Below, piece after piece: positions 1 to 64,000 of a stretch of 64,000 bases of DNA. A model generated the notes under the pieces. The model ran no database searches, had not been told where the DNA came from, and saw only the letters and a list, made by a program, of their open reading frames with translations. Within the stretch, counting starts at the first letter, position 1, and the number at the start of each line of letters is the position of its first letter. Source of the DNA: an uncultured Gammaproteobacteria bacterium (GTDB lineage: Bacteria > Patescibacteriota > Patescibacteriia > Magasanikbacterales > UBA922); the NCBI GenBank assembly GCA_964394405.1, contig CAYMVY010000001.1, positions 494,633 to 558,632 of the forward strand, written 5' to 3'. The translations under genes and the position numbers were made by a program.

Positions 1-13
1 GGCCCTCGCGGCC

Positions 14-1768
14 ATGGCGTTCTTCTACCTCGGCGGATGCGAGAGCGTCCCGCCGGAGGCGAGCAACAACAGCAACAACACCTTCACGGTGGCAAACAAC
101 GTCGACATGGATGGTGACGGTGTCGTGGAAGGTGGCGTTCCCGGTGGGGACGTCACCCTCGTGATCCGCCAGACCTGCGAGACGGCTCCGAACGAGGGAA
201 CCGAGGAGCTCTGCTTCTCGACCTTGAGCGGTGCCCTGCGCGGGACCGGCGACTGCGATGGCTACCCGAACGACGATCCGGCCGTGTGCTTCGACGGCGG
301 GCTCGACTGCTCGCAGACGAAGTACAGCGTCTGTGCGCTCTGCATCCACCCCGCGGGCGTCGGCATCAATGCCGCGACCGAGGTGTGCGATGGCGTCGAC
401 AACGACTGCGACGCGCAGGTCGACGAAGGGTTGATCTGCATCACGAGCTGCGACGACGGCGACGCGTGCACGTTCGACGGGACGCCCACGGTGAACGGGT
501 GCCCCGAGAAGACGGCCGTGCCCGGGTGCTGCCACTACGACGAGACTTCTGACACGGACGACAACGAGTGCCCGGCGACTCACGAGTGCGTGGAGAACAA
601 CACCTGCGCCCCCGTGACCTGCCAGCCGACCAACGCCTGCTTCACCGCGGCGGTGGTCAACCACGACTGCGTCCAGACCGCCAAGCCGGTCGACGACGCG
701 AACGCGTGCACCACCGACGCCTGCAATACGGCGACCGGTGCGATCACGCATACGGCACTCGCAACGATTGACGACAGCAACGCGTGTACCGTGGACGCGT
801 GCAATACGGCCACCGGCGCCGTCACGCACACCCCGGTCGCGATCGACGACATGAACTCGTGCACGACGGACGCCTGCAACACGACGAGCGGCGCCATCAC
901 CCACACCAAGATCCTGGGCTGCGCTGCCCAGTGCAATGTGGAGCACGACAACGACGGTGAGGCCACGAGCGATTGTGCGCCCTACCGCGACCCGCAGCTC
1001 TCCAACCTCTACGGCTGGGGCTGCTGGCCGACCACCATCACCACCGACCCCAACAACATGGGCACCTGCGTCGCCTACGAGGACCAGGACAACGACGAGT
1101 TCGTCGACGTGCCGGAGCGCTTCTGCGCCGATGGTATCGACGGTGATCTCGACGGCAAGACCGACGGGGCCGACAGCGACTGCCCGGTCTGCACCAACGT
1201 CGACCAGTGCGACGATGGTGACCCGTGCACGACCGATTCCTGCAGCGCCAACCTGTGCGTCTGGACGGTCATCGCGGGCTGCATCGAGTGTCAGACGAAC
1301 GCGCAGTGCCCGCTCGGGAAGACGTGCGGCGAGGACAACACCTGCCACACGACCACCCCCCCGACCACGTGCTCGCCCTCGAACCCGTGCCCGTCCGGCT
1401 ACTACTGCGCGGATGGGGTCGCCCAGTGCTTCGTCTTCGCCGACCAGCGCGGCAACACGTCGTCCTACGAATCCGGCCTCGACAGCAAGCCGGACACCAC
1501 CCCCGACAACTTCGACAACGACGGCGATGGATTCTGCGAGACGGCGCCCTGCGTCGGCTCGCTCGATCCGCGTCTCACGGTCTCGGGGTTGCAGGGTGGT
1601 GACTGCGATGACAACCCGGCTGGCCCCGGGACCTTCGTCATCAGCTGGACCGATGCCGGCGGCGTCTCCCGCTCGTTCACGACCGATGGTTCCTACAACA
1701 ACCGTCCGGGCGCGATCGACTGGGCCGACAACTACGACAACGCGTGCAAGGGCCACCCGTTCCTGTGA
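14..1768 (+). CDS. Secreted, possibly lipidated Cys/Asp-rich repeat protein. It has three tandem ~28-aa repeats (DDxNxCTxDACNTxTGAxTHT), Myxococcus-type cysteine-rich repeats (CDDGDPCTTDSC) and a TEVCDGVDNDCDAQVDEG motif (MopE-like putative metal-binding). The 5' end may be cut by the window edge.
   Basis: The ORF runs without stops from the window edge. An LGGC lipobox-like sequence lies only 8 aa from the first Met, so the true start is probably upstream. Cys spacing is strongly periodic and GC3 is very high (GAC, AAC, TGC, GGC codons), unlike the rest of the window. The C-terminal ~90 aa share motifs with the C-terminus of the 3990..6008 protein (DGDxxCETAPC, GGDCDD, DGSYxNxPG, DxNYDNxC). 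Confidence 0.6.
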   Translation: MAFFYLGGCESVPPEASNNSNNTFTVANNVDMDGDGVVEGGVPGGDVTLVIRQTCETAPNEGTEELCFSTLSGALRGTGDCDGYPNDDPAVCFDGGLDCSQTKYSVCALCIHPAGVGINAATEVCDGVDNDCDAQVDEGLICITSCDDGDACTFDGTPTVNGCPEKTAVPGCCHYDETSDTDDNECPATHECVENNTCAPVTCQPTNACFTAAVVNHDCVQTAKPVDDANACTTDACNTATGAITHTALATIDDSNACTVDACNTATGAVTHTPVAIDDMNSCTTDACNTTSGAITHTKILGCAAQCNVEHDNDGEATSDCAPYRDPQLSNLYGWGCWPTTITTDPNNMGTCVAYEDQDNDEFVDVPERFCADGIDGDLDGKTDGADSDCPVCTNVDQCDDGDPCTTDSCSANLCVWTVIAGCIECQTNAQCPLGKTCGEDNTCHTTTPPTTCSPSNPCPSGYYCADGVAQCFVFADQRGNTSSYESGLDSKPDTTPDNFDNDGDGFCETAPCVGSLDPRLTVSGLQGGDCDDNPAGPGTFVISWTDAGGVSRSFTTDGSYNNRPGAIDWADNYDNACKGHPFL

Positions 1769-2023
1769 ACGTGGTAAGGCGCATGTAGCGTCTTAACAAC
1801 AAGCGGAAGTTCCGCATTACATATCTGAACTCGTCATGCGGCACGAGAACAGATCACGGATCTGGTCGAAGGATCAGAACACAACTAGCCGCACCAAGGA
1901 GAAATATAGAAGGGAGAGAAGACAAGTATGATCTCGGCAGCAATGCCCCGATCGTCGAGTCTCTCTCCCGGTCTCAATTCTATTCCTCATCATGATGATG
2001 GGGGAGAGATAGAGAAGAAATTC

Positions 2024-2043
2024 AAAACTCAAAGTTCAAAACG
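2024..2043 (-). repeat. Third, solitary copy of the 20-bp end motif of the four-helix-bundle cassette (CGTTTTGAACTTTGAGTTTT).
   Basis: It is the exact 20-bp reverse complement of 11693-11712. It is also present with one mismatch at 6242-6260. Confidence 0.6.
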
Positions 2044-2437
2044 CAAAAGTAAAAAGAAAAATTTCTGAAATGTAGATAATAGATTTCAGATTCCAACATA
2101 TCTTTATCAAGTAAGACTGAACACTCAAAGTAATACATATTAGTGAGATACGCGTGAAGTTGTATTGGTAGAGAGATGTTGGAAACAAAGTAAAAAGAAG
2201 AGAAAAAAGAAAATACAAAACTCAATGCCGGTGGTAATGATAAGGCGGAAAGTAAATTACAATTCAATACACACCGCGTGGAATACGCGCGGGGAGAAAG
2301 CTCGCGCCTTGCGAGTTTTTTCAATAAACCGTAGAATGTACCCTTGCTAGTGCAATCAAAAACTTCTACTACCACGGGAATATAGGGAACTGTATGTCAG
2401 TGGCGGGAGAGGTTTCGGAAAAAATCTCACTGCACAG

Positions 2438-3613
2438 ATGGAGCAACTCATGCCATTTCGCGTCCTTTTGATTTCGTTCGCCCTGCTCTTCGGAGCGTGC
2501 GATAATACGATCGCGGGCTCTGTCCGCCAGATCGACCACACCACTCCCACCATCCTGAATATCGCGGACACGATCGAGCATAATACCTCGGTCGAAGACG
2601 CGGAGGATACCCACGTCCACATGGACGAGACCTCGGAAGACACGCGTGTCGAGGAAACTCAAGACACGGTCTCGACCGCAGAGACTGAGGTTGTGACTGA
2701 CACGATTGTCCCGGACACTGCTCCGGAGACGATCGAGGAAGTCGATAGTACAGACGACACCATCAATACAGAGGACACGGTCACCGTGGACACACGGGAT
2801 ACCCTGTCTCAGCCCGAGGTCACTCTAGCCGAGTGCACCCTCGACGCCGACTGCGTTGATGAAGACGAGCTGTGTTTCGAGGGCGAGTGTGTGACTGCGC
2901 ATGCTCTCTGCATGGCACACACCTCTGACCACATCTACCCTGAGCTCGAACTCTGCTGTGTCAAACAGCATCCGGTGTCTCAGGGAGAGGGACTCTGCTC
3001 CTACAGCATGGTCACGGATGAAATAGTGTTCTACTCATGTGTCGAACAAGGGACGAGCCTCGTAATCGAGGAAGTCTCGTGCGTCGATCACGACGAGGAC
3101 ACGAGTGATTCGTGTGATCAGTCGTCTGGGTGTGAAAACACCCCGATCGATTCAGACGACGACCTGTTCTATGACTCAGAGGACGACTGCCCCTTCGAAG
3201 CAGAGGTCTACGACTTCTACGACGACTGGGATGGCTGTCCCGAGGATGACCAGGACCACGACGGCTGGGCCCCACCAGAAGACTGCGACGACGACTCGAC
3301 CATAGACGGGCCTCTGGCCACGTACTGCGAGGACGAGTTCGGCTTCTACGTGATGATCAACACGTACGTCGACGACCTGTTCTACCCAGACTGTCTCGAG
3401 GACTCGTCACTGATCTTCCTGACCGATGGGTCGTTCTTCAATGGAGCGCACATCGCGGGCCAGGACTACCCGGGCGATGAGTTCGACAACGACTGCGACG
3501 GCCAGGCTGATGAAGCAGGTGAGACCGGGCTTATCGACTGCTGGTGGTACGAACTCGGTGAGTTCGTCTCACTGGTCGAGTGCCTGTGGATGACCGAGGA
3601 ATTGGCGGATTAG
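2438..3613 (+). CDS. Acidic secreted lipoprotein. It has a signal peptide with an LFGAC lipobox-like cysteine, a long Thr/Asp/Glu-rich linker, Cys-rich modules, thrombospondin-type-3-like Asp-rich calcium-binding motifs (DDDLFYDSEDDCPF, DDWDGCPEDDQDHDGW) and a GDEFDNDCDGQADE motif.
   Basis: The ORF is complete. GC3-rich codon usage contrasts with the AT-rich flanks, and the signal peptide is followed directly by Cys. Confidence 0.55.
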   Translation: MEQLMPFRVLLISFALLFGACDNTIAGSVRQIDHTTPTILNIADTIEHNTSVEDAEDTHVHMDETSEDTRVEETQDTVSTAETEVVTDTIVPDTAPETIEEVDSTDDTINTEDTVTVDTRDTLSQPEVTLAECTLDADCVDEDELCFEGECVTAHALCMAHTSDHIYPELELCCVKQHPVSQGEGLCSYSMVTDEIVFYSCVEQGTSLVIEEVSCVDHDEDTSDSCDQSSGCENTPIDSDDDLFYDSEDDCPFEAEVYDFYDDWDGCPEDDQDHDGWAPPEDCDDDSTIDGPLATYCEDEFGFYVMINTYVDDLFYPDCLEDSSLIFLTDGSFFNGAHIAGQDYPGDEFDNDCDGQADEAGETGLIDCWWYELGEFVSLVECLWMTEELAD

Positions 3614-3989
3614 CCCGCCCTATCCTCCACTTCGTGGGTGGGTCAGTGCATGCAATGGTTCGTAATTACGATGAGCCTGTATGTTCTTGACCCACCCGCG
3701 ACTACACAACTCCCTGTTGACTAATAGAGGTTTATATGTTACTGTTTGCAGTTGCGTAAGGAAATTCGCATCTTGTACGTCTTATAGCGGCGTGTAGTAT
3801 GCGGCGCTTGACTTAGGTCGAGCCCAAGGTTCTTTTACATATAGTGTTTTGTGAAAATTTGTATAGTCAAGAAACGGTGGATGTGTTTGTGCTCTCAACA
3901 AAGGCACGAATGCACCCCCGTTTCTTGACTGCGGTAGGTTCCGCAGCACAAGGATGGGTTCACGGCACATTCCCAGGAGGGAAACCGCC

Positions 3990-6008
3990 ATCATGTTGCT
4001 TCTGAAGAAGATCCACGAACGCTCCATCATCTTGATGGGGGTGTTCGCCCTGCTCGTGGGGTTCACGAGCGCCTGCATCGATGACGGGTCGCGAGACCCG
4101 GTCGGGTTCACCCAGGGTGCCAGTAACGACGGCGACAACGACGGCGTGCCGGACAACCCGGACAACTGCCCCGGGGTCTACAACCCGGGTCAGGAGAACA
4201 ACGACGGCGACTACGAGCCGTACGATGGGCAGATGGGCGACGCCTGCGACGACGACGACGACAACGACGGCGTCGAGGACGTCGACGACAACTGCCAGTT
4301 CGTCTGGAACGAAGACCAGCTGAACACCGACTGGGAGCTCTCCGAGGAGGAGAACTCGACGGTGGTCGGCGACAACATGGGCGACGCATGCGACGACGAC
4401 GACGACAACGACGACGTCTGCGACATGGGGGTCATGCTCTACAACGCGGACGTGTTGCCGAAGTCGGAGTGCGAGGGCTGGGACAACTGCCAGTTCACGT
4501 ACAACCCCGACCAGGAGAACCTGGACCAGGACTACTGGGGCGACGCCTGCGACGATGACGGCGACTGGGACGGTGTCTTCAATGACGAGGACAACTGCCC
4601 CGAGACCCAGAACCGATTCCAGGAAGACCTCGATCAGGACGGTATGGGCGACGCCTGCGATCCAGACGACGACAACGACGGCGCCTGCGATCCTCACCAT
4701 GAGGCGCGGCTCCCCTCGGCTCCGTGGCTTGAGGAATCACCGGATCAGTGCGAGGGCTGGGACAACTGCCCCGACCTCGAAAACCCTGATCAGTCTGATT
4801 GGGATGGCGACGGCAAGGGGGACTGGTGCGACGGCGATTGCCGTGGTGATGGGTTCTTCGAGGCCTACTACCCCGAGGACTTCCCGAACCTCTACTGCGA
4901 CGGCGACGACAACTGCACCCTCGACTCCGAGGAGTGCGACGACGAGAACAACTGCACCCTCGACTACTGGTGCAGCGATGGTGAAGGCGGCGAGTGCACG
5001 CACGAGAAGGACTACGAGAAGGGGGAGTGCATCGAGTGGTGCAACAACAGCGGACAGGGGCAGTGCAACGATCACGACCCCTGCACCGATGACGACTGCG
5101 AGGGCAACACGTGCGAGCATCAGCTCGACATCACCAACCTGGGCTGCGAGGAGCCGGGGTGCGACAACAACAACGACTGCGAGGACAACAACCCCTGCAC
5201 GGACGACGTCTGCAACCAGGAGACCGGCCAGTGCAGTCACAACAACGACAACACGAACGTCTGCGCCGACGCCGACCTCTGTGACGGCACCGAGACCTGC
5301 GTCTCGGGCGTCTGCACGGATCAGGAGGACCTCGTCTGCAACGACAGCAACCCCTGCACCGACGACACGTGCGTCCCGGCCACGGGTTGCTCCTACAGCA
5401 ACGACAACACGAACGTCTGCGCCGACGCCGACCTCTGTGACGGCACCGAGACCTGCGTCTCGGGCGTCTGCACGGATCAGGAGGACCTCGTCTGCAACGA
5501 CAGCAACCCCTGCACCGACGACACGTGCGTCCCGGCCACGGGTTGCTCCTACAGCAACGACAACACGAATGTGTGTACGGACGGCAACTCCTGCACAACC
5601 GACACCTGCTCGAGCGGTCAGTGCGTGGGCACGCCGATCCAGGAGTGTGGCGTCGTGGATCTCCACGGCGACACCCCGCCTGGTGTGGGTGGTGGAAACG
5701 GCGGACCGAATGCGGACGGAACCGATGACGCGAAGGATGACGACGGCGACTGCTATTGCGAGACCGCGCCGTGCACGTCCTCGGTGAACTCGACTTGCGG
5801 GCCCCTCCTCGGAGGCGACTGCGACGATGATCCGGACGACTCGGCCATGACGGTGAGGAATCCGGGTCCGAATCAGTTCTCGTCGGACGGCAGCTACTAC
5901 AACAACCCGGGTACGGACGGTCAGCAACCGAACGGGAACGAGTGGTGGGACGACAACTACGACAACGACTGCGACAACGTGGTCGACGACGGGTTCCCCG
6001 CGAACTGA
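3990..6008 (+). CDS. Secreted, likely lipoprotein, with N-terminal thrombospondin type-3 (TSP3) calcium-binding repeats followed by multiple Myxococcus-type cysteine-rich repeats. The C-terminal domain is shared with the 14..1768 protein.
   Basis: The TSP3 consensus DxDxDGxxDxxDNCPxxxNxxQxDxDxDGxGDxCD is matched several times (DNDGVPDNPDNCPGVYNPGQENNDGDYEPYDGQMGDACDDDDDNDGVEDVDDNCQF...). Repeated NPCTDDxC / CxDGxExC modules follow. The start at 3990 is preferred because a signal peptide (MLLLKKIHERSIILMGVFALLVGFTSAC) sits behind an AGGAGG ribosome-binding site; the alternative ATG is 3954. GC3 is very high. Confidence 0.65.
   Translation: MMLLLKKIHERSIILMGVFALLVGFTSACIDDGSRDPVGFTQGASNDGDNDGVPDNPDNCPGVYNPGQENNDGDYEPYDGQMGDACDDDDDNDGVEDVDDNCQFVWNEDQLNTDWELSEEENSTVVGDNMGDACDDDDDNDDVCDMGVMLYNADVLPKSECEGWDNCQFTYNPDQENLDQDYWGDACDDDGDWDGVFNDEDNCPETQNRFQEDLDQDGMGDACDPDDDNDGACDPHHEARLPSAPWLEESPDQCEGWDNCPDLENPDQSDWDGDGKGDWCDGDCRGDGFFEAYYPEDFPNLYCDGDDNCTLDSEECDDENNCTLDYWCSDGEGGECTHEKDYEKGECIEWCNNSGQGQCNDHDPCTDDDCEGNTCEHQLDITNLGCEEPGCDNNNDCEDNNPCTDDVCNQETGQCSHNNDNTNVCADADLCDGTETCVSGVCTDQEDLVCNDSNPCTDDTCVPATGCSYSNDNTNVCADADLCDGTETCVSGVCTDQEDLVCNDSNPCTDDTCVPATGCSYSNDNTNVCTDGNSCTTDTCSSGQCVGTPIQECGVVDLHGDTPPGVGGGNGGPNADGTDDAKDDDGDCYCETAPCTSSVNSTCGPLLGGDCDDDPDDSAMTVRNPGPNQFSSDGSYYNNPGTDGQQPNGNEWWDDNYDNDCDNVVDDGFPAN
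5244..5555 (+). repeat. Perfect in-frame 156-bp tandem duplication (2 copies) inside the 3990..6008 CDS. It encodes NDNTNVCADADLCDGTETCVSGVCTDQEDLVCNDSNPCTDDTCVPATGCSYS twice and is followed by a diverged partial third unit.
   Basis: Direct comparison shows 5244-5399 identical to 5400-5555. The third unit diverges from about 5569 (GAATGTGTGTACGG against GAACGTCTGCGCCG). Confidence 0.9.
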
Positions 6009-6177
6009 ACGCCGGTCACGAGCCGGATACGAAAAGGGTATAGCTGAGCCCTGAACACGGAACGAGCCAGGTGGCTCGAACAGCAACCCGGGAGTGGGGC
6101 GGCGCAATTCATGCGCTGCCTCCTCCCGACTTCTACAGTGTTCTCATGTATATGAGAGTAGTGAAGAAGTTACAATA

Positions 6178-6214
6178 AAAAAACATCCTATCATGCATCG
6201 GGATGTTTTTTAAA
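6178..6214. terminator. Bidirectional rho-independent terminator between the converging genes 3990..6008 (+) and 6425..7876 (-).
   Basis: AAAAAAACATCC-loop-GGATGTTTTTT: a 6-7 bp stem with an A-run on one side and a T-run on the other. Confidence 0.6.
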
Positions 6215-6221
6215 TTGAAAA

Positions 6222-6392
6222 AATTAGTATAACTCAAAACGTAAAACTCAAAGTTCAAAATTATAACTCAAATCTCAAAACTTTTTTCAAATCATTTTTT
6301 GAATCTAGTTTAGTCATAATCCCTCCCTGATTAAGTTTTAAATTTTACGTTATAGTTTTACGTTTTGACATTTGAGTTTTGAGTTATGCTAA
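6222..6392 (-). mobile_element. MITE-like, internally deleted, inverted copy of the four-helix-bundle gene cassette found at 11236..11722. It has ~18-bp terminal inverted repeats (ATTAGTATAACTCAAAAC ... GTTTTGAGTTATGCTAAT) and retains the promoter/RBS, the first 9 codons and the last few codons of the cargo gene.
   Basis: The reverse complement of 6290-6395 matches 11236-11344 with 2 mismatches. The reverse complement of 6222-6289 matches the 3' end and downstream flank of the gene (11670-11712). About 325 bp of ORF interior is missing, with the junction at GATTTGAAA|AAAGTTTTGAG. Confidence 0.8.
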
Positions 6393-6424
6393 TCTTCCCC
6401 TCCTTTTACTTTTTATTTTGCAAA

Positions 6425-7876
6425 TTACAAATCCTTCTCCGAATTTCTAATAAAATTAAACGTTTCTTTCTTCTCTCGATACAACACGCCAAACATAGCA
6501 CCCCACCACACCCACGTCATCCACATGACCGGTGTATGATGAAGCATGTTGTCGCCAAGACTCATGACACCAAAAGCAATAATCCAGCCCAGGAGATGTA
6601 TCGAGAGCGCGTGCGTTCCCATCCACACCTGGTCGAGATAAAATTTTCCTGCATTCCATACGAGTAACCACAGGAAGAGGAGATAGGTGAAAAGACCAAT
6701 CGTACCAAGCTCAATTGCAAATCGGAGATAATCATTGTGTGATTCAGTACTGTCGTCCCGGATATGTAGAGGGCTCTGTTCGTTTTCCCATACACGGGGG
6801 AAACTACCGTACCCGTATCCATACCACGGCCGCGCGAGAAATATAGGCACTGACTCAGAGATCAGATTTTGTCGCCATGAAATAGAGTCAGCTTCCTCAT
6901 CACGTGTAGTCAATCGTTGAATGAGCTGAATCCGCTCGAGATTGAAGTTGGTATATTTTTCGAGTACCTGATTGAGTGGGGAAAATATGAGGTAGAGTAT
7001 GAGCGTACCGAGTGCCAATATTCCCAAAAATTTTCTGAATTTTGCGAGACCAATCACTACGAGAAAAATGCCGAGTCCCACCCATGCACCACGAGTGAAG
7101 GTACAGGCAAGGAGAATCAAGAGAAAGAGGGTAATCAGATGTGCATATAATTTTTTGCGTGTGAGATAGAATGTTCGATCAATATATGCATGGTGAATAT
7201 GAATGAAGAGAAGAGAGACAATAAAAAAAGCAAATACATTGGGATGCGCAAAGGTGCCAAAAATGCGATCGCGGATATCAAAGGTGGTAATTCCTTTACC
7301 AAAAAATAATTGGAATATGCCAAATGCAATTGGGATAATACTCCCAACTACAATTGAAAGCGTGAGTTCGCGGAGACTGATATATTTTTTTCCAATAAAA
7401 ATGAATCCGAGAACAAAGAGGATGATAAGCACGAGGAATTTGACGCTCTCGAGTGCAGTCTCCATGGGAACAATGCTGACCATAGTACTCCCGAACATGA
7501 GTACGAGGAGGAGCATTGCAATTTTTAGTCCAGGAATTCGGTATGATCGTTGCAAGTGTGTCGCGAGCATGAATATTCCCCATAGCGCGATAATCATCGA
7601 GAATCCGGCATTGATATTCATCTGAACGCCTGCAACTCCTCCGAGTGACACATCTCGCCAAGTATCGAGAGTGGGGCGGAGTGCCAGGAAAACAAGTAAT
7701 AATTTTTCTCGCAAAAATATATGCCCAAAATACAATAGAGCGATCATGAGAAGTATGAGATCGATTTCGATAATCGGATTCACGAGTATGACCAGAAGAA
7801 AAATCACAGCGACAATCGAGTGGACTCGATTGCGTTGTGGTAGGGAAGACTGCATTGTTTTGAAATATTGGTACAT
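6425..7876 (-). CDS. O-antigen ligase / Wzy_C family polytopic membrane protein (WaaL-like).
   Basis: It has about 10 transmembrane segments and the characteristic periplasmic-loop motifs TRGAW ... GYGYGSF ... ESHNDYLRFAIELGTIGL (the HN-x-YL-x4-E-x-G signature). Confidence 0.8.
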   Translation of the reverse strand: MYQYFKTMQSSLPQRNRVHSIVAVIFLLVILVNPIIEIDLILLMIALLYFGHIFLREKLLLVFLALRPTLDTWRDVSLGGVAGVQMNINAGFSMIIALWGIFMLATHLQRSYRIPGLKIAMLLLVLMFGSTMVSIVPMETALESVKFLVLIILFVLGFIFIGKKYISLRELTLSIVVGSIIPIAFGIFQLFFGKGITTFDIRDRIFGTFAHPNVFAFFIVSLLFIHIHHAYIDRTFYLTRKKLYAHLITLFLLILLACTFTRGAWVGLGIFLVVIGLAKFRKFLGILALGTLILYLIFSPLNQVLEKYTNFNLERIQLIQRLTTRDEEADSISWRQNLISESVPIFLARPWYGYGYGSFPRVWENEQSPLHIRDDSTESHNDYLRFAIELGTIGLFTYLLFLWLLVWNAGKFYLDQVWMGTHALSIHLLGWIIAFGVMSLGDNMLHHTPVMWMTWVWWGAMFGVLYREKKETFNFIRNSEKDL

Positions 7877-7930
7877 GGTATACTACTGCACGAATACACA
7901 CGTGTGTAGTATATCCTACTTTTCCAACAG

Positions 7931-9166
7931 ATGACAATTCTTCAGGCACACAAATATTATTGGCCCCGCGATGGCGCATCCAATTACATGCTTTCACTCT
8001 CGAAATTACTTGAAGAGAGAGGTGAAACCGTAATTCCCTTTGCGATGCAGGGCAGAGAGAATCTTCCAACACCATATGGAGAATTTTTTGTACCAGAAAT
8101 GAATCTGAGAGATCCTGAAAAAGCGAATGTAGGGGAAAAAATACGCTACACACTCCGCATGTTCTATTCGATCGAAGCAAAAAAAAGAATGCGGAAATTA
8201 TTGGACACACATCCCGTGGATATTGCGCATATTCACAATATTTATCATCATATTTCACCTTCGATTTTATCAGAACTCAAGCGACGAAAAATTCCGATTG
8301 TGATGACGCTTCATGATTACAAATTGTTGGCGCCAAATTACACCATGTTTCATCATGGCGCAGTACACGAAGAAGACGCGCGCGGATGGTATCTCTCCTG
8401 TGTCAAGAATAAATGTATGAAAGATTCTCGTGCGCAGAGCGCGATTGTGGTTGCAGAGATGATTTGGCATCACAAAATTATGAAATATTATGAGCGCTAT
8501 GTAGACACCTTTATCGCGCCAAGCAGATTTATGAGAGATATCTGTATAAAATTTGGATGGGATGAACAGAAGTTTGTTCATATTCCACATCCTGCATTTG
8601 TTGAGTCCAAGCATCATGTCTCAAAAAAGGATAAAGAGTACGTGGCATATGTAGGTAGGTTATCAGAAGAAAAAGGTCTTCTCGTGCTACTGCGAGCTGC
8701 AAGCTACACCCCAGAGATCCCCTATGTGATTGTAGGCGAGGGTCCTCTTGAGAATAGAATGAGAGGAATGATTGCGAGTCGTAAGCTGAAGAATGTGTGG
8801 TGTGTGGGGTTCAAAACCGGCGCTGAATTGGAAACAATTATTAGCGAAGCACGAGTGTTGGTGCTCCCCTCAATCTGGTACGAGAATTATCCACTAAGCA
8901 TTCTCGAGGCAAAGGCTGCAGGAAATATTGTTATTGGAAGTAATATTGGGGGTATAGGAGAAATGCTCCCGCCTGAACTGGTAGTAGAAGCAGGGAATGA
9001 AGAAATGCTCGCGCATACTATACAGGAGTGGTATCACAAAAAAGCAAGTGAAAGAAAAAAAATGGGAGCACAGTTGCAAGAGGAAGTGAAAAAAGAAAAT
9101 GCACCCCTCGCTCATGTGCGCGCAATCGAGAATGTGTACGCGGCACTCACCAAACACACCACATAG
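7931..9166 (+). CDS. GT4 family glycosyltransferase (GT-B fold).
   Basis: The C-terminal GT4 signature is present: EEKGLLVLL ... VLPSIWYENYPLSILEAKAAGNIVIGSNIGGIGE (E-x7-E). Confidence 0.8.
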   Translation: MTILQAHKYYWPRDGASNYMLSLSKLLEERGETVIPFAMQGRENLPTPYGEFFVPEMNLRDPEKANVGEKIRYTLRMFYSIEAKKRMRKLLDTHPVDIAHIHNIYHHISPSILSELKRRKIPIVMTLHDYKLLAPNYTMFHHGAVHEEDARGWYLSCVKNKCMKDSRAQSAIVVAEMIWHHKIMKYYERYVDTFIAPSRFMRDICIKFGWDEQKFVHIPHPAFVESKHHVSKKDKEYVAYVGRLSEEKGLLVLLRAASYTPEIPYVIVGEGPLENRMRGMIASRKLKNVWCVGFKTGAELETIISEARVLVLPSIWYENYPLSILEAKAAGNIVIGSNIGGIGEMLPPELVVEAGNEEMLAHTIQEWYHKKASERKKMGAQLQEEVKKENAPLAHVRAIENVYAALTKHTT

Positions 9167-9180
9167 TGGATTCGTCTGTT

Positions 9181-11205
9181 ATGATTCATACCCTATACAA
9201 AAAATGTATATATCTCGGAGTAGTGCTCATGTTGCTCTCTGGATTGGTGTATCCGCGTAGTGCAGAGGCGTCGATTAATTCGCATACGTCACCGAGAATC
9301 GCAAATTATTTTTTGAAATGGGAGTTGACGGATATAGAAGCGACTGAACTTTCAAAATGGGATGTAGTTATATTGGATATGGAAGTACAATTCCGCAGTG
9401 CAGCAGCTCTCGCAAAATTAAAAAAATTGAATCCAGAAATCGTCCTTCTTGTGTATCTAACCCCCCAAGAAATCGCTACCAATGCAGCCACTGGGTGGAG
9501 TACTGCTAGACGCAAACTCGCTGCAGGAATTCCAGATGAGTGGTATCTCAAAAATAGTAGAGGAGAACGACTCTCCTGGTGGTCAGGAACGTATCTACTC
9601 AATGTGACTGATAGTGCGCCTGAACGCGGAGGAATGAGGCTGAATGAGTACATACCGCGATTTGTAGTGAATGAATTGTTATCTTCTGGATATTGGGACG
9701 GAGTGTATTATGATAATAGCTGGGATACTATTGCCTATTTTGCGGGAAATGATATTGATTTGAATCTCGATCGTTCACCAGATACCGCAACCGAGACCAA
9801 ATGGCAGGAGGGTATGAAAGAATTGTATGCAACGACCCGGAATTTGAGCGGGAGTGATATTATTATTGTGGGGAACAATCACAATACTGCATATCTCTCT
9901 GATCTCAATGGAAAACTACTCGAAAATTTTCCGAACGGTAATTGGGTGTCGACCATGAATACATTGAGAGCATTTTCGACTAGTCGAGCGGTGGTACCTC
10001 GTGTACCAATAGTCAATGCAAATACGGCAAATACCGGAATCCCTGATTATCGCTCCATGCGATATGGTTTGACCTCAGCACTCCTCGAGAATGCATATTT
10101 TGCCTATGACCACGGGGATCAGGATCATGGACAGACATGGTGGTACGATGAATACGAGGTATCGCTCGGGAATCCGATAACTGTAGCGCAATCACAGACC
10201 GGCAAGACTGAGTATGCGCCAGACGTGTGGTCGCGTAATTTTGAAAATGGAATTTCGATTGTGAATAGTACCAATGAGGCGCGTACCATTCCGCTTGACG
10301 GAGAGTATGAGCATATTCATGGTGTCCAGGACACGGCAGTGAATGATGGATCCATTGTCTCAGAAGTCACCCTTGCGCCAAAAGATGGACTCATATTATT
10401 GAAAACATTCGAGACACTGAAGAATGTCATTTTTACCAATGGTTTTTTTGCGCGATTTTTCAAGCCCACCGGTGAACGAGCACGCAATGGATTATTTGTT
10501 TTTGAAGAAGAGCAGAAAGGTGGCGCACAAATTGCGCATATTGATTTGAATTTTAATAATCAAGAAGATTTGGTCGTGGTGAGTGGTAACAAGATTCAGG
10601 GATGGAGAGATGATGGACAAATTTTGTTTAAGATTTACCCCTATGGTGCCAACTATACGGGATCGCTACATGTCGCGGTAGGTGATCTTGATAATGATGG
10701 CTTCTATGAAATATACAGTGCTCCGAGCGCTGGTTTTCGAGAACCCATTCGAAGGTATGATAGAAATGGAGCGACTATTGGAGGAGATCTTTTCCCCTAT
10801 GGTTCAGCATACAAAGGTGGATACCATATGGCCCTAACCAAAGCATCGGAGGCAGCTCCTGCGCGACTGATTGTGGGATCAGGGGTGGGGGTGAGACCAA
10901 CGATCACCGTCTATGGTCCTGACTTCAAAAAATTACTCGCCTTTAGCGCATTTGAATCTACATTCATGGGCGGGGTAAGTGTTGCTGCGGGAGATGTCGA
11001 GGGAGATGGAACACAGGAAATTATTGCAGGGAAAGGAAGTAATGGAGCGCCTACGGTAAAAGTATTTACCCTTCAGGGAAAAGAAAAATATCAATCCTTC
11101 AATGCGTATACTACGATGTTTAAACCTGGTATTGAAGTTCGTACATTGGATATTGATTTTGATGGGAAAGATGAGATTGTGACCCTATCGGATGGAGCGT
11201 TATAA
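9181..11205 (+). CDS. Secreted protein. The N-terminal domain is a putative TIM-barrel glycoside-hydrolase-like domain (GH114/GHL-type; low certainty). The C-terminal domain is an FG-GAP/VCBS-like beta-propeller.
   Basis: A signal peptide is present. The C-terminus has repeated GDLDNDGFYE and GDVEGDGTQEII motifs typical of FG-GAP repeats. The N-terminal WDVVILDME region resembles the polysaccharide-hydrolase-like families. An alternative GTG start lies at 9166. Confidence 0.5.
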   Translation: MIHTLYKKCIYLGVVLMLLSGLVYPRSAEASINSHTSPRIANYFLKWELTDIEATELSKWDVVILDMEVQFRSAAALAKLKKLNPEIVLLVYLTPQEIATNAATGWSTARRKLAAGIPDEWYLKNSRGERLSWWSGTYLLNVTDSAPERGGMRLNEYIPRFVVNELLSSGYWDGVYYDNSWDTIAYFAGNDIDLNLDRSPDTATETKWQEGMKELYATTRNLSGSDIIIVGNNHNTAYLSDLNGKLLENFPNGNWVSTMNTLRAFSTSRAVVPRVPIVNANTANTGIPDYRSMRYGLTSALLENAYFAYDHGDQDHGQTWWYDEYEVSLGNPITVAQSQTGKTEYAPDVWSRNFENGISIVNSTNEARTIPLDGEYEHIHGVQDTAVNDGSIVSEVTLAPKDGLILLKTFETLKNVIFTNGFFARFFKPTGERARNGLFVFEEEQKGGAQIAHIDLNFNNQEDLVVVSGNKIQGWRDDGQILFKIYPYGANYTGSLHVAVGDLDNDGFYEIYSAPSAGFREPIRRYDRNGATIGGDLFPYGSAYKGGYHMALTKASEAAPARLIVGSGVGVRPTITVYGPDFKKLLAFSAFESTFMGGVSVAAGDVEGDGTQEIIAGKGSNGAPTVKVFTLQGKEKYQSFNAYTTMFKPGIEVRTLDIDFDGKDEIVTLSDGAL

Positions 11206-11235
11206 AGTAAAAAGTAAAAGGGAAAAAGGTAAAAG

Positions 11236-11722
11236 ATTAGTATAACTCAAAACTCAAATGTCAAAACGTAAAACTATAACGTAAAATTTAAAACTTAATC
11301 AGGGAGGGATTATGGCTAAACTAGATTCAAAAAATGATTTGAAAGTACGTGCGTATTTTCTATCAATACAGACCATACGTTTTTTAGAGATAGTGCCTGA
11401 AAAACGTGTGTATTGGACAATTGGAGATCAGCTACTTAGATCAGTAACGTCAATTGGGGCAAATATTGTCGAAGCAAAATCATCAGCCTCACGAAAAGAG
11501 TTTATCAAGTTCTATCAAATTTCCCTTAAGTCAGCGAATGAGAGTAAATACTGGCTCGGATTATTACGTGATACTACAAATATGGATAAAGACTTAGACA
11601 ATAACATACTGAATGAGGTTGTAGAAGTTGCAAATATGCTTGGATCAAGTATCATTACCATGAAGAATAAAAAGTTTTGAGATTTGAGTTATCGTTTTGA
11701 ACTTTGAGTTTTAAGTTTTGAG
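11236..11722 (+). mobile_element. Small terminal-inverted-repeat-bounded cassette carrying a four-helix-bundle protein gene. It is the full-length counterpart of the MITE-like element at 6222..6392.
   Basis: The left terminal inverted repeat ATTAGTATAACTCAAAAC (11236-11253) is identical to the element end at 6222. Both ends are built from degenerate ACTCAAA / GTTCAAAACG units. The right end (…CGTTTTGAACTTTGAGTTTTAAGTTTTGAG) is a partly degenerate inverted copy. Confidence 0.65.
11312..11680 (+). CDS. Four-helix-bundle protein (TIGR02436 / 23S rRNA intervening-sequence protein family, PF05635).
   Basis: The family signature is present: GDQLLRSVTSIGANIVEA ... SRKEFIKFYQISLKSANESKYWLGLL. The protein is 122 aa and is preceded by a strong RBS (AGGGAGGG). 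Confidence 0.8.
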   Translation: MAKLDSKNDLKVRAYFLSIQTIRFLEIVPEKRVYWTIGDQLLRSVTSIGANIVEAKSSASRKEFIKFYQISLKSANESKYWLGLLRDTTNMDKDLDNNILNEVVEVANMLGSSIITMKNKKF

Positions 11723-11732
11723 ATGGGTCTCT

Positions 11733-13580
11733 ATGCAATACGTTGAAAAGCATCTAACCAAACACCATTTATTGAACGCTCCCCACAAGTGGTTTTTCGC
11801 GTTCTTAGCATCGCCCATACATTTTGCTGAAATGCACTATAAGAATCGATATCATCTGCAGTTTTCTCATGCACGGAAATTATTTTTGTTCGACATGTCT
11901 CTCCTCGCGACACTGGCTGTGATTGCTGGAGCATTCTTATTCTGGAGTACCTATAATCCCACAGTGACAGATCTGGTATATCTCACGGTCACTCCTTCGC
12001 AATCAAGAATTTTGAGTGGAGAGTATGTGACATACACCGTAGGATATGAGAATAAAAGTGATGTGCGACTTTCGAATGCATCCATAACTCTAGACATTCC
12101 TGAAGGATTTATTCTTGATAAAACCGAGCCTGCGACATTTGATCGCTCAAATAATACGATGAAACTCGGTTCAATTGGTTCAGGGGAAAAGGGGAGTGTC
12201 TCGATCTCAGGCTGGTTCTATGGAACACCAGAAGTAGAAGATCATATCCATGCGCATATTAACTATGCCCAAGAAGGGAAAACGCGTACTGAGAATAAAA
12301 TGAGCCCGCATATCATATTTTTACGTGGGTCATTATTGGAGTCTTCGGTTGAATTGCAGGAACAGATTATCGAAAATTCACGCATTCCATTCACAATAAC
12401 GTTAGTCAATAATGGTTCGGAGCCTCTGCTCAATATTGTATTTGATCTAAGTCCAGTCAATACAATTGGAGTACTAGAGAGTGTGACAACTACGAGAGGA
12501 TTGGTGAATGGTGGAATGTGGAATTTATCAGGTCTGCTTCCTGATGAGTCTGTAGAGCTCGAGGGAATCATTGTGATTAGAGGAGGGTTGGGAGAAAATA
12601 CGTATTCGATAAAATTAGCACCAGCACTCTCAATTCGTGGCAAGACAATCACCCAATCAACGGTAACAAAATCTGTACAAGTCGCACGTCCAGAAGCTCG
12701 GGTTAGTGCTCGATGGGATAATGATTCCGCCATGTTAAAACCTAGCGAAACTGGTAGGTTGACTGCGACGATTACCAATACCGGGTCAATCACACTCGAA
12801 CAGGGAGTGATTGAAATTCCGCTTCCCAAAACAATTGTAAATCTGCAGGAGGCTGCGAGAGTGAATGCAGGGACAGTGAGTCAAAATACACTGATTCTTT
12901 CTTCCGCAAAACACCCAGCACTTAATTCGATCTCTCCGGGAGAGTCCCGAACAATTGCACTATTGGTTCCTATTCTTGCAATACCTGATGGGGGAACCGA
13001 CACTGTGCTCCAACCAACAGTTCGCTTCCATGCAGGAGTCGCGATTGATCCAAATACAAGGGTTGAGGCTACAGGGAAAACAGGGCAGCTCAAAGTAGGG
13101 ACACAGGTAGTCTTTACTGGAGAAATTCGGTACTATACTGCCGAGGGCGATCAGCTCGGGCGAGGACCGCTACCTCCACAGGTTGGAAAAGAGACCAAGT
13201 ACGCCGCCCTATTTTCGATTCGCAATACCACGAGCAATGTTACGGGGGGAATACTCAGCGTAAAACTTGGAAGCCGTGCAGTGTGGACGGGTAAGACGAG
13301 CGTTAGTCAGGGGTCTGCTCCTACCTATAACCCCTCGACCCGTATAGTACGGTGGAATGTGGGAACCATTCCAGCGCATGCGACAGTAGGTCTATTTTTT
13401 GAAGTTGGACTGACTCCAGAGGACGAAGAAGTGGGGACCACGCCAGTATTGGTGCTAAGCGCGGAAATTACTGGTACAGATGCCTATCTAGGGTATATGG
13501 TGAGCCGTTCGATAGGCGCTCTTGACACCTCCCTCGGCACAGATCTGATTGGGAGGACAAAAGGGGTGACTGTACGTTGA
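11733..13580 (+). CDS. Membrane-anchored surface protein with repeated DUF11-type (conserved repeat domain) beta-sandwich domains.
   Basis: An N-terminal transmembrane helix (SLLATLAVIAGAFLFW) is followed by repeated motifs such as TITNTGS and TLVNNGSEPL. The start is uncertain: the track uses TTG at 11718, and ATGs lie at 11733 and 11835. Confidence 0.55.
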   Translation: MQYVEKHLTKHHLLNAPHKWFFAFLASPIHFAEMHYKNRYHLQFSHARKLFLFDMSLLATLAVIAGAFLFWSTYNPTVTDLVYLTVTPSQSRILSGEYVTYTVGYENKSDVRLSNASITLDIPEGFILDKTEPATFDRSNNTMKLGSIGSGEKGSVSISGWFYGTPEVEDHIHAHINYAQEGKTRTENKMSPHIIFLRGSLLESSVELQEQIIENSRIPFTITLVNNGSEPLLNIVFDLSPVNTIGVLESVTTTRGLVNGGMWNLSGLLPDESVELEGIIVIRGGLGENTYSIKLAPALSIRGKTITQSTVTKSVQVARPEARVSARWDNDSAMLKPSETGRLTATITNTGSITLEQGVIEIPLPKTIVNLQEAARVNAGTVSQNTLILSSAKHPALNSISPGESRTIALLVPILAIPDGGTDTVLQPTVRFHAGVAIDPNTRVEATGKTGQLKVGTQVVFTGEIRYYTAEGDQLGRGPLPPQVGKETKYAALFSIRNTTSNVTGGILSVKLGSRAVWTGKTSVSQGSAPTYNPSTRIVRWNVGTIPAHATVGLFFEVGLTPEDEEVGTTPVLVLSAEITGTDAYLGYMVSRSIGALDTSLGTDLIGRTKGVTVR

Positions 13581-13605
13581 TAGAAAATGTATAAAGAATA
13601 TATGC

Positions 13606-13634
13606 AAAAAATCGCTTATTTTAGCGATTTTTTG
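13606..13634. terminator. Rho-independent terminator after the DUF11 protein gene.
   Basis: AAAAAATCGCT-TATTTT-AGCGATTTTTT: a 9-bp stem flanked by an A-run and a T-run. Confidence 0.65.
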
Positions 13635-13659
13635 CTGGATTTTTCAATGCTTTCTTCAC

Positions 13660-13688
13660 TTGACAATATACTCCATCTGTGCTATACT
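13660..13688 (+). promoter_or_regulatory. Consensus sigma70-type promoter (TTGACA-17-TATACT) about 150 nt upstream of the GT4 gene at 13837.
   Basis: TTGACA lies at 13660-13665 and TATACT at 13683-13688, with 17-nt spacing. Confidence 0.45.
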
Positions 13689-13836
13689 GAGCCGTTTACT
13701 AGTGATTGACAGATTCTCTGCTTACTCCCAGTATATGGGCACGGTGTTGACTCTATTTGCTTTATACTGATAAGGTTAAGTAATGGTTTAATTAGTTATT
13801 GCATTTTACCCAGATTTATTTAATTTAACGCATCAT

Positions 13837-15012
13837 ATGCGTATAGCCATGATCGGTCAAAAAGGAATCCCTGCGGTCTATGGTGGCGTGGAAAAACACG
13901 TACACGATCTTTCGGTACGTCTGGCAGAAAAAGGGCACCACGTAACAGTCTATGCTCGGAGCTGGTATACCGGATCTCATGGTACTGATACTGTTCAGGG
14001 TGTAACACGAGTACATACTCCTACTATTAGAACCAAACATCTTGATACAATTGTACATGTATTTACTTCAACTATTCATGCACTATTCCAACACACTGAT
14101 GTACTCCACTACCATGGAGTCGGTCCAGCATTGCTGGCGTGGATTCCACGAGTCTTTGCTCCTCGAACTAGGGTGGTAGTAACACTCCATTCACTCGATC
14201 GGTTCCATCAGAAATGGAATTGGTTTGCTCGATATGCACTCAAATTAGGTGAGCAAGCAACATACTTCTTTGCACATGAGACAATTGCAGTATCACGCAG
14301 TCTACAACAGTATGTGCAAAAAAAATACGGAAAAACAATCAATTGCATTCCCAATGGAGTGGAGACACCTCGTTTACCTAATTCAGAAAAGCATATCAAT
14401 TCTTTTGGCCTTACCCAGGGGAATTATATCGTAATGATTTCACGACTGGTTCCACACAAAGGGGCGCATCTTCTGATTGAAGCGTTCAAAGAATTGAAGG
14501 CGCGAAATCTGGAAAATCCAAAAATTGCATCACTCAAACTCGCAATTGTCGGGGGTTCTGCATACACTGATGAGTATGTGAAAGATCTGCATGCGAGTGC
14601 TGGAATTCTCAATGACATTATATTCACTGATTTTCAATCAGGAAGTGCATTGGATGAATTGTATGCCCACGCGCGTGTAATGGTGAATCCTTCGTTAAAT
14701 GAAGGATTGCCAATCACGGTGCTTCAGGCAATGAGTTATGGTATTCCTGTATTACTTTCGTCAATTCCGGAGCACAAAGAAATTACGAATAACAATCAGG
14801 TATTCTTCAATGAAAATGATGTAGAATCATTGGTCGTCCGTCTAGAAGCTTTTATGAGACTGACTGATGAGGAGCGAGCGCGAATCGGGAGAGAAAATAA
14901 GGCCATTATTCAGGAACGGTATGACTGGAATAATATTGTACCTCTCATAGAAAATACCTATCACGTAGTCAAAACTTCTCCTACCAAAATGAGTGCTACG
15001 TCTACCGTATAA
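13837..15012 (+). CDS. GT4 family glycosyltransferase.
   Basis: The N-terminus reads MRIAMIGQKGIPAVYGGVEKHV. The C-terminus has the GT4 motif VNPSLNEGLPITVLQAMSYGIPVL. Confidence 0.8.
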   Translation: MRIAMIGQKGIPAVYGGVEKHVHDLSVRLAEKGHHVTVYARSWYTGSHGTDTVQGVTRVHTPTIRTKHLDTIVHVFTSTIHALFQHTDVLHYHGVGPALLAWIPRVFAPRTRVVVTLHSLDRFHQKWNWFARYALKLGEQATYFFAHETIAVSRSLQQYVQKKYGKTINCIPNGVETPRLPNSEKHINSFGLTQGNYIVMISRLVPHKGAHLLIEAFKELKARNLENPKIASLKLAIVGGSAYTDEYVKDLHASAGILNDIIFTDFQSGSALDELYAHARVMVNPSLNEGLPITVLQAMSYGIPVLLSSIPEHKEITNNNQVFFNENDVESLVVRLEAFMRLTDEERARIGRENKAIIQERYDWNNIVPLIENTYHVVKTSPTKMSATSTV

Positions 15013-15166
15013 AAATATAAATAACAAAAACGACCCTCCAAGAAGAACACATGTAGGGTCGTTTTTTGTTACAAAAAAACCGCATAATGCGGAAATAAAT
15101 TAGAGGACGAGAGGTACGAGAGAGTGCGCTTCGCGTATGCGAATACCACACTCTCTCGTCCATGCC

Positions 15167-15886
15167 TCACGGGTCGTCGCAACCTTCGAGTTCGGTCTTG
15201 GCGACGTAGAGGAGCTCTGGGCATCGTGCAGGATCTTGGCTCGGTACGATCGAGTACGTCAGGCGATCGAGGAACTGCCACGTGGTCACGTTTTTGAAGA
15301 GCGTGACACAGCCGTTCCCGTATCCGTACGACGGATCACGAGGATCTCGAAGTTCGATCCAGTATCCGCTCTCGCACAGTTCTCCGAGAGGGAGCCACTC
15401 GGAATAGGGTATGACCCCAGTCTTCTCCCATGGCTCGCGTCCGAAGATGATGGTTATCTCCTCGCCATCGTGCAGATGTGCTGGGGGAGGTGAGCCATCG
15501 TAGCCAGAAAGTACGTAGATGAGGACGTCGCGACTGACGCACTGTCCGTCAGGAGTACAGTCCTTGCCACTGGCGCAGTGCCAGTCTTCGGTGCACGGGA
15601 GTGTTTCTGTGAACACCTCTTCCGTCGGTATGGTAGTGTCTTCGACCGCAGTGTCATCGAGTGTGATGTCTGCATCGGGAACGTCTGCGAGATCGGTAGG
15701 GATGTAGGGGTGCTCGACCATGTCAGCCCATTTCTCGGTGATGATGGTCACAGGAACCTGTGCATCACTCGAGGAGGTGGCGTCACTATCGCTCCATACA
15801 TCTTGCTCCATTCTCACGACGATAGTGATATCGTCGTAGTCGCAGGCGATGATGAGGAAGGCCAGGGGAATGAACAAACGCTTCAT
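15167..15886 (-). CDS. Cys-containing secreted lipoprotein of unknown function; the fourth GC3-rich gene.
   Basis: A GGAGG RBS lies 8 nt upstream of the ATG at 15886. The signal peptide MKRLFIPLAFLIIAC has an IIAC lipobox. Cys-rich C-terminal motifs follow (CTEDWHCASGKDCTPDGQCV). GC3 is high, unlike the neighbouring genes. Confidence 0.55.
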   Translation of the reverse strand: MKRLFIPLAFLIIACDYDDITIVVRMEQDVWSDSDATSSSDAQVPVTIITEKWADMVEHPYIPTDLADVPDADITLDDTAVEDTTIPTEEVFTETLPCTEDWHCASGKDCTPDGQCVSRDVLIYVLSGYDGSPPPAHLHDGEEITIIFGREPWEKTGVIPYSEWLPLGELCESGYWIELRDPRDPSYGYGNGCVTLFKNVTTWQFLDRLTYSIVPSQDPARCPELLYVAKTELEGCDDP

Positions 15887-16043
15887 GGTATTTCCTCCGC
15901 AAGGGAAGTTTGGTTGGGACTTGTACAAAGACACTGTTGTCTTATACAAGCAATCTGTAGCGTTATAGAAATACGACTTTAGTCCCACACCACAATCTTT
16001 GGTGCGAAGTAGTATTTCTACAAATTACAGCTATGTGATAACA

Positions 16044-16403
16044 CTATACCACAGGAGTAGAGGAGGGGGTATTATCTTCTTCGGTGTTTTTTGGCGGAGG
16101 TGTCTTGACTGCTTTAGTACTAGGTGAATACAGAGTATTCGATATTTTCCACTTGTCGACAAATTGTCCAATTCCTTGCTTTTCTGATTTATGCTTGACT
16201 GTAATTTTTCTCTGTGACCACTTGACGAGACTTTCAAAATTTATTTTGTATCTACCGCCAACCACCACATACGTGATTTCCTGATCTCGAATGGCTCGAC
16301 GAATAGTCTGTGGATTGACTCCAAAAAGCCGTGCAGCCTCAGAGATTGATACTCTGATTATTTCTTTTGGTTCAGATTGTGGCAGGGGAGTCAGTTCAAC
16401 CAT
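16044..16403 (-). CDS. Helix-turn-helix DNA-binding protein (excisionase / MerR-like HTH_17 type) with a Lys/Pro/Thr-rich tail.
   Basis: The HTH motif is SISEAARLFGVNPQTIRRAIRDQEITYVVVGGRYKINFESLVKW. The probable start is the ATG at 16403 (MVELTPLPQ); the track ORF extends to 16460. Confidence 0.55.
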   Translation of the reverse strand: MVELTPLPQSEPKEIIRVSISEAARLFGVNPQTIRRAIRDQEITYVVVGGRYKINFESLVKWSQRKITVKHKSEKQGIGQFVDKWKISNTLYSPSTKAVKTPPPKNTEEDNTPSSTPVV

Positions 16404-16726
16404 AGGTATATTTGTATACACAAGTATTAACAATTTATCACATTTTGTCAAGTGTTTCAACCTTTATTTAGTAGGAAATATCACTTATTTGTATAGATTA
16501 TTGTATACAAAAATATGTATGTCAGTGTAGTCTAGCAGGTAAATAATCGGGTACATATAGCCTTATTTGGTCAGTAGATGTGGGTGTGCATAGGGGGCTT
16601 TATTTTTTGGCCTTTTTATGCTATAGTTCGCTCTATCTTTAGGTGGGGTATAGATAGTGTCTATAGAGCCATTGTACCCCTTATTTCCCTAGTAACTGTA
16701 ACACTTTTCCCTCTCCTTCGTCTTCT

Positions 16727-17302
16727 ATGGTGAACATACTCAATTCATTCAATGAAAAGAAGCTACTCTACCGAGTTCGGGTACACAAGGACACCGAGGC
16801 TTTTGGAGAACTGTATGATCGGTATGTGGCAAAAATATACCGGTTTGTATACCTCAAAGTATCTCATCGGGAAGAGGCAGAGGATATCGTGAGTGATGTG
16901 TTTCTCAAGGCCTGGAACTATCTCGTTGATGCGCAGCGAGAGGCAGATACTGAAATAAAGAGTTTTAGTGGGCTGATCTACACCATTGCCCGAACATCGA
17001 TAATAGATTTTTATCGGGCACGAGCTCGGAGAAAAGAATGTACTCTCGAAGTATTGGAAGGAGTTGCGGAGAATAGTGAATTGGAGCGATCGACCGGACA
17101 ACAACAGGAAATAACTGCAATACTCCACAAGTTAAAAAAGATGAAACATGAGTATCAAGAGATAATTACACTCAAATATATCGAAGAATTATCTACCGAG
17201 GAAATTGCAAAGATTCTTGATAAAAGTCACGTATCAGTCCGGGTTACTCTACATCGCGCACTCAAAATTTTGAAAGGAATGTTACAAAAAGAAAAAAAAT
17301 GA
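16727..17302 (+). CDS. ECF-type RNA polymerase sigma-70 family factor.
   Basis: Region 2 (YRFVYLKV ... DIVSDVFLKAW) and region 4 (ITLKYIEELSTEEIAKILDKSHVSVRVTLHRALKIL) are present. Confidence 0.8.
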   Translation: MVNILNSFNEKKLLYRVRVHKDTEAFGELYDRYVAKIYRFVYLKVSHREEAEDIVSDVFLKAWNYLVDAQREADTEIKSFSGLIYTIARTSIIDFYRARARRKECTLEVLEGVAENSELERSTGQQQEITAILHKLKKMKHEYQEIITLKYIEELSTEEIAKILDKSHVSVRVTLHRALKILKGMLQKEKK

Positions 17303-17323
17303 TAACGCTACCACTCTGAAAAT

Positions 17324-18499
17324 ATGAGAATGCTCAAGGCACAATTAAGAAAAATAAAAAACCTTGAAGCTCGGATCAATCCCAATCACGAGTGGGTTTT
17401 GCATAATCGGGAAAAATTGATGACCCAGATTGGACATAGCTCAAAGCAAACGGTGAGTGAATTTCAGGTTGCACCAAAAGTGGGACATAGCATCAATACC
17501 TGGACCAAAATTTTTGTTCCACAATCTTTGGTTCATTCTATCAAACCATTTGCATCTGTAGTGGTTGCACTTGTACTGACCAGCGCAGGATGGATAGCAA
17601 GCGCATATGCCGAACCTGGTGATGTACTCTGGAATGCAAAAAACGCGTTTAATTCAGTGGTTGAAAACAGTAGATTGATTTTAGCATCAGAACAAGAACA
17701 GACATCACTTCATCTCAATTTTGCCTCAAAACAAGCACATGTGCTGAAGCAAGTAGTGGAGACAGATAAATTGGAGGGAGAAGAAAAGGCAAAACTCGTA
17801 GATAAGACAGTTGAAAATTTGCAGAAAAAACTAGACTCAGCGCAGGAAAGTATCAAGACACTTCTGCCCAGTGAAGCTGCGGGTCTAGTAAAAGAAGTAT
17901 CGCTTTCAACACAAGATATTTCCCATACGCTCCAAGAAACAGTAAAGAACGCGACTGATAATGGGATTTCTGAAAAAATCGAAAAAACAGTAGTCGAGAC
18001 AACCAAACAAAGTCTTGAAATGGTAGGGGATACAGTTCAGAAAAAGGCAGAAGCAAATCTAGAATTTTCGCCTGAAGAAAAAGAAATTGTCAAAGACCAT
18101 ATCAATCAAGCAGTAGACTCAATGGTTGCAGAGGTAATTAAAACACAAAGTAAATTAGGACAATCTGGAGCAACGACGACGCTGGTTATTGTCCCAACAA
18201 GTACACTGAGTATTGGAAACATTTCAACTTCTACCGTGATCGTAAGTACGACTACAACAATCGATGAACAGAAAAAAGTAGTTGATTCTCTGAAGGAGAC
18301 TAATCTCCTTGAAGCGATCAATACTACCAAGGTACTGGCTGATCAGGTGACAACCATGATTGAAAAAGCGACCGTTCAGACTAATACGTTTAATGCAACC
18401 AATGCGACAACATCCTCAACAGGCGCTGTTGCGTCGCCTACTAAGACACCGGTTTCGATTACACCAACATCGTCTATTACCACATCCTCTACCAGATAA
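17324..18499 (+). CDS. Putative anti-sigma factor-like membrane protein. It is single-pass with a coiled-coil extracytoplasmic domain and a Thr/Ser-rich C-terminus.
   Basis: It sits immediately downstream of the ECF sigma gene and has one transmembrane helix (ASVVVALVLTSAGWIASAYA). No catalytic motifs are present. Confidence 0.35.
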   Translation: MRMLKAQLRKIKNLEARINPNHEWVLHNREKLMTQIGHSSKQTVSEFQVAPKVGHSINTWTKIFVPQSLVHSIKPFASVVVALVLTSAGWIASAYAEPGDVLWNAKNAFNSVVENSRLILASEQEQTSLHLNFASKQAHVLKQVVETDKLEGEEKAKLVDKTVENLQKKLDSAQESIKTLLPSEAAGLVKEVSLSTQDISHTLQETVKNATDNGISEKIEKTVVETTKQSLEMVGDTVQKKAEANLEFSPEEKEIVKDHINQAVDSMVAEVIKTQSKLGQSGATTTLVIVPTSTLSIGNISTSTVIVSTTTTIDEQKKVVDSLKETNLLEAINTTKVLADQVTTMIEKATVQTNTFNATNATTSSTGAVASPTKTPVSITPTSSITTSSTR

Positions 18500-18873
18500 A
18501 TTCGAGTGTAGCGTTTGGAAAGGTAGTACATAACTTTTCAAACGCTATATCTCGAACATCAAGTAGAGGTAGAGCTCTGTTCTCTAACATGTGTTTTGTA
18601 ACATAGCCAGTTCCCAGGGAACTGTGTGGCACACGCTCGGGGGTAAGTACAATCTTATACGCGTGTGTGCCATACAGTTGCTATACATCCTAATAAGATG
18701 TGTGGTAAGGGGCAAAAAAACTCGAGTTTGGCCCTCGAGTATACACACCATCTATAGCAAGGTCGATCCTCGATTCAATCGAGGGAATAGGTGGATTAAC
18801 TAACACTACATATTGGGGTGACGTCCGGCCTTGGCCGGATCGCGTGCCGTGATATGTAAAAGAAAAATTAATT
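18500..18873 (+). promoter_or_regulatory. Highly structured ~370-nt region upstream of the S-layer-like gene, containing at least five hairpins or palindromes. It is a candidate long 5' leader or regulatory RNA.
   Basis: Hairpin 1 at about 18509-18547: TAGCGTTTG ... CAAACGCTA. Palindrome 2 at about 18612-18627: CAGTTCCC/GGGAACTG. Hairpin 3 at about 18626-18685: AACTGTGTGGCACACGC ... GCGTGTGTGCCATACAGTT. Hairpin 4 at about 18721-18741: ACTCGAG-TTTGGCC-CTCGAGT. Hairpin 5 at about 18769-18785: CCTCGAT-TCA-ATCGAGG. Palindrome 6 at about 18827-18842: TCCGGCC-TTG-GCCGGA. Confidence 0.4.
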
Positions 18874-21800
18874 ATGAATGATGTATTAAAATTCGGCAAA
18901 AAGCTTTTTACAGCTTCTGTAGTCGGAGTTACCATCGCATGGAGCATGGGCCTTGCAGCTCTCGTTCCATCAGTAGCTCAGGCTGCTACCTGCCCAGAGC
19001 TTGAACCGGGTGATTTATTCAAAGCCTCAAGTGCATCAGCTGTATACTATTTGACAGCTGACTGGAAACGAGCTTATTTCCCACATGAGGACGTATTCAA
19101 GAGTTGGAATCTTAATTTCAACGATGTAGTAACTGTTTCAGGTGATTGTCTTTTCACCTATCCAGCTGCTACTCCAGCAGGTATCAGTTACCGCGCTGGA
19201 TCACGCTTGATCAAATTGACTGACGCTAATGCAGTATTTGCTATTACGCCAGGCAACAAGATCGTGCAGATCGGAAGTGAATCAGTTGCTGCTGCACTCT
19301 ATGGCAGCGCATGGGCAAAAGTCGTTCGCGACGTTAGTCCTTTCCACTGGTCAAACTACTCAGATACACAAACCACATGGAACGAATCAAAACCTCATGA
19401 TGGAATGCTCGTAAAGAAAACTGGTGAAACAACTGTATACCACGTAAAGAGTGGAATGCTCCACATGGTAGACGGAACTGTTCCAGCAAACGCATCTGCG
19501 GATGTACGAACAGTATCTGCATCAGTATTCGGTACCCTTTCAATGGGTAGTGGATCTATGACTGTAAACAGTCTGTTTGAGAACCCACCACAGGGCACTG
19601 GAACAGGTGTTCCAACTGTGTCTGGCTCTCTCTCAGTAAGTCTTGCAGCTGATACTCCAGCAGCAGGATTTGCACTTGCAAGTGCAGCTCGCGTACCTTT
19701 TACCAAAGTTACATTCCGAGCTGGATCAAGTGACATCACTATTGATTCATTCAAAGTAAAACGCACAGGTTTCCCTGCAGTTGATGCTGATTTCAGCAAT
19801 ATCAATGTCATGGATTCAAATGGCAACCTCTTGAATGACTCTGGAAAAACATTGAATTCAGATCATGAAGTAACCTTCACTGAAAACATCGTTGTTCCTG
19901 CAAACACCAGTAAAACCTATACGATCGTAGCTGACATGGCTGCTATCGCTACTATGGTTGGTGGCAATGTACCAAGACTTACATTACTTTCAGTTGTTTC
20001 AAACGCTGCATCAGTTTCTGGTCTTCCTGTTGAAGGAAATCAGATGACTACTAATGAAAGTCTTACTCTCGGTACAGTAACTCTCGCAGAAGGTACTCAG
20101 GTAGGTACTCCTACCAAACAGGTTGGCGCTGAGAATGTAAACTTAGCTAACTTGAAGATTACCAACTCTGGAAGTGCTGATACTGAAGATGTTCGCGTAG
20201 AGCGAATCGTGTTCTACAACAGTGGAACCGCTGCTGACGCTGACGTAAGTGGATTTGAGTTGAAATTCAATGGTAACGTTGTTGCTACCGGCGTATTGTC
20301 AAACAAATACCTCACATTCGATCTCTCAAGCTGTCTTGAAAACTGTGTTATCAAGAAAGGCTATGATCGAACTTTCGAAGTATATGGTGACTTGACCGCT
20401 GGCTCAGGACGAACTATCAACCTTGATGTACAATATGCTACACATGTGTTGGTAAAGGATCTTGACAATAGCGTGTACCTCACTCCTACTGACGATGCTA
20501 CAGCAATGACCAATACAGTTACTGTTTCCCAAGGTAAAATCAATGTTACCAAGGTAAACAATGTACCTGCAGGAAATGTTCCTGGAAATGCGTCTAACGT
20601 AGAATTGGGTTCTTGGAACTTCAAAGTTACCGGTGAACCTATCGACGTTCGAACTACGGTATTCAAATTGGTAACAACTGGCACCATCGTACCTACAGGC
20701 TTAGACAGTCTTGTACTCTATGATGCTGCTGGAAAAGCACTGACAGGTAGTGTGGATGGTGTAGGTGGAACTTCTACTGGATATGCTACCACTACTGACA
20801 CTTTCACTTTGCAGCCTGGGGACAACATCCTTACGCTCAAGGGTAAAGTAGACAACACTGCAGTAGCGGGTGATACCATCACCGTAAGTATCGACATGGG
20901 AAACACCACGAACTTTATTGCTCGAGGTGTAAACAGTAATCTCGATATTACTCTTGGTACCTATGCAACTCCACAGTCTACTGTGGCTGCAAATATCAGA
21001 ACAGTAGAGACTTCAGCACTCCGAGTAACGACACTTAGTACTCCAGCTGCTCAGTCTTTCTCTCCTGGTACAAGCAACGTACTCTTTGCAAAAGTTTCAC
21101 TTGACGCTTCTGGATCTTCTGAAGATCTCAAAGTTAGTCAATTCATCGTTGTAGATGAAACTGGTGCTACTGCTAAAACCATCGACCTCCAGAACATTCG
21201 TCTCTGGGTAGACAAAGATGGTGATAGTAATAATGGCACTGGAAGTGCAGTTGCATTGAGTGAAGTAAACAACGGTAGTGACACTGACGCGGGTGATGAC
21301 GAAACATTCACCTTCAACCTCTCTGGCGATGACCAAATCTTGGTTAAAGCTGGAAAGAGTGTTGTAGTTGAAGTTCGTGCTGACATCGCTGGTGGCGCAA
21401 CTGCTGGTACTCACACCTTCGTTACCGATGGTGCAAATGAAGTAACCGCAACTGGGTTAACTACTCAGTCAACTGTGGTTGAAACGATCGATGCTGGCCC
21501 AACTGGTCAGGCAATGACGATCGGTACTTCTGGTGGACAGGTTGAAGTAGCGTTGGCTTCTGAAAATCCAGTTGCAGCACAGCTTGCTGCTGGAACTACA
21601 GTAACCCTCGCAGCATTCAATTTCTTGGCTACCACAACTGAAGATGTAGAGCTCGATTATCTCTACCTCACTCAGAACATTACCGATACTGCATCATCTT
21701 CTTACACTGATTACGATCAGATTTGGTTCGAAGATGCAAGTGGTAATGAAATTGCTGGTACCCGAATGTCTCCAACTAGTACCAAGCCACTTATCAACTT

Positions 21801-22623
21801 TGCTGACAACGCGTTTGTCGTAAACGTTGCTAATTCAAGTGGTGAAGTTCTCTACTTGAAAGCTAAATTAGCTGCAATTGGAGCTGGCGCAAACGGTGTT
21901 AGTCAGCATCAATTAGGCTATAAGATCAATACAGCTGCAGATGTAGTCGCAAAAGGTGACCAGACTGGAAGCGCAGCAACTGAGTTCTTGGCTGCTACTG
22001 CTCCAACTGGCAATACACACTTGAATTTCAAGGCGTATCCTAGATTCGCGAGAGTCTCTGCAGGAAATTCAGGACTATCAAATAGTACTGAAGATCTGTA
22101 TCGATTTACTGTTACCGCTGTCAATGGACCTATAGCACTCAATGGATTCACCTTTGATGTAGCTACCACGACAGCAAGTCTAGTGCTAGGCACAATGTAT
22201 CTGTATGATGTAACCGATGCAAATGAGTTGCAGGTCAATGAGACTGCAATGGTCGGTACATACTATGCAACCGGAGCAGTATTCCAGACTGTTGGATACA
22301 ACAATGACTGGGATACAAGCTATACACCTGATGAAATTACCGTCTCAACTGGTGCTACACGTACCTTTGTATTGAGAGCTAATGTTACAGGTGCTGCTAC
22401 TGGCGCTTCGATCAATACAGGTATGGCTGGAGATAGCGCTGAAGTACCTATTGCGTACGGCAGTCGCACTGCAACCAACATTGACTCACAGACACATGAT
22501 GACTTTATCTGGTCTGACAAGAGCGCTTCTGGTCATTCAGTAAGCACTGCTGACTGGGCTAACGGTTATCTCGTAGCTGGATTGTCTTCTTCAACCAGTA
22601 CACTTGAGTCAATTTCGTACTAA
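18874..22623 (+). CDS. Large secreted S-layer-like / surface (glyco)protein, 1249 aa.
   Basis: A signal peptide ends in AQA-ATC. The composition is Thr/Ser/Ala/Val/Gly/Asn-rich and charge-poor with very few Cys, and the protein is mostly beta-rich repeats. A strong terminator follows the gene, and it is adjacent to the glycan-biosynthesis island. Confidence 0.5.
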   Translation: MNDVLKFGKKLFTASVVGVTIAWSMGLAALVPSVAQAATCPELEPGDLFKASSASAVYYLTADWKRAYFPHEDVFKSWNLNFNDVVTVSGDCLFTYPAATPAGISYRAGSRLIKLTDANAVFAITPGNKIVQIGSESVAAALYGSAWAKVVRDVSPFHWSNYSDTQTTWNESKPHDGMLVKKTGETTVYHVKSGMLHMVDGTVPANASADVRTVSASVFGTLSMGSGSMTVNSLFENPPQGTGTGVPTVSGSLSVSLAADTPAAGFALASAARVPFTKVTFRAGSSDITIDSFKVKRTGFPAVDADFSNINVMDSNGNLLNDSGKTLNSDHEVTFTENIVVPANTSKTYTIVADMAAIATMVGGNVPRLTLLSVVSNAASVSGLPVEGNQMTTNESLTLGTVTLAEGTQVGTPTKQVGAENVNLANLKITNSGSADTEDVRVERIVFYNSGTAADADVSGFELKFNGNVVATGVLSNKYLTFDLSSCLENCVIKKGYDRTFEVYGDLTAGSGRTINLDVQYATHVLVKDLDNSVYLTPTDDATAMTNTVTVSQGKINVTKVNNVPAGNVPGNASNVELGSWNFKVTGEPIDVRTTVFKLVTTGTIVPTGLDSLVLYDAAGKALTGSVDGVGGTSTGYATTTDTFTLQPGDNILTLKGKVDNTAVAGDTITVSIDMGNTTNFIARGVNSNLDITLGTYATPQSTVAANIRTVETSALRVTTLSTPAAQSFSPGTSNVLFAKVSLDASGSSEDLKVSQFIVVDETGATAKTIDLQNIRLWVDKDGDSNNGTGSAVALSEVNNGSDTDAGDDETFTFNLSGDDQILVKAGKSVVVEVRADIAGGATAGTHTFVTDGANEVTATGLTTQSTVVETIDAGPTGQAMTIGTSGGQVEVALASENPVAAQLAAGTTVTLAAFNFLATTTEDVELDYLYLTQNITDTASSSYTDYDQIWFEDASGNEIAGTRMSPTSTKPLINFADNAFVVNVANSSGEVLYLKAKLAAIGAGANGVSQHQLGYKINTAADVVAKGDQTGSAATEFLAATAPTGNTHLNFKAYPRFARVSAGNSGLSNSTEDLYRFTVTAVNGPIALNGFTFDVATTTASLVLGTMYLYDVTDANELQVNETAMVGTYYATGAVFQTVGYNNDWDTSYTPDEITVSTGATRTFVLRANVTGAATGASINTGMAGDSAEVPIAYGSRTATNIDSQTHDDFIWSDKSASGHSVSTADWANGYLVAGLSSSTSTLESISY

Positions 22624-22663
22624 TCGAACTCTTGAAAAGAGTGATTGGTAAGTCATTACAGAC

Positions 22664-22707
22664 TAAAAAAACATCCCCCCGACGTCACGTCGGGGGGTGT
22701 TTTTTTG
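22664..22707 (+). terminator. Strong rho-independent terminator.
   Basis: CCCCCCGACG-TCA-CGTCGGGGGG: a 10-bp GC stem followed by TGTTTTTTTG. Confidence 0.8.
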
Positions 22708-22785
22708 TTTAATTTTCTATTGCAAAAGCAGTGGTGGTGTGATAGAATTTACCTGTAGAAATAAGATTCTTTTAGATTTTTAGGT

Positions 22786-23502
22786 ATGAGCAAGAAAAAA
22801 ATTATCATTGGAGGTGTTTTGATAGTAGTATTAATTTTGGGGGGCGGGTATTGGTGGACACTGCGCCAGGGGATTTCCCTGTCTGATGTAGCGAGAAAAA
22901 TCACAGGAAAAGAAGAAGTGTTCCCAATTGATGATCCGGGCAAGCTATTTTTGGTAGTGCCACCTGAGCATTTTAGTGATGTAGAAAAAGAGAGATTGGG
23001 TGATAAAATCAACCTAAGTAGGACTCTGTATGACACCAAGAAAGAAGAGACCTGGACATGGGTTACGATTGGTAATATGTATGAATTTGCAGAAGACTAT
23101 GATCGGGCTATTAGTGCATATACTCACGTCGCAGAATTGAATCCTCTTGAATTTATTTCTCAGATAAATATTGCTTATATTTATGAGAACTATAAAAAAG
23201 ACTATAAAAAAGCAGAAGAATATTATAAAAAAGTATTGGAAATGAATCCAAATAGCCCGGATAATTACATTAATTTGGCCCGACTATATGCTCTAAAGAT
23301 GAATCGGGTGGAGGACGCTGAAAAGGTGTATCTAGAGGGTCTTGAAAAGACAAAAAATTATCCAGATCTATTGGTAATGTTGATCAGGTTGTATCAATCA
23401 CAGGCTAATACTGAAAAAGTTGTTGAATATTCGAAATTACTTCTCAGATTATATCCTGACAACGAAGCCTATCAGCGAGATTTTGGAGAATTTGCGCAAT
23501 AA
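22786..23502 (+). CDS. Membrane-anchored TPR-repeat protein.
   Basis: An N-terminal transmembrane helix (IIIGGVLIVVLILGGGYWW) is followed by TPR-like repeats (AISAYTHVAELNP, AEEYYKKVLEMNP). Confidence 0.55.
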   Translation: MSKKKIIIGGVLIVVLILGGGYWWTLRQGISLSDVARKITGKEEVFPIDDPGKLFLVVPPEHFSDVEKERLGDKINLSRTLYDTKKEETWTWVTIGNMYEFAEDYDRAISAYTHVAELNPLEFISQINIAYIYENYKKDYKKAEEYYKKVLEMNPNSPDNYINLARLYALKMNRVEDAEKVYLEGLEKTKNYPDLLVMLIRLYQSQANTEKVVEYSKLLLRLYPDNEAYQRDFGEFAQ

Positions 23503-23526
23503 TTTACTTATATCTTACACTCCGTT

Positions 23527-25605
23527 ATGGAAAGAAAAAATTTCTTCAATTATTCTAGTATCATAAAGATTTTGATTAGCGCTTTGTTCGTCGCACCTCT
23601 AATTCTTTTGAATGATTTTATCTTTCCATTTATTGTACCAAAAATTTTGTTTCTTCGGTCGCTCATCATGATCATATTGGGCGCATACATTTTATTACTT
23701 TTCTCTGATTTCCAGAGATTTAGACCAAAATTTTCTTTCCTCACTATAAGCATTCTCTTATTTTGGCTAAGTTTGGCCATCTCAACATTCGCAGGGGTTG
23801 ATTGGTATCGGAGCTTCTGGGACAATCACGAGCGTATGCTCGGGCTCTTCACCATCACGCACTATGTGATCCTCTATATGGTTGCGTCAGTAGTCATTAC
23901 GACTGAGCGCGATTGGACATTTATCTTTCGGTCAATTTTGATTTTTGGATCACTCGTCATGCTTCTTGGTATGTGGCAAAAATTTGTAGATCCTCAGGCA
24001 CTTTTGAATCGAGGATCAGGGCGTGTGTCCGCAACACTTGGGAACGCTATCTATTATAGTGGATATGGATTATTCCTCCTGTTTCTCGGTGCGATAGAAT
24101 TTTATCGTGAACGGCGGGTGAGTGCGGTATGGAAATATATCGCTCTCGCAACAGCGCTATTTGGGTTCATTGGAATTTTTTTAGGAGGTACTCGAGGTAG
24201 TTTGCTAGGGGGTATGGTAGGTGTTGGTGTACTAGTCACCTGCTATGGATTTTTCTCAAAAACTCGGAATCAGATTACTCGACTGGCGCGATATGCCGCG
24301 ATTGTTGGTGTGGTGGTACTGGGGCTCCTATTCGCATTTCGGACTACCCCGTTTGTATCAGAATTACCTCTACTTGGGTCACTTCTCAATACGTCTTTTT
24401 CTGGTGGTACTGCTGGAACTCGTGTTATGGCATGGGGTATTGCAATTGATGCGTGGAAAGAAAAACCAATCTTTGGTTGGGGGCCTAATAATTTTTACTA
24501 TGCGTTCAATCAATATTACAATCCTCAATTTTTGGAACATGGTTGGAGTGAAACATGGTTCGATAATGCGCATAGTGTAATTTTTAATACACTGACAGTA
24601 CAAGGTGCGTTTGGAATCATCACATATCTCCTCATTTATATCACAGCGGTCAGTATATTATTCATAGGAGTGCGACGTGGACAGATCAATCAACACATTG
24701 GTTTTTTATCAATTGCATTTCTCATTGCGCATTTGGTGGGACTGGTAACAGTGTTCGAGAATCCGACCTCGTATCTCTACTTTTTTGTTTTCTTGGGATT
24801 CGTGGCATACATCGTGAGTCCAGTGAAAGTATTGCATGCGAAAGAATCTACTGAGAGCAATACTTCAAAGAAAGCAGTAATACAATCTGCTCGAACAGGG
24901 CAGTCATCTGTCGGATTATCAGTAATTGTATGGACTTTTATCATACTGTTCATATATATCACTGATATTTCACCTGCTCGCGCGAATAAAGCAGTCGTAG
25001 TGTCTATGCAGAAGTTATATGCGGGTATTGCAGACGAGACTATTTTTGATGAACCATTATCTTTCTCCACACCGCATATCGACGATATACGGAATGATTT
25101 GGCTCGGGTAATTTTTGAAAGACTACCTCAGATGGCGCAAGAAGGTAAGACAGCAGAGATAGGGTTATTATTTGACCGAACAGTACAAGAACTCAAAAAA
25201 AATCAGGCATTGCATCCACTAGATGTTCGCGTACATTTCACTTTATCACAGTATTATAATGTAGGGTATCAGCTGACCAAAAATAGGGACCTCGTGATTC
25301 AGAGTGAAGTCGAGATACGACGAGCGCTGGGACTATCACCCAAGCGTCAACAATTCGAGTATACGCTTGCCTATAATTTGGTAGATCAGGCGAGGCACAA
25401 AGAAGCTGAAGAAATATTAAGAAAATCAATTGAAAACAATCCAAAAATCAGTGAGGGTTGGTGGAGACTAGCGGTCATTTATGGCTATGAGACGAGTACG
25501 AGCTCTGCTCAGGCATTGGTCGATGAGGCTATTGGCAAGGGAGTGGTATTCGATGAGAATGGGAAGAATATTTTGAGACAGCTCGGTATTAAACTCCCCG
25601 AGTGA
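23527..25605 (+). CDS. Wzy_C / O-antigen-ligase-family polytopic membrane protein fused to a C-terminal TPR domain. It is a candidate ligase or O-oligosaccharyltransferase.
   Basis: Ligase-family motifs are present (GGTRGSLLG ... RVMAWGIAIDAWKEKPIFGWGPNNF ... AHSVIFNTLTVQGAFG). C-terminal TPR repeats follow (EEILRKSIENNPKISEGWWRLAVIYG). Confidence 0.65.
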   Translation: MERKNFFNYSSIIKILISALFVAPLILLNDFIFPFIVPKILFLRSLIMIILGAYILLLFSDFQRFRPKFSFLTISILLFWLSLAISTFAGVDWYRSFWDNHERMLGLFTITHYVILYMVASVVITTERDWTFIFRSILIFGSLVMLLGMWQKFVDPQALLNRGSGRVSATLGNAIYYSGYGLFLLFLGAIEFYRERRVSAVWKYIALATALFGFIGIFLGGTRGSLLGGMVGVGVLVTCYGFFSKTRNQITRLARYAAIVGVVVLGLLFAFRTTPFVSELPLLGSLLNTSFSGGTAGTRVMAWGIAIDAWKEKPIFGWGPNNFYYAFNQYYNPQFLEHGWSETWFDNAHSVIFNTLTVQGAFGIITYLLIYITAVSILFIGVRRGQINQHIGFLSIAFLIAHLVGLVTVFENPTSYLYFFVFLGFVAYIVSPVKVLHAKESTESNTSKKAVIQSARTGQSSVGLSVIVWTFIILFIYITDISPARANKAVVVSMQKLYAGIADETIFDEPLSFSTPHIDDIRNDLARVIFERLPQMAQEGKTAEIGLLFDRTVQELKKNQALHPLDVRVHFTLSQYYNVGYQLTKNRDLVIQSEVEIRRALGLSPKRQQFEYTLAYNLVDQARHKEAEEILRKSIENNPKISEGWWRLAVIYGYETSTSSAQALVDEAIGKGVVFDENGKNILRQLGIKLPE

Positions 25606-26761
25606 TGATATCAGTATAGAGTGTTGTTGTTTTCGTAATCATGTGTGAAAGAGAAAATACAGGAGGAAGTTGAGATTTGGCAGTAGTAGTACGAACATCT
25701 CTACTACGAGAGAGTGCGTCAATGATTGCAATGGCCTGTGCATGAGGATTGTTGGGTGGTACCAATTGTATATTTCCTCTGCTCAGGACTGCAAATGAGG
25801 GGATACCTCCTACCTCAGTTGCAATAACAGGGATTCCCATGTGTACGGATTCAAGTAGGGCATAGGGTAATCCTTCTTTGAGCGAGGGGATGAGAAATAG
25901 ATCAAATGCGCGAATCAATGTCTCAGCTTCAGGTATGAATCCGTGGAGAGTGAGTACTGTCTCAAGACGGTACTCTTTTATTTTTGATTCCAACCACTCG
26001 CGCGTGGGGCCGTCACCAATAAGATGCACGTGATAGGGGTGTACTGTTTGTTTGGTTGATACTATGCGGAGTGCCTCTACCAAGGTGTTGAGTCCTTTGG
26101 TTGCAAAAAAATTTGCAATGACGCCCAGATGTATGCGGGTATCACTGCTTTCGATTCCAAGTTTTTTTCGAGCATCAGAAGCCGAGTGGTATGTGTTTTT
26201 TTCTTCAATACCAAGAGGGATAATCGTCATCTTTTTTTCAGGAATATGGAGCATTTTTTCTCCAATAGTTTTTTCTTCTTCTGATAATACGATGAATGCG
26301 TCCTTGCAATAGCGAGTGAGTTGTTCGCTCAATTGATAGAATCCTGCACGCACGCGTGAGAGAGGCTCTCTGAATACCCATCCGTGTACAGTGTAGACAG
26401 TCGAGATCGTAGTTCTCATACTCGCAATCGAGCCGAGTATTCCTGCTTTACTGCTATTGAGATGAACTACCGTAGGCTTTAATTTTTTGTATATTTTTCG
26501 GATTTCATACAGAGCTCTCAGGTCGTCGATAGGTGAGAGAGGGCGTACGAGGTGGGGTATCTGGACGAGTTCAATAGCAGATCCATGCATGGCATTAAAG
26601 GTCTGTATTCGCTCATGTAGACCATGAGGGAGGCAGGCATCGCCACCAATACCAATAACAACCCGGTAGTCCTGGTATAGGTGGGTCGCGAGGTCATAGA
26701 CGTAGCGCTGGGCGCCACCCCATGAATCCTGGGTAATGAGGTAGAGGAGGGTAGGTTTCAT
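25589..26761 (-). CDS. GT4 family glycosyltransferase.
   Basis: The N-terminus reads MKPTLLYLITQDSWGGAQRYVYDL. The C-terminal motif is LIPSLKEGLPYALLESVHMGIPVIATEVGGIP. Its 3' end overlaps the converging gene 23527..25605 by 17 bp. Confidence 0.8.
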   Translation of the reverse strand: MKPTLLYLITQDSWGGAQRYVYDLATHLYQDYRVVIGIGGDACLPHGLHERIQTFNAMHGSAIELVQIPHLVRPLSPIDDLRALYEIRKIYKKLKPTVVHLNSSKAGILGSIASMRTTISTVYTVHGWVFREPLSRVRAGFYQLSEQLTRYCKDAFIVLSEEEKTIGEKMLHIPEKKMTIIPLGIEEKNTYHSASDARKKLGIESSDTRIHLGVIANFFATKGLNTLVEALRIVSTKQTVHPYHVHLIGDGPTREWLESKIKEYRLETVLTLHGFIPEAETLIRAFDLFLIPSLKEGLPYALLESVHMGIPVIATEVGGIPSFAVLSRGNIQLVPPNNPHAQAIAIIDALSRSRDVRTTTAKSQLPPVFSLSHMITKTTTLYTDIITRGV

Positions 26762-26829
26762 AGATTGACTTTTGCTATAAAATATAGCATACTATAAACA
26801 TATATTTTATTCAATATTTGTGCTTAATT

Positions 26830-27774
26830 ATGCGGATTTTGGTAACGGGCGGAGCTGGCTTTATCGGGTCGCATTTGTGTGAAAAATTGCTCGAAACAGG
26901 TAATTCAGTCATCTGCGTTGATAATTTTTTGACAGGCTCACGTGATAATATTGCGCATTTGTTGAAAAAAAAGAACTTTTCTCTCATTGAACATGATATC
27001 ATTGAACCCCTTTTTATTGATGAAAAAATAGATCAGGTCTACAATCTGGCATGTCCGGCAAGTCCGATTCATTATCAGCATAATTCAGTCAGAACCATCA
27101 AAGCAAATACAATTGGCATGATTAATGTATTGGGTATTGCGAGGAATCATGGTGCTCGAATTCTGCAGGCATCAACGTCAGAGGTTTACGGGGATCCAAT
27201 AGTCCACCCGCAGGTAGAGAGTTATCGCGGAAATGTGAATCCAATCGGACCTCGTGCATGCTATGATGAGGGAAAACGATGTGCCGAAACACTGTGTTTT
27301 GAATACCACCGTATGCATGGAATGGAAATCAAGGTAGTGCGTATTTTCAACACCTATGGTCCACGCATGGCATTTGAAGACGGGCGAGTCGTATCCAATT
27401 TTATTATCCAAGCGCTTAGTGGAGAAGAGATTACGATTTATGGAGATGGAATGCAGACAAGAAGTTTTTGCTACGTCGATGATTTGGTCGATGGGCTCAT
27501 ACGAATGATGAATAGTTCGGGAGAATTTTTGGGTCCAGTCAATCTAGGAAATCCCACTGAATTTACGATTGCGGATCTGGCTGCTATTGTTCTCAGACTC
27601 ACCAATTCAGAGAGTACACTCACACACAAAGCATTGCCAGAAGATGATCCGCAACAGCGCCAGCCCGATATCACATTGGCAGAGACAAAACTGGGGTGGA
27701 AACCAACCGTATCACTCGAAGAAGGGTTGCAAAAAACGATAGAAGATTTTAGGAGACGCAAGACTCGTGTATGA
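26830..27774 (+). CDS. uxs: UDP-glucuronate decarboxylase (UDP-xylose synthase), SDR family.
   Basis: Motifs present: [20 protein letters not shown] ... [12 protein letters not shown] ... [20 protein letters not shown] ... [10 protein letters not shown]. Confidence 0.8.
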
Positions 27775-28868
27775 AAAATCGGATACTTATTTTTTCTACC
27801 GCCTATCTGCCTATGGTCGGCGGAGCTGAAGTCGCGGTAAAAGAAATCACTGATCGATTGCCTGATTTTGAGTTTGTGATGATTACGGCAAAATTAAAAA
27901 AAGAATTACCTGATTCAGAAACAATTGGAAATATAGTAGTTCACCGCATAGGGAAGGGGAATGGATGGGATAAATATCGCCTGATTATCAGTGGATGGAA
28001 AAAGGCAAAGGATCTGGGAGTATTTGATAGTGTCTGGTCAATCATGGCGAGCTATGCTGGATTTGCTGCACTCCGCTTCAAAAAGAGAAATCCTCATATT
28101 CCATTTTTATTAACCTTGCAAGAAGGAGATAGTAGGTGGGACATATATAAGCATGTGTGGTGGTGCTGGCCATATTTCAAACAGATTTTCAAACGAGCAG
28201 ACAAAATCCAGGCAATCAGTGGCTATCTGAAGAAATGGGCAGAGTCATTGGGAGCAACCTGCGCAATTGAAGTGGTCCCCAATGGAGTTGCGATAGAAAC
28301 TGCGTTGCCAGAGAACGCTCACGCTGATGTAAAACGAGTAATTACTGTTTCTCGTCTGGTAAAAAAGAATGGATTGGAATATTTGATCCGAGCCATGAAA
28401 ATAGTAAATGAATATCAGCCTCAGCCCATTGTATTGAAAATAATCGGCGATGGTGAATTGAGAAATAAACTGGAAACATTGGGTAAAAAATTGGGAATCG
28501 CGGATCGATTCGTGATTACCGGCAGTGTCTCGTATCGGGAAGTATATGAGCGTCTAGCTCAGGCTGATGTATTCGTGCGCCCTTCGCTATCAGAGGGTCT
28601 GGGAAATGCATTTCTCGAAGCCATGGCTATGGGAGTGCCGGTCATTGGCACTCGAGTAGGTGGTATTCCTGATTTTCTGAAAGATGGAGAGACCGGATGG
28701 TTTTGTGAATCAAAAAATCCAGAGAGTATTGCAGAAAAAGTGATGTATGTTCTCGATAAGAAAAATAAGGCAGTGGTAGAGAAGGTGGTGCACAATGCGA
28801 GGGAATTGGTGCGACGAATCTATTCGTGGGAATTAATTGCTGAACGAATGAAACAATTATTTGTATGA
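27771..28868 (+). CDS. GT4 family glycosyltransferase.
   Basis: The N-terminus reads [21 protein letters not shown]. The C-terminal motif is [34 protein letters not shown] 4-bp ATGA overlap links it to the upstream gene. Confidence 0.8.
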
Positions 28869-29965
28869 AATTATTGATTGCAGCTGACATTTTCCCACCA
28901 GAGTCAGGAGGACCAGCCACCTACGCAGTCACGCTTGCAAATGAGCTCACTAAGCAGGGAGTTGGTGTTAGAATTGTGTCGCTTAATCCAAATTCTGATA
29001 AGAGTAAAGTAAATTGCAAAATATCTTCTGTTTGGTTTAAAAATAAGTTATTACGTTATTTTAACTATTTTGTTCTACTTTTTATTAATGCTATTGGTGT
29101 AAACACTGTCTACGCAATGGGGCCGGTGAATGCAGGTTTACCCGCTTGGATTGTGGCACGTATTTTGAGAAAAAAGTTTGTAGTTAAGGTCGTAGGTGAT
29201 TATGCATGGGAGCAGGGACAAGTGTCTGGAGTGATCAAAGATTCAATTGATGATTTTCAGAAAAAAAATTACGGGGGAAAAATTGGAAGATTGAAAAAGA
29301 TTGAGACTAGTGTAGTAAAAAATGCTGATGCCGTTATAACTCCATCAAAATATTTAAGAAAGATCGTAATAGGGTGGGGGGCGAATGAAAATAGCGTTGA
29401 GGTTATTTATAATGAAGTAGAATTTATAAAGGGTAAGCCAATAGAGCATTCTGGCGAAAACTGGTTGATCTCTGTGGGTAGACTAGTTCCATGGAAAGGC
29501 ATGGATACCTTAATTGAAGTTATTGCTGAAATTTGTAAAGAAGCTCCAGAGTGGAGATTAAAAATCGTTGGTGACGGACCAGAGATGGAAAATTTGAAAA
29601 AGAGAATAATAGATACAAATTTGACACACATTGTTGAGTTAACCGGTAATCTTTCTAAAGAAAAGACATTATCCTATATTGCCTCAGCTGATGTTTTTAT
29701 TTTAAATAGCAGTTATGAAGGGTTATCACATGTTATAGTAGAAGCAATGAACCAGGGGGTCCCAGTATTGGCAAGTGACGTAGGGGGAAATCCTGAAAGC
29801 GTAGCGGATGATAATCTATTTAAATACAACAATAAAGAAGAGATTAAAGAGAAAATTATGCGATTTAGTCATGTGGGTAAGAGAGGGAGCATACAGCATA
29901 ATTTTAAGTTGGGTGGATCTAAGCGCATGATAGACGAGACAAAAAAACTACTAGAGAATCTATGA
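28865..29965 (+). CDS. GT4 family glycosyltransferase.
   Basis: The N-terminus reads [21 protein letters not shown]. The C-terminal motif is ILNSSYEGLSHVIVEAMNQGVPVLASDVGGNPE. Confidence 0.8.
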   Translation: MKLLIAADIFPPESGGPATYAVTLANELTKQGVGVRIVSLNPNSDKSKVNCKISSVWFKNKLLRYFNYFVLLFINAIGVNTVYAMGPVNAGLPAWIVARILRKKFVVKVVGDYAWEQGQVSGVIKDSIDDFQKKNYGGKIGRLKKIETSVVKNADAVITPSKYLRKIVIGWGANENSVEVIYNEVEFIKGKPIEHSGENWLISVGRLVPWKGMDTLIEVIAEICKEAPEWRLKIVGDGPEMENLKKRIIDTNLTHIVELTGNLSKEKTLSYIASADVFILNSSYEGLSHVIVEAMNQGVPVLASDVGGNPESVADDNLFKYNNKEEIKEKIMRFSHVGKRGSIQHNFKLGGSKRMIDETKKLLENL

Positions 29966-30924
29966 AAAAATTAATGATCAGTCTCGATAAAAATATTTTA
30001 CAGAAAGACTCGATTGTTGCTCGGCGCATGATTGATCATGGAAAAGAAAATGAATTATTTATTATTATTCCACACACAGAAAAGGAAAGTTTTGATTTGA
30101 GTGATAAAGTACACGTACAGTCGACTGGTGGGAATAAACTACAGCAATTTTTTCGTGTAAAGAAAATTGGGAAAAAGTTAATTAGACAAAATAAAATTGA
30201 GGAAATTACAACACAGGATCCATTCTTTACTGGTCTCCTCGGCTGGCTATTACAGAAGAAAAGTAATATCAGCCTAGAAGTACAGCTTCATGGTGATTTT
30301 TTGAATGGGTATTATGATAAACAGTGGCTCGCAAAATTTGTGTTGAAGCACGCTTCAAAAATTCGAGTAGTTGGAGAACGTATCAGACATAGCGTGTTAA
30401 AACTTGGAGTGGCAGAAAATAAAATAGTGGTAAAACCAGTACAGAATAATCCAGAATTAATTAAAAATTGGATTTCTGAAGTAAATTTAAAGGATAAATA
30501 TCCAGGATACGACAAAATCTTTTTAATCTTGGGTCGTCTAGAGCCGGTAAAAAATATTTCGTGGTTGATTAATATTTTTAAAGAAGTGGTAAAGCAGAAA
30601 AATTATTTATTACTCATTGTGGGTAGAGGTAGTGAAGAAGAGAAGATAAAAAAACAGATTATCGATGCGGGATTGGTACATAATGTGAAACTCCAAAATT
30701 GGACCGAAGAACCGTATGGGTATCTAAAAACTACAGATTGTGTTCTATTCCCGAGTCTGAGTGAAGGCTATGGGTTGGTTGCGATGGAGGCTCACCTGGT
30801 CGGTACGCCTATTATCATGAACGACGTTGGGGTTGCAAATTATGAACTCAAACCAAGTGAAAAAGTAATTATTCTGCCCACAAACGACCGGGAAGCGTGG
30901 ATTAAGGCAATTCTTTCAATATGA
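29962..30924 (+). CDS. GT1/GT4-like glycosyltransferase (GT-B C-terminal domain).
   Basis: The C-terminal motif is LFPSLSEGYGLVAMEAHLVGTPIIMNDVGV. Confidence 0.65.
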   Translation: MKKLMISLDKNILQKDSIVARRMIDHGKENELFIIIPHTEKESFDLSDKVHVQSTGGNKLQQFFRVKKIGKKLIRQNKIEEITTQDPFFTGLLGWLLQKKSNISLEVQLHGDFLNGYYDKQWLAKFVLKHASKIRVVGERIRHSVLKLGVAENKIVVKPVQNNPELIKNWISEVNLKDKYPGYDKIFLILGRLEPVKNISWLINIFKEVVKQKNYLLLIVGRGSEEEKIKKQIIDAGLVHNVKLQNWTEEPYGYLKTTDCVLFPSLSEGYGLVAMEAHLVGTPIIMNDVGVANYELKPSEKVIILPTNDREAWIKAILSI

Positions 30925-31835
30925 AACGAGCGCTCATAACCGGAATTAATGGCTTTGTAGGATCATATCTTGAAAAAGAATTAGCTCTTCATGGGTACAG
31001 CGTTTTTGGAATGGGGAGAGAAGATGTGCAGAAATCGCATTATTTCCATGTTGATGTGACTGAAGAAAAAAAAGTACATGATGCAATACTGGAGATCAAG
31101 CCAGAATATATTTTTCACCTTGCTGGAATCGGAGTTCCTGCGGTTGCTGAGAAAGATCCAGAGCTTGCGTATAAAGTAAGCGTATATGGGACAAAGCATG
31201 TACTTGAAGCCGCAACGAAGCTTGAACATACTCCAAAAATTCTGGTCACCGGCACTGCACAGGTGTACGGAACGCCAGAGTATCTCCCCATTGATGAAAA
31301 GCATCCACTGAATGCTAAGGGGAGCTATGCAGTATCGCGTCTGGATCAGGAAAAAGTGGTAGTATCATATAGTTCAAAATTACCAATGGTGTTGACGAGA
31401 AGTTTCAATCATACGGGGCCTGGGCAATCTGATGATTTTGTAATTCCAAAAATCCTGAAGCATATTGCAGAAATCAAGAAAGGAATTCGTGAGTCAATTG
31501 AACTGGGAAATATTGAAATAAAACGCGATATTTCGTATGTCGGTGATGTTGTTTCTGCATATCGATTATTGCTCGAACAAGATGCATTTTGTGGTACCGT
31601 AAACGTGTGTAGGGGAGAATCTATCAGCTTGAAAGAAGTGGTAGAATATGGTAGAATTCTGGCCCAGATGGAAGAGATTCCGATTACCGTCAATCAAGCG
31701 TTTATTCGAGCACATGACGCCCTTGATCTCTATGGGGACGCGACGCTACTCCACTCAATTATTTCGTGGAAACCACGTGTAAGTTATAAGGATTTGCTTG
31801 AAAAAATTTATCAGTATTGGTATTCAATTGTATAA
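30921..31835 (+). CDS. rmd: NAD-dependent epimerase/dehydratase, a GDP-4-dehydro-6-deoxy-D-mannose reductase (Rmd)-like enzyme.
   Basis: The Rossmann motif is ALITGINGFVGSYL. It lies directly upstream of gmd and has a YxxxK SDR catalytic region. The specific substrate is inferred from gene context. Confidence 0.55.
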   Translation: MKRALITGINGFVGSYLEKELALHGYSVFGMGREDVQKSHYFHVDVTEEKKVHDAILEIKPEYIFHLAGIGVPAVAEKDPELAYKVSVYGTKHVLEAATKLEHTPKILVTGTAQVYGTPEYLPIDEKHPLNAKGSYAVSRLDQEKVVVSYSSKLPMVLTRSFNHTGPGQSDDFVIPKILKHIAEIKKGIRESIELGNIEIKRDISYVGDVVSAYRLLLEQDAFCGTVNVCRGESISLKEVVEYGRILAQMEEIPITVNQAFIRAHDALDLYGDATLLHSIISWKPRVSYKDLLEKIYQYWYSIV

Positions 31836-31841
31836 CATTGT

Positions 31842-32828
31842 ATGAAAAAAGCGTTTATCACGGGTATTACTGGGCAAGATGGTTCATATTTGACTGAACT
31901 ATTGCTTGAAAAAGGATATGAAGTACATGGCATTGTTCGGCGCACGAGTACTGTGGTGCGTTCTCGTTTGGAAAATTTACTACCAGAGCATCAAGGAAAA
32001 GATCTGTTCCTTCATTATGGGGATCTTGCTGATGGATCGAATATTGCACACCTCTTATATACCATCCAGCCAGACGAAGTATATAATCTTGCAGCCCAGA
32101 GTCATGTACGCATCAGTTTTGATATTCCGGTATATACCGCAGATGTGACTGGGGTCGGTGTGGTGCGTTTGCTTGAAGCAATTCGCGATACAGGTATCAA
32201 AGCAAAATTTTACCAAGCCTCAAGTAGCGAAATGTTTGGAAAAGTCCGTGAAACTCCTCAGACTGAACTCACTCCTTTTTATCCCCGAAGTCCATATGGG
32301 TGCGCCAAAGCATTTGCGCACCATCTGACTGTCAATTATCGAGAAAGTTATGGAATTTTTGCGTGCTCTGGAATTTTGTTCAATCACGAATCGCCTCGTC
32401 GTGGTGAAAATTTTGTGACAAGAAAGATTACCAAAGGTGTTGCTGAAATTGCACAAGGAACGAGAGAGAAATTACTGCTCGGCAATCTTGACGCAAAACG
32501 AGACTGGGGATACGCAAAAGAATATGTAGAAGCAATGTGGCTCATGCTCCAGCAACCAGAACCAGATGATTATGTGATCGCGACTGGCGAAACACATTCA
32601 GTCGAGGAATTTGTAAAAGAAGCATTTCGTGTTATAGGAATAGAAGATTGGCAGAAATATATTGGATTTGATGAGAAATATCTGCGCCCCGCAGAAGTAG
32701 ATCTATTGATCGGGGACACAGCAAAAGCCAAACAGAAACTAGGTTGGGAACCAAAAGTAAAATTCAAAGAACTTGTGCAGTTGATGGTAGAAGCTGATAT
32801 CAAAGAGCTCCAGACACGCACGCACTAA
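31842..32828 (+). CDS. gmd: GDP-mannose 4,6-dehydratase.
   Basis: Motifs present: [34 protein letters not shown] ... [10 protein letters not shown] ... [51 protein letters not shown]. Confidence 0.9.
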
Positions 32829-32836
32829 ATTCTTCT

Positions 32837-34060
32837 ATGAGCACCCAGCCACAGTCAAAAAAAATTCTTGTGGTAACCCCCCGGTTTCCATATCCAGAGG
32901 CGGGTGCGTGCCAACAAGATCGTGCGGAAGGAATTAGACAATTGAAGCGTCTTGGTTTTGATGTCCGTGTGCTTACCAAAATATTTGATTGGCAGGATCC
33001 AGAAACAATTAAACAGGTGTGGAAGAATGAAGGTGTGGTCGTTGGGACTGTTCCGTATAAATATCAGCGCCTTTCAAAAAAGGAAAAAATCAAAATGGCA
33101 CTCCGGTTTGTATTTCGTCCGTGGCTTCTCGATTCCTCGACCTATGAATACCGGGATCCTGAATTGCAAAAACTTCTTACTGACGAACTAGAACATTTTA
33201 CCCCAGACTATGTCTGGTTTGACTATACCTATACCTGGCCATTATTTTCATTTGTTGAGAAAAAGGGGATTCCAGTTATTTTTCGCAGCATTACCTACGA
33301 AGTTGATAATTTTTTGGAAGAAGATGGGAAAACGCTGTTCAATTATGTGAAAGCATTGCCAAAGATGTATTCTGAACGAAAGGCAACCAAAGAAGCTGAT
33401 GTTGTATTCGCGATCACTCCTCGTGAACAAAAAAAGTACCAACAATTTCGAAAACAAGGTGTATTTGTCTTGCCACTCCGATCTCTGCATAACAAATTGG
33501 GAACCCATACTCCTCGTACGACTGACGTCTTACACATTGTCTACTCAGGGTCTACGTTTTCAGTCGAACACAATTATCGAGCGCTCAAATTTATTCTGAC
33601 TGAACTTGCACCACATGTATTGCAGGATCTTAAAAAAAAGTACATTTTTCATATCACGGGCGCCAAATTTCCAGAAGAATTTCAATCATATCTGAACGAG
33701 AGCGTACGATATCATGGATTTGTGGATGATCTTGAAGCTTTTTTGAGAGATATGGATATTGCGCTTGCTCCTTCATTCTTCGGCGCAGGAATGCAGCAAA
33801 AAATTTTTGAACCAGTTTCAAGAGGATTCCCGACCGTTACACATATGCGCGGTCTTGCTGAGTATCCTGTTATATCTGGAGAAGATGTACTGACTGGTGT
33901 TGATGCTGATTCATTTTGTAAGGAACTTGAGAAATTACAATCGTATGAAAGTCGAGTCTCATTATCGCAACATGCAAAGGAAAAAAGCAGAACATTATTT
34001 TCTCGTGAGGTGATTGATAGAATTGTACAAGATGCGATGAATAGCTTGAAAAAAATATGA
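32837..34060 (+). CDS. Glycosyltransferase (GT-B fold, GT4-like).
   Basis: The N-terminus reads KILVVTPRFPYPEAGACQQDRAEG. The size is right for the family, the gene is in the cluster, and the C-terminal domain is GT-B-like. Confidence 0.55.
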   Translation: MSTQPQSKKILVVTPRFPYPEAGACQQDRAEGIRQLKRLGFDVRVLTKIFDWQDPETIKQVWKNEGVVVGTVPYKYQRLSKKEKIKMALRFVFRPWLLDSSTYEYRDPELQKLLTDELEHFTPDYVWFDYTYTWPLFSFVEKKGIPVIFRSITYEVDNFLEEDGKTLFNYVKALPKMYSERKATKEADVVFAITPREQKKYQQFRKQGVFVLPLRSLHNKLGTHTPRTTDVLHIVYSGSTFSVEHNYRALKFILTELAPHVLQDLKKKYIFHITGAKFPEEFQSYLNESVRYHGFVDDLEAFLRDMDIALAPSFFGAGMQQKIFEPVSRGFPTVTHMRGLAEYPVISGEDVLTGVDADSFCKELEKLQSYESRVSLSQHAKEKSRTLFSREVIDRIVQDAMNSLKKI

Positions 34061-35088
34061 AGCGAAATCTACTAATTATCACCCAAGTGCTTGATGAGGC
34101 GGATTCAAATCTGGGATTTTTTTGTCGCTGGGTCACAGAATACGCGAGTCAGGTAGACCAGCTCTATGTGATTGCGCTTCGGGTGGGTACCTATCATGCG
34201 CCGAGCAATGTCACTGTACTATCTCTTGGTAAAGAGGAGGGGAATAGTAGAATCAAACGATTATGTTTGTTTTGGAAATATTGCTTGGTATATGGCCGCA
34301 AAGCCACTGCAGTATTCGCGCACATGTGTCCTGAATATATTCTCTATGGCGCATGGCTACTTAGATCCAAGAGACGCAAGCTCGGGCTCTGGTATTTGCA
34401 CAAATCTGTCACTTTGAAATTGAAATTGGCAGAAAAAATGGTTGATTACATCTTCACCGCACACAGTGATGGAGTCAAGGCACATTCAAAAAAAATAGTA
34501 GTGACTGGACATGGTATTGATCTTGATCTTTTTTCTTTACCACGAACAGCACATACTTCATCTGATTCGATTCGTCTGCTTACCGTCGGTCGTATTACGC
34601 CGAGCAAGGATTTGCTTCTTCTGTTGAGAGTTGTTAAGATGTTACATAGTTCAAATCAAGGAAAATTTACACTGGATATTGTGGGGGATGCGTATCTTCC
34701 ATCTGATCATGCCTACCTCAAGTTACTTCATGAGGAAGTCAGAAAATTAGAAATTAACGATAGTGTACGCTTCGTAGGTAAAACTCCTTATACTGAATTG
34801 CCAAAGATATATAGAAACGCGGATATATTTGTAAGCGCGAGTAAAACTGGTGGGATTGATAAGGCAATCCTTGAGGCTATGGCAAGCGCGTGTGCGGTAA
34901 TTACTTCCAACGAAGCATTTCGGAGTATTCTGCCCGCTGAGTGTATATTTGAAGAAGGGTCTGTGGAAGATGGTGCTTCTAAAATCAAAAATTATAAAAG
35001 CATTGATCGAGAGAAACTACATGAATATGTGATTCATGAGCATTCTCTCGAAAAAAGCGCAGCGAGTGTACTTGCGCAACTATTTTAA
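34057..35088 (+). CDS. GT4 family glycosyltransferase.
   Basis: The C-terminal motif is VSASKTGGIDKAILEAMASACAVITSN. Confidence 0.7.
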   Translation: MKRNLLIITQVLDEADSNLGFFCRWVTEYASQVDQLYVIALRVGTYHAPSNVTVLSLGKEEGNSRIKRLCLFWKYCLVYGRKATAVFAHMCPEYILYGAWLLRSKRRKLGLWYLHKSVTLKLKLAEKMVDYIFTAHSDGVKAHSKKIVVTGHGIDLDLFSLPRTAHTSSDSIRLLTVGRITPSKDLLLLLRVVKMLHSSNQGKFTLDIVGDAYLPSDHAYLKLLHEEVRKLEINDSVRFVGKTPYTELPKIYRNADIFVSASKTGGIDKAILEAMASACAVITSNEAFRSILPAECIFEEGSVEDGASKIKNYKSIDREKLHEYVIHEHSLEKSAASVLAQLF

Positions 35089-35100
35089 AAACGTTTGCAT

Positions 35101-35808
35101 ATGTACCACACTGTTTCTATCGTTATTCCTGTGTATAACGAAGAAAAGACAATTGAAGCAATTGTAAAAAAAGTTTCAGAAGCTTCTGTTTTGGGACTCA
35201 AAAAAGAGATTATACTCGTGAATGATTGTTCAAAAGACAAAAGTAGAGAGGTCCTGGAATCTCTTCAAAAAACTCGTGATCTCCGTGTTTTTCATCAGGA
35301 GATTAATATGGGAAAAGGTGCGGCGCTCCATCGTGGATTTGCAGAGGCAACTGGGGATATTGTAATTATTCAGGACGCTGATCTGGAGTACTCACCAGAC
35401 GAGTATGAGGTACTTTTGCGACCAATCATTGATGGTGATGCAGACGTAGTCTATGGATCACGTTTTCTTGGTAGTAGACCGCATCGAGTGCTATTCTTTT
35501 GGCATTCAGTAGGTAATAAATTCTTGACTCTGTTATCAAACATGTTTACGAATTTGAATCTTACTGATATGGAAACATGTTACAAAGTATTTCGTCGGGA
35601 GTTGTTACAAAAGATTCATCTGAAGGAGAGACGTTTTGGATTTGAACCAGAATTTACTGCAAAAATTGCACATATACCAGACATACGTATATACGAAGTC
35701 GGTATTTCATATCGGGGGCGAAGTTATAAAGAAGGAAAAAAAATAAACTGGAAAGATGGTTTCAGGGCAATTTATTGCATTATAAAGTACGGTATTATAA
35801 AAAGATAG
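35101..35808 (+). CDS. GT2 polyprenyl-phosphate (dolichyl-phosphate-like) hexosyltransferase of the DPM1/ArnC/GtrB type.
   Basis: Motifs present: [18 protein letters not shown] ... [10 protein letters not shown] ... [10 protein letters not shown] ... [14 protein letters not shown] (DxD). Confidence 0.8.
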
Positions 35809-35823
35809 GCAACCGTAAACGTT

Positions 35824-37170
35824 ATGTCATTTGTCTCGAGGATTCGGTCACTCCCAACCAAGAGCTTATTACTGGGCATTCTCGTGGTCTCTTTTTTTAT
35901 TACACTTAGTTACGCATTTTATTTTCGGATTCATCCTGTTGTTGACGCTCAGGCATATGATCAGATTGCCATGAACTTGCTTCAGGGCTGTGGGTTCAAA
36001 GAAGACTGTTCGAATAATTTTCTGCATGATCCGGCAATCACTCGGGCGGGTCCTGCGTATGAATTTTTTCTTGCTGGAATATATTATATATTTGGGCATC
36101 AGTACGAGGTAGTGTGGATTATACAAGCACTTCTTCATGTACTTACTGCATACATGCTTTACCTAAGTGCAAAGCGCTTGTTTGTGGAAAAAGGAGAAAA
36201 AATAGGTTTGATTGCTGCTGCAATAATTGCGTTTCATCCAGACCTGATTGAAATAGCAGCAATGCTCATGACAGAAACATTTTATCTGTTTTTTGTTTCG
36301 CTATTCATATATTTATTTGCTCGAGTATATAGAGATCCTGCGAATTCATTTCTTTCTATTGTGCTTGGAGTGATAACAGGCCTGGCGATTCTCAGTCGTC
36401 CGCCGGTGATGTTATTTGTCCCAGTGGTGCTATATCTATACTTCACGAAGAAGCTACTTCGACAGGGTTTGGTATTTTGTGTCTTTTTACTACTCACTCT
36501 AACTCCGTGGACAATACGTAATTACCGAGTGTTTGATACGTTTATCCCGACCACGTTGATTGGTGAGTATAATTTATGGGTGGGGAACACGCTTGAGAGC
36601 GATGGGGGGCAGCTAAGCGAAGGATTTAATCCTGTAACCCATTATGGCGAATTTTATGGATTTGCAACATTAAAAGACGAGGCAAAACGTCAGTTTTTTG
36701 ATTTTGTCTTTACACATCCAGGACGTTTTATAGAGTTGTGTGTGATTCGTTTTATGACCTATTTCAGTCTGATCCGTCCGATGGGGTTCTGGTTTTATCA
36801 GACGGGCATTTCGCAAGCTACATTTGTGGCTGTATCAGGTATTTCAATTGCTGCCCTTTTTATTCTCGGCTTTGCGGGGCTGGTGCAACTTTTTCGAGAG
36901 AAAAAAGCACTCTATTATTATGTCATTGTCCTCACGCTTACTGCGCCCATTCTTCTCATTCCGACCGTGGTGCAGTCACGGTATCGTTTCCAGATTTATC
37001 CATTTCTCGCACTAAGTGCTGCGTACCTACTTGCACGTTATACAGGTGAGAGAAAGTCTGCACGCTCAGCCATTATCATGACCATGGTAGTACTTGGCAT
37101 AATTACACTGTGCGATGTCTTTATCTTTCGAGAAAGTATTATTGAACATATCAATATATTATTTCCTTAG
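35824..37170 (+). CDS. GT-C fold membrane glycosyltransferase, ArnT/PMT-like (GT39/GT83, PMT_2 type).
   Basis: It has about 11 transmembrane helices. The first extracytoplasmic loop motif is AQAYDQIAMNLLQGCGF. It is paired with the upstream DPM1-like GT2. Confidence 0.65.
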   Translation: MSFVSRIRSLPTKSLLLGILVVSFFITLSYAFYFRIHPVVDAQAYDQIAMNLLQGCGFKEDCSNNFLHDPAITRAGPAYEFFLAGIYYIFGHQYEVVWIIQALLHVLTAYMLYLSAKRLFVEKGEKIGLIAAAIIAFHPDLIEIAAMLMTETFYLFFVSLFIYLFARVYRDPANSFLSIVLGVITGLAILSRPPVMLFVPVVLYLYFTKKLLRQGLVFCVFLLLTLTPWTIRNYRVFDTFIPTTLIGEYNLWVGNTLESDGGQLSEGFNPVTHYGEFYGFATLKDEAKRQFFDFVFTHPGRFIELCVIRFMTYFSLIRPMGFWFYQTGISQATFVAVSGISIAALFILGFAGLVQLFREKKALYYYVIVLTLTAPILLIPTVVQSRYRFQIYPFLALSAAYLLARYTGERKSARSAIIMTMVVLGIITLCDVFIFRESIIEHINILFP

Positions 37171-37173
37171 ACT

Positions 37174-39021
37174 ATGTGTGGCATTAATGGTTTTAATTTC
37201 AAAGATCCTGATCTCTTAGAGCGGATGACACGGATCACCAGTCATCGTGGACCAGATCAGAATTCGATGTGGTCAGATGAACACATGTCGTTTGGGCATA
37301 ATCGTCTTGCAATTATTGATCTTTCTCCAAAAGGGAGTCAGCCGATGTGGGATGCCGCCCGGGAATTGGTGATTACGTTTAATGGAGAAATTTATAATTT
37401 TAAAGAACTGAGAAAGGAACTTGAAAAAATGTATTCTTTCCAATCAGAAAGTGATACAGAAGTTATTTTGTACGCTTATAAAAAGTATGGATACCATTGT
37501 GTGAAAAAGCTTAATGGTATATTTGCATTTGCAATCTGGGATACAAAAAAACAAGAACTTTTTATCGCGCGTGATCAAATGGGAGTAAAGCCCCTGTATT
37601 ATTATCAGAAGGACACTCGCGTTATCTTTTCTTCCGAGATTAAGGCAATTCTCGAGTGTCATGAGGTACCTCGAGCGGTAGATCGAGATGCGTTTTCATT
37701 TTATACGAGTATTCTATATATCCCCGAGCCGTACACCATGTTTCAGGGAATCAAAAAATTTCCTGCGGCCCATTATGCAGTTATTAGAAAAGGGAAGATA
37801 GAAATGCAAAAATATTGGGAAGTAACTGATTTTTCTGATATTCAGAATTATACAGAAGCAAAAGAGAATATCCATCATATTTTTACAGATGCAGTGCAAA
37901 GACAACTTATCTCAGATCGTCCAGTCGGTGTTTTCTTGAGTGGGGGCATTGATTCCACTGCAATTCTTGGTGCAGTCAGCGAATTTCACAAAGGAAGAGT
38001 AAAAACATTTTCAGTTGGTTTTAAGGAAAGTAATGATCCGAAAAAGTTTAATACAGATTTCAATCTCGCGCGAAAAACAGCGGCTTTTTATGGTACGGAC
38101 CATCATGAACTATTGATTGGGCCAGAAGAGGTTAAAGATAATTTAAAACAAATTGTCTGGCACCTCGATGAACCAAATTTTAATGCAACCGCAGGTGCGA
38201 TTTTTCTTCTAGCTCAGGAGGCAAAGAAAGATGTTGCGGTAGTGCTCGGTGGTGATGGGGGTGATGAATTGTTCGGTGGATATCCGCGTTATCACTACAG
38301 CCGATTACTCGGTCAGTATTATCGCATTCCGCTCCAAGTACGGCAATTACTTGAGCGCGTGGTGTCTCATGGACTGGCTCAAAAACTTACGCATCGTACC
38401 TCGACAGAGAGAGTGCTCGCATTTCTTGCGCTCAAACCAGACCTGCGTCGTGAAATGTTGAATCCAGATAAGCTAGAAAATAGAATTGTGCATACACATA
38501 TTGAAGAGTATTTTTCTTCACGATCTCTATATTCGGATGATTTTGAAAAACAATTTATGAATTTTGATCGTCAGAGCTGGCTTCGTGATGAATCATTGGT
38601 GCGTACGGATAAAATGACTATGGCGTTTGGATTGGAGGAGCGAGTTCCTATCCTGGATTATCGCCTGGTGGAATATGCGTATCGTATTCCCACACAATGG
38701 AAATTATCTCTGTGGCAGCGTCCGAGTAATTTTCAAGGAAAAAATATTTGGCGTGATGCAATCAAGAATTATATCCCTGATCATGTATTAAACGAACAGA
38801 AGCGTGGGTGGTTTACACCAATGGCAAAATGGATGCGGGGCGAGCTCAGAGAAACTGTAGAAGAATACATCTCTCCAGGACATCTCAACAGTGAGTTTTT
38901 TAACACGGCAGAAGTGCAGACACTATGGAAGGATCACCTCGAGGGTAAACGGTATAATCTGAATAGTATCTGGGCAATCGTTATGTGGCAGATGTGGTAC
39001 GATACATTTATCAAAAGGTAA
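37174..39021 (+). CDS. Asparagine synthase (glutamine-hydrolysing) family amidotransferase. In this context it is probably a glycan amidotransferase.
   Basis: It has an N-terminal Ntn Cys (MCGINGF), a PP-loop SGGIDS and C-terminal AsnB motifs. Confidence 0.8.
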   Translation: MCGINGFNFKDPDLLERMTRITSHRGPDQNSMWSDEHMSFGHNRLAIIDLSPKGSQPMWDAARELVITFNGEIYNFKELRKELEKMYSFQSESDTEVILYAYKKYGYHCVKKLNGIFAFAIWDTKKQELFIARDQMGVKPLYYYQKDTRVIFSSEIKAILECHEVPRAVDRDAFSFYTSILYIPEPYTMFQGIKKFPAAHYAVIRKGKIEMQKYWEVTDFSDIQNYTEAKENIHHIFTDAVQRQLISDRPVGVFLSGGIDSTAILGAVSEFHKGRVKTFSVGFKESNDPKKFNTDFNLARKTAAFYGTDHHELLIGPEEVKDNLKQIVWHLDEPNFNATAGAIFLLAQEAKKDVAVVLGGDGGDELFGGYPRYHYSRLLGQYYRIPLQVRQLLERVVSHGLAQKLTHRTSTERVLAFLALKPDLRREMLNPDKLENRIVHTHIEEYFSSRSLYSDDFEKQFMNFDRQSWLRDESLVRTDKMTMAFGLEERVPILDYRLVEYAYRIPTQWKLSLWQRPSNFQGKNIWRDAIKNYIPDHVLNEQKRGWFTPMAKWMRGELRETVEEYISPGHLNSEFFNTAEVQTLWKDHLEGKRYNLNSIWAIVMWQMWYDTFIKR

Positions 39022-39112
39022 TGAGCCATTGCAAGCTTGAATGAAATAGAAGGGTGTGATAAATTATCAGTGCTTTTTAAAGCAAACCGAAGGCTTAGAT
39101 TGTAGCTATTGA

Positions 39113-39898
39113 ATGGTTATTATGTTCGAACAAAAGAAGATTTTTGCAGTGGTACCAGCGTATAATGCAGCAAAAACGCTTGAAAAAACACTTACCGCAA
39201 TCCCGTACGGGGTGGTAGATACCGTTTTTGTGGTTGATGATGGGAGTAGGGATGACACAGCTGAGATCGCACGTAGGTTCAAGGTAACCCTCCTTCGTCA
39301 CGAAAAGAATAAAGGCTATGGTGCAGCGCAAAAAACAGGCTATGAAGCTGCGCTTCGGGCAGGAGCTGATGTTATTGTCATGGTACATGCTGATTTTCAG
39401 TATGACCCGACACTACTTCCTAAGTTGGTGGAGCCAATTGTGCGAGGAGTCGCTGATGCGTGTTTTGGTTCACGAATGGCTGATAAACGCCAAGCGTGGC
39501 GTGGAGGTATGCACTGGTGGCGTTTTGTCGCGAATATTGCCCTGACCATGATCGAAGAGATGGTGTTGCGTCTGAGACTTACCGAATACCACACCGGGTA
39601 TCGGGCATATAGTAGGAAAGTGCTCGAAACGATTCCATTTGCAAAGAATTCAAACAACTATGTGTTTGATACAGAGATGATTGTAGAGTTAAGACTGGGG
39701 AATTTTAAAGTTTCTGAGATCGGAATTCCTACACGGTATTTTTCTGATGCATCGTCGCCCAATTTTTTAAAAAGTGTTGAATATGGGTTCTCAACCCTAC
39801 ACATGCTTCTGCGATATATCCTTTTTAAATTTCGCCTGAAGATCTATCCGCAATTTACGATGCAGAATCCAAAAACACAGTCAGAAGTGATTAAATAA
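39113..39898 (+). CDS. GT2 family glycosyltransferase (DPM1-like polyprenyl-phosphate sugar synthase type).
   Basis: Motifs present: IFAVVPAYNAAKTLEKTL ... VVDDGSRDDTAEIA ... KGYGAAQKTGY ... HADFQYDP. Confidence 0.75.
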   Translation: MVIMFEQKKIFAVVPAYNAAKTLEKTLTAIPYGVVDTVFVVDDGSRDDTAEIARRFKVTLLRHEKNKGYGAAQKTGYEAALRAGADVIVMVHADFQYDPTLLPKLVEPIVRGVADACFGSRMADKRQAWRGGMHWWRFVANIALTMIEEMVLRLRLTEYHTGYRAYSRKVLETIPFAKNSNNYVFDTEMIVELRLGNFKVSEIGIPTRYFSDASSPNFLKSVEYGFSTLHMLLRYILFKFRLKIYPQFTMQNPKTQSEVIK

Positions 39899-39920
39899 AT
39901 GACATACTAGAGTATTTGTT

Positions 39921-40865
39921 ATGAGTGCAGAACAAAAGAAAATTGTAATTACTGGCGCAGGAGGTTTCTTGGGTTCGCACCTGGTCAAGCGCTGTCTCAG
40001 AGATGGTTACCAAGTTATTATTTTTATTAAACCCTCGACTGATCTTGCTCGGATTAAAGAAGTACTGCCCCAATTGACCTCATATGAGGTTGATATCACT
40101 GATGCGGATAGAGTAAGAGAGGTGATGCACGAAGTGAAGCCAGATGGAGTGGTACATCTTGCCGCATCAAATATCAAAAGTGGTGTAACTGCGAGCGATG
40201 AAGAGGTGGTGCGAGTGAATATATTGGGTATACGAAATTTACTTACCGGTCTTGCCGATATCGACTATCAATTTTTCATTAATACGGGCAGTTTCCTTGA
40301 ATACGGAATGAAGAAGAAACCTCTAGTAGAGGAGGATCGGTGTGACCCAACAGAACTCTATAGTGTTACTAAATTGGCGAGTACCCTATATAGCCAGAGT
40401 GTTGCGCGTGCGACTGGCAAACCGATTATTTCTTTTCGTTTGTTCACTCCCTATGGACCTGAAATCCAGCCTGGGCGTCTGATATATGAATTAGTCTCAC
40501 ACGCACTGAGAAACGAAGAAATAAAATTAACCGCGCCTTCAATCACTCGTGATTTTATCTTCATTGATGATATTATTGATTTGTATATGGAAGGTATCGA
40601 GCGGGCAAAAGACCTCAAAGGAGAAATATTTAATCTAGGTAGTGGCCAAGCGTCCACACTCGAAACAGCCGTAGGAGAGGTAGTGAGTATAACCAATTCA
40701 AAGAGTAAGGTGATGTGGGGTGCATTACAAAATGTTCAATATGATTCTGAGTTATGGCAAGCAGATATGAAAAAAACTTTTACTCATTTTAATTGGCGAC
40801 CAAGACATACACTTAAGGAAGGATTAACAAAAACAATTACCTGGTTTACACAGGAACATAATTAA
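39921..40865 (+). CDS. NAD-dependent nucleotide-sugar epimerase/dehydratase (SDR).
   Basis: The Rossmann motif is IVITGAGGFLGSHLVKRCL and a YxxxK region is present. Confidence 0.7.
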   Translation: MSAEQKKIVITGAGGFLGSHLVKRCLRDGYQVIIFIKPSTDLARIKEVLPQLTSYEVDITDADRVREVMHEVKPDGVVHLAASNIKSGVTASDEEVVRVNILGIRNLLTGLADIDYQFFINTGSFLEYGMKKKPLVEEDRCDPTELYSVTKLASTLYSQSVARATGKPIISFRLFTPYGPEIQPGRLIYELVSHALRNEEIKLTAPSITRDFIFIDDIIDLYMEGIERAKDLKGEIFNLGSGQASTLETAVGEVVSITNSKSKVMWGALQNVQYDSELWQADMKKTFTHFNWRPRHTLKEGLTKTITWFTQEHN

Positions 40866-40878
40866 TTTTTTATTCTGT

Positions 40879-42099
40879 ATGAAGAAAAAAATGATTAAAG
40901 TACCATACGCAGCTGCGGTCTATGGAGACGCTGAAATAAATGCAGCAATTGAAGTATTGCAGAATCCTTCAAGAATTGTCGCAGGGCCTGCGGTGAAAAA
41001 ATTTGAAAGTCGTGTGGCTAGTGTATTCGGGAAAAAAGTTGGAGTCATGGTGAATTCAGGTTCATCTGCGAATATGATCGCCCTTGAAGCATTTGATATC
41101 CCACGAGGATCAGAGGTGATTACTCCGGTACTTACATTTGCAACCACCGTTGCTCCATTACTTCAGAAAGGACTAGTCCCTGTTTTTGTCGACGTTCTTC
41201 CAGGAAATTATCAGATTGATACTTCAAAAATTGAAGCACTTATTACCAAGAAAACAAAGGCTCTGATGATTCCTTCACTTATTGGGAATCTTCCTGATTT
41301 AGTGCATTTACAAAAAATTGCAAAAAAGCACAAGCTCTGGCTCATCGAAGATTCGTGTGACACTCTGGGGGCAAAATTTGATGGAAAACCAAGTGGTACC
41401 TATTCTCATGCGTCCACAACCAGTTTTTATGCATCACATATTATTACTGCTGCAGGTGGTGGCGGAATGACCTGTTTTCATGATGAGAAGATTGGACGCA
41501 AGGCGCTTGTCATTGCAAATTGGGGGAGAGAGTCTACGTTATTCGGTTCATATGAACAATCAGAAGAATTAAAGCGACGTTTTGCTGGTGTGCTCGATGG
41601 ACAGCCATACGATGCAAAATTTTTGTTCACTGAAGTAGGATATAATTTTCAATCAGCTGAGTTGAATGGGGCGTTTGGATTGATACAACTTGATAAATTG
41701 AAGAAATTTATTCAGCATAGAAAGAAAATGTTCAAAGCATTAAGAACATTTTTCAAACAGTATGAACACTGGTTTATACTTCCTGAACAGGATCCTCGAA
41801 CTGATACTGCATGGCTTGCGTTCCCTTTGACACTTCGCACTGGCGTACCATTTTCTCGGTATGAAATAACCAAGTATCTAGAAGAACAGAATATCCAGAC
41901 ACGTCCTATTTTTACAGGGAATATTACTCGTCAGCCTGCATTCAAAAACACTGCATATAAGCGGGTTCCTGGTGCAAAATATCCAGTAGCAGATCACATC
42001 ATGCGGAACAGCTTTTTGATTGGATGTCACCACGGACTCACTCTAGAGCAGCTTGAATATGTCACCGAAACCTTCACAAGATTTTTGAAGAAATATTAA
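40879..42099 (+). CDS. DegT/DnrJ/EryC1/StrS-family PLP/PMP-dependent sugar-modifying enzyme, RfbH (CDP-6-deoxy-D-xylo-4-hexulose-3-dehydrase)-like.
   Basis: Family motifs present (VNSGSSANMIALEAF ... DSCDTLGAKFDGKPSGTY). Confidence 0.7.
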   Translation: MKKKMIKVPYAAAVYGDAEINAAIEVLQNPSRIVAGPAVKKFESRVASVFGKKVGVMVNSGSSANMIALEAFDIPRGSEVITPVLTFATTVAPLLQKGLVPVFVDVLPGNYQIDTSKIEALITKKTKALMIPSLIGNLPDLVHLQKIAKKHKLWLIEDSCDTLGAKFDGKPSGTYSHASTTSFYASHIITAAGGGGMTCFHDEKIGRKALVIANWGRESTLFGSYEQSEELKRRFAGVLDGQPYDAKFLFTEVGYNFQSAELNGAFGLIQLDKLKKFIQHRKKMFKALRTFFKQYEHWFILPEQDPRTDTAWLAFPLTLRTGVPFSRYEITKYLEEQNIQTRPIFTGNITRQPAFKNTAYKRVPGAKYPVADHIMRNSFLIGCHHGLTLEQLEYVTETFTRFLKKY

Positions 42100-42128
42100 T
42101 CTTCAGGTCTTTATCCAGTAGAAAAAGT

Positions 42129-42689
42129 ATGAATGTTGTACCCACACCCCTGCGTGGATTATATGTGCTCGAACCTCGCGTGTTCACTGATGAACGCGGG
42201 TTTTTTATGGAAGTGTATCGACAAGACACTTTTAAATCTCTTGGGCTTGAAGTCGGTCAGTTCGTGCAGAGTAATCATAGTAAATCACATGCGGGAGTGG
42301 TCCGGGGATTGCATTTTCAATGGGATCCACCATTAACCAAACTGATTCGCGTGATCAATGGTCAAGCATTTATGGTGGCAGTAGATATACGATATAATTC
42401 TCCGACTCGTGGACAATGGTTTGGTGTAGAAGTGAGCGCACTGAATAAGAAAGAGTTACTAGCGCCATTCGGCTTTGCAACAGGTTTTTGTGTGGTGGGG
42501 GAGGTGGCTGAAGTTGAGTATCAATACACGGCGCACTACAATCCTATGGGTGAGTCTGTAATTCTCTGGAATGACCCAGGACTTAATATAGAGTGGCCGG
42601 TGGAAGGACAAGTTCGCACCTCTGATCGTGATAGTAAAGGAACTACATTGGAAGAATGGTTGAGAGATCCGCGTGCCAAGCTCATCTGA
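42129..42689 (+). CDS. Nucleotide-sugar 3,5-epimerase of the RmlC cupin family.
   Basis: RmlC-type motifs present (GLYVLEPRVFTDERGFFMEVY ... HSKSHAGVVRGLHFQ). Confidence 0.75.
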   Translation: MNVVPTPLRGLYVLEPRVFTDERGFFMEVYRQDTFKSLGLEVGQFVQSNHSKSHAGVVRGLHFQWDPPLTKLIRVINGQAFMVAVDIRYNSPTRGQWFGVEVSALNKKELLAPFGFATGFCVVGEVAEVEYQYTAHYNPMGESVILWNDPGLNIEWPVEGQVRTSDRDSKGTTLEEWLRDPRAKLI

Positions 42690-42706
42690 GTAGCGAATAA
42701 TACGCT

Positions 42707-44413
42707 ATGCGTTTTTCTCTAAAAACATTGACTGCGAAAAAAAATATTCCGCTTTTGATAATACTCACGATTGCACTTTTGGTACGAGTTATCGGTATTG
42801 GTTTCGGACAACCATTATGGGTAGTGGGGGATGAACCCTCATTTATTTTTGGTGCTCTCAAAATGATTGAGCTGAAAACGCTGCTCCCCATTTTTCATGA
42901 CACTGTATTCAAGGGACTTCTGTACTATCCACCATTCCTATGCTATATCAACATACTTCCATTTCTTTTGTTGATCGGAATAAAGTTTCTTTTTTTTAAT
43001 GGAGCAATAGGGGATTTCAAGAATTATCTTCTTATTGATCTTACAGATTTTTTTATACTCGCACGCTGTATAAGCGCAGTAATTGGGTGCGCTACTGTGT
43101 GGCTGGTATATAAAATCGGAAAAAATATTTTTAAAAATGAAATCGTCGGACTCGCTTCGGCAAGTTTTCTCACACTTTCTTTTCTGCACGTTAACTTTTC
43201 TCATTGGGCGAGACATTGGACGTTTTCTACATTCTTTTTTGCTTTGATTATCTGTATTCTCTCCTCTGAACATATACAAGTCTCCAAGCGTTATCGATCC
43301 GCGATTCTTGTGTGCGCACTGGGTGTTGGAATTACACTTCCAATCATTATTTTGGGTCTATTTATCGCAATTTGGTTTTTGTACTATGAGAGAGTATCGA
43401 TAGTAGTACATATACGCAAAGCGTGGTTCTGGCAGGCACTGGTAGGTGCGGTACTCCTTATTGCCACTGCATATAGTGTGTGGCCCAGAGGGTTTTATGT
43501 TGCTCAGAATGCGACACATGATGCATTTTTTGCAGGTAAGACATTTATTGATTTTTTCAGAAGTTATTCCTTTTATGCAGTTGGTCTCATTCGCGGGGAA
43601 CTACTATTGTCTATATTCGGGCTTATTGGTTGTGTCTGTGGAATAAAAAAATTCAAAAGATATATCTTATCGAGTATTTTGTTTATCTTTGTGTACATCG
43701 CGATTTTTTATCTATTTTTCTTACAGACTGATCGCTTTATTCTTATCCTATATCCTCTATTTGTGACAATTGCGGGTTATGGATTCGTGACGACTGTGAA
43801 ATATAGTCTAAAGTACAGTCGCCCGATTACCTATTTTTTTGTCGGAGGACTCGTAGCTCTTCAGGCTTTTTTCATCATTAAATTTGAGTATCTTTTGGTG
43901 ATAGATGACACTCGAGTACAGGCGCGTGAATGGGTAGAGGAACATATTCCTGAAAAAAGTAAAATTGTGGTACTCGCCTCCTTGATGCGGTTACCGTCTA
44001 CAGCTGAGGCGATTAAAGAGCAAGAATATCTAGATAGTTCTTCACTTCGCTCTATTGATCGGGCTGAAGCAGTGCTTGATGACTCCTTCTTCAGTGGAAA
44101 AAGATACCATGCGCTCAATCTGAACTCAGTAAATTCGAGTACTTTGTATCAAGAGCTGGGTAACTACATTCTTACTCATGGATATCAATATATAGTGTAT
44201 ACCTCTGAATTTGCGACTGAAAAAGGAGTTCATGAATCACTCCTACACTTAGGGGTCCCGGTAAAAACATTTACAGGGTATAAGAAGCCTGGTTTCCAGG
44301 GAGAGTCAATAGTAAATGGCTTTGGGGGAGGCATTGTGGAGATACTGATGTCACGAAGTATTGGCCCTACGGTGACTATTTATAGGCTAGGCGTAGAAAA
44401 GTCCGAGGAGTAG
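42707..44413 (+). CDS. GT-C fold membrane glycosyltransferase (ArnT/PMT-like) with a C-terminal periplasmic domain.
   Basis: It is multi-pass. The first-loop motif is PLWVVGDEPSFIFGALKMIE (a DE motif). Confidence 0.55.
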   Translation: MRFSLKTLTAKKNIPLLIILTIALLVRVIGIGFGQPLWVVGDEPSFIFGALKMIELKTLLPIFHDTVFKGLLYYPPFLCYINILPFLLLIGIKFLFFNGAIGDFKNYLLIDLTDFFILARCISAVIGCATVWLVYKIGKNIFKNEIVGLASASFLTLSFLHVNFSHWARHWTFSTFFFALIICILSSEHIQVSKRYRSAILVCALGVGITLPIIILGLFIAIWFLYYERVSIVVHIRKAWFWQALVGAVLLIATAYSVWPRGFYVAQNATHDAFFAGKTFIDFFRSYSFYAVGLIRGELLLSIFGLIGCVCGIKKFKRYILSSILFIFVYIAIFYLFFLQTDRFILILYPLFVTIAGYGFVTTVKYSLKYSRPITYFFVGGLVALQAFFIIKFEYLLVIDDTRVQAREWVEEHIPEKSKIVVLASLMRLPSTAEAIKEQEYLDSSSLRSIDRAEAVLDDSFFSGKRYHALNLNSVNSSTLYQELGNYILTHGYQYIVYTSEFATEKGVHESLLHLGVPVKTFTGYKKPGFQGESIVNGFGGGIVEILMSRSIGPTVTIYRLGVEKSEE

Positions 44414-44485
44414 ACTAAACGTTTTTAATCTGTTAAAGTAGGTCGTGAATATCGATAATCAGACACTGAATAAAGGAAAAAATAT

Positions 44486-45538
44486 ATGGGCACTGGCACA
44501 AAAAATATATTGATTACGGGAGGCTGCGGTTTTATTGGATCGAATTTTATCCGCCATTTTTATCACCGTCATCCTGACTACCGGATTTTTAATTTGGATT
44601 TGTTGACGTATGCTGGGAATCCGGACAATTTAGTCGATATAGAAGAGCTAGAGCTTAATAGTAAGGCAGCAGAGAAGAGATATAATTTTATTTATGGAGA
44701 TATTTGCGACAGCAGACTCTTGGATATCATTTTTAGTCGATATGCTTTTGATTTGGTGGTGAATTTTGCAGCAGAAACACATGTAGATCGATCAATTATC
44801 AATACGAATAATTTTATACGAACTAATATCGGCGGTACCCATTCTTTGCTTGAAGCAGTACGCATTCATCGGGTGCCACGCATTATCCATATATCAACTG
44901 ATGAAATTTACGGATCAATTCCCGAAGGTTTATCGCATGAAAATACACCACTTCGTCCATCAAATCCCTATGCGACGTCAAAAGCCGCGGCTGATTTGAT
45001 CGTACAGTCATTTATCAATACTCATAAGGTCCCTGCAATCATCATTCGAGCTTCAAATAATTATGGACCTTATCAATATCCTGAAAAATTAATCCCACTC
45101 ACCATTTCTAATTTTATTGAGGGTGGAAAAATTTCAATTCATGGAACTGGTCAACACATACGGAGCTGGTTGCATGTGGAAGATTTTTGCTCGGCAATTG
45201 ATTTTGTGGCTGAGAAGGGCGCACTATTGAATATCTATAACGTCTCTGGAGAGGAGAGGACTAATCTAGATGTCGTACGTCTGGTTGCACGAGAACTGAA
45301 TCGCGTAGCGGATGATCATATACACTATATCAATGACCGTCCAGGAGCTGATGCTCGGTATGCACCGGATTATACAAAATTACGTGAACTCGGGTGGGAG
45401 CGGAAGTATTCATTTGATGAGAGTATGAAAGATGTGGTCGCCTGGTATATCAATAATCAGGACTGGTGGAAAAAAATTAAAAATACAAAAGAATTTCTTA
45501 ATCATTACGAAAAACAATCAAAAGGTCAGTGGTATTAA
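44486..45538 (+). CDS. rmlB: dTDP-glucose 4,6-dehydratase (RmlB-type).
   Basis: Motifs present: ILITGGCGFIGSNFIRHF ... NLDLLTYAGNPDNL ... NFAAETHVDRSI ... YATSKAAAD. Confidence 0.8.
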   Translation: MGTGTKNILITGGCGFIGSNFIRHFYHRHPDYRIFNLDLLTYAGNPDNLVDIEELELNSKAAEKRYNFIYGDICDSRLLDIIFSRYAFDLVVNFAAETHVDRSIINTNNFIRTNIGGTHSLLEAVRIHRVPRIIHISTDEIYGSIPEGLSHENTPLRPSNPYATSKAAADLIVQSFINTHKVPAIIIRASNNYGPYQYPEKLIPLTISNFIEGGKISIHGTGQHIRSWLHVEDFCSAIDFVAEKGALLNIYNVSGEERTNLDVVRLVARELNRVADDHIHYINDRPGADARYAPDYTKLRELGWERKYSFDESMKDVVAWYINNQDWWKKIKNTKEFLNHYEKQSKGQWY

Positions 45539-45554
45539 TTCTAAAACCGGCAAT

Positions 45555-46697
45555 ATGTCTCTGAGACAGGGGAAATTGTGCTATGTCAGTAATATTCGTC
45601 TTCCTACAGAGAAAGCTCATGGCCTTCAGATCATGAAAATGTGCGAAGCATTTACGCATCAGGGGATTGAAACTGAACTCGTAGTTTCAAGAAGAAAGAA
45701 TCATCTCACCGATGATCCATTTCATTTTTATACCATAGCAACAAGGTTTCAGATTGCTCGGATAGGTAGTATTGATTTATTGTGGTTACCATTTTTTAAG
45801 AAATGCTGGTTTTTGGTGCAAAATATAACATTTTATTTTTCAGTTAAAAAATATTTTTCCAGAAAAAACTCTCAAATTTATTATACACGTGATGTGCTTA
45901 TTGCTGCGTGGGCAAGCAGACGTATTCCTAACATGTTTTATGAAATTCATTCGTTGCCGAAAAAAGTACGAAGAATCCACCGTAAAGCATGGACAGGTGC
46001 TCGCGGTATAATTGCAATCAGTCAAGGAATCAAAGATGCACTTATTTCTTACGGAATTCCAGAGAGTAAAATTTTAGTTGCGCATGATGCAGTAGACATT
46101 CAACAGTTTCAAATTTTAGAGTCAAAACAAGAGTGTCGTGCCAAGCTGCAATTACCTCAAGCGCAGAAAATAGTACTGTACACCGGACATCTCTATGAGT
46201 GGAAAGGTGCTAATTTGCTGGCCGAAGCAGCAGAGAAGCTTCCTGAAACGATTCACCTTTATTTTGTCGGGGGCACTAATGAAGATATAGAATTGTTTAA
46301 AAGAAAATATCCCTATCAAAATATACATATTGTAGGTTGGCAGTCACATGACGTGATACCGTATTGGCTCCGGGCAGCTGATTTTGTGGTGCTCCCTACA
46401 AGTGCTAAAGAAAAGATTGGAGACGTGTATACGTCGCCTTTGAAGTTGTTTGAATATATTGCTTCGGGTACACCGATTATTGCATCGCAAACTCAGTCAA
46501 TTCAGGAAATTCTAAAGCCGGGAGACGCAACTTTTTTCCAACCAGATGACGTCTCTGATTTAGTAGAAAAGATAAGATCAAGTATTGAAAATAATAATGG
46601 GGCACAAGAAGACGCTGCAAAAAAACTTGCGAAAAATTTTGATTTGAGCTGGGACAGTAGGGCAGAGAAGATTTTAGAATTTATTTCTAAAGTCTAG
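45555..46697 (+). CDS. GT4 family glycosyltransferase.
   Basis: The C-terminal motif is VLPTSAKEKIGDVYTSPLKLFEYIASGTPIIAS. The start is set at the ATG at 45555; the track ORF from 45432 overlaps rmlB and uses a non-ATG start. Confidence 0.7.
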   Translation: MSLRQGKLCYVSNIRLPTEKAHGLQIMKMCEAFTHQGIETELVVSRRKNHLTDDPFHFYTIATRFQIARIGSIDLLWLPFFKKCWFLVQNITFYFSVKKYFSRKNSQIYYTRDVLIAAWASRRIPNMFYEIHSLPKKVRRIHRKAWTGARGIIAISQGIKDALISYGIPESKILVAHDAVDIQQFQILESKQECRAKLQLPQAQKIVLYTGHLYEWKGANLLAEAAEKLPETIHLYFVGGTNEDIELFKRKYPYQNIHIVGWQSHDVIPYWLRAADFVVLPTSAKEKIGDVYTSPLKLFEYIASGTPIIASQTQSIQEILKPGDATFFQPDDVSDLVEKIRSSIENNNGAQEDAAKKLAKNFDLSWDSRAEKILEFISKV

Positions 46698-46702
46698 TAT
46701 AT

Positions 46703-48583
46703 ATGTGTGGTATTGCTGGATATTGTGGATCTGGGAATAGGGAAGTGTTGCAAAAGATGACTGATACTATTAGGTACCGTGGACCCGATGATTCAGGACT
46801 CTTTGTTGATCATATGGTCGGTCTGGGACACCGCCGGCTGAGTATTATTGATCTCTCGCCTCTGGGACATCAACCTATGTGGAATGACGCTCAAACGATC
46901 GCAATTGTTTTTAATGGGGAGATTTATAATTTCAAGTCTCTTCGTGAAAAATTGAGTAACTTGGGTTACAAGTTTAAAAGTACCAGTGATACTGAGGTTA
47001 TCATTTATTTATATCAAGAGTACGGAACTGAATGTTTTTCATATCTTAATGGAATGTTTGCGTTCGCTCTGTATGACACACGTAAGGAAAAAATTATTCT
47101 TGTGCGTGATCGTCTGGGCAAGAAACCATTGTACTGGACAAGTCAGAGGGGTACATTGATTTTTGGTTCAGAATTAACAGTATTAACACAACATCCTTCT
47201 TTTTCTAAGAAATTAAATGTTCACTCACTGAACAAATATCTCGCATTTGATTATATACCAACTCCGCATACGATATATGAAGGGGTCTATAAGCTTGAGC
47301 CAGGGACGTTTTTGGAATATGAAAAAGGTGGAATCAAGAAAACCCAATTTTGGGATATATCTTTTAGCGGAAACAGTGGCCCAGTGAATGAAAAAGATAT
47401 TCTTATTTCAATTGATTCGAAGCTCGAGAGCGCTGTTCAGTCAAGACTTATGGCTGATGTGCCGCTCGGTATTTTTTTGAGTGGAGGACTTGATAGTTCC
47501 TCAATCGCATATTATGCACAGAAGAATAGTGCTCAAAAAATAAAGACATTTAGTATTGGGTTTGAAGAAAAAAGCTACGATGAGAGCGAGTATGCACGAG
47601 AAGTTGCGCAATTTTTGGGAACTGAACATCATGAAAAAATACTTACAGCGCGCGATTCATTGAATTTCATTCCGCAGATTGGAAGTGTAATTGATGAACC
47701 AGTCGCTGATTATTCCTATATTCCAACCTATTTATTATCACAGTTTACGCGTGAACAGGTAACCGTTGCTTTGGGGGGCGATGGTGGTGATGAATTATTT
47801 TTCGGATACGGAACGCTCGCTGCAGAAAGAATGATGCATATTTTTAAAAAACATCCGCACGTATTAAAAAAACTCTTAGAGTTCGCAAGAAAATGCATAC
47901 CCACATCCTATTCGTCTTTTAATATGGGTTTCAAACTGGATCGATTGATCGCGGGAGTTGGTAGTCCTCCTGCCCATCAACATCACGCATGGATGGGAAC
48001 TTTCTCACCTGCGCTACGGAAAGATTTATTTGTACCAGAGGTGCGGAGTCTGCTTGTAGAAAAAAATGAATATGAAGATATTGATCGGTATATGAGACAT
48101 GTTTCTTCAGAACCCCGGTATAATCAACTTATCTACCTATATCTGCGGACATATCTTATGGATCAGGTGCTCGTTAAAGTTGATCGTATGAGTATGGCAA
48201 ATTCTCTTGAAGTGAGAGCGCCATTTCTTGATTATGAATTTGTTGACTTCATAAATCGTATTCCGTATAATTTCAAAATTAAAGGAATGCAGACGAAGTA
48301 TCTACTAAAGAGAGTAATGGAAAATAAACTTCCTTCACATATCGTGCATCGTAAGAAGCAAGGTTTTGGGGTCCCTCTATCGCAGTGGTTCACATCTGAA
48401 CTAAAAGATTTTGTGACAGATACACTATCACCTGAACAGATAAAACGATCTGGATTTTTTAATCCTGCAACCATACATACGATTCTCCAAGAACATATGA
48501 CAGGGAAACGTGATAACCGTAAGATGATATGGTCACTGATTGTCTGGCAATTATGGTATGATCATTCAACCCAAAACGTATGA
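46703..48583 (+). CDS. Second asparagine synthase (glutamine-hydrolysing) family amidotransferase.
   Basis: It has the N-terminal Cys (MCGIAGY), a PP-loop SGGLDSS and AsnB C-terminal motifs. Confidence 0.8.
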   Translation: MCGIAGYCGSGNREVLQKMTDTIRYRGPDDSGLFVDHMVGLGHRRLSIIDLSPLGHQPMWNDAQTIAIVFNGEIYNFKSLREKLSNLGYKFKSTSDTEVIIYLYQEYGTECFSYLNGMFAFALYDTRKEKIILVRDRLGKKPLYWTSQRGTLIFGSELTVLTQHPSFSKKLNVHSLNKYLAFDYIPTPHTIYEGVYKLEPGTFLEYEKGGIKKTQFWDISFSGNSGPVNEKDILISIDSKLESAVQSRLMADVPLGIFLSGGLDSSSIAYYAQKNSAQKIKTFSIGFEEKSYDESEYAREVAQFLGTEHHEKILTARDSLNFIPQIGSVIDEPVADYSYIPTYLLSQFTREQVTVALGGDGGDELFFGYGTLAAERMMHIFKKHPHVLKKLLEFARKCIPTSYSSFNMGFKLDRLIAGVGSPPAHQHHAWMGTFSPALRKDLFVPEVRSLLVEKNEYEDIDRYMRHVSSEPRYNQLIYLYLRTYLMDQVLVKVDRMSMANSLEVRAPFLDYEFVDFINRIPYNFKIKGMQTKYLLKRVMENKLPSHIVHRKKQGFGVPLSQWFTSELKDFVTDTLSPEQIKRSGFFNPATIHTILQEHMTGKRDNRKMIWSLIVWQLWYDHSTQNV

Positions 48584-50715
48584 AGCAATTATCAATTGTA
48601 ATTCCGGTATATAATGAAGAAGCTATTCTTGAAAAAGAAATCGCTGAACTTGTGATACAGATGGGGCAATTATTACCCGATATATCATATGAGATTATTC
48701 TGGTGGAAAATGGAAGTTTCGATCGTACGCGACAGATTACTCGAGAATTAGAACAAAATTACCCCGTAGTTCGAGGAGTGTATCTACCTAGTGCTGGGTA
48801 CGGACGTGCCTTGAAGCAAGGATTGATTGAAAGCACTGGTTTTTATACAGTTCTTTTTAATATTGATTTTTGGGATATTAGTTTCATACGTAAAGCACTT
48901 ACAATTTTCAAAGAAAAAAAAGTTGACATGGTGGTGGGCTCAAAGGTGATGAGTGGTGCAGAAGATAGTCGTCCATGGTTGAGGCGTCTGATCACTCGAT
49001 CGTTCAATCGAGTGTTGCGTCTGCTATTCGGGTTTCATGGTACTGATACACATGGTATGAAAGTATTGGTACGTGATCGTATGCTTCCTGTTGTTCATGA
49101 GTGCAAGACGCAGAGAGAAATTTTTGATACTGAATTTGTCTTGCGGGCACAGCTCATGGGATTGACGAGCGAGGAGGTGCCCGTGGTATGTATTGAAAAA
49201 AGAAACACCACCTACAATATTGCAAAGCGTGTACCTCGTACGATCAAAGACATGATTACTTTGTTTTTTACGCTACCTAATCAACGACAGAGACATCTGC
49301 GAGGCTTACTACTTCTTGCAAGTGTGGTGTTATTTTTTGGGATAGTTTTTTCTGGTTTTCCAGATAGGCCAGGTCCATGGTTTGATGAAGGAGTAAATCT
49401 GGGAATTGCAAAAACATTTACCGAAGATGGTGTGTTTAGTCTTCGTCTAGGACCTGGAGAATATGTACGAGAACGAGGGCTGATGATTAGTACTAATTAT
49501 CCGGTACTCATTCCAATCAGTCTAATGTTTCATATGTTTGGTGTGGGTCTTGCACAGGCAAAAATAGTCATGATTCTTTTTTTGATTGGATTTCTGGTCG
49601 TCGCGTATCAGCTCGTGCGTTCGCGCGCCTCCTCACTTGTTGCATCTCTCAGTATATTGTTGGTAGTAACGTTTCTCCCATTTTATGGTAATGGGTTGGG
49701 TGGGGGACTGGGAGAAGTACCTGGTTTATTTTTTTTATTGCTTGGGTTATTACTTTTTGAACATAAAAAACCTACATATCTATTTTTTGCTGGCTTAAGT
49801 TTTGGTCTCTGTGCATCGACCAAAGTCTTTTATCTGGTGGTTCTTGCTGCACTTGGGGTGAGTGAAATATGGGGAGCAATTCGCGAACGCCATTTGCCGT
49901 GGAAACGCTGGTTAATCCTCCTAGCGGGTATAGTACCACCACTCATATTATGGCTTCGGACACTAATTCCAGAGTTAAGTATCGAGGGAATTAGACAGAC
50001 TTTATCGTATTACAATAATCCATATAATATTACGATTGAGCCAGCCAATAATCTGATAAAATTTTTTACTGAATCAACCCCAATACATTTCACACTCTGT
50101 TTGATTGCATTTATTTTTTATCTGTATTCCAGACATCGATCTTCTCGGTTAAATCGAGCTGACATCATTATTGCGACCTTTATTATATTGAATATTGCTT
50201 GGTTTTTGAGAACGCCAGGGTGGTATCGATATTTTTTTCCGGCGCATCTATTGGTGCTGGTACTCTTAGCTAGTAGTGTGTGGGATGTATTAAAAAATCT
50301 CACGAGTCAAAGGAAGGCTCTGTATGGGGTAACTCTACTTAGTATCATTCTTGCATCCGTACAAGCAGGACATTTACTCGGTGAATATAATAGCCGACTA
50401 TACTACAACCCAGAACCGCGCAGATTTGCAATTGATCTAATACAGGAAAAGAAAGTTGATGCTGATATTTTTGTGATCGATCAGCCTGAATTTTGGTTTT
50501 TACTTGATGATCAGGGTGTGGGACAATATATGCAGATGAATCCGTATATCGCATTTGGTAGATCTGTTTTTGAAAATACATCATCCTTACCAAAATTTTT
50601 AGTAAGTGGCGATCCTGCAAGAAATCAGTATCTATCCGCACATCTGAATGAACTGGAGGAGTATTATGTACTCAAAGAAACACGAGATCAGTATTATGTA
50701 TTTGAGAAAAAGTAG
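48580..50715 (+). CDS. Fusion protein. The N-terminal part is a GT2 DPM1-like polyprenyl-phosphate sugar synthase domain. The C-terminal part is a polytopic GT-C-like membrane domain.
   Basis: The N-terminus reads [18 protein letters not shown] ... ENGSFDRT ... GYGRALKQG. The C-terminal ~480 aa have about 11 transmembrane helices and a first-loop WFDEGVNLGIAKTF motif (DE, GT-C-like). Confidence 0.6.
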   Translation: MKQLSIVIPVYNEEAILEKEIAELVIQMGQLLPDISYEIILVENGSFDRTRQITRELEQNYPVVRGVYLPSAGYGRALKQGLIESTGFYTVLFNIDFWDISFIRKALTIFKEKKVDMVVGSKVMSGAEDSRPWLRRLITRSFNRVLRLLFGFHGTDTHGMKVLVRDRMLPVVHECKTQREIFDTEFVLRAQLMGLTSEEVPVVCIEKRNTTYNIAKRVPRTIKDMITLFFTLPNQRQRHLRGLLLLASVVLFFGIVFSGFPDRPGPWFDEGVNLGIAKTFTEDGVFSLRLGPGEYVRERGLMISTNYPVLIPISLMFHMFGVGLAQAKIVMILFLIGFLVVAYQLVRSRASSLVASLSILLVVTFLPFYGNGLGGGLGEVPGLFFLLLGLLLFEHKKPTYLFFAGLSFGLCASTKVFYLVVLAALGVSEIWGAIRERHLPWKRWLILLAGIVPPLILWLRTLIPELSIEGIRQTLSYYNNPYNITIEPANNLIKFFTESTPIHFTLCLIAFIFYLYSRHRSSRLNRADIIIATFIILNIAWFLRTPGWYRYFFPAHLLVLVLLASSVWDVLKNLTSQRKALYGVTLLSIILASVQAGHLLGEYNSRLYYNPEPRRFAIDLIQEKKVDADIFVIDQPEFWFLLDDQGVGQYMQMNPYIAFGRSVFENTSSLPKFLVSGDPARNQYLSAHLNELEEYYVLKETRDQYYVFEKK

Positions 50716-50717
50716 AT

Positions 50718-52442
50718 ATGAATGTTACCATCATTATTTCAAAAATTCGTTTCCATCTCTCAGGACTATTAATTAGTCTCCTTATTGGTGCTATTATCAC
50801 TCTCCCTGCAATTTTTTTCCGTTTTTCCACCAGTTATCAAGGTATCGACATGATGAAGACCAATACCGAGACACACTACATTGCACAGATTAAGGAAGTA
50901 ATGGATGGACACTACGGTCTCGGCAATCCTTTTTATGCTGATTTAAAAGATTCTCCGTATCTATTCCCTCCGCTTTCTCCATTATTGATTGGTCTTGTAG
51001 GTAAATTATTTTCACTTGATATCTATACTATTGTTTCAGTTGCTCGTTTTGTCTCCACAGGGATGACTGCATTTTTTATATATCTGTTTGTCGCATTACT
51101 TACGAGCCGAAGATTGGTGGGAATTATTGCAGCGCCAGCAGTCATGCTCGGATATGGGTTACTTGATCCACACAGCATTATTAATTTATTTGTACACGGA
51201 GTTCCTACTCCTACTTCTGCTTTTATTGATTACGGTCGACCGATTAATCCGCAGATGAGTTCGCTCTTTTTCTTTGCATACCTTTTCTTTTTACAAAATT
51301 TTCTTACAAAAAACAAATTGGTCCATGGAATTATTGCAAGTGTACTGCTCGGACTTTCTTTTTATGTGTACTTGTTTACTTGGACGTTTATTATAATCCT
51401 AAATGGAACACTGGGGTTAGTATATATCTTTAGAAAAGAGTGGCCGATGTTAAGAGGATTGGTATATATTTCATTAGGTGGTTTGCTGGTGGGAATACCG
51501 TATTTTTTGAATGTGTATCAAGCATCGCTCAGCCCGTGGTACGAGGAATCAGCTGCGCGGTTTGGTTTTGTGAATGTTCGTTTTCTTACCATCAGCAGAA
51601 TTGTAATTGGCACGAGCATCCTCTTTGGGCTGGTGTATAAATGGTGCACCAAAGAAATACGCATATTTTTTATAGCTTTTTTTCTTGCAGCGTTTGTTGC
51701 CGTCAATGAACAATTAGTTACGGGAAAGTATTTATTTAATCACCATTATCACTGGTATTACATCACCCCACTGATTATTGTCTGTATCTTGGTAGTATTA
51801 TTTGTAATAATGAAGAAATTAAATGTGCAGAGAAAGTTTCAGCTTGGAATTGGGATCTTACTCAGTGTAGTAACCGTGTCAAACGGCATATTAGCGCAAG
51901 CATATTCCTTTTACGCGGCATTACCTGAGACTACTGAACTGCAGAAATATGCACCAGTAGTCTCGTGGCTGAACACAGAAACTGAGAAAGACAGCAGCGT
52001 GCTTGCGCCAGGAGTACTTTCAGACCTACTCCCTGCAATTACACACAATAATGTGTATTATCCAAACACCGGCCTCTATACTTTGATTTCAAATGAACGA
52101 CTCTTAAATATATATCTGGTTTACACGTACCTTGATCAGATACCAAAAGAGAGGATACGTGAGCATCTAGAGAGTAAAAGAGATGAAATCAGTGGATTTG
52201 CGTTTGGGTATACCTACAGCTTTATACCGGGGGTATGTTATGGCTGTTTTCCTGATTCGATCATTGATAGCTTAGTCAAGGTATATGAGGGACTGGACGA
52301 AGAAAATTTTATTTTCTTTGCAACACAGTATCCAGTGGACTACATCATATGGGATACCCAAAAAAATCCAGAGTGGAATATCGATCGGTTCAATTTTTCT
52401 TTGGTAAAACAGTTTGGCAGTATTAAAATGTATAAACTGTAG
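50718..52442 (+). CDS. Polytopic membrane protein of unknown function; a possible GT-C-fold transferase.
   Basis: It has about 12 transmembrane helices. An early loop has VMDGHYGLGNPFYADLKD. It sits between GT-C/GT2 genes. Confidence 0.4.
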   Translation: MNVTIIISKIRFHLSGLLISLLIGAIITLPAIFFRFSTSYQGIDMMKTNTETHYIAQIKEVMDGHYGLGNPFYADLKDSPYLFPPLSPLLIGLVGKLFSLDIYTIVSVARFVSTGMTAFFIYLFVALLTSRRLVGIIAAPAVMLGYGLLDPHSIINLFVHGVPTPTSAFIDYGRPINPQMSSLFFFAYLFFLQNFLTKNKLVHGIIASVLLGLSFYVYLFTWTFIIILNGTLGLVYIFRKEWPMLRGLVYISLGGLLVGIPYFLNVYQASLSPWYEESAARFGFVNVRFLTISRIVIGTSILFGLVYKWCTKEIRIFFIAFFLAAFVAVNEQLVTGKYLFNHHYHWYYITPLIIVCILVVLFVIMKKLNVQRKFQLGIGILLSVVTVSNGILAQAYSFYAALPETTELQKYAPVVSWLNTETEKDSSVLAPGVLSDLLPAITHNNVYYPNTGLYTLISNERLLNIYLVYTYLDQIPKERIREHLESKRDEISGFAFGYTYSFIPGVCYGCFPDSIIDSLVKVYEGLDEENFIFFATQYPVDYIIWDTQKNPEWNIDRFNFSLVKQFGSIKMYKL

Positions 52443-52455
52443 TGCACTCTCTTTT

Positions 52456-53835
52456 ATGCGTATACGTGCTATTCTGAAGATTCGAAGGTGGTTTCACGAG
52501 CGTCCCACACCTGTGATTTTATTCTGTGTTTCATTTATTATTAATTGCACAATTGGACTTTTGCTGTACCTGACTCACGGGTCAGATTTTGTGACACTTG
52601 GTGATGATGATTCCTCTGGGTACATTAGTCTAGCTCGGAGTATTGCTTCGGGAAACGGTTTTATGTTGGATGGGGTAGTGAGTGCACTTCGTCCGCCCCT
52701 GTATCCCTTGTTCCTTTCATTTTTTATTTTTTTTGGTCTTCCTCTAGAATATGCTATTTTTGTTCAATATATAGCTGCCTCAATATCAGTGGTCCTTATC
52801 TATAGTATCGGTGCGCGGATGTATTCTTCAAAAGCTGGTATTATTGCCGCTGGGCTGTTTATGGTAGAGCCGTACATGCTGTTGCTCAATAGTACTGCGA
52901 TGACTGAAACGATTTTTGTCTCACTATCGCTGGCAGGAGTTTACTCAATACTCAGATTACTTGAAGGAGAAAAATACCAGCGGTGGTCAATTTCTATAGG
53001 TATTTTTTTTGGGCTTGCAACACTCACTCGACCGAATGTATTCTATATCCCAGTGATTGTACTCTTGCTTGCAATCATCGGTGGTGTGTATTCAGAAAAA
53101 TTTAAGAAAGTGAATATCAAAGCTTTTGTGCTTTTTTTATTTATATTCTCTCTAGTACTTGCGCCATGGGGTGTGCGGCAGTACACCCGATTCGGGTCTG
53201 TGCGCCCGAGTAGCGTCGATACGTATCTTTTGTATTGGCGAGTTCTCCCAATAGCTCTTGCGCACGAGAATAATGTTACCTACAGACAGGCAATTGATAT
53301 GCTTCAAATAGAAACGCCACAAAAGATTCCCAATTTTGATCCTCTCAAGATGCAACATACTTTTGAGTATGATCATATTCTCAAAAAAGAAGTCATGTCT
53401 CATGTGCGAGGACAGGTGCTTATCATTGTAAATTTTTACCTCTCTTCAGTGCCAGTGACACTTCTTAGAACAGGATACACACGAATTCTTGAAGAATTTG
53501 GTATACCAGAGCACAGAAAAGAAAACATAACATCGCTTCTTGCAGAGCAGAGATATGGTCAGGCAGTTGATGTTCTGTTGAAACCATCTGTATACCAACT
53601 CGTACACCTACTAGGAGCTTTCTTATGGATCTGTATATATGGTGTTATTATTGCCAAGGCAAAGGCTCTCGTCAGGAGAGATAAGCGCATGAATACGATA
53701 GTTCTATGCCTATGTATACTCTATTTGACAGTATTCGCTATCGGTCCGCAAGTATATGTGCGCTATCAGTTGGTTATTTACCCCTATTGGTTGTTACTTT
53801 TTGCTGGTGCTCTCAGTTTACAGAAGAAAAAGTAG
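52456..53835 (+). CDS. GT-C fold membrane glycosyltransferase, ArnT/PMT_2-like (GT39/GT83).
   Basis: The first-loop motif is GDDDSSGYISLARSIASGNGFML ... RPPLYPLFLSF. The track ORF starts at a TTG at 52414; the ATG at 52456 is preferred. Confidence 0.65.
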   Translation: MRIRAILKIRRWFHERPTPVILFCVSFIINCTIGLLLYLTHGSDFVTLGDDDSSGYISLARSIASGNGFMLDGVVSALRPPLYPLFLSFFIFFGLPLEYAIFVQYIAASISVVLIYSIGARMYSSKAGIIAAGLFMVEPYMLLLNSTAMTETIFVSLSLAGVYSILRLLEGEKYQRWSISIGIFFGLATLTRPNVFYIPVIVLLLAIIGGVYSEKFKKVNIKAFVLFLFIFSLVLAPWGVRQYTRFGSVRPSSVDTYLLYWRVLPIALAHENNVTYRQAIDMLQIETPQKIPNFDPLKMQHTFEYDHILKKEVMSHVRGQVLIIVNFYLSSVPVTLLRTGYTRILEEFGIPEHRKENITSLLAEQRYGQAVDVLLKPSVYQLVHLLGAFLWICIYGVIIAKAKALVRRDKRMNTIVLCLCILYLTVFAIGPQVYVRYQLVIYPYWLLLFAGALSLQKKK

Positions 53836-53913
53836 GTCTGAGAGTGGTTCATTCAACACTCTTGAAAAAGATACGTTGAGCGTATATACTGGGGTGTATA
53901 TAATTACACACTT

Positions 53914-55131
53914 ATGGGACAAAATATCCTACAAAAAAATCCATACCAAATCGGAGTCGGTACATGCGATATTGGGGAGCGGGCAAAGAAATACGTGAAC
54001 GAAGTGCTTGAAAGCAACCGGCTTACCTACGGGCCTTTTTCAAAAAAATTTGAACAACTATTTGCGGAGGCACATGGATGCAAGTATGCTGTATTTGTGA
54101 ATAGTGGCACGAGCGCGCTTCGAATCGGCCTTGCTGCGTTGAAAGAAAAGTACGGTTGGGATGATCAGGATGAGGTGATTATACCCACGATTACGTTTAT
54201 CTCAGATGTGAATATTGTCGTACATAATAATTTGAAAGTTGTATTCGTTGATGTTGATCCAGAACACTATACGATTGACCCTGCGAAAATTGAAGAAAAG
54301 ATTACTGCTAGAACCCGCGCAATTATTCCGACACATTTATGTGGTCTTGCTTCGGACATGGACCCTATTATTGCTCTGGCAAAAAAACATAATTTGAGAA
54401 TAATCGAGGATGCATGCGAGGCGTCGTTTGCGCGGTATAAGGGGAAAGCAGTGGGGAATTTCAGTGATATTGCATGCTACTCCACCTATCAAGCACACAT
54501 CATTACAACAGGTGTGGGAGGTTTTGCGCTGACCAATGATCCTGATCTTGCGGTACTACTGCGGAGTCTGGCAAATCATGGTAGGGACGGTATTTATATG
54601 CAAATCGATGATGATAAAGGGAAAAGCGCGGACGAACTTCGTGAGGTGGTGAATCGACGTTTTTCATTTATTCGCCCAGGATACAGTTTTCGGGCAACCG
54701 AGCTCGAAGCTGCGTTGGGTGTTGCAGAATTGGAAGAAGGAGTTGAGAAAGGTATTGAGATTCGTCAAAAAAATGTACAGTTACTCTTGGAGACCCTACG
54801 TCCGTTTAGTGATGTATTGCAGCTTCCTGTGTGGCCTCTATCGAGTTACCATGTATTCATGATGTTTCCAATTGTGGTCAAAGCAGGTAGTGGGGTCAAT
54901 CGAGACGAATTGGTGAATTTCCTTGAGCAGTATAATGTTGAAACAAGAAGGTTGCTTCCAATTCTTGATCAGCCCTTTATTCTCAAGAAATTTGGTGATC
55001 TATCTTCCCAATTTCCAGTAGGAGATCACCTGAATAAAAATTCTTTCTATATCGGTTGCCATCCTTCAATTACTAGAGAAAATATTGAGTATATTGGAAA
55101 AGTATTTTCACTCTATCTTCATAAGTCCTAA
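53914..55131 (+). CDS. DegT/DnrJ/EryC1/StrS family PLP-dependent sugar aminotransferase.
   Basis: Family motifs present (FVNSGTSALRIGLAAL ... HLCGLASDMDPI ... EDACEASFARYKGKAVGNFSD). Confidence 0.8.
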   Translation: MGQNILQKNPYQIGVGTCDIGERAKKYVNEVLESNRLTYGPFSKKFEQLFAEAHGCKYAVFVNSGTSALRIGLAALKEKYGWDDQDEVIIPTITFISDVNIVVHNNLKVVFVDVDPEHYTIDPAKIEEKITARTRAIIPTHLCGLASDMDPIIALAKKHNLRIIEDACEASFARYKGKAVGNFSDIACYSTYQAHIITTGVGGFALTNDPDLAVLLRSLANHGRDGIYMQIDDDKGKSADELREVVNRRFSFIRPGYSFRATELEAALGVAELEEGVEKGIEIRQKNVQLLLETLRPFSDVLQLPVWPLSSYHVFMMFPIVVKAGSGVNRDELVNFLEQYNVETRRLLPILDQPFILKKFGDLSSQFPVGDHLNKNSFYIGCHPSITRENIEYIGKVFSLYLHKS

Positions 55132-55137
55132 TCTGGT

Positions 55138-55884
55138 ATGCAGTCGGGGATTGTAATACCCTCATATAACGAAGCCGAAAATATCGGCATGCTTATAAAA
55201 GAAATTGTAACCGTACTGCCGGGTGCATTGATTGTAGTTGTTGATGATTCTCCAAATGAAGAAACTGTTAATGCAGTCAAATCTCTCGGGTTGGAGCACG
55301 TACACATTATCCACCGGACACATAAGGATGGGCGTGGTTCTGCAGTGATTGTAGGACTTCAGTATCTTTTGGACAAAAAAACAGACATTCTCATAGAAAT
55401 GGATGCTGATTTTTCCCATCCACCAAAACAGTTGTTAGAATTAATCAGGACATTCGAAGAGAAGAAATTAGCAATGTTAATTGCAAGTCGGTATCTCAAA
55501 GGAAGTAGAATTGATAATTGGTCGATGATGCGGAGAATTTTTTCACGATGCGCAAATTTTGTTGCGCGTCGGCTATTACAAATTCCGATTGCGGATTATA
55601 CCAATGGATACCGAGTATACTCCCGTGAAGCTGCAGAGCTCATTACGGCGAATTGTGGAAAGATGGGGAAAGGATTTATTCCACTCAGTGAAATTGTGAC
55701 ACAATTGTACTACCGGGGTTTTCCAATTGGAGAGATCCCTACTCATTTTGTCAATCGGGCACGTGGACAGAGTTCACTTAATTTTGTAGAAATCAAAAAT
55801 GCAGCACTAGGAATTATGAAGATATACGGACTTAGGAAAAAATTACAAAAAGAGTTCCCGAATGTGGAAACTAGGATTTCTTAA
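55138..55884 (+). CDS. GT2 polyprenyl-phosphate sugar synthase (DPM1/ArnC-like).
   Basis: Motifs present: GIVIPSYNEAENIGMLI ... VVVDDSPNEET ... GRGSAVIVG ... DADFSHPP. Confidence 0.8.
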   Translation: MQSGIVIPSYNEAENIGMLIKEIVTVLPGALIVVVDDSPNEETVNAVKSLGLEHVHIIHRTHKDGRGSAVIVGLQYLLDKKTDILIEMDADFSHPPKQLLELIRTFEEKKLAMLIASRYLKGSRIDNWSMMRRIFSRCANFVARRLLQIPIADYTNGYRVYSREAAELITANCGKMGKGFIPLSEIVTQLYYRGFPIGEIPTHFVNRARGQSSLNFVEIKNAALGIMKIYGLRKKLQKEFPNVETRIS

Positions 55885-57376
55885 ACGTATCCATGAGTAG
55901 TGCACAAAAAGACCGGAGACCTGGGTCTTTTTTTAATTTTTCAATATCATTTTCATACCAGAGATTCGAGAAATCGAAAGGCACTGATTCCTTGAGAACT
56001 GCGGCAGTAAAATGAATCATTGCCTCTTCATCGTATGAGAAATGAGTGAGTTGCTTTTGGATAATACTGGGTAAATCTTCCATAGCCCGAACTCGCGTGA
56101 CAAATGGGAGTGTATTGTAAAAAACATCACCGAAAGTAATCACTGGTTTTCCATAGATGCCGGCCTCCCATCCGCCGGTTCCAGTAATTGCGGTTATTAA
56201 TTTTGCTCGCTTAATAAATTCAAAACTACTGACACGATGATTGACTAGGCGAACATTTGGAATTTTCAGTAGTTCCTTGTAGTACCAATTTTGTCGCTTG
56301 CTTATCATCGCAGGGTGCTCTTTGACATAGAGTTTGTAGTGCAAAGGTAGAGACTCTGCGATATATCGAATAAGGGTGAGCTGATCGAAGTAGTAAGGAG
56401 AAAGGAGAAGGATTGCTAGCTCAGGCTCATAGTGAAGTGGAAAAAATACAAAATCTTCATTCCAAGTTAATGGTTTGTAGAAACGATCGAGACCCCTGAT
56501 AGATCGCACATACTGTTTGATTTTATACCAGATAAATCGTAGAGGGTTGAGATTGGTCATGCCATACTCGAATAAATGTCGACTTTTGACATAATTATTG
56601 AGCAGTGTCCAGATATATCGGATTGATTGTAGAACGTGCTTGGGATTCAAGATTCGAATCGGCTTTGGTAGCTGACCTAATGCTACATTCATATATTGCA
56701 ATTGCAAAGATCCGGTTTTTCTGAAGTGTTCGATTAATTTTTTTGCCTCGACATGATAAGAAGTCTCTATTTTTTCTTTTTTGAATATTTCAAATGTGCG
56801 AGATACTTCAGTTAGAGTTTTATAATCTTTGGAAATACACATGCGATTTGACACACGTGGGAAGTCGATATTAAAAACAGGAATTCCCATTTTTTTCGCA
56901 ACATTGTACAAAATTAGGTGCCCAAGAGCGCCAATAGCAAAAAATAAGATAAAATCGGGACGATGCTCAGAAAGCATTTTTTCAATCGCTCGTGCGCGCA
57001 CCTGAAATATTCGGAGAAGTTCTTCGTGTGAATAGAGAGGGTCGATTACTGCAGTGGTTTCTTCTTTTGGGCCGATAGACATCATGAGTTTTCTGTCGGT
57101 ATAGAGGTAGTGCCATAGTTCAGAAGGTCCATAGTTTTTTTCAAAATGTGTGATGTACTCAATATCAACTGTCTCATGTTGAAATTGGTTATGAAGTTCA
57201 TGATCGACAAGTACTGGGTTGTACACAATATCTGTTTGTGTATGTATAAATTTTTCGGCACCAAGCGAAAAGACATATGCAGAAAACTCCGTGACTCCAT
57301 AATCTTCTTTCAAGACATTCGCAATCGCATGTCCGATTTTACTGTACTGGTTTTGTAATACAATACAAGCTCTCAT
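55871..57376 (-). CDS. GT-B-like polysaccharide biosynthesis enzyme, either KpsC/KpsS capsule-synthesis type (PF05159) or TagF-like glycerophosphotransferase.
   Basis: The C-terminal motif FIKRAKLITAITGTGGWEAGIYGKPVITFGDVFY resembles the KpsC/KpsS / TagF nucleotide-binding region. Confidence 0.45.
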   Translation of the reverse strand: MRACIVLQNQYSKIGHAIANVLKEDYGVTEFSAYVFSLGAEKFIHTQTDIVYNPVLVDHELHNQFQHETVDIEYITHFEKNYGPSELWHYLYTDRKLMMSIGPKEETTAVIDPLYSHEELLRIFQVRARAIEKMLSEHRPDFILFFAIGALGHLILYNVAKKMGIPVFNIDFPRVSNRMCISKDYKTLTEVSRTFEIFKKEKIETSYHVEAKKLIEHFRKTGSLQLQYMNVALGQLPKPIRILNPKHVLQSIRYIWTLLNNYVKSRHLFEYGMTNLNPLRFIWYKIKQYVRSIRGLDRFYKPLTWNEDFVFFPLHYEPELAILLLSPYYFDQLTLIRYIAESLPLHYKLYVKEHPAMISKRQNWYYKELLKIPNVRLVNHRVSSFEFIKRAKLITAITGTGGWEAGIYGKPVITFGDVFYNTLPFVTRVRAMEDLPSIIQKQLTHFSYDEEAMIHFTAAVLKESVPFDFSNLWYENDIEKLKKDPGLRSFCALLMDTFKKS

Positions 57377-58869
57377 AGTCGGGGGAGTGTTTTTAAAATG
57401 ACATCAATAGTCATATAGGGTCCTCGGTGGAATTTTTTTCCTACGATGTATATACCAAGACCGTATAGTAGGAAATAAAGTATTGTGAGGACGATTAGTA
57501 TGTAGAGGGGTAGCTGCATGAGAGTGTCTTTAAAAATCGCAAGGGGGGTCATGAGTCCTCCTGCAAGCAGGAGGGGGAAACCAATGCGGATAAAAATATT
57601 CCAATAAGTGATGCGAGTCAATGACTGTATATAGTGAAGGGTAAAGAAGAAGGTGGGCAAGAAGCCGAGTAACAGTGCGAGTGGAGCTCCATTAATTCCG
57701 TATCGAGGGGTGATATAGAGCAATAATATGAGGGAAATAATTATCTTTACGATATCAAGTTTTACTTTTTTGTCAGGGTATCCGATTCCACTTAATAATT
57801 TTGCACAAATATCAGTCATGTAACTCAATGTGAAATAAAGGAGTAGTATACGCAAGGCAAAAGTAATCGGAAGCCAAGGTTCTCCAAGCAGGACCAAGAC
57901 CAGTTTTCCTCCAGCAATTTGTATAAATAGGATAATAGGTAGGGTGACGACAAATAGGAGGTCTAAGCTTTTTTTAAATCCATCGGCAATTTTTTCTGGA
58001 GAATCTTTGATGCGTGCAAATGCGGGGAATGCAATCATTGAAATTATTGAGGAGATAAAACCGGGACCAATTGATGCAAGATTTTTCGCCTTACTATATA
58101 AACCAACCGCCGAGGTATTGGTTGAACGTGCAATAATTGAACTTTCGGCAAATGAATATATTTGGTCTCCCAACACCTGCCCAGTTACCCATTTACCGTA
58201 TCCGATAAGTTCTTTTAAAATTTTAAATTGAAAAGTAATGCGTGGTCGATAGGGGTGGAGCACGTAGCTGGCAATCATTTCGGTGAGATAGAGTGCTAGA
58301 TTACCGATAATGAGAGCGAGGTATGAACGCAGGAAATATGCTGAAATAACAGTCACAATTGAATAGGCGATTGCCCGAGCTGTATTGCGGATAAATATTT
58401 TTTTGAAATCAAGATCTTTGGTAAACCAAATTTCTCCGATATTGGTGAATTGTCGGATAAGAATGAAAACTCCACCAAGACGGATAACCCATGTGTATTC
58501 TTCTACATGGTAGAATGTTGCAATGAATGGTCCGGCAATAAAGACCAGAAGACAGATTACAATGCCGCGTAACACATTAACGGTCCAGATTGCATTAAGA
58601 TATTTTTCGACGCTTCCACCTTTTTGTATTGCCGCGGTTGCAAGCCCGTGTTCACTGGTAGTTTGGAGGAACCGTGGCACGAGCAAAACAATACTTGCAA
58701 TACCAAATTGTTCTGGAGTGAGAATTCGGGCAAGAATAAAAAAGGGCAGGATTGCGACTGCTTTTTGGATGATATAGTCTATCATGAGCCATTTGCCTGC
58801 TCGGATAGACTTCTGAAGCACGCCCTCAGGCGCTGAATTTTGTGTAGAATTAGAGGTATTCATTACCAT
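57373..58869 (-). CDS. wzx: Wzx-type oligosaccharide/polysaccharide flippase (MOP superfamily).
   Basis: It is about 498 aa with 12-14 transmembrane helices. The N-terminal region (IQKAVAILPFFILARILTPEQFGIASI) is typical of Polysacc_synt flippases. Confidence 0.7.
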   Translation of the reverse strand: MVMNTSNSTQNSAPEGVLQKSIRAGKWLMIDYIIQKAVAILPFFILARILTPEQFGIASIVLLVPRFLQTTSEHGLATAAIQKGGSVEKYLNAIWTVNVLRGIVICLLVFIAGPFIATFYHVEEYTWVIRLGGVFILIRQFTNIGEIWFTKDLDFKKIFIRNTARAIAYSIVTVISAYFLRSYLALIIGNLALYLTEMIASYVLHPYRPRITFQFKILKELIGYGKWVTGQVLGDQIYSFAESSIIARSTNTSAVGLYSKAKNLASIGPGFISSIISMIAFPAFARIKDSPEKIADGFKKSLDLLFVVTLPIILFIQIAGGKLVLVLLGEPWLPITFALRILLLYFTLSYMTDICAKLLSGIGYPDKKVKLDIVKIIISLILLLYITPRYGINGAPLALLLGFLPTFFFTLHYIQSLTRITYWNIFIRIGFPLLLAGGLMTPLAIFKDTLMQLPLYILIVLTILYFLLYGLGIYIVGKKFHRGPYMTIDVILKTLPRL

Positions 58870-59011
58870 GTAAGAATGTATAATTCTCTTCTAGAATAAC
58901 AAAAAAAACACTCGAAGTCAATGTGATTTATAACGAACGCGTATATATTGACTATACCTGAGTGTTGGTGGTATTATCCTAGGGTAAAAATCATTCAATC
59001 CATGACAATCT

Positions 59012-59818
59012 ATGGCAGGTACTAACGCAAATGCATTTTTTTTACAGAAATTGGTCGAAAGAAAAAAACATCGAGCAACTGCTTTAGTTAGTCACGCGCT
59101 ATTGTCGATGGGAAGTATTGGATATTATATGAATGGTGAGCTGGGTTGGAAAACACGGCTTTTTATTTACAACCATTTCGCCTTATTGAATGATGATAAT
59201 TTCGGGGTATTCTGGGAAGCACTATTCTATTCAAAAGATGGTAGACTTCTTGCACGAAAAGAAGGAAAATTTACTGGACCAGAGACAAAAATGATCGAAG
59301 TGGCTGATATAGGTGAACTTGATACCTATGGAATTGTAGTGGTACACATCAAGGATGCAGACCAGAAATATATGCTCCATGATCTATATTCTTCGGTATT
59401 TTATACGCAGTATTACTTGCCAGGAACAACACAGACCGTGATGGCACACTGTCTCTCTGGAGCTCCAAAGGCTAGTCACTACACCGTAAATCATATGAGT
59501 ACGAGTTGGGTTACTCCAGCAGGATTCCGACCATATCTGTTTTTGGCAAATTCATGCCGTTTTCAGAAAATCCTCCACAGACCATGCGGACGAGCTGATA
59601 TCACATTCATCAATCATGAGGGCAAGAAAAAAACAATCACCCTTCCTCCATTCAAAGGATTGGTATGTTTAAAGATTGATTTATTTGAAAAATATCCTGA
59701 ATTACGAGAGCATCTAGGCGTCAAGCCTTATGCAATGAAAGTAGTCGGAAAGAATATTTTACATAAGCCATTTTTGCTCCAGACAGATGGTAAGGTGGCG
59801 ATTGGCGAACATTTATAA
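59012..59818 (+). CDS. Hypothetical soluble protein with no recognisable motif.
   Basis: It is a complete 268-aa ORF inside the glycan cluster. Confidence 0.4.
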   Translation: MAGTNANAFFLQKLVERKKHRATALVSHALLSMGSIGYYMNGELGWKTRLFIYNHFALLNDDNFGVFWEALFYSKDGRLLARKEGKFTGPETKMIEVADIGELDTYGIVVVHIKDADQKYMLHDLYSSVFYTQYYLPGTTQTVMAHCLSGAPKASHYTVNHMSTSWVTPAGFRPYLFLANSCRFQKILHRPCGRADITFINHEGKKKTITLPPFKGLVCLKIDLFEKYPELREHLGVKPYAMKVVGKNILHKPFLLQTDGKVAIGEHL

Positions 59819-59824
59819 AAACGT

Positions 59825-61522
59825 ATGTGGCGTGATCTATTTAGCGTAAAAGACAAATGCATTTTTTCAACCTATGTCCATGTATTACCAGGGCAGAGGA
59901 CATCGTTTTGTTATGTAAATGACGGAAAGTATCGTGAGCGAATTGTCGGGCTATTACTACTACCCTCAGGAGAACTTGCGCCTGGTCTTGCTCCAATTGT
60001 GAGGGAGATTGGTCCAGGCGAGGTATTTGAAGTCGATGCCAATGAGGAGCTCAGACGTGTTGGAATTACTAGTTTTGAAGGAAGTTTTCTTGCATTACTT
60101 TCAAATGTCAATCCACTTGAACCATTTGATATTTCGACCAAGGATCATGTAACCATGTGGGTTTCTGATAAAAGTCAGGTGCAGATTGTTACTGCTGGAA
60201 ATAAAAATATCAATGTTCCGGGTCAAGGAGCAAAAAAAAGTTTTTGCATGTTTTGTTCAGCGATTCTTGAAACTCCAGAAATACAAACCAGGGTCATGAT
60301 TTTCAATCACTCAACTGAAGGAAATTACACTGACACAATAACGATCACACCTCGATTGCACAATATGAATGGAGAAACGATCGAGGGTCAAGCTTTGTCG
60401 GTTGCACCTTTTGGGTGTGCAATAATTAATGTGGATCAGTTTTTTGGAGAAAAAGGAAAAGGACTGTTATCTAAAACAGAAGGGCGCGGGACACTCTCAG
60501 TTATCCATCAGGGTCACACCATGGGGTCGTTATTTTTCCATGTTGACCGCCCAAGCGGCGCGCTCCAGAGTGGGCAACACACACAGCCAGTCGTGCCTGC
60601 TATTTTCTTTCAACCAACGTATAATTATTGGGTGGAGTGGGTTGGAACACATATTCCATTAATGGGTTGGGTTATTCCTGCAGTGAGCTTCTTGAGGCAC
60701 CGTCGTTCAGTGTTGGCTACCTTCTACCCACATCATTCGAATTATGTGCCCTCGTTAATTGCATACATACGTCAATCGCGATGGGTAATATATTTCAAAA
60801 TGATGTTTCGTGCGCTGTATTTTCTTATAAAGCGTAGATTTCATATTGACGAAATGCGTTTCAGTGGTGAGAATGAACATAATGAATATGTGATTCAGCA
60901 CAATCTCTGGAATAATTTGAAATTATTTCAATTTAGCCGTGCGCGCATTGAATACCTCATGTACCCATTACTCAGTATCCCAGAAGTTCAGCTAAAAGGA
61001 AAAATGCTCTGTATCGGGCCAAAAAATGAAGGGGAAATTCTACTCCTTGAAGCGCATGGATTTAAAGAGGTAATTGGAATTGATCTCTTCACCTATACCC
61101 CAAAGATTTTGCTCATGGACATGCATGAGATGACGTTCCCGGACAATTCTTTTGATACAGTATTCTCTGGTGCTGTAGTCAGGTACTCATACGATATCAA
61201 AAAAGTAGTTTCAGAAATGATTAGGGTAGCAAAAGATGGTGCTATGATTGTATGCAGTTTTGGTCTTTTTCCACCCGACGAGGAACTCGAATTTTGTGCG
61301 ACTCCATTATATGGCGGTATCGGGGAGTTATTGCAGTTATTTGGAAATAGTGTAGGACATGTATATTGGTGGAATGAAGGGCAGGTGCCGGGGAAACGAA
61401 GTAGAATTTGTTCGGTTATTTTCAAGCTTAACAAAAAAGGTTCTCCAATTGATGTGAGAGATAATAACTATTCTCGCATTGCAGTACAGGGTGTGTCTAC
61501 ACAGCAGCTTTCATTTCGCTAG
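59825..61522 (+). CDS. Two-domain protein. The N-terminal domain is unknown. The C-terminal domain is a class I SAM-dependent methyltransferase (type 11-like).
   Basis: C-terminal methyltransferase motifs are present: GKMLCIGPKNEGE (motif I-like), DTVFSGAVV, VAKDGAMIV. Confidence 0.55.
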   Translation: MWRDLFSVKDKCIFSTYVHVLPGQRTSFCYVNDGKYRERIVGLLLLPSGELAPGLAPIVREIGPGEVFEVDANEELRRVGITSFEGSFLALLSNVNPLEPFDISTKDHVTMWVSDKSQVQIVTAGNKNINVPGQGAKKSFCMFCSAILETPEIQTRVMIFNHSTEGNYTDTITITPRLHNMNGETIEGQALSVAPFGCAIINVDQFFGEKGKGLLSKTEGRGTLSVIHQGHTMGSLFFHVDRPSGALQSGQHTQPVVPAIFFQPTYNYWVEWVGTHIPLMGWVIPAVSFLRHRRSVLATFYPHHSNYVPSLIAYIRQSRWVIYFKMMFRALYFLIKRRFHIDEMRFSGENEHNEYVIQHNLWNNLKLFQFSRARIEYLMYPLLSIPEVQLKGKMLCIGPKNEGEILLLEAHGFKEVIGIDLFTYTPKILLMDMHEMTFPDNSFDTVFSGAVVRYSYDIKKVVSEMIRVAKDGAMIVCSFGLFPPDEELEFCATPLYGGIGELLQLFGNSVGHVYWWNEGQVPGKRSRICSVIFKLNKKGSPIDVRDNNYSRIAVQGVSTQQLSFR

Positions 61523-61537
61523 AATGAAAATTTCTAT

Positions 61538-62650
61538 ATGAAAATTTGCTTTATTCTAGGCACACGGCCAGAAATTATCAAGTTAAGTCCGCTCATGAGA
61601 GAATGTGAGCGTCTTGGTATTGAATATTTTATGGTCCATACGGGTCAACACTACTCCTATGAAATGGATCAATTATTTTATGAGCAATTAGGATTGATAG
61701 ATCCACATCACAATCTTGCTATCAAATCAGCGTCACCCTTCCTACAGTCAGAACATACGGGGCGCATGCTGATTGATATTGAAAAGATATTACTTGATAA
61801 AATTCCTGATATTGTAATGGTTGAGGGAGATACCAATACCGTACTTGCTGCCGCAATTTGTGTGAACAAGTTGCGCACCAAGCCAATTAATATGGCGATC
61901 AGACTTGCGCATGTAGAAGCAGGACTTCGGAGCTATGATCGTACTATGACGGAAGAGATCAATCGAGTGCTTGCAGACCACATGTCTGATTTTTTGTTTG
62001 CACCAAGTGCGGTTGCGAAAGAATATATGCTGAAAGAAGCGATCGATGAGCACAAAATTCATATAACAGGTAATTCAATTGTTGATGCAGTGTATCATTA
62101 TAGAGATAGGGCAGAACAATCTACAATTCTCAAAGATCTAGGATTAGAAAAGCAGCAGTATTTTTTTGCAACTGCGCATCGTCAAGAAAATGTTGATGAT
62201 CCTGAGAGACTTCGAGGAATTATAGACGGCTTAGAACTCGTTTCAAAAACGTTTGGCGTACCTGTCATCTATCCGATTCATCCTCGTACACAAAAAATGT
62301 TACATGAATTTGGCATATCGTTGCCATCGGGTATTCGAGCGATCGACCCAGTCGGGTTTTTCGAATCATTATGTTTACAGATGAACGCACGTCTTATTTT
62401 GACTGATTCTGGTGGAGTTCAGGAAGAAGCGAGTGTGTTGCACGTACCATGCGTCACTCTCCGTGATAATACAGAGAGACCGGAGACTGTTGCTGCAGGG
62501 TACAATATTCTTGTTGGGACTGATCCTAAAAAAATTCTTGCAGGAGTAAAAGAAATGCTTAGTCGCACATATGAATGGAGAGACTTGTATGGTGATGGGA
62601 CTGCTGCTGAAAAAATGGTGGCTATTCTTAAAGGCGCAATGCATATATGA
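61538..62650 (+). CDS. wecB: UDP-N-acetylglucosamine 2-epimerase (non-hydrolysing).
   Basis: Motifs present: MKICFILGTRPEIIKLSPL ... VHTGQHY ... VEGDTNTVLAAA ... HVEAGLRSYDRTMTEEINR. Confidence 0.85.
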   Translation: MKICFILGTRPEIIKLSPLMRECERLGIEYFMVHTGQHYSYEMDQLFYEQLGLIDPHHNLAIKSASPFLQSEHTGRMLIDIEKILLDKIPDIVMVEGDTNTVLAAAICVNKLRTKPINMAIRLAHVEAGLRSYDRTMTEEINRVLADHMSDFLFAPSAVAKEYMLKEAIDEHKIHITGNSIVDAVYHYRDRAEQSTILKDLGLEKQQYFFATAHRQENVDDPERLRGIIDGLELVSKTFGVPVIYPIHPRTQKMLHEFGISLPSGIRAIDPVGFFESLCLQMNARLILTDSGGVQEEASVLHVPCVTLRDNTERPETVAAGYNILVGTDPKKILAGVKEMLSRTYEWRDLYGDGTAAEKMVAILKGAMHI

Positions 62651-63879
62651 GTACTATCTGTATTGTCGGTCTTGGGTATATTGGTTTTCCAACTGCGCTC
62701 CTTCTCGCTCGCGCAGGACACCAAGTCTTTGGGTATGATGTCAATGCTGAAAAAATTGCAAGATTAGAAAAGGGGGTTATGCCATTTGAAGAAACAGGAC
62801 TTCATGAATTATGGGTAGAAGCACACCATAATTTTTTTCCAAAAACTGAAATGGTGAGCGCGGAAATATATGTGATTGCAGTGCCGACACCAGTCACTAC
62901 TGATAAAAAGTGCGATTTGTCATATGTGCAAAAAGCAACAGAAGCTGTTGCAGGTGTCATACAAAAAGGATCACTCGTCATACTTGAATCAACTGTATCG
63001 CCTGGGACTACAGAAGAATTGGTCGGTCATATAATTGAACAAAAAACAGGGTTTGTTAAAGGAAAAGATTTTTATCTCGGGTATGTCTCAGAAAAAGCTA
63101 TTCCAGGTAACACACTTCATGAAATGATTCACAATGACCGCATTATCGGTGGGTACAACCCAGAAAGTACAGAAAAAACCAGAAGAATATATATGAGTTT
63201 TGTGGAAGGGGTGATACACGTCACCGATTGCAAGACCGCAGAGACAGTGAAATTGGTAGAAAATGCATACCGTGATGTGAATATTGCATTTGCAAATGAG
63301 CTTGCAAAAATGAGTGCTTCGCTTGGTATGAATGTGTGGGAAATTATTCGGCTTGCAAATAAACATCCCCGAGTGAATGTACATGCGCCAGGACCTGGAG
63401 TGGGTGGGCATTGTATCGCACTCGATCCGTGGTTTCTGGTAGAACACGACCCAAATCAGCCAACTTTGATACCGCATGCCCGCGAGGTCAACGACCATAT
63501 GCCTGAATATGTAGTTGCTGCAGTGAAGAAGCTGGCGGAAAAGCATGGAACTAAAAAGATTGGTATACTAGGAGTGGCGTATAAGAAGAATGTTGATGAT
63601 GCGAGAGAGACTCCTGCAATACCTATTATAGTAGGTTTGGAAAAAATGGGGTTCGAGGTATGTGCGCATGATCCATGGGTGAAAGATTTTTCTTTCCCTC
63701 TGGTTTCATTTGAAACACTCATGAATAATGTTGAAGCGCTGGTCATAATCACTGATCATGATAGTTTTAAGAATATGGAGTTTAACAATCAAGCGAAGTG
63801 GTTGTTGGACACCAGAGGGCTATATGAAAATAATAAGGATATTGGCGTAGAATATTATTTACTCGGAAGAGAAATCTAA
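62647..63879 (+). CDS. wecC: UDP-N-acetyl-D-mannosamine / UDP-sugar 6-dehydrogenase (nucleotide-sugar dehydrogenase family).
   Basis: Motifs present: ICIVGLGYIGFPTALLLA and a catalytic Cys region GPGVGGHCIALDP. It is adjacent to wecB. Confidence 0.75.
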   Translation: MSTICIVGLGYIGFPTALLLARAGHQVFGYDVNAEKIARLEKGVMPFEETGLHELWVEAHHNFFPKTEMVSAEIYVIAVPTPVTTDKKCDLSYVQKATEAVAGVIQKGSLVILESTVSPGTTEELVGHIIEQKTGFVKGKDFYLGYVSEKAIPGNTLHEMIHNDRIIGGYNPESTEKTRRIYMSFVEGVIHVTDCKTAETVKLVENAYRDVNIAFANELAKMSASLGMNVWEIIRLANKHPRVNVHAPGPGVGGHCIALDPWFLVEHDPNQPTLIPHAREVNDHMPEYVVAAVKKLAEKHGTKKIGILGVAYKKNVDDARETPAIPIIVGLEKMGFEVCAHDPWVKDFSFPLVSFETLMNNVEALVIITDHDSFKNMEFNNQAKWLLDTRGLYENNKDIGVEYYLLGREI

Positions 63880-63880
63880 T

Positions 63881-64000
63881 ATGGAGCTTACAAATAAAAA
63901 AATACTCATCACTGGGGGGGCAGGTGCAATTGGAAGTAGGCTCTGTGAAGGGCTTATTGATCGTGGTTGTACAGATATTACAGTTCTTGATGACCTGAGC
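63881..64000 (+). CDS. NAD-dependent epimerase/dehydratase; the 3' end is cut off by the window edge.
   Basis: The translation MELTNKKILITGGAGAIGSRLCEGLIDRGCTDITVLDDLS has a GxxGxxG Rossmann motif. The ORF is still open at the window edge. Confidence 0.6.
   Translation, partial: MELTNKKILITGGAGAIGSRLCEGLIDRGCTDITVLDDLS

Follow-up and report, generated by a model that had tools for sequence, protein, structure and literature searches.

Four GC-rich genes in a 64-kb stretch of chromosomal DNA (the whole stretch analysed, here called the window) appear to belong to a resident, hypervariable class of adhesin-type genes, which would be held GC-rich by a force that fixes G and C and is probably linked to recombination. 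We give this reading a probability of about one half. The genes form islands within a cell-envelope polysaccharide locus of a bacterium of the Patescibacteria (CPR). The window contains a glycosyltransferase/Wzy locus, and the best named matches of its native AsnB protein are from Patescibacteria, this one protein being the basis of the taxonomy.

The four genes stand apart from their surroundings in base composition. Gene 1 (the open reading frame at 14-1768) has a GC content of 0.66 and a GC3 of 0.90; the corresponding values are 0.57 and 0.73 for gene 2 (2438-3613), 0.63 and 0.88 for gene 3 (3954/3990-6008), and 0.55 and 0.64 for gene 4 (15167-15886, minus strand). The 42 native open reading frames of the window have a GC3 of only 0.30-0.46 (mean 0.356, standard deviation 0.034), giving z-scores of 16, 11, 16 and 8 for genes 1 to 4, and the overall GC of 0.55-0.66 compares with a background of about 0.40. 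The preliminary description had noted four GC-rich genes amid neighbours with AT-ending codons, and this is borne out; the GC3 of 80-85% given there holds for genes 1 and 3 but overstates that of genes 2 and 4. All codon classes show the bias (two-fold Y-ending, two-fold R-ending and four-fold), and GC-rich DNA extends 130-200 nt beyond the stop codons of island genes, with abrupt changes of composition at the junctions between GC-rich and AT-rich DNA. The shift of every codon class and the GC-rich UTR-like flanks point to an effect at the level of DNA and not of codons.

What do these genes encode? A hydrophobic leader followed by a lipobox-like ...[GAS]C can be read from all four translations, the lipoboxes ending in YLGGC, LLFGAC, GFTSAC and LIIAC in genes 1 to 4. 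A regular expression matched three of the four; it could not match gene 1 because this gene has no Met inside the window. With a leader and a lipobox carrying the invariant cysteine, all four proteins are predicted bacterial lipoproteins. Cysteine makes up 9.0, 5.4, 9.0 and 3.8% of the proteins of genes 1 to 4, and Asp and Glu together 16-26%, in keeping with the earlier account of signal-peptide or lipobox proteins full of cysteines and acidic residues.

The four putative lipoproteins differ in their modules. Gene 1 (1-1768, plus strand; …FFYLGGC) is cut at its 5' end by the start of the window, and its frame is open from base 2, reading ...ALAAMAFFYLGGC; it combines a MopE-like motif, four CTDC repeats (with tandem units of 78 nt each at 690-907) and, at the C-terminus, a Cys/Asp module. 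Its orthologue in the related locus L085 has the same N- and C-terminal parts, while the middle consists of cbEGF modules. In gene 2 (plus strand; …ALLFGAC), an acidic Thr/Asp/Glu linker is accompanied by a Cys-knot start (CTLDADCVDEDELCFEGECV) and, at the C-terminus, by a DNDCDG motif. Gene 3 (plus strand; …GFTSAC) carries TSP type-3 repeats, CTDC repeats with an internal tandem duplication (5239-5550; 156 nt, 99% identical), and a C-terminal Cys/Asp module, ending in a C-terminus that is acidic and not hydrophobic. Gene 4 (…FLIIAC) lies between a native GT4 gene and a native HTH gene; its acidic linker and Cys-knot start (CTEDWHCASGKDCTPDGQCV) are accompanied by a domain with no recognised fold, and the AlphaFold model of its protein (pLDDT 30) gives its function no structural support.

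Profile searches agree with part of this assignment. Pfam PF00526 (Dicty_CTDC; gathering threshold 27 bits) matches four stretches each in gene 1 (65.3 bits) and gene 3 (38.5 bits), scores below threshold in gene 2 (16.2 bits) and has no match in gene 4. PF02412 (TSP_3; threshold 25 bits) matches three stretches of gene 3 (48.3 bits) and none of genes 1, 2 and 4. PF11617 (MopE) reaches 22.4 bits in gene 1 against a threshold of 27 bits, which is exceeded in the relatives L087 (62 bits) and L085 (32 bits), and DNDCD-type strings can be found by eye in genes 2 and 3. To judge from this domain content, the four proteins would be membrane-anchored surface lipoproteins built from disulfide-rich, Ca2+-binding modules (TSP3, CTDC and MopE-like, with cbEGF in relatives), whose most likely role is that of adhesins or matrix proteins on the CPR cell surface; the surface, calcium-binding and adhesin-type character proposed previously is one with which we agree.

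The DNA between the genes is mixed. The spacer between genes 1 and 2 (1769-2437) has a GC-rich tail (about 0.5) to roughly 1990 and an AT-rich core at 2001-2200 (0.29-0.33), so that the intergenic DNA is AT-rich, as had been stated, in this core, but not over the spacer as a whole (0.42) or in the spacer between genes 2 and 3 (3614-3989; 0.49). The remnant of the local dispersed repeat reported between the GC-rich genes is real: it lies at 2019-2064, with 83% complementarity to 6340-6385, and a 17-mer, AAACTCAAAGTTCAAAA, occurs seven times against 0.5 expected. The same spacer holds a terminator-like hairpin (about 2290-2325) and a promoter-like site (2309-2337). The leader of gene 3 contains a long hairpin with near-perfect pairing (3865-3930, plus strand; z = -5.1) that is kept in the related strain L001, as are GC-rich hairpins (6053 to 6130) in the 3' tail of the gene (6009-6211, plus strand; z = -4.6). 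The terminators described earlier can be recognised as terminator-like hairpins with T-runs after gene 3 (6178-6211, plus strand, AT-rich) and downstream of gene 4 (15080-15092, minus strand).

Is the class old in this lineage? Among 1.84e9 (1.84 billion) representative proteins, the gene 4 family has exactly two members, gene 4 itself and P0242, which are 47% identical. P0242 is encoded in L083, a locus syntenic with the window, whose native genes are 58-85% identical to their orthologues here (one outlier, 37%) with pS of 0.62-0.84. The pS between gene 4 and P0242 is 0.74, meaning that synonymous sites are saturated, and, counted over identical residues, GC3 is 0.66 and 0.55 in this pair against 0.29-0.40 in native genes. 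L083 also has a second GC-rich gene for a Cys-rich lipoprotein (GC3 0.73) and a CTDC gene (GC3 0.89) in the position of genes 1-3. With the native GT4 gene as anchor, metagenomic relatives that form a sister clade are seen to have the same island on the far side of GHL15/GT4a, and genes for Cys-rich lipoproteins with a high GC3 (0.6-0.9) occupy the corresponding edge of the locus both in the L083 genome and in these relatives. The presence of GC-rich genes of like kind at like sites points to a long-standing class and not to a recent import.

The pattern extends across the clade when the class is defined on protein features alone (at least 4% Cys and at least 150 aa), "class-wide" being meant here for this locus and clade. 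In hosts of low GC3, 16 of 20 class ORFs exceed the host GC3 by at least 0.2. Host GC3 ranges from 0.13 to 0.85 across the clade, and from 0.13 to 0.83 among the loci with a class gene, syntenic high-GC relatives included; the class lies mostly at 0.6-0.9, and regression of class GC3 on host GC3 gives a slope of 0.29 (r 0.26); the composition of the class is uncoupled from that of the genome. It is lower in some lineages (0.57-0.58 in L091, 0.59 in L157 and 0.35 in L097), which slow decay would also produce and which counts against a maintained composition. High GC3 is not intrinsic to such proteins, since TSP3 and Cys-rich proteins in other low-GC genomes have a host-like GC3. In every pair of loci compared, island orthologues are less conserved than native genes, and hence no recent transfer is seen. 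The barrel-like gene of L088 and L091, for example, is 65% identical at the amino acid level (GC3 0.77 and 0.60) against 80% for GT4 (0.24 and 0.20). Genes 1 and 4 and the barrel-like gene behave as orthologues inherited vertically.

The flanks of the window and of L001 are about 98-100% identical and the ends of gene 3 differ with a dS of 0.13-0.17, while its central CTDC block has been replaced, with indels, so that gene 3 is a mosaic between the strains; no copy that could have donated the divergent central part of this gene in L001 is present in the 64-kb window. Between orthologues, CTDC modules have been swapped for cbEGF modules.

We propose that fixed sites of the envelope-polysaccharide locus have long been home to this hypervariable class across a CPR family. 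Its GC richness would not be the fading mark of an import, but would be upheld against the AT-biased mutation of the genome by a force favouring the fixation of G and C. The preferred candidate is GC-biased gene conversion (gBGC), which may be tied to the frequent recombination of these genes; in favour of this are the mosaic structure and the internal tandem duplication of gene 3 and a published link between recombination and GC3 in bacteria (PMC4450053). A calculation from the odds of GC3, with the host as reference, puts the population-scaled strength needed at about 2.7-2.8 in the repeat-rich genes and at about 1.2 in gene 4. The size of the effect counts against gBGC: its published effects in bacteria amount to a few percent of GC3, against 0.3-0.55 here. 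The preliminary description had offered, as an alternative, a class of genes whose codon usage stays aberrant, and this fits the evidence. Ultimately, the class may well have come from a foreign source or from a GC-rich ancestor.

The chief competing account, repeated replacement from GC-rich relatives, is tentative, and we give it clearly less credence. The edges of polysaccharide loci would be hot spots at which cassettes are swapped from GC-rich CPR kin or another GC-rich pool, and the composition would mirror that of the donors, never having had time to ameliorate. Syntenic relatives with a genomic GC of 0.60-0.65 carry Cys-rich lipoproteins of near-native composition at the same locus, and single GC-rich genes for non-secreted proteins in the related loci L118, L120 and L127 show that imports from GC-rich donors occur. 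The turnover of island content between L087 and L086, which are about 85% identical in nucleotide sequence and whose flanks align, suits this account equally well, as do the mosaic structure of gene 3 and the module swaps; genomic islands have also been reported in Patescibacteria (PMC12455944). However, native genes are at least as close between loci as any island gene, genes 1 and 4 and the barrel-like gene behave as if inherited vertically, a close donor copy was found for none of the four genes, and neither an integrase nor a tRNA nor a phage relative is present.

A doubtful alternative is selection acting on codons or on mRNA, in which GC-ending codons or a GC-rich, highly structured mRNA would be favoured for high expression, for slow translation of disulfide-rich proteins or for mRNA stability. 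It is the type of protein that defines the class, the hairpins in the leader and 3' tail of gene 3 are strong and conserved, and the scaled selection needed (about 1-3) is not absurd. Against this, all codon classes shift alike, even the R-ending two-fold class, the non-coding flanks are GC-rich, such proteins use AT-rich codons in other low-GC organisms, and the other secreted proteins of the window have native base composition.

The preliminary description favoured a recent horizontal import of the gene set, not yet ameliorated, from a Myxococcota-like donor of high GC, and this now looks very unlikely. The composition is extreme enough (z = 8-16) for a genomic island, the short flanks are also within the GC-rich DNA, and the CTDC and TSP3 matches come mostly from MAGs of Myxococcota or 'Deltaproteobacteria'. 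But the best matches of gene 3 outside its own lineage are 31-49% identical and confined to the repeats, no close homologue in a candidate donor was found for genes 2-4 as searched, a homology search with genes 2 and 4 as a concatenated query found no relative, and gene 4, which has no match outside the clade among the representative proteins, remains syntenic over saturated divergence. The sites are not empty in relatives: L083 is filled at both, the loci of two sister clades hold the same kind of island, and L001 shares gene 3. Searches for mobility signatures found no integrase or other mobility gene at the island borders, no tRNA in the window and no phage relative. The neighbouring excisionase-type HTH gene has native composition, and a relative with no gene 4 match at its locus conserves it too. 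GC3-rich usage for secreted Cys-rich proteins across the whole genome had been named in advance as an observation that would speak against horizontal acquisition, and such usage is what is seen at the level of the clade. Finally, a contig chimera or contamination that fused GC-rich to AT-rich DNA would account for the abrupt switches of composition but, as judged previously, hardly deserves consideration, given a Logan contig with 100% identity over 14,117 bp (including gene 4, its two neighbours and both junctions), the recurrence of gene 3 in the same flanks in a second sample (L001), the native repeat inside the island spacer and the like architecture of NCBI and JGI contigs from many samples.

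How does this resident class compare with known systems? With genomic or flexible islands, such as those reported in Patescibacteria (PMC12455944), it shares atypical composition, a setting in a glycosyltransferase/Wzy cluster and content that varies among relatives. It differs in being GC-rich instead of AT-rich, in having no mobility genes or tRNA borders, and in that some members are vertical orthologues that stay GC-rich across saturated divergence. The myxobacterial surface proteins with TSP3 and Cys repeats (e.g., the MYXO-CTERM protein MtsC) are likewise secreted and combine Ca-binding TSP type-3 repeats with CTDC-type Cys repeats. Gene 3 scores 92.6 bits with the MtsC model NF047638 of NCBIfam (TSP3 part only) against an equivalog cut-off of 350, and the MYXO-CTERM sorting-signal models give no match at E <= 0.01; here, anchoring would be through a lipobox at the N-terminus, and in a CPR host.

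Bacterial genes that recombine have a higher GC3, independent of codon optimality and extending to adjoining intergenic DNA (the gBGC hypothesis; PMC4450053). The genes described here are similarly mosaic and repeat-rich with GC-rich flanks, but the effect is an order of magnitude larger and limited to one gene class. A further parallel is the vls lipoprotein family of Borrelia, with 49% GC in a genome of about 28.6% (PMC11499132): in both cases, genes for surface lipoproteins are far richer in GC than the AT-rich genome. The proteins are unrelated, and the present feature is chromosomal, lies in a polysaccharide locus and spans a family of genomes. It also has no marked GC skew (-0.08 to +0.06 across the island, against 0.52 in vls), and neither a donor copy nor an array of silent cassettes (in vls promoterless and about 90% identical to the expressed gene) occurs in the 64-kb window. 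In Borrelia, segmental recombination diversifies vlsE and its silent cassettes, and the authors of that study infer that the composition must be maintained (PMC11499132).

Four genes stand apart from the rest of the window in their base composition. GC content reaches 0.62-0.67 at positions 1-2000 and 4001-6000 and 0.52 at 15001-16000, against 0.35-0.47 elsewhere. GC3 is 0.90 in gene 1 (14-1768, plus strand), 0.73 in gene 2 (2438-3613, plus), 0.88 in gene 3 (3954/3990-6008, plus) and 0.64 in gene 4 (ORF 15167-15988, minus, with the ATG at 15886 as its likely start). The remaining 42 ORFs of the window lie between 0.30 and 0.46 (mean 0.356, sd 0.034), and the corresponding z-scores are 16, 11, 16 and 8 for genes 1, 2, 3 and 4, respectively. 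The profile thus confirms the GC-rich gene islands among AT-rich neighbours that were noted in the preliminary description. Among Y-ending two-fold codons, the fraction with C is 0.71-0.89 in the four genes vs 0.26; among R-ending ones, the fraction with G is 0.60-0.93 vs 0.35, and four-fold codons end in G or C at a frequency of 0.58-0.90 vs 0.35. Past the stop codons, GC-rich DNA continues for 130-200 nt and then drops to 0.20-0.33. The window begins inside gene 1, whose reading frame is open up to the edge.

What do these genes encode? All four products are acidic and Cys-rich, and have an N-terminal hydrophobic leader with a lipobox-like cysteine at its end. Pfam searches found Dicty_CTDC in genes 1 and 3 and TSP_3 in gene 3, with a sub-threshold MopE motif in gene 1. 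Neither gene 2 nor gene 4 has a significant Pfam domain. The two share a common plan, in which the lipobox is followed by an acidic linker and a C-x3-D-x-C…G-x-C-V knot; an AlphaFold2 model of gene 4, made from a two-sequence alignment, has a pLDDT of 29.6 and is too poor to use. Judging from their domains, the best reading of the four proteins is that they are surface-anchored adhesins or matrix proteins, rich in disulfides and able to bind Ca2+. They would be Ca-binding, disulfide-rich and hypervariable, and their genes adjoin those for envelope polysaccharides; in this uncultured CPR (Patescibacteria) lineage, they are the most obvious candidates for a role in contact with a host or matrix. 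Gene 3 contains an internal duplication of 156 nt that is 99% identical. Its leader includes a near-perfect hairpin of 66 nt (3865-3930, z = -5.1) and its 3' tail contains strong GC-rich hairpins (6053-6130, z = -4.6); the related strain L001 keeps both better than the synonymous sites of gene 3, and they may have a role in mRNA stability or regulation.

How long have these genes been GC-rich? An exhaustive search of 1.84 billion representatives returned only two proteins for gene 4: P0241, which is identical and comes from an NCBI contig of 596,879 bp, and P0242 (47% identity). An NCBI contig of 92 kb (GCA_052033375.1; locus L083), syntenic with the window at 6.4-25.6 kb, encodes the latter. 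Native orthologues of the two loci are 58-85% identical (with one outlier at 37%) and have pS values of 0.62-0.84, which means that synonymous sites are saturated; for gene 4 and P0242, pS is 0.74. At identical residues, GC3 is 0.66 for gene 4 in the window and 0.55 in L083, vs 0.29-0.40 for native genes. If the gene is older than the split between these loci and had undergone neutral amelioration, host-like GC3 would be expected by now. L083 also carries a GC-rich, Cys-rich lipoprotein gene adjoining gene 4 (GC3 0.73), and a CTDC-repeat gene with a GC3 of 0.89; the end of the latter adjoins the Wzy/GT4 block, the site occupied by genes 1-3 in the window.

A metagenome scan anchored on the native GT4 gene adjoining gene 4 yielded 80 related loci, in which ORFs were called by a simple longest-ORF rule with GC3 periodicity. 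In the closest loci (GT4 59-61% identical, GC about 0.33), an island with a GC of 0.53-0.61 lies beyond GHL15 and GT4a, a position equivalent to that of genes 1-3. The islands of these relatives encode lipoproteins with TSP_3, cbEGF/EGF, MopE and CTDC modules, as well as a beta-barrel-like family and a coiled-coil protein. The gene 1 orthologue in locus L085 shares its N- and C-terminal parts with gene 1, and cbEGF replaces the CTDC repeats. GC3 outliers occur in 20 of 42 low-GC3 loci (35/554 ORFs) and have a mean Cys content of 4.5%, vs 0.97% in other ORFs. The class was then redefined by protein features alone (Cys at least 4%, at least 150 aa) to avoid circularity; in low-GC3 hosts, 16 of 20 such ORFs are at least 0.2 above host GC3, as are all of the long, strongly Cys-rich ones. 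The Cys-rich lipoproteins of syntenic family members with a genomic GC of 0.60-0.65 (L100, L148, L154) are near-native in composition. Across loci bearing class genes, host GC3 ranges from 0.13 to 0.83 and class GC3 follows it weakly (slope 0.29, r 0.26).

Two further observations concern this clade. The same gene order is found from GC 0.27 (GC3 0.13; L094-L097) to GC 0.65 (GC3 0.85; L100, L148, L154), and it appears that genomic GC has shifted by very large amounts within this CPR family. The GC-rich family that looks, from its sequence, like a small beta-barrel protein (L085 16304-16987, L087 12274-13029, L088 14018-14941, L091 17790-18602 and possibly L100 18617-19333) matches no Pfam family; it has a signal peptide and an aromatic C-terminal residue (…LRARF, …GVRFW), comparable to the outer-membrane beta-signal. 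Such an end is odd in a phylum believed to have no outer membrane.

On the best reading, the composition is an old trait of a resident and hypervariable class of genes, held against AT-biased mutation. A more specific proposal is that a localised GC-favouring process (biased conversion or selection), acting on one hypervariable adhesin class of a CPR family, holds GC3 at 0.6-0.9 in genomes ranging from 0.13 to 0.85; this is tentative, and we give it a probability of roughly 0.3. When GC3 is taken as an equilibrium, our own calculation puts the scaled bias required by genes 1 and 3 at ln[(0.9/0.1)(0.65/0.35)] ~ 2.8; the sister clade (0.80 vs 0.21) would need about 2.7, and gene 4 about 1.2. Recombination-linked GC-biased conversion is the favoured, as yet unproven, mechanism by which the class would be kept GC-rich. 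It is favoured because the genes are visibly recombinogenic, because all codon classes and the non-coding flanks are shifted, and because a raised GC3, independent of codon optimality, has been reported for recombining genes in bacteria (PMC4450053). The effect in these islands is far larger than in published cases. Gene 3 of the window and of L001 form a mosaic: the flanks are about 98-100% identical, the ends have a dS of 0.13-0.17, the TSP3 part has a dS of 0.39, and the central CTDC block has been replaced, with indels. No donor copy of the mosaic segment (L001) was found within the 64-kb window.

As the main rival to biased conversion, the islands may have been replaced repeatedly by DNA from GC-rich relatives within the same CPR family. 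This is plausible: GC-rich relatives do exist in the family and island content turns over, varying between genomes that are roughly 85% identical at the nucleotide level. Where an island gene has a counterpart elsewhere, its identity is always lower than that of the native genes of the same locus pair (62-65% vs 73-80%, 40-45% vs 73-79% and 32-34% vs 39-53%); thus, the sampled genomes show no sign of recent transfer between lineages. Codon-level selection is disfavoured, and its tRNA-specific form was rejected because all codon classes shift. The idea that GC-richness is intrinsic to Cys/Asp-rich proteins was also rejected, since in low-GC genomes outside the clade TSP3 or Cys-rich proteins have host-like GC3 (for example L018, with 9.5% Cys and a GC3 of 0.32).

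Recent import from an unrelated high-GC phylum, the reading favoured in the preliminary description with a Myxococcota-like donor, is disfavoured as well: matches outside the clade are at the level of repeats only, and the relative of gene 4 is syntenic, GC-rich and separated by saturated divergence. Gene 3 has one true relative, in L001 (69%), and its remaining matches show 32-56% identity over 16-48% of the query; the few that are named include Myxococcales and Deltaproteobacteria MAGs, plus several other phyla. A genome-contig scan gave no gene 3 orthologue among the matches listed, which were TSP3 repeat matches led by Myxococcota-type MAGs. No relatives of gene 2 were found in metagenome contigs, and exact look-ups in the contig index gave no match for gene 2, gene 4 or P0241. 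A word-indexed protein search with gene 2, gene 4 and Wzy also gave no match; as the query was concatenated, this excludes close homologues and is weak for distant ones. Phage and viral collections returned nothing or MopE-motif matches only, and the island flanks have no tRNA and no integrase. Separately, lone GC3-rich genes (0.72-0.87) are found in low-GC related loci (L118 872-1576, L120 4759-5670, L127 9189-9836). These encode apparently cytoplasmic proteins and look like ordinary imports, showing that GC-rich DNA finds its way into these genomes. In L071 (1-2889), a contig of a low-GC 'Gammaproteobacteria' MAG with a GC3 of about 0.3-0.4, the end has a GC of 0.67-0.70 and a TSP3 match; this is either an island of the same sort in a different phylum or a chimera at the end of the contig.

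A chimera joining GC-rich and AT-rich DNA in the window is disfavoured, as had been argued from the sequence, by a Logan assembly (L084, SRR12404947) that is 100% identical to 11695-25811, including gene 4 and both native neighbours, by L001, a Logan contig from a different run, which has gene 3 with nearly identical flanks, and by the AT-rich spacer between genes 1 and 2, which contains a copy of a repeat otherwise found between native genes (core 17-mer, 7 occurrences vs 0.5 expected). A palindromic AT-rich element of ~200 nt is found at 6218-6419, 11210-11344 and 11669-11722, with a remnant in the island spacer (2019-2064). Inverted copies, 91-94% complementary, flank the Wzy/GT4/GHL15 block (6425-11205), and at the right end a small gene (11312-11680), which encodes a four-helix-bundle protein (TIGR02436), separates the two halves. 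The element could be MITE-like, or a promoter/terminator module.

Apart from the islands, the window is a large locus of glycosyltransferase, Wzy and sugar-modification genes, and Rfam and tRNA scans of it were empty. The host taxonomy is based on the named matches of one protein, the native AsnB, whose relatives are Patescibacteria (Falkowbacteria, Komeilibacteria, Portnoybacteria, Paceibacterota). The Wzy-type polymerase (6425-7876 vs L083 17355-18836) is 28% identical over 61 residues, while its neighbours are 58-70% identical, and its strand relative to them differs between the two loci; this looks like an O-antigen-type cassette replacement. A 1249-residue secreted protein (18874-22623) of native composition, with no Pfam domain, has 37% identity to its L083 orthologue, vs 58-85% for its neighbours, with a conserved N-terminus, and by this comparison evolves much faster than they do. 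Its gene is directly downstream of genes for an ECF sigma factor and an unannotated 391-residue protein; an excisionase-type HTH gene lies just upstream of the sigma factor gene on the opposite strand, and this gene order is kept across much of the clade.

Atypical GC is routinely interpreted as recent horizontal acquisition. Here, vertical orthologues keep it even at saturated divergence, and it persists in a clade with a two-fold range of genomic GC; caution is warranted in composition-based screens of CPR genomes. The class is a test case for non-mutational determinants of bacterial GC, whether biased conversion, selection or gene flow. If the proposal of a localised GC-favouring process is true, this would rank with the largest and most persistent cases of compositional decoupling described within bacterial genomes, and might be linked to the way in which CPR epibionts vary the surface that contacts their hosts.

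Genomic islands have been described in Patescibacteria (PMC12455944); a literature search gave no report of surface-protein islands that are GC-rich and conserved in synteny, nor of such a pattern in CPR, and no paper in which the sample accessions are named. A mechanism of the DGR or vls type was rejected because the islands have no GC skew and, within the window, no cassettes, whereas Borrelia vls has both GC skew and a silent-cassette array. Borrelia vls is the nearest precedent, a surface-lipoprotein family kept GC-rich within an AT-rich genome (49% vs 28.6% G+C; PMC11499132).

Follow-up and report, generated by a model that had tools for sequence, protein, structure and literature searches.

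A putative surface lipoprotein with thrombospondin type-3 repeats, CTDC-type cysteine modules and a rare C-terminal module, encoded in a GC-rich island of an AT-rich genome

The type-3 repeats of thrombospondins and COMP, as seen in solved structures, wrap around many Ca2+ ions. Their pattern, DxDxDGxxDxxDNCPxxxNxxQxDxDxDGxGDxCD with paired Cys residues (Pfam TSP_3, PF02412; PDB codes 3fby, 1yo8, 2rhp and 1ux6), is repeated in the product of gene C, which lies in the window analysed here (the whole stretch of DNA, 64,000 nucleotides), and the gene C sequence strongly matches solved Ca2+-loaded structures. Unlike thrombospondin and COMP, gene C encodes a putative bacterial lipoprotein without a coiled-coil, EGF or lectin-like C-terminal domain, and its TSP3 repeats are located at the N-terminal end. 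In myxobacteria, the cell-surface proteins MtsC and TraB contain TSP3 repeats, and TraA contains Cys-rich repeats with a polymorphic region; these proteins act in cell–cell cohesion and recognition (PMC6372800, PMC11980579). The gene C product is likewise predicted to be a secreted surface protein built from TSP3 and Cys-rich repeats, but it has no MYXO-CTERM tag, PA14-like domain, OmpA domain or TIGR02232 repeats, and its anchoring would be by an N-terminal lipid; the MtsC model (NF047638) matched its TSP3 part only, with 92.4 bits against a cutoff of 350. A further related group consists of proteins with PF11617 "Cu-binding_MopE" units (DxDGDGY…GGDCDD…NPGAxExCNGxDDDCDG), which are abundant in Myxococcota lipoproteins (e.g., P0048, P0081, P0109); P0048, P0081, P0089 and P0109 share with gene C a layout in which a lipobox and TSP3 repeats precede terminal units of the MopE type. 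The Cys modules of gene C and of the neighbouring gene A resemble the Dictyostelium CTDC repeat (PF00526) at scores exceeding the Pfam gathering threshold, but here the context is bacterial, and the repeats are interleaved with CDGTETC-type modules.

ORF calling delimited a 684-codon frame at positions 3954..6008. The true start of gene C is most likely the ATG at 3993, since AGGAGGG is located 11 nt upstream and the one close homologue (P0001 of locus L001) starts there; the ATG at 3954 is disfavoured because a 2-nt indel in L001 puts it out of frame. The preliminary description had given the gene as 3990–6008, a span whose end stands and whose start is probably three bases off; its reading of the product as a lipoprotein is borne out by the signal peptide. 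The lipobox rule of the PROSITE PS51257 type, [^DERK](6)-[LIVMFWSTAG](2)-[LIVMFYSTAGCQ]-[AGS]-C near the N-terminus, is passed by gene C (FALLVGFTSAC), by gene B (LISFALLFGAC) and altogether by 16 of the 21 family proteins listed, and gene A (FFYLGGC) fails it by one residue, at position -4. The gene C signal peptide is almost identical in P0001 and in protein P0243. A signal peptidase II gene, lspA (Peptidase_A8), was seen near a family member only in the relative L083. Judging by its sequence, the gene C product would be lipidated and exposed at the surface. The coordinates of the features are listed in Table 1.

Table 1. Features of genes A, B and C and of their surroundings in the window
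Feature	Position	Strand	Evidence or remark
Gene A	2..1768	+	Cut by the window edge; full product P0241, 593 aa
C-terminal family module of A, subtype 1, 4 Cys	1487..1765	+	DNDGDGFCETAPC…GGDCDDNP…FTTDGSYNNRPG…DNYDNAC
AT-rich dispersed repeat, left copy	2019..2064	.	Inverted partner at 6340-6385; the pair brackets genes B and C
Gene B	2438..3613	+	391 aa; ORF calling, Pfam, lipobox test
C-terminal family module of B, subtype 2	3236..3592	+	Tail DE.G…C.W…G…V.C.W
Shine-Dalgarno-like AGGAGGG	3975..3981	+	11 nt before ATG 3993; kept in L001
Gene C, putative lipoprotein	3993..6008	+	671 aa; ORF calling, Pfam, comparison with P0001/L001, motif positions
Gene C signal peptide with lipobox …FALLVGFTSAC	3993..4076	+	Passes the PS51257-type rule; Cys28 would be the lipid carrier
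Five thrombospondin type-3 repeats of the calcium-binding type	4122..4862	+	Pfam TSP_3; COMP and thrombospondin-2 structure matches; motif positions
Cys-rich region, about 8 CTDC-type modules	4863..5651	+	Dicty_CTDC, 38.5 bits; most strain-variable part
Recent tandem duplication	5239..5569	+	156 nt x 2.1 copies, 99% identity, corresponding to a 52-aa double module
Gly-rich linker and C-terminal family module of C, subtype 1, 6 Cys	5652..6005	+	DDDGDCYCETAPC…C…GGDCDDDP…FSSDGSYYNNPG…DNYDNDCDN
Conserved structured non-coding element after the gene C stop	6030..6175	+	72% identity to L086 over 156 nt; 3 compensatory pairs
Terminator-like hairpin followed by a T run	6177..6212	+	Sequence
AT-rich hairpin of the same dispersed repeat	6220..6396	.	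Right edge of the GC-rich block

The TSP3 consensus that had been pointed out in the N-terminal part of the protein is confirmed by a profile scan and by a sequence search against the PDB. Pfam TSP_3 matched gene C in four stretches with 48.3 bits (cutoff 25), five DNC[PQ]xxxNxxQ...GDxCD units were found at residues of about 44-290, and a phmmer search against the PDB gave COMP (3fby, E=1.4e-34) and thrombospondin-2 (E=1e-27); by analogy with those proteins, the repeats may bind Ca2+. The following region had been described as at least eight Myxococcus-type Cys modules. The count is about right, with five N.CT.D.C modules, two LCDGTETC modules and two degenerate copies, but the type had to be reassigned: no match to TIGR02232 was obtained with whole proteins at E<=0.1, nor any NCBIfam match with isolated Cys regions at E<=10, and the modules instead match Dicty_CTDC (PF00526, cutoff 27), with 38.5 bits for gene C and 65.3 bits for gene A. 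Gene B scored 16.2 bits, under the cutoff.

A comparison of gene C with its L001 homologue indicates a mosaic, in which the gene ends are near-identical (92-100%), the middle is 46-82% identical and the Cys-rich region itself is 46-69% identical; P0243 has the signal peptide and the end module in common with gene C and a different middle. Gene A combines a lipobox-like signal, an N-terminal MopE-like motif (a sub-threshold PF11617 match at residues 120-138), Dicty_CTDC repeats and the C-terminal module. Its full product, P0241, matches the translation of the window and adds MTKFS at the N-terminus (full N-terminus MTKFSALAAMAFFYLGGC). An additional copy of the module near the N-terminus of protein A was considered and set aside for weak support (BLASTP E=0.015, domain E=7e-4). 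In gene B, the lipobox signal (LLFGAC) is followed by an acidic linker rich in Thr and Glu and by a Cys-rich middle; its C-terminal module is of subtype 2 and carries a CxW…C.W tail.

The homology of the C-termini of A and C, proposed earlier from inspection of motifs, is significant by alignment (BLASTP with composition adjustment, E=2e-14, 39% identity over 114 aa), and the module of gene A scored 118 bits in the profile search. Gene B aligned with the shared module over its last 39 aa (BLASTP E=6e-5) and matched, with 50 bits and E=1.6e-17, a subtype-2 profile made from P0254, P0264, P0265 and P0249 with B left out; the best of 500 shuffled sequences reached 2.6 bits. The kinship of gene B suggested in the preliminary description is upheld as regards the module, but not as regards TSP3-like motifs, as the Pfam scan of B yielded no significant TSP_3 match. 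The TSP_3, Cys-repeat and C-terminal homology checks being positive, the small family that had been envisaged is supported: A, B and C encode modular proteins, secreted and rich in Asp and Cys, which share their C-terminal module. The module, of about 100-125 aa, is rare: the profile search found 43 representatives at E<=1e-3 among 1.84 billion proteins; where matches were full-length, they mostly lay at the very C-terminal end. The family comprises, besides A, B and C in the window, about 15 full-length relatives elsewhere.

Compared with the PF11617 unit DxDGDG…GGDCDD…PGAxE…DNDCDG, the shared module is marked by CE.APC and by 0-30 inserted residues (F.TDGS..N.PG); here it is also present as one terminal copy, preceded by an SGANGGP..DGT segment. 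The likeness lies in the motif order and in profile–profile homology: the second half of the module aligned in hhalign with a set of 10 PF11617-positive units, 10/10 above the Pfam cutoff, at a probability of 95.7% (E=9.5e-9), and the insert-less members P0256, P0261 and P0268 have the canonical PF11617 motif and spacing. A Pfam scan of the three C-termini matched no family at E<=10, PF11617 included, as the insertion keeps the Pfam model from scoring. As far as the profile–profile and family-level evidence goes, the shared module represents the common PF11617 "MopE" unit in a derived form with an insertion. All modules with DGD[C] carry exactly one extra loop Cys (22/22), and modules with DGD[G] carry none in 14 of 15 cases; this Cys–Cys covariation leads to a prediction of structural disulfides, and in gene C a bond between C587 and C602 is predicted, with no counterpart expected in the module of protein A. 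The AF2 model of the end module (pLDDT 52, pTM 0.40, from a 14-sequence alignment) was too poor for a fold search, and no PDB sequence matched the module profile at E<=10. Gene C extends the large, little-understood set of bacterial surface proteins of the TSP3/MopE type by a rare and definable C-terminal module, which has a clean consensus and a predicted disulfide map.

Taken together, the data make it reasonably likely that A, B and C are paralogues encoding surface lipoproteins stabilised by Ca2+, which have mosaic central regions and are probably similar to adhesins or receptors in their role. The gene C product would be secreted and held at the surface by its N-terminal lipid, with the lipobox signal followed by five TSP3 repeats, about eight disulfide-knotted CTDC-type modules, the Gly-rich linker and the Asp/Cys-rich module of 100-125 aa; such a protein may form a Ca2+-stiffened, disulfide-cross-linked stalk on the membrane. 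The mosaic, fast-changing middle could carry the binding specificity, and the conserved terminal module might serve as a distal structural or interaction domain rather than a sorting tag. The architecture and the analogy with the myxobacterial surface proteins suggest that the likely role of gene C is adhesion or cell-surface recognition.

The preliminary description did not mention the strong anomaly in the codon usage of A, B and C, nor that related genomes conserve it. GC3 is 0.90 in A, 0.73 in B and 0.88 in C versus 0.38-0.46 in host genes of this AT-rich genome, and every codon family of the island genes is shifted toward G/C-ending codons. The island adjoins a surface-polysaccharide locus; GC-rich lipoprotein islands are located beside the same Wzy_C/GT4/GHL15 genes in the deeply diverged relatives L086 and L097, and in three deeply diverged AT-rich genomes the same locus contains GC3-rich lipoprotein genes separated by AT-rich spacers. 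A GTDB genome scan with protein C returned repeat-level matches only (<=49% identity, residues up to about 555), and no donor was found, as no GTDB match covered the end module. A metagenome scan gave nine loci, with L087 as the single genuine member of the family; the other loci encode canonical MopE-type tandem-repeat proteins on contigs of 57-73% GC, plus one contig of 44% GC. Integron-type gene cassettes were rejected, since the sequences that follow A, B and C show no alignment with one another, and no integrase was noted in the window. A phage or other mobile origin was also rejected: a search of viral contigs found no relatives, attC-like cassettes were unsupported, and the AT-rich flanking repeat is genome-specific.

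If the C-terminal module served in recognition or sorting, with a dedicated partner for export, cell-wall glycan attachment or glycosylation, the adjacent Wzy_C-domain protein would be one candidate for that partner, since protein O-oligosaccharyltransferases are found among the O-antigen-ligase-like enzymes. Such a role would fit the position of the module at the extreme C-terminus in most members, its conservation while the rest of the protein changes, and the observation that three deeply diverged genomes each have a family member directly beside glycosyltransferases and a Wzy_C gene in convergent orientation, though this adjacency could be plain synteny. The tags MYXO-CTERM, PEP-CTERM and LPXTG are tripartite, composed of a motif, a hydrophobic helix and a basic tail (PMC11980579). 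The C-terminus of gene C is acidic and hydrophilic (…DNDCDNVVDDGFPAN), and the module is not a signal of this kind because it has neither the hydrophobic helix nor the basic tail; no MYXO-CTERM, PEP-CTERM or other tag model matched the proteins. Moreover, P0249 and P0265 carry the module internally or in duplicate, P0259 and P0267 have tandem repeats of its short form, and the N-terminal lipobox already supplies an anchor. The sorting or anchoring module put forward earlier is not supported by these observations, and a dedicated recognition domain seems unlikely. The other early suggestion, a metal-binding domain, agrees with the motif type through the profile–profile link, but not with the direct PF11617 search. 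In its specific form, with a copper or transition-metal site like that of MopE/CorA and with family members acting as scavengers or buffers of metal at the cell surface, it could appeal to the similarity to units scoring as "Cu-binding_MopE" and to the sub-threshold motif in protein A. We consider it quite unlikely: the Cys residues covary in pairs, which would be expected of disulfides and not of free ligands; conservation falls on Asp, Asn and Gly in a DxDxDG-type arrangement, which suits Ca2+; and the family alignment contains no conserved His or Trp. A Ca2+-suited, disulfide-bonded structural or interaction domain is the preferred reading of the module.

The foreign codon usage could mark A, B and C as poorly expressed passengers, recently acquired from a GC-rich donor such as Myxococcota and with little or no function in the host, or the island could be an assembly chimera. 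The donor-like use of every codon family, the prevalence of the repeat types in Myxococcota and other GC-rich MAGs, and the family member L096 on a natively 70% GC contig are what such an origin would leave behind. Yet the ORFs are unbroken and come with both ribosome-binding sites and lipoboxes; the junction of GC-rich genes and AT-rich flanks is repeated in the independent assemblies L001, L086, L097 and L098, on which ground a chimera was rejected; the position of the island is unchanged between genomes that share only 42-63% identity in their host orthologues; and no donor closer than about 45% identity was found. The island DNA is as diverged as the host DNA and hence does not derive from a single recent event, and recent passengers appear very unlikely. 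The cause of the island would be either a long-term maintained codon bias or repeated acquisition from GC-rich donors.

A broader idea, offered tentatively and as rather improbable, takes the GC-rich usage not as the leftover of one transfer but as a permanent trait of a cassette-like adhesin locus, within a lineage that is AT-rich and possibly small-genome and episymbiotic. The genes would then be either renewed repeatedly from GC-rich partners, mimicking the surface modules of these partners to bind them, or kept GC-rich by strong biased gene conversion tied to constant recombination. GC3-rich genes at the same locus of three AT-rich genomes run against the prediction of simple amelioration theory; a lasting GC-rich adhesin locus, if real, would stand as a clear case in nature in which amelioration does not hold, and would mark cell–cell contact genes. 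Should the pattern come from adhesins captured time and again from partners, or from a GC bias driven by recombination, either idea could be tested at this concrete locus, and the products of the locus would be candidate contact proteins in an uncultured lineage.

The structured element downstream of gene C includes an invariant 24-mer, CCTCCTCCCGACTTCTACAGTGTT, at positions 6119-6142. Beyond it, GC drops to 0.255 at 6201-6400, and the AT-rich dispersed repeat occurring there has seven copies in the window versus 0.5 expected.

The truly unusual feature of this locus, and the one that merits follow-up, is a conserved GC-rich island composed of three neighbouring plus-strand genes, A, B and C, all located in the first 6.2 kb of the window. 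Their products share a C-terminal module of ~100–125 aa (the end module), and the proteins carrying it are referred to here as the family. The GC3 values of genes A, B and C are 0.90, 0.73 and 0.88, versus 0.38–0.46 in the neighbouring genes; G/C-ending codons are favoured throughout, in the Lys, Glu and four-fold families as in all the others, and the GC content of the spacers between the three genes falls to 25–50%. Outside the island, the window consists of a 58-kb surface-polysaccharide cluster (~40% GC) with genes for Wzy_C proteins, a large number of glycosyltransferases, enzymes of sugar modification and Asn-synthase-like amidotransferases; none of the scanned window genes encodes an exosortase or a PEP-CTERM protein.

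Table. Coordinates of the main features of the locus (window positions unless another contig is named)
Feature	Position	Strand	Remarks
Gene A	2-1768	+	truncated at window edge
Gene B	2438..3613	+	
Gene C ORF	3954..6008	+	probable start ATG 3993
Non-coding element	6030-6175; L086 13436-13580; L001 1955-2100		directly 3' of gene C stop
Terminator-like hairpin	6177-6212		3' of non-coding element
Wzy_C-domain protein 1	6425-7876	-	convergent with gene C; adjacency kept in L086, L097
Wzy_C-domain protein 2	23527-25605	+	
Asn-synthase-like amidotransferase 1	37174-39021		
Asn-synthase-like amidotransferase 2	46703-48583		XrtA/PEP-CTERM amidotransferase model 595 bits, below cutoff 817
AT-rich dispersed repeat AAACTCAAAGTTCAAAA	2019-2064, 6220-6396, 11250-11266, 11675-11711		

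Comparable islands occupy the equivalent position, beside Wzy_C, in two other contigs, both from deeply diverged relatives. In L086 (JGI Ga0074438_1000350; island 5927-13431), five GC-rich genes (GC3 0.70–0.89), three of them with the end module, are followed by Wzy_C (minus strand), GT4, GHL15/FG-GAP and DUF11 genes with GC3 of 0.32–0.40; in L097 (JGI Ga0268731_1000826; island 1-5477), at least four GC-rich lipoprotein-like genes, two with the end module, adjoin the same host genes. An assembly chimera is ruled out, since the junctions are reproduced in independent assemblies. Host orthologues from the three genomes share only 42–63% protein identity, and between the window and L086 the island DNA has diverged as much as the host DNA. 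The GC-rich codons may have been kept over the long term, whether selectively or through biased gene conversion in genes that hyper-recombine; alternatively, a single hotspot may have taken up genes repeatedly from GC-rich donors. The spread in GC3, with 0.52 in locus L083 and 0.68–0.91 elsewhere, would be compatible with turnover and partial amelioration. The contig carrying one family member, L096, has a native GC content of 70%, and the repeat types are most frequent in Myxococcota-like MAGs; the donor search revealed nothing closer than ~45% identity, and no viral relative came to light.

Gene C encodes a 671-aa protein rich in Asp (19%), Gly (10%), Asn (10%) and Cys (9%). Its true start is almost certainly ATG 3993, because AGGAGGG is located 11 nt upstream, the sole close homologue (P0001, 600 aa, Logan contig L001) begins at the equivalent Met, and a 2-nt indel in L001 puts the 3954 ATG out of frame. 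A PROSITE-type lipobox is found in proteins C (…FALLVGFTSAC) and B (…LISFALLFGAC) and in most family relatives, and a signal peptidase II gene is close to a family member at L083. The N-terminus of protein A, MTKFSALAAMAFFYLGGC, is known from P0241, which reproduces the window translation without a difference along its entire length and has five more N-terminal residues; this N-terminus departs from the strict lipobox rule at one residue.

Protein C is composed of modules of known kinds in a new variant form. The TSP3 repeats reported in the preliminary description were confirmed by Pfam (TSP_3 48.3 bits in four stretches, cutoff 25) and by PDB sequences (COMP 3fby, E=1.4e-34; thrombospondin-2 and -1 also match), and a pattern search located five DNC[PQ]xxxNxxQ…GDxCD units at residues ~44–290. 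The Cys modules, extending to ~residue 553, comprise five N.CT.D.C, two LCDGTETC and two degenerate copies. These repeats, described as Myxococcus-type, are real but of the CTDC type (Dicty_CTDC 38.5 bits, cutoff 27): TIGR02232 gave no match, even at E<=10 with the isolated Cys regions. The one NCBIfam match was to MtsC and only partial (92 bits versus a cutoff of 350). Protein A contains Dicty_CTDC (65 bits) and a PF11617 match below the Pfam threshold at residues 120–138. In protein B, Pfam revealed a weak CTDC match and nothing else, so the TSP3 motifs attributed to it lack a significant match. With these two corrections the original observation stands, and its interpretation is borne out in part.

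Alignment of the three C-termini supported the proposed common module, with 39% identity between A and C over 114 aa (E=2e-14, composition-adjusted) and E=6e-5 between B and C over the final 39 aa. A profile built from the modules of A, C and P0001 retrieved only 43 representatives at E<=1e-3 in an exhaustive HMMER search of 1.84 billion proteins; ~15 of them span the module completely, almost always at the very C-terminus. The consensus begins with VD.RG.T..G.SGANGGP..DGT.DN.DDDGDG[FY]CE.APC.GS.NP.L….L.GGDCDD.P, followed by a variable 0–30-aa insert with F.TDGS and then N[HN]PGA..W..DN[FY]DN[DN]C[DN]G. Another subtype bears the additional tail DE.G.D.CTW…G..V.C.W; B scored 50 bits against a profile of this subtype built without B (best of 500 shuffles, 2.6 bits), A 46 bits and C 40 bits. 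DGD[C] is accompanied by one, and only one, additional Cys in the next loop in 22/22 modules, and DGD[G] lacks the additional Cys in 14/15; this covariation is a disulfide signature, with C587-C602 predicted in protein C, and suggests that the cysteines are structural. The AlphaFold 2 model of the module had a pLDDT of 52, and a PDB sequence search found no relative. The region 14-450 of the window (protein A residues ~34–149), reading DMDGDG…CETAPN…GDCDGYPNDDP…HPAG…DGVDNDCDAQVDEG, resembles a second, degenerate copy, with weak scores (BLASTP E=0.015; domain E=7e-4).

Judging by sequence, the end module is a rare variant that derives from the PF11617 'putative metal-binding' unit and carries an insertion. 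Insert-less members (P0256, P0261, P0268) show the canonical GGDCDD-x(6-8)-[HN]PGA-…-DNFDNDCDG motif, and the weaker matches P0259 and P0267 carry a short CE.APC version in tandem, adjoining ordinary DxDGDGY…GGDCDD…NPGAxExCNGxDDDCDG units. When the family profile was compared with that of ten ordinary units, all ten above the PF11617 cutoff, the probability of homology was 95.7% (E=9.5e-9), with the insert inside the aligned span. Of the readings first proposed for the module, a motif of the metal-binding type thus comes closest, although a direct Pfam scan of the A, B and C C-termini, PF11617 included, matched no family. A sorting role, also proposed, seems unlikely: a hydrophobic helix and a basic tail, which characterise tags of the MYXO-CTERM type (PMC11980579), are absent from the C-terminus of protein C, and the module is internal or duplicated in P0249 and P0265. 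Some distant relatives (P0258, P0262, L088 3143-3673) possess a short CE..PC/MopE-type unit and, at the C-terminus, a tail of the form 'GGGC + hydrophobic stretch + RRR' that resembles a MYXO-CTERM tag; no such tail occurs in the window proteins.

Identity to L001 is 92–100% at both ends of gene C and in the flanking DNA, 77–82% in blocks inside the TSP3 region, and 46–69% in the Cys-repeat region, where modules have been gained and lost. A 156-nt tandem duplication (window 5239-5569, 99% identity) doubles a 52-aa double Cys module; the L001 homologue lacks it and has another set of modules. P0243, encoded at the syntenic locus L086, has its signal peptide and end module in common with C, but its middle is entirely different. 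Such variation is typical of a surface protein that is polymorphic and recombining while its ends stay conserved.

The best-supported reading of the family is that of lipid-anchored, Ca2+-stabilised, disulfide-rich surface proteins, adhesin- or receptor-like, for which we infer calcium binding, lipidation and adhesion. The closest characterised analogues, by their TSP3 or Cys-rich repeats, are myxobacterial MtsC and TraA/TraB, where such repeats serve cell-cell cohesion and recognition (PMC6372800, PMC11980579). The window proteins do not belong to these families, scoring too low and lacking the MYXO-CTERM, PA14 and OmpA parts. The conserved Wzy_C adjacency might point to glycosylation or to attachment to a glycan, since some Wzy_C proteins are protein O-glycosyltransferases.

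The non-coding element is conserved between genomes with coding DNA only ~66% identical; it folds into four hairpins with three compensatory pairs, contains the invariant 24-mer CCUCCUCCC (6119-6142) and has no match in Rfam. The AT-rich repeat, found in none of the other loci examined, has 7 copies in the window versus 0.5 expected, and its inverted copies flank the gene B + C block and, likewise, a 122-aa ORF (11312..11680).

Follow-up and report, generated by a model that had tools for sequence, protein, structure and literature searches.

Within the window, that is, the whole 64-kb stretch of DNA that was analysed, a gene encoding a predicted lipoprotein contains an exact tandem repeat (Table 1). 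The program-made open reading frame begins at 3954, and the ATG codon at 3993 is the likely start of the gene. An AGGAGG sequence is found upstream of this codon, at 3975-3980, and the protein of the only close ortholog (P0001) begins at a methionine matching it. Comparisons were made with this ortholog and its locus (P0001/L001, Logan SRR8893623) and with three further loci, L018, L019 and L020. The signal peptide ends in a lipobox-type motif, LVGFTSA followed by cysteine, which is kept as IILMGVAALLVGLTSAC in the positional ortholog of L019. By pattern inspection, the paralogs also have lipoboxes (LLFGAC, LFMGC and SVAAC).

Table 1. Coordinates of the features of the repeat-bearing gene and of its downstream flank, numbered along the window.
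Feature	Positions	Strand	Basis and remarks
Gene for a 671-aa Cys/Asp-rich predicted lipoprotein	3993..6008	+	ORF list, AGGAGG, ortholog start, Pfam, GC3 0.88
Predicted signal peptide and lipobox, MLLLKKIHERSIILMGVFALLVGFTSA followed by C	3993..4076	+	Pattern inspection of the translation
Thrombospondin type-3 (TSP3) calcium-binding repeat region	4116..4853	+	Pfam TSP_3 E=7.7e-13; COMP 3fby
Cys-rich A/B module region	4896..5648	+	Pfam, 60-homolog consensus, AlphaFold2; hypervariable between orthologs
Copy 1 of the 156-bp unit	5243..5398	+	15-nt R + 141-nt S; one A and one B module
Copy 2 of the 156-bp unit	5399..5554	+	100% identical to copy 1
Third 15-nt microhomology, CAACGACAACACGAA	5555..5569	+	Identity stops at 5570 (T, versus C at 5258 and 5414)
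Conserved C-terminal domain	5649..6005	+	DGDCYCETAPC ... GGDCDDDPDD ... DGSYYNNPG ... DNDCDN; common to the paralogs
Hairpin with A-run and T-run flanks	6173..6217	.	Between convergent genes

Three regions follow the signal peptide. In the first, the TSP_3 family (PF02412) is matched with 48.3 bits, above its gathering cut-off of 25, and the sequence matches in the PDB are COMP (3fby, E=1.4e-34) and thrombospondin-2. The protein also matches the MtsC family of Myxococcus (NF047638), with 92.2 bits; this is below the equivalog cut-off of 350, and the match reflects the shared TSP3 repeats only. In the cysteine-rich region, Dicty_CTDC (PF00526, cut-off 27) is matched with 38.5 bits by the whole protein and with 44.6 bits by the duplicated segment. 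Finally, the C-terminal domain (the last ~120 residues) has no match to a Pfam family at E<=10. It is ~95% identical to that of P0001 and is also found in gene 1 of the window and in proteins of L018 and L019. Distant copies, the DGDCYCETAPC motif included, are carried by high-GC Myxococcota-like contigs. Two antisense open reading frames (4737-6107 and 5131-5598) were considered as genes and rejected, their V/A/R-rich products being mirror images of Asp, Asn and Cys codons. From the sequence patterns and the predicted structure, the product is predicted to be an exported protein with a cell-surface anchor. The surface repeat protein proposed by the sequence-only reading is thus borne out as a predicted secreted and anchored protein, in view of the lipobox, the TSP_3 and Dicty_CTDC matches and the hypervariability between orthologs, which comprises in-frame indels and the replacement of a cassette. 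Downstream of the gene, the segment 6165-6222 folds with -13 kcal/mol (z = -3.8) around a 12-bp stem, and this hairpin is probably a bidirectional terminator.

Pfam scans identify the remainder of the window as a large locus for polysaccharides and the cell envelope, in which many GT4 and GT2 glycosyltransferases are encoded together with Wzy-like ligases, AsnB-like amidotransferases, DegT aminotransferases, sugar epimerases, a flippase and an ECF sigma factor. Neither an Rfam family nor a tRNA was found in the window. A 141-kb NCBI contig (JAXOUH010046707.1) is syntenic with it. The closest named homologs of AsnB and Wzy belong to Patescibacteria/CPR (Falkow-, Komeili-, Magasanik- and Moranbacteria); taking only these best matches into account, the host is probably CPR-like.

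Direct comparison of the two 156-bp units, 5244-5399 and 5400-5555, gives 0 mismatches. The longest exact run is slightly longer than a unit: 5243-5413 equals 5399-5569 over 171 nt, so that the array consists of two complete copies followed by 15 nt of another. Tandem Repeats Finder delimits it as 5239-5569, with a period of 156, 2.1 copies, 99% matches and a score of 655. Because no other exact direct repeat of the 64-kb window exceeds 25 nt, a repeat of this size is far beyond chance. The only other sizeable array of the window, 78 bp x 2.9 at 74%, is found in the neighbouring gene, and no further tandem repeat scoring at least 60 occurs between 12 and 64 kb. Within the plus-strand open reading frame the repeat is in phase, (5244-3954) mod 3 being 0. 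The array has the order R-S-R-S-R, where R is the 15-nt sequence CAACGACAACACGAA at 5243, 5399 and 5555. The sequences around the three occurrences of R are ...CAC AAC AAC GAC AAC ACG AAC GTC TGC at the first junction, ...TAC AGC AAC GAC AAC ACG AAC GTC TGC at the second and ...TAC AGC AAC GAC AAC ACG AAT GTG TGT at the third.

The repeat coincides with the modular organization of the protein. Two kinds of modules with four cysteines each alternate in this region, module A with the pattern CxDxxLCxGxExCxxGxC and module B, corresponding to Dicty_CTDC, with the pattern CxDxNPCTxDxC..GC. Each 156-bp unit is translated as NDNTNVCADADLCDGTETCVSGVCTDQEDLVCNDSNPCTDDTCVPATGCSYS, 52 residues with 8 cysteines, made of an A module (CADADLCDGTETCVSGVC), a B module (CNDSNPCTDDTCVPATGC) and the linker SYSNDNTNV. 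The perfect in-frame tandem duplication of 156 bp described from the letters of the DNA, and the double cysteine module of 52 residues attributed to each unit, are therefore both confirmed. The same reading placed a diverged partial unit after the repeat. Downstream of copy 2 there are 15 identical nucleotides coding for the NDNTN linker, then a diverged B-type half module (CTDGNSCTTDTCSSGQC) and then the C-terminal domain; the half module is thus present, but it is not a whole unit that has decayed. In an alignment with 60 homologs, the consensus is a long alternation of CDDxNPCTxDxCxPxxGC and CxDGxxCTxxDxCxxGxC with a period of ~52 residues, and a paralog of the relative L019 (11004-12560) carries three A+B units of 53-57 residues. 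As judged from these alignments, what was duplicated is precisely a single A+B pair, and such a pair of ~52 residues is the natural period of a large bacterial family. When AlphaFold2 was supplied with the alignment, the segment 5160-5651 was modelled with a mean pLDDT of 92.2, showing one beta-hairpin per module and an identical hairpin pattern in both copies. The run with the single sequence was uninformative (pLDDT 42). A Foldseek search of the PDB with the module model gave no significant match (best E=0.009); the non-significant likenesses were elongated Cys-rich stalks, the Entamoeba Gal/GalNAc lectin and TNF-receptor CRDs.

The polarity and the age of the event may be approached by comparison with orthologs. 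At L001, both flanks are ~95% identical to the window at the DNA level, and the region 5140-5620 is unalignable. In-frame indels (+12 and -31 residues) also separate the two genes, and their identity is mosaic, blocks of 95-100% lying beside blocks near 70%. At L018, which comes from a genome where Wzy is 74% identical, the module set at this place is the same as at L001, an A module followed by HAGxPCLxLVTTDxDCTGSC.... Because L001 and L018 have this common and different module set at the site, the A-B-A-B block of the window is the derived state. When the window and the compared loci were searched for a donor or an ancestor of the A-B cassette, none was found, the best match being 73% over 104 nt. 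Genome and metagenome contig collections searched with the C-terminal domain gave no relative with the 156-bp unit, only distant relatives, and an exact look-up of the window proteins with either start codon had no match in the searched collections. At fourfold sites, 18% differ between the window and L001, and copies 1 and 2 have zero differences in 156 nt. The duplication would therefore be much younger than the separation of the window and L001, and we estimate that it dates well after it.

It may also be imagined that the duplication is old and that its copies are held identical by continuing gene conversion, in a form of concerted evolution. The mosaic of L001 and the in-frame indels suggest frequent recombination among repeats and go in this direction. 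However, the A-B-A-B arrangement is wholly absent from L001 and L018, and other tandem units of the family have drifted to 70-75% identity, so that homogenisation is not the rule. Since these older units have diverged to such an extent and no near-perfect array was found in L001, L018 or L019, a recent event is favoured over routine homogenisation, which we consider improbable as the source of the identity. The sequence-only reading had taken the perfect identity to imply either a very recent duplication or an ongoing expansion and contraction; the lack of differences between the copies, the orthologs without the unit and the 70-75% identity of older arrays in the family all agree with the former.

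Taken together, these data lead us to propose, with a probability of roughly 0.7, a very recent duplication of one A+B period by slippage or unequal exchange in the stalk of a surface lipoprotein, in a low-GC and probably CPR/Patescibacteria-like host. The data show the repeat, its frame and module content, its derived state with respect to the orthologs and the modelled fold of the modules; we infer the mechanism, the location at the surface, the effect on function and the instability. The ancestor would have had the organization R1-S-R2, with two 15-nt direct repeats 156 nt apart, R encoding the NDNTN linker that ends two successive B modules. Replication slippage or unequal sister-strand exchange inside the 15-nt microhomology would then have produced R-S-R-S-R. 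A crossover at this place is proposed because the three junction sequences are exactly as it predicts. Reading frame and module boundaries would have been preserved by the duplication, and the result would be a longer disulfide-bonded rod between the lipid anchor with the calcium-binding TSP3 region and the C-terminal domain. From what is generally known of repeats, the 171 nt of perfect homology would leave this locus liable to gain or lose further units. The duplication could also be neutral and transient. In itself, it is an ordinary recent repeat expansion, the usual mode of growth of modular repeat proteins.

Two readings of the same data concern the assembly. The first one supposes that there is a single true copy and that the second was made by misassembly, repeat-rich and high-GC genes being error-prone. 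Such an artefact is very improbable. Assemblers are far readier to collapse repeats than to expand them, and a second copy needs sequence spanning the junction. Moreover, the product keeps the frame, respects the module boundaries exactly and has a 15-nt microhomology at its borders, all of which is the biological expectation. In the second reading, the array has been collapsed: at least three copies would exist in the genome, or in a fraction of the population, and the assembler would have returned the minimum traversal of a loop. Indeed, with k < 156, any copy number of at least two should yield one and the same graph cycle, and crossing S-R-S once would give two copies. Short-read assemblies are also fragmented in this region, as illustrated by a Logan contig of SRR12404947 which carries a 100%-identical neighbour gene (Wzy) and is only 1968 bp long, its break being in the AT-rich repeat spacer past the gene, not in the 156-bp repeat. 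On the other hand, long perfect arrays are absent from the other sampled members of the family, and two copies would be reliable if the contig was built from long reads. Collapse is plausible but unlikely, though the most probable of the alternatives, and unless long reads underlie the contig, two copies should be taken as a minimum.

A programmed diversification was also envisaged, either with the template and variable repeats of a diversity-generating retroelement or with a phase-variation switch. CPR genomes are rich in retroelement-based diversification of surface proteins, which speaks for the idea. In the present case, however, two identical coding copies lie side by side, with no adenine-specific mismatches. 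Pfam scanning of 41 open reading frames of the window (the 40 longest non-overlapping ones and a small one of 122 residues) detected no reverse transcriptase, recombinase or transposase. Since these enzymes were not detected and the copies are identical and adjacent, systems of this type are unsupported, and we regard their involvement as close to negligible. On/off switching is excluded because gaining or losing copies leaves the reading frame unchanged.

The gene belongs to a GC-rich island. Three genes for Cys/Asp-rich lipoproteins, at 14-1768, 2438-3613 and 3993-6008, have GC3 values of 0.90, 0.73 and 0.88, respectively; those of the backbone genes are 0.32-0.46, in a genome of ~40% GC. 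In the island, GC-ending codons are favoured for every amino acid. In relatives, the island is annotated on the wrong strand by public gene callers. It is found beside Wzy in L018 (Wzy 74% identical) and in L019/L020 (Wzy 59% identical) as well. Gene by gene across syntenic orthologs, GC3 is 0.88/0.85/0.84/0.85 for gene 3 and 0.73/0.73 for gene 2, and the synonymous divergence of the island genes is about equal to that of Wzy. We rejected the idea that recent horizontal transfer alone accounts for the high GC content, the island being syntenic and equally GC-rich in relatives with a Wzy of only 59-74% identity. Translational selection acting purely on C-ending codons was rejected as well, because GAG, CAG, AAG and NCG are also preferred. 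Because the GC3 contrast recurs in diverged orthologs, a persistent gene-local force would suit the data better than a recent acquisition that is still ameliorating. Such a force might be GC-biased gene conversion tied to recombination among the repeats, or selection favouring GC-rich codons in exported proteins; in the literature, nothing relevant was found that links GC-biased gene conversion to the repeats of bacterial surface proteins. The duplication may be one trace of an unusually recombination-active cluster with an actively maintained composition, but this seems improbable to us. The relatives of the C-terminal domain, on Myxococcota-like contigs of uniformly 60-73% GC, suggest an ancient foreign origin of the island. 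The existence of a conserved GC-rich island in a low-GC genome is more unusual than the duplication and may merit a study of its own.

The very recent duplication that we favour would offer a clean, textbook case of the growth of a modular surface protein, in which a microhomology-mediated event, exact to the structural period, has been caught before divergence. In practice, the copy number that an assembly gives for 5243-5569 should not be trusted. In addition, the protein is a hypervariable predicted surface lipoprotein of a probably episymbiotic CPR-like host, and proteins of this sort are candidates for host attachment.

Several known systems may be compared with this locus. The alpha C and Rib proteins of group B streptococci are tandem-repeat surface proteins with repeats identical at the DNA level and with variation in copy number. 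As in these proteins, the units here are in frame and identical in DNA, they belong to a protein predicted to be secreted and anchored to the cell, each unit is a folded module, and gain or loss alters the length and leaves the frame unbroken. Unlike them, the present protein has two copies only, its modules are disulfide-rich hairpins rather than Ig-like Rib domains, and its anchor is a lipobox rather than LPXTG. With thrombospondin and COMP, the likeness concerns the N-terminal half, which matches several type-3 repeats of the form DxDxDGxxDxxDNC; in contrast to these proteins, the product is a bacterial lipoprotein with neither a C-terminal lectin-like domain nor EGF modules. The Myxococcota-like Dicty_CTDC arrays (P0002-P0120; PF00526) have in common with the window protein the A+B double module, the ~52-residue period and 34-50% identity. 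However, they are ~900-1200 residues long, with at least 10 periods, in genomes of uniformly 60-73% GC, whereas the window protein has few periods, added TSP3 repeats and a low-GC genome.

Within CPR bacteria, the literature gave nothing relevant on repeat proteins of the TSP3 or Dicty type. In CPR Peribacteria, cysteine-rich extracellular proteins have been reported to occur in clusters and to be a source of variation between strains (PMC4736985). Compared by description, Ca. Peribacter riflensis differs from the present case in that its genome has 58% GC throughout, whereas here a GC-rich cluster is embedded in a ~40% GC backbone, and in that its proteins are of about 1,655 residues, against 391-671 here. 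The two cases nonetheless have much in common: a CPR-type genome, a cluster of cysteine-rich proteins bearing signal peptides (5-9% Cys here), a resemblance to the cysteine-rich repeat proteins of Myxococcus and a location adjoining genes for cell-envelope polysaccharides (PMC4736985).

The perfect 156-bp duplication in gene 3, which encodes a predicted Cys/Asp-rich lipoprotein, has an older, aged counterpart in gene 1 of the same cluster. There, B-type modules (four-cysteine Dicty_CTDC modules) of 78 bp (26 aa) form a tandem array of 2.9 copies at 74-75% identity, with the pattern DDxNxCTTDACNTxTGAxTHT. Gene 3 itself differs from its ~95%-identical ortholog L001 by two more in-frame indels: L001 has 12 additional aa, and a 31-aa segment adjoining the 39-nt-spaced repeat CDGDDNCTLDSEE / CDDENNCTLDYW is found in the window only. 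Two blocks are moreover just ~70% identical. The indels and divergent blocks suggest mosaic recombination in gene 3.

Features of the window and of the relatives' loci L018 and L019
Feature	Locus	Position	Strand	Remark
GC-rich island	window	14-6008		genes 14-1768, 2438-3613, 3993-6008
Island counterpart	L018	2671-3582
Island counterpart	L019	6542-15000
Cys genes	L019	6542-8722, 11004-12560	-	with collagen-like repeats
Cys gene	L019	10127-10753	-
Public gene calls	L019	6476-8719, 10193-10786, 11061-12683	+	antisense of Cys genes
Asp-rich lipoprotein-like protein	window	15167-15988	-	9-11 Cys; signal ends LIIAC
Module array, gene 1	window	690-907
Indels, gene 3	window	4636-4660, 4930-5022		vs L001
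~70% blocks, gene 3	window	4276-4395, 4780-4839		vs L001
103-nt duplicate	window	6285-6387	-
103-nt duplicate	window	11242-11344	+
Small gene	window	11312-11680
AT-rich spacers	window	2018-2064, 6220-6396, 11204-11298, 11673-11724		26-31% GC

The three lipoprotein genes make up a GC-rich island within a ~40% GC genome. GC3 is 0.73-0.90 in the island genes versus 0.32-0.46 in the backbone, and GC-ending codons are used for all amino acids. Counterparts in both diverged relatives show that the island is conserved, and syntenic orthologs keep gene-specific GC3 values, though synonymous divergence is saturated. In L019, the island also holds genes that are not Cys-rich (291 aa, GC3 0.76; 302 aa, GC3 0.89). 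Outside the main island, the window carries a moderately GC-rich gene (GC3 0.64-0.66), whose Asp-rich product has no Pfam family.

In the public annotation of L019, the Cys genes are called on the wrong strand. The resulting V/A/R-rich 'proteins' gave zero Pfam hits. On JGI contig 3300072015, a 766-aa call with no Pfam match adjoins Wzy, at the same position as the Cys genes; it is probably likewise an antisense annotation of a Cys gene.

Beside gene 3 lies one copy of a 103-nt inverted duplicate, of which 73 + 29 nt are exact. What is duplicated is the leader with its ribosome-binding site, together with the opening ~11 codons, of a small gene whose product is a 23S_rRNA_IVP / four-helix-bundle protein (Pfam E=8e-21). 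Of the two copies, the one adjoining gene 3 is a truncated remnant. AT-rich spacers contain degenerate heptamer arrays (CTCAAAAC / TTAAGTT-like), which are found repeatedly between genes. The Logan contig of sample SRR12404947 stops inside one of these spacers, at about window position 6358.

Finally, two L019 paralogs join Cys modules to collagen-like G-x-y repeats (Pfam Collagen). Across these lipoproteins the N-terminal stalk is thus swapped between TSP3 calcium-binding repeats and collagen-like ones. The collagen-like paralogs have weak NCBIfam similarity to Scl adhesins.

Follow-up and report, generated by a model that had tools for sequence, protein, structure and literature searches.

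The segment at 11207–11724 of the window, by which we mean the whole 64,000-nt stretch of candidate-phyla-radiation (CPR) DNA analysed, is probably an 'intervening-sequence-type' unit that resides outside rRNA, is excised as a hairpin and decays to ORF-less hairpins, with the mini copy at 6222–6392 as such a derivative. The anatomy of the unit, its generality, its orthology in related genomes, the internal deletion and sequence identity of the mini copy and the predicted fold are established below, and it is on these that the reading builds.

Anatomy of the full unit and its inverted copy

The full unit takes up the entire spacer that runs from the stop codon of GHL15 (11205) to the initiating ATG of DUF11 (11733; Table 1). 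Each arm is about 55 nt of tandem heptamers. The terminal motif ATTAGTATAAC at 11236–11246 precedes the 5′ arm, and lag-7 autocorrelation is 0.63 in this arm and 0.60–0.63 over both. With a profile made from the 3′ arms of other genomes, nhmmer detects the 5′ arm at E 1e-6, and the 3′ arm is likewise detected at E 1e-6 in minus orientation. The outer A-rich repeats are the counterpart of the 5′ arm of a 'B-type' unit at the same junction in two relatives, L088 and L092; their 3′ partner is absent from the full unit of the window. A sequence-only reading of this DNA had placed the gene inside an inverted-repeat element of about 490 bp (11236–11722), and this is confirmed here with a revised span and with the outer 10 nt of the right terminal inverted repeat (TIR) missing or replaced.

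Table 1 Features of the unit, its mini copy and their surroundings (positions in the window)
Feature	Position	Strand	Remarks
Solo arm-like stretch	2020–2063	+	Between two GC-rich repeat-protein genes
Terminator-like A-run, CATCC...GGATG hairpin and T-run	6177–6211		Usable on either strand
Mini copy	6222–6392	−	Both arms, ribosome-binding site (RBS) and 10–11 codons joined out of frame to the last codons
Residual ORF, 18 codons	6261–6317	−	MTKLDSKNDLKKVLRFEL, then stop; from the out-of-frame fusion
Deletion junction	6282–6287	− (also given as +)	Six-A run on the element strand; 2–3 nt of microhomology
Mini flank still homologous to the full-copy flank	6393–6419	−	AAAATAAAAAGTAAAAGG; inverted match 135 nt, 91%
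Wzy_C, O-antigen ligase/polymerase-like, 'W-type'	6425–7876	−	The nearest relatives have a non-orthologous Wzy
GT4 glycosyltransferase	7931–9166	+	Part of the swapped cassette
GHL15/FG-GAP protein	9229–11205	+	Orthologous in relatives, 56–67% identity
Full unit	11207–11724	+	Outer A-rich heptamers, 5′ arm, RBS, four-helix-bundle gene, 3′ arm
Outer A-rich repeats AAAGTAAAAAGTAAAAGGGAAAAAGGTAAAAGA	11207–11236	+	Beyond the TIR of the sequence-only reading
5′ arm	11242–11296	+	Tandem heptamers ACTCAAA, ATGTCAA, ACGTAAA and similar
Shine-Dalgarno-like GGGAGGG	11302–11308	+	3 nt upstream of the ATG; in the loop of the predicted hairpin
Four-helix-bundle gene, 122 aa	11312–11680	+	PF05635/TIGR02436; motif GDQLLRSVTSIGANIVE
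3′ arm	11672–11723	+	T-rich complement of the heptamers; begins at the stop codon

The mini copy is inverted relative to the full unit, 4.8 kb from it, and is flanked by the Wzy stop (6425) and the terminator-like hairpin. The reverse complement of 6285–6396 matches 11233–11344 at 98.2% over 112 bp, including a perfect tract of 73 bp, and 6233–6286 matches 11669–11722 at 94.4% over 54 bp, in line with the earlier estimate of about 105 bp at 98% plus about 70 bp at lower identity. What the mini lacks is 11343–11668, an internal deletion of 326 bp with 2–3 nt of A microhomology where about 325 bp with AAA microhomology had been proposed. It retains the ATG (6317–6315) and, as claimed, the RBS; the first nine codons said to be fused directly are in fact 10–11 codons fused out of frame, and the residual ORF that results is probably meaningless. 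The 'cargo promoter' described as retained is just a 9/12 match to the consensus, from a scan whose sites are no commoner than in shuffles. The 18-bp TIRs of this 171-bp, opposite-oriented copy are near-perfect as stated, ATTAGTATAACTCAAAAC (6222–6239) and GTTTTGAGTTATGCTAAT (6375–6392) being complementary at 17 of 18 positions, and since the full copy is without the outer 10 nt of its right TIR, the ends of the mini are the more complete. Because the flank of the mini matches that of the full copy, the homology does not end at the TIR; it runs 23–30 nt past the 5′ TIR and nearly reaches the upstream stop codons (6397–6419 versus 11204–11235).

The pair encloses the trio of Wzy_C, GT4 and GHL15/FG-GAP genes described before, annotated at 6425–11205. 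On its far side, the terminator-like structure, which a simple terminator scan missed because its loop is 12 nt, separates the convergent gene at 3954–6008 from Wzy and the mini. The end-motif fragment noticed at 2024–2043 is real but weak: the solo arm has a 20/20 exact match to the 3′ arm and an nhmmer E of 5e-3.

The four-helix-bundle protein

The protein scores 74.7 bits against PF05635 (cut-off 33.8) and 84.8 bits against TIGR02436 (cut-off 24), which bears out its assignment to the 23S rRNA intervening-sequence (IVS) protein family. The AF2 model of the monomer has four helices and a pLDDT of 91.4. Foldseek aligns it with 2RLD (E 1e-6, TM 0.8–0.9) and 2GSC (E 3e-4), with Avd (4DWL) and the DGR RNP (8UB7) as the next matches at TM of about 0.7–0.8, and phmmer against 2RLD gives E 6e-15. 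2RLD has five chains, and both 2RLD and 2GSC are pentamers. The conserved family motif G..R...S...N..E (PMC3936711) is matched at residues 38–54 by GDQLLRSVTSIGANIVE, with D39, Q40, R43, S47, N51 and E54 unchanged across 30 homologues. Between the window and its relative L001, conservation of the protein is 84%, compared with 56–69% for its neighbours.

Heptamer-armed units in other genomes

The architecture is general: the heptamer-armed four-helix-bundle (4HB) unit recurs in many bacterial phyla. A 4HB gene between inverted tandem-heptamer arrays is present at 80 homologous loci, which come from CPR bacteria, Planctomycetota, Bacteroidota and further groups. Other CPR subtypes have the same arrangement built from different heptamers, and so do complete cyanobacterial plasmids, where (GCAATTC)x4, (GTAATTC)x4, (GAGGTCG)x4 and (CCCCAAT)x4 are found and heptamer arrays flank 7/7 of the 4HB genes examined. 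Inverted repeats with z of at least 4 accompany 65% of 4HB genes versus 2% of the remaining ORFs of 100–170 aa at these loci (Mann-Whitney p = 2e-27), and lag-7 periodicity is present in 94% of 4HB 3′ flanks versus 8% of controls. The 3′-arm profile detects inverted 5′ arms at most of the 80 loci as well as in the window, and the consensus sequences of 5′ and 3′ arms are nearly identical. Arms are 71.2% identical to their own partner, compared with 66.0 ± 0.8% for random partners. The 7-nt period is kept across units while the heptamer itself varies from unit to unit, with both sides of a unit always sharing one heptamer and 4–8 heptamers in a typical array.

The profile is also specific. Built from the arms of other genomes, it matches the 64-kb window at three sites exclusively, which speaks against generic AT-rich TIRs, and it gives 1 match in 0.97 Mb of related Magasanikbacteria-like DNA and 169 in 0.80 Mb of 4HB-centred loci. 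An Rfam search of window positions 1–16000 returned nothing at E ≤ 1.

Neighbouring genes lie on the same strand as the unit in 67/80 loci upstream and 66/80 downstream, and the gaps to the adjoining stop or start codons are mostly at most 5–20 nt. In about 83% of loci the gene runs in the direction of host transcription, which speaks for expression of the protein and selection on it. In one metagenome-assembled genome (MAG), two units of about 460 bp (L010 and L011) are about 99% identical and end exactly at the arms, with unrelated flanks. Close protein relatives also stand in unrelated contexts, such as L084 between rsmI-like and tRNA-synthetase genes. The protein of L106 is closest to that of L047, yet the arms of L106 are of a different type, ATTTCCAAA. 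ORF-less derivatives comprise the mini of the window, examples at L033, L041, L061, L010 and L012, and the truncated remnant of L091 at the orthologous site, and ORF-less arm pairs occur in several phyla.

Predicted fold and processing

The mini is predicted to fold as one long hairpin (−50.5 kcal/mol, z −5.8). The arms also pair in the minimum free energy structure of the full unit, for which the fold z is weak (−1.8, 530 nt). Arm complementarity is about 71%, or 76% with G-U pairs, and variable heptamer positions pair in 50% of cases versus 42% by chance. Sense-strand G-U-compatible mismatches show no excess (130 versus 179), and therefore what is mainly constrained is the sequence and period of the repeats rather than their pairing.

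In the intervening-sequence reading, the units are discrete modules of about 450–500 bp in short spacers between co-directional genes, presumably transcribed together with the host operon. Once transcribed, the A-rich 5′ arm and the U-rich 3′ arm would pair into a long imperfect stem around the RBS and ORF, and on the model of rRNA IVSs this stem would probably be cleaved by RNase III. Cutting would free the module from the neighbouring cistrons and so make it tolerable at any site, and with the RBS in the loop, translation of the ORF could continue once the stem has been cut. In this reading, units decay through internal deletion to ORF-less hairpins, one of them at 6222–6392. The mini was probably copied recently from the window unit or a near-identical one (about 2–6% divergence). 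It lies inverted in the gap that separates the Wzy stop codon from the terminator, on the left border of the Wzy/GT4 cassette that was swapped. Its route may have been trans-mobilisation, or else recombination or inverted duplication during the cassette swap.

Locus history and local rearrangement

The junction between GHL15 and DUF11 carries an orthologous full unit in L001, a different 4HB gene with different arms in L088 and L092, nothing but a truncated 3′ remnant in L091, and a GIY-YIG element in place of most of the ORF in L089. Because L001 has the full copy and the other four have variants at the same junction, the full copy is not a recent insertion; the window unit is an old resident of this junction in a glycan gene cluster. 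By comparison, what the five nearest relatives carry in place of the Wzy and GT4a segment is not orthologous to it.

The mini lies precisely on the left border of that non-orthologous segment, which favours reading it as a by-product of local rearrangement, either an inverted duplication of the GHL15–DUF11 spacer or a gene-converted left-border copy, shortened through microhomology. It would have arisen when recombination exchanged the Wzy/GT4 cassette. We take this origin seriously, although on the whole we lean against it. The flank shared outside the TIR is, in the relatives, specific to the GHL15–DUF11 junction. L092 and L088 each have an arm remnant in minus orientation at the left border where the mini lies. 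That of L092 shares the ATTAGTATAAC end and might point to an ancient copy at this border that gene conversion homogenised afterwards. The locus family has seen other rearrangements, among them an inverted DUF11–GT4b block. Against this origin, the left-border remnants of L088 and L092 are not homogenised with their own right-hand units, and no donor was found, a metagenome scan with the Wzy protein having given nothing. Moreover, the right TIR of the mini is more complete than that of the present full copy, and therefore the mini was not copied from the full copy as it now stands.

Heptamer arrays as putative binding sites

The constant 7-nt period of arms whose heptamer varies suggests that a protein, perhaps the gene product itself, presumably a pentamer, reads the arrays as well. 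Taken further, the arms would be putative binding arrays for the encoded, presumably pentameric protein, one heptamer per contact, with the hairpin secondary; the arrays would serve autoregulation, RNA packaging or copy-homing. Such a primary role is possible but seems to us doubtful. It is consistent with heptamers that match on both sides of a unit, with arrays of typically 4–8 heptamers and with conservation of sequence beyond that of pairing. The co-orientation with host transcription and the higher conservation of the protein than of its neighbours in L001 point the same way, as does a fold family to which Avd belongs, a protein located on structured RNA within the DGR ribonucleoprotein. 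Opposed to it are the units of L106 and L047, which have similar proteins but different heptamers, the ORF-less pairs, which persist without the protein, and the Coxiella ORF, which appears dispensable and unexpressed (PMC4990558).

A wider and unlikely extension would join Avd-like PF05635 pentamers and heptamer arms into one self-contained unit, in which the protein reads the 7-nt register. This unit would underlie ORF-bearing rRNA IVSs, operon 4HB genes and at least part of the STRR-type arrays and ORF-less pairs, and would spread without a transposase of its own. If true, one unit type would span CPR bacteria, Bacteroidota, Planctomycetota and cyanobacteria.

Transposition, inversion and chance similarity

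The sequence-only reading had proposed that 4HB genes are cargo of a tiny mobile or structured element that makes MITE-like derivatives. The discrete inverted-repeat unit and its ORF-less derivatives stand; transposition as a MITE is a conjecture. Were the unit a cargo-carrying, non-autonomous DNA transposon, with arms serving as TIRs for a transposase encoded elsewhere and the mini as a transposed derivative, this would fit several observations: the near-perfect TIR of the mini, the duplicated unit with unrelated flanks in one MAG, the close homologues in unrelated contexts and the ORF-less pairs of several phyla. It would also fit 4HB genes of different subtypes lying independently directly after GHL15, and the precise placement of the mini between stop codon and terminator where nine other W-type Wzy loci have none. 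We nevertheless judge it improbable. Target-site duplications are absent from the mini (flanks ...GGGGAAG and TTTTTTC), from the full copy and from L010/L011, whose flanks show no direct repeat. Neither the unit nor its annotated neighbours include a transposase, the full-length member encoding only the four-helix-bundle protein, and the homology of mini and full copy runs beyond the 5′ TIR, although that of L010/L011 does end at the arms. The 64-kb window holds one mini and one solo arm, and the full copy has been vertically inherited long-term at one site. To our knowledge, arms of about 55 nt made of unit-specific tandem heptamers are unlike the TIRs of known bacterial MITEs.

A phase-variation switch, in which recombination between the inverted copies would invert 6393–11235 and so phase-vary the Wzy/GT4/GHL15 glycan module, had also been proposed, and we find it very improbable. 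The 112-bp inverted repeat with its perfect tract does bracket three genes, past inversions are seen in the locus family, and the copies are highly identical while the L001 orthologue has diverged to about 75%, which could reflect ongoing gene conversion. However, the W-type Wzy is on the minus strand in 9/9 other loci (the L-type Wzy is on the plus strand in 30/30), so the present arrangement needs no inversion and the orientation is native; comparison of these loci argues that it is ancestral for the W-type cassette. Those nine loci have no arm after Wzy, only a terminator, and Pfam scans of the ORFs from 14 to 29965 show no invertase or recombinase among the neighbours. Inversion would, moreover, move whole genes and not a promoter, and the end genes would keep a same-orientation element, so there is no obvious on/off outcome. 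The only second assembly of the same strain, a Logan contig, ends inside the repeat. The 73-bp tract could still support rare RecA-dependent inversion.

Chance likeness of AT-rich, low-complexity intergenic DNA is refuted, and we give it practically no credence: the arms are A/T-rich and repetitive, and short two-copy matches of such DNA are common, but the 98% identity over 112 bp covers the RBS and 10–11 codons of the gene, the profile is specific to 4HB loci, and control ORFs seldom carry inverted repeats.

Comparison with known systems

MITEs and palindromic repeats (Correia/NEMIS, RUP, REP/BIME, RPE) resemble the window unit in being small, in having terminal inverted repeats and ORF-less members, in giving a transcript that forms a hairpin and in lying between genes, often co-transcribed with them. 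The window unit differs in that it has no target-site duplication or related transposase, its arms are tandem-heptamer arrays and not a unique TIR, its full-length member encodes a non-transposase protein, and its copy number in the window is one.

Avd (4DWL; DGR RNP 8UB7) shares the four-helix-bundle fold at the TM given above but only 13–15% sequence identity with the window protein. We know of no description of Avd genes flanked by inverted heptamer arrays. Avd is a nucleic-acid-associated partner in an RNP, with a pentameric barrel in solved relatives (PMC10053308). The ORFs annotated around the unit include no reverse transcriptase or template/variable repeat (TR/VR) pair such as accompany the Avd component of a DGR, and window positions 1–16000 contain no long direct TR/VR-type repeat pair.

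Cyanobacterial STRR sequences are dispersed heptamer repeats of unknown function, and like the window arms they consist of tandem 7-nt units in intergenic spacers; we found no literature linking them to PF05635 genes. In Geobacter metallireducens, 53 inverted pairs of tandem 7–8-nt repeats lie between adjacent operon genes and have been interpreted as sites for regulator binding (Aklujkar et al. 2009, PMC2700814). The listed pairs lie between consecutive genes and therefore enclose no ORF, in contrast to the window arms, which enclose a 4HB gene.

The closest known system to the window unit is the 23S rRNA intervening sequence. rRNA IVSs with an S23p/PF05635 ORF are found in Leptospira and Coxiella burnetii and are also reported from CPR rRNA insertions (PMC4990558; PMC11270868). 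The Coxiella IVS has terminal inverted repeats and 2–3 tandem heptamers (GACAGAT) before the S23p ORF, and RNase III cleaves at the first repeat (PMC4990558); strain AuQ01 has a 176-bp deletion in the IVS ORF (PMC4990558; PMC11270868). rRNA signatures are present at 0/80 homologous loci, and the direct link to rRNA IVSs therefore rests on architecture and literature. The window unit differs in lying between protein-coding genes of a glycan operon and not in a 23S/16S rRNA helix, in its other heptamers and in an RBS inside the loop, and RNase III excision, known in Coxiella, is for this unit a conjecture by analogy. The two systems have in common the ORF family, terminal inverted repeats in a long stem around the ORF, tandem heptamers directly upstream of it, a total length of about 430–500 nt, an ORF prone to deletion and a sporadic distribution that suggests horizontal spread.

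A 4HB gene packaged between inverted heptamer arrays

The window belongs to a compact genome of about 40% GC, whose nearest protein relatives are named Magasanikbacteria and other Patescibacteria. The full unit in its glycan gene cluster consists of a four-helix-bundle (4HB) gene set between an A-rich and a T-rich arm, which are reverse complements of one another at about 72% and show a lag-7 autocorrelation of 0.60–0.63. The encoded protein is a member of the PF05635/TIGR02436 family in every feature tested. Its AlphaFold model, built with 30 homologues, has four helices at a pLDDT of 91, and the solved structures that best match it are the pentameric 2RLD and 2GSC, followed by Avd, a protein of diversity-generating retroelements (DGRs). 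A search for a phage link to this protein gave no PHROG, no meaningful PADLOC match and just two weak phage tblastn matches, and the arm consensus is found a single time among 2.9 million viral contigs. An Rfam search of window positions 1–16000 returned no family at E ≤ 1.

Features of the full unit and arm-profile matches in the window
Feature	Position	Length	Score, composition or method
4HB gene	11312-11680	122 aa	PF05635 74.7 bits (cut-off 33.8); TIGR02436 84.8 bits (cut-off 24)
A-rich stretch, 5' of 4HB gene	11207-11296		7-nt units
T-rich stretch, 3' of 4HB gene	11672-11723		7-nt units
Arm-profile match	2020-2063		nhmmer
Arm-profile match	6229-6283		nhmmer
Arm-profile match	6333-6386		nhmmer
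Arm-profile match	11242-11296		nhmmer
Arm-profile match	11672-11723		nhmmer

The arms form a sequence family specific to 4HB genes

The arm profile was built solely from the 3' arms of 80 4HB loci, all in other genomes. These loci come from a scan with one genome per species (homologues 44–84% identical) and span many CPR classes, Planctomycetota, Omnitrophota, Nitrospirae, Dehalococcoidia and Bacteroidota. The possibility that the arms are generic AT-rich DNA fails, as the profile finds matches in the 64-kb window only at the full copy, at an ORF-less inverted copy of it (6222–6392, hereafter mini) and at a solo stretch. The last corresponds to the solitary end-motif fragment that the sequence-only reading placed at 2024–2043; an arm-like stretch is indeed present there, but it is weak. 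Outside the window, the profile gives 169 matches in 0.80 Mb around 4HB genes and a single match in 0.97 Mb around GHL15 homologues of related bacteria.

Similar flanks do accompany other family members, a point that the sequence-only reading had asked to check: the 5' arm is found inverted in most of the 80 loci, and both arms are detected at E < 0.01 with the 3'-arm profile in 51. The 5'- and 3'-arm consensus sequences are nearly identical, approximately AACTCAAAACTCAAAANTCAAAACCACAACTNAAAACTTAAAACT. Flank complementarity reaches z ≥ 4 for 65% of 4HB genes vs 2% of other 100–170-aa ORFs in the same loci (p = 2e-27), and 7-nt periodicity of the 3' flank is seen for 94% vs 8%. In many homologues (L010–L083, e.g. 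L010, L012, L020 and L021) the 5' arm overlaps the ORF, and its repeats CTCAAAACTCAAAACCACAAC encode an N-terminal tail such as MSKLKTQNHNSNLKT; the nucleotide repeats thereby dictate a low-complexity protein tail.

The same layout recurs with other heptamers. Further CPR 4HB subfamilies have ATTTCCAAA-type, AAAGGCY-type and AAAAGTAAAAA-type units. Among complete cyanobacterial plasmids, (GCAATTC)x4 arrays surround 4HB genes in two Nostoc plasmids, and a (GTAATTC)x4 array is found in a Dolichospermum plasmid, (GAGGTCG)x4 in a Nostoc HK-01 plasmid, (CCCCAAT)x4 plus (CGTAAAT)x3 in Planktothrix and (TTTTAGA)x2–3 in Gloeocapsa, in each case inverted between the two sides of the gene. Inverted perfect tandem heptamers lie on both sides of each gene annotated as 'four helix bundle protein' that was examined in these plasmids (L173, L176–L180), with a different heptamer in nearly every plasmid; the arrays look like the STRR heptamer repeats of heterocystous cyanobacteria. 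Subfamilies share a conserved 7-nt period and inverted layout; the heptamer sequence is not conserved.

Units occupy operon spacers, decay and show signs of movement

Units are about 445–455 bp long. Neighbouring genes lie on the same strand upstream in 67 of the 80 loci and downstream in 66, and the gaps to their stop and start codons are mostly no larger than 5–20 nt. Small gaps and co-orientation are as expected if units insert into the short spacers of compact operons, and the orientation bias suggests that the ORF is selected and depends on read-through from the host. Two contigs of one MAG (L010 and L011) have about 460 bp in common at about 99% identity, which starts and stops at the arms between unrelated flanks. 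Likewise, proteins 72–79% identical to the window 4HB sit in unrelated contexts, and in L084 the gene has an rsmI-like methylase on one side and a tRNA synthetase on the other. PF05635 members have repeatedly been called 'associated' with a host operon, for instance cas loci. In the published cas case cmr3 and cmr2 border the gene at distances of 86 and 6 nt (PMC3936711), which fits the same pattern of spacer insertion.

Arm pairs of 100–200 bp that carry no ORF are present in L033 (two), L041, L061, L010 and L012. The first of these, a Bacteroidales MAG, has within positions 2490–8292 one full unit, the two ORF-less pairs (7449–7579 and 8168–8292) and a solo arm, and at 4789–4933 two tandem direct arm copies with a gene-end remnant, a local pile-up within 6 kb.

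The mini copy and its origin

As the sequence-only reading held, mini is an inverted copy of the full unit: the reverse complement of 6285–6396 matches 11233–11344 at 98.2% over 112 bp, and 6233–6286 matches 11669–11722 at 94.4% over 54 bp. Its ends pair as a 17/18 inverted repeat, in agreement with the near-perfect 18-bp terminal inverted repeats (TIRs) described for it, and it is predicted to fold into a single long hairpin (−50.5 kcal/mol, z = −5.8 vs 200 shuffles). The internal deletion, estimated earlier at about 325 bp, removes 11343–11668 (326 bp); the junction falls within a run of six A, with 2–3 nt of microhomology where AAA had been described. The GGGAGGG ribosome-binding site and ATG are retained as reported, but 10–11 codons follow in place of nine and the fusion is out of frame. 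The supposed cargo promoter has been dropped as evidence, since a promoter and terminator scan of the arms yields mere 9/12 consensus matches that are no commoner than in shuffled sequence. The outermost 11 nt of the TIR (6382–6392 and 11236–11246; L092, 3205–3215), read outward as GTTATACTAAT, resemble a −10 box. A similar TATACT/TATAAT box precedes the first glycan-operon ATG by 12–20 nt in all five relatives, in L088, L089, L091 and L001 shortly before the first GT4. An outward-facing promoter with a −10-like TATACT may therefore lie at the arm ends, which we offer as a lead only.

Unlike in the earlier account, homology between the two copies continues 23–30 nt past the 5' TIR, nearly to the Wzy and GHL15 stop codons, and this shared flank is consistent with a local event tied to a cassette swap. 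So are the location of mini, on the left edge of the segment that was swapped, and the arm remnants in minus orientation that L092 and L088 have at this left border; the one in L092 ends in ATTAGTATAAC, as mini does. Such an event is a tentative explanation, which we place somewhat ahead of mobilisation. That mini is a mobilised deletion derivative is rather unlikely; its complete TIRs and its placement exactly between stop codon and terminator would speak for this origin. The right TIR of the full copy lacks its outer 10 nt, so the ends of mini are the more complete.

Cassette exchange, not inversion, probably shapes the glycan cluster

The inverted pair had been suggested as a possible means of flipping the glycan module between mini and the full unit. 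None of the five nearest relatives has orthologues of the window Wzy or GT4a, and all of them carry GT4–Wzy–GT4 on the plus strand. A survey of 80 metagenome loci around GHL15 homologues places the window-like Wzy on the minus strand in 9/9 loci (31–43% identity; L108, L113, L119, L120, L122, L125, L133, L138 and L144) and the L001-like Wzy on the plus strand in all 30. The two families thus differ in layout, the window-like one (6425–7876) being divergent from GT4–GHL15 and the L001-like one co-directional. Because strand is fixed by Wzy family, the window cassette is in its native orientation and no inversion is needed, and the idea of a Wzy flipped by the repeat pair is rejected. The two families look like alternative glycan cassettes exchanged between lineages. 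A plain terminator hairpin follows the Wzy stop in the nine window-like loci, with no arm; mini is therefore specific to the window lineage, and the notion that it is an ancestral part of the Wzy(−) cassette is rejected. A metagenome scan for relatives of the window Wzy found nothing.

No recombinase is present among the window ORFs annotated from 14 to 29965. The only second assembly found for this strain, a 2.9-kb short-read Logan contig (L087, SRR12404947), is 100% identical to window 8399–11271 and breaks off 36 nt inside the unit, after 30 nt of the 5' arm, at the point from which the copies are identical; such a repeat-induced break is expected and is uninformative on orientation. The 73-bp perfect tract is a possible substrate for rare homologous inversion. 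The layout of the window glycan cluster most likely results from cassette exchange and not from a repeat-driven switch.

One large surface-glycan region fills the window from roughly 6 kb to 30 kb or beyond, with a second Wzy_C protein (23527–25605, 692 aa) and, at 25589–35000, a long series of GT4 and sugar-nucleotide genes. Genes at 14–1768, 2438–3613 and 3954–6008 (window 14–6008) have 54–67% GC in this roughly 40% GC genome and encode Cys/Asp-rich repeat proteins (Dicty_CTDC, TSP_3 and MopE-like motifs). L001 has a comparable GC-rich gene beside its cluster (66% nucleotide identity), and this composition, kept in relatives, argues against an assembly chimera.

A long-occupied junction

Relatives at the GHL15|DUF11 junction were located through the GHL15 protein. 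The window and L001 carry a full unit of the window type, in which the 4HB proteins are 84% identical and the flanking orthologues 56–69% (window 11312–11680; L001 7451–7819); the 4HB gene is probably under stronger constraint than the host genes or was exchanged more recently. L088 and L092 have a full unit with a different 4HB (49% identity) and different arms, which match the A-rich stretch outside the TIR in the window. L091 retains only the 3' arm and roughly the final 55 bp of the ORF, and L089 has the same type of 3' remnant, the rest being replaced by a 92-aa GIY-YIG gene with its own long inverted repeats. 4HB genes of further subtypes lie directly 3' of GHL15 in L106, L113 and L132. 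The five junction states indicate that the site has long been occupied, that its occupant was swapped at least once and that internal deletion recurs.

The L089 element (10040–10660) is a second small palindromic element, with GIY-YIG between repeats TGTCATCCCGAGG... / ...CTCGAAATGACA; the left border of the glycan cluster has ORF-less hairpins of these repeats in both L089 (about 4100–4240) and L001 (about 1480–1590). The usual order in most of 80 related loci is GHL15(+) GT4b(−) DUF11(−) HTH_17(−) sigma(+). Compared with L094, L100, L111, L122, L123 and others, the [DUF11–GT4b] block is inverted in the window (11733–15012) and its nearest relatives. This old inversion has the 4HB unit at its left breakpoint; at the right one, no arm was found.

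Significance and comparison with known systems

To our knowledge, no function has been assigned to PF05635/TIGR02436 since its discovery in rRNA intervening sequences (IVSs) in the 1990s. The family is large, the closest-homologue search alone giving 1,710 clusters. Our comparison reveals that its gene is nearly always packaged with inverted tandem-heptamer arrays, in operon spacers of many phyla, and that the package decays to ORF-less hairpins. The family is thereby recast as cargo of a selfish or semi-selfish, IVS-like module, its apparent gene associations being insertions, and the module may be tied to the unexplained heptamer repeats of cyanobacteria and the paired repeats of Geobacter.

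The 428-nt IVS of Coxiella burnetii ends in inverted repeats that pair into a 28-bp stem and has two or three tandem GACAGAT heptamers just 5' of the S23p ORF; RNase III cuts at the first repeat, and strains differ by ORF deletions (PMC4990558). The window unit has the same parts and matches three other testable IVS features, but it lies in a glycan operon and is not an rRNA IVS. Rfam found no rRNA in L015 and L055, which have weak rRNA-like motifs. By analogy, the unit would be co-transcribed with the glycan operon, its arms are predicted by folding to pair in the transcript, and the paired stem would be processed as in Coxiella, which could explain how rRNA and intercistronic spacers alike tolerate the module. 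Pairing is not the main constraint on the arms: their complementarity is 71%, and variable positions pair in 50% of units vs 42% by chance. A sense-strand G-U asymmetry test gave no excess (130 vs 179) and does not settle between selection on RNA and on DNA. The conserved 7-nt register, the free choice of heptamer and the use of the same heptamer on both sides point to recognition of the arms by a protein, for which the putatively pentameric 4HB product is the obvious candidate.

The window element differs from a MITE in that no target-site duplication and no transposase-bearing relative were found, and in homology that does not end at the TIR; the annotated neighbours include neither the recombinase of an invertible switch nor the reverse transcriptase of a DGR, and window positions 1–16000 hold no DGR-type repeat pair. 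Geobacter metallireducens has 53 ORF-less inverted pairs of tandem 7–8-nt repeats between operon genes, read as regulator sites (Aklujkar et al., PMC2700814). Copies of the IS110-family element ISGme8 lie at a fixed distance from many of these paired sites (PMC2700814, Table S4), which suggests that the pairs serve as IS110 targets. Literature searches on TIGR02436/PF05635 with repeats, MITE, Patescibacteria and STRR yielded no description of inverted heptamer arrays outside rRNA IVSs. The rRNA IVS is the known form, and the IVS-type unit in operon spacers, with its ORF-less derivatives, appears to be new.
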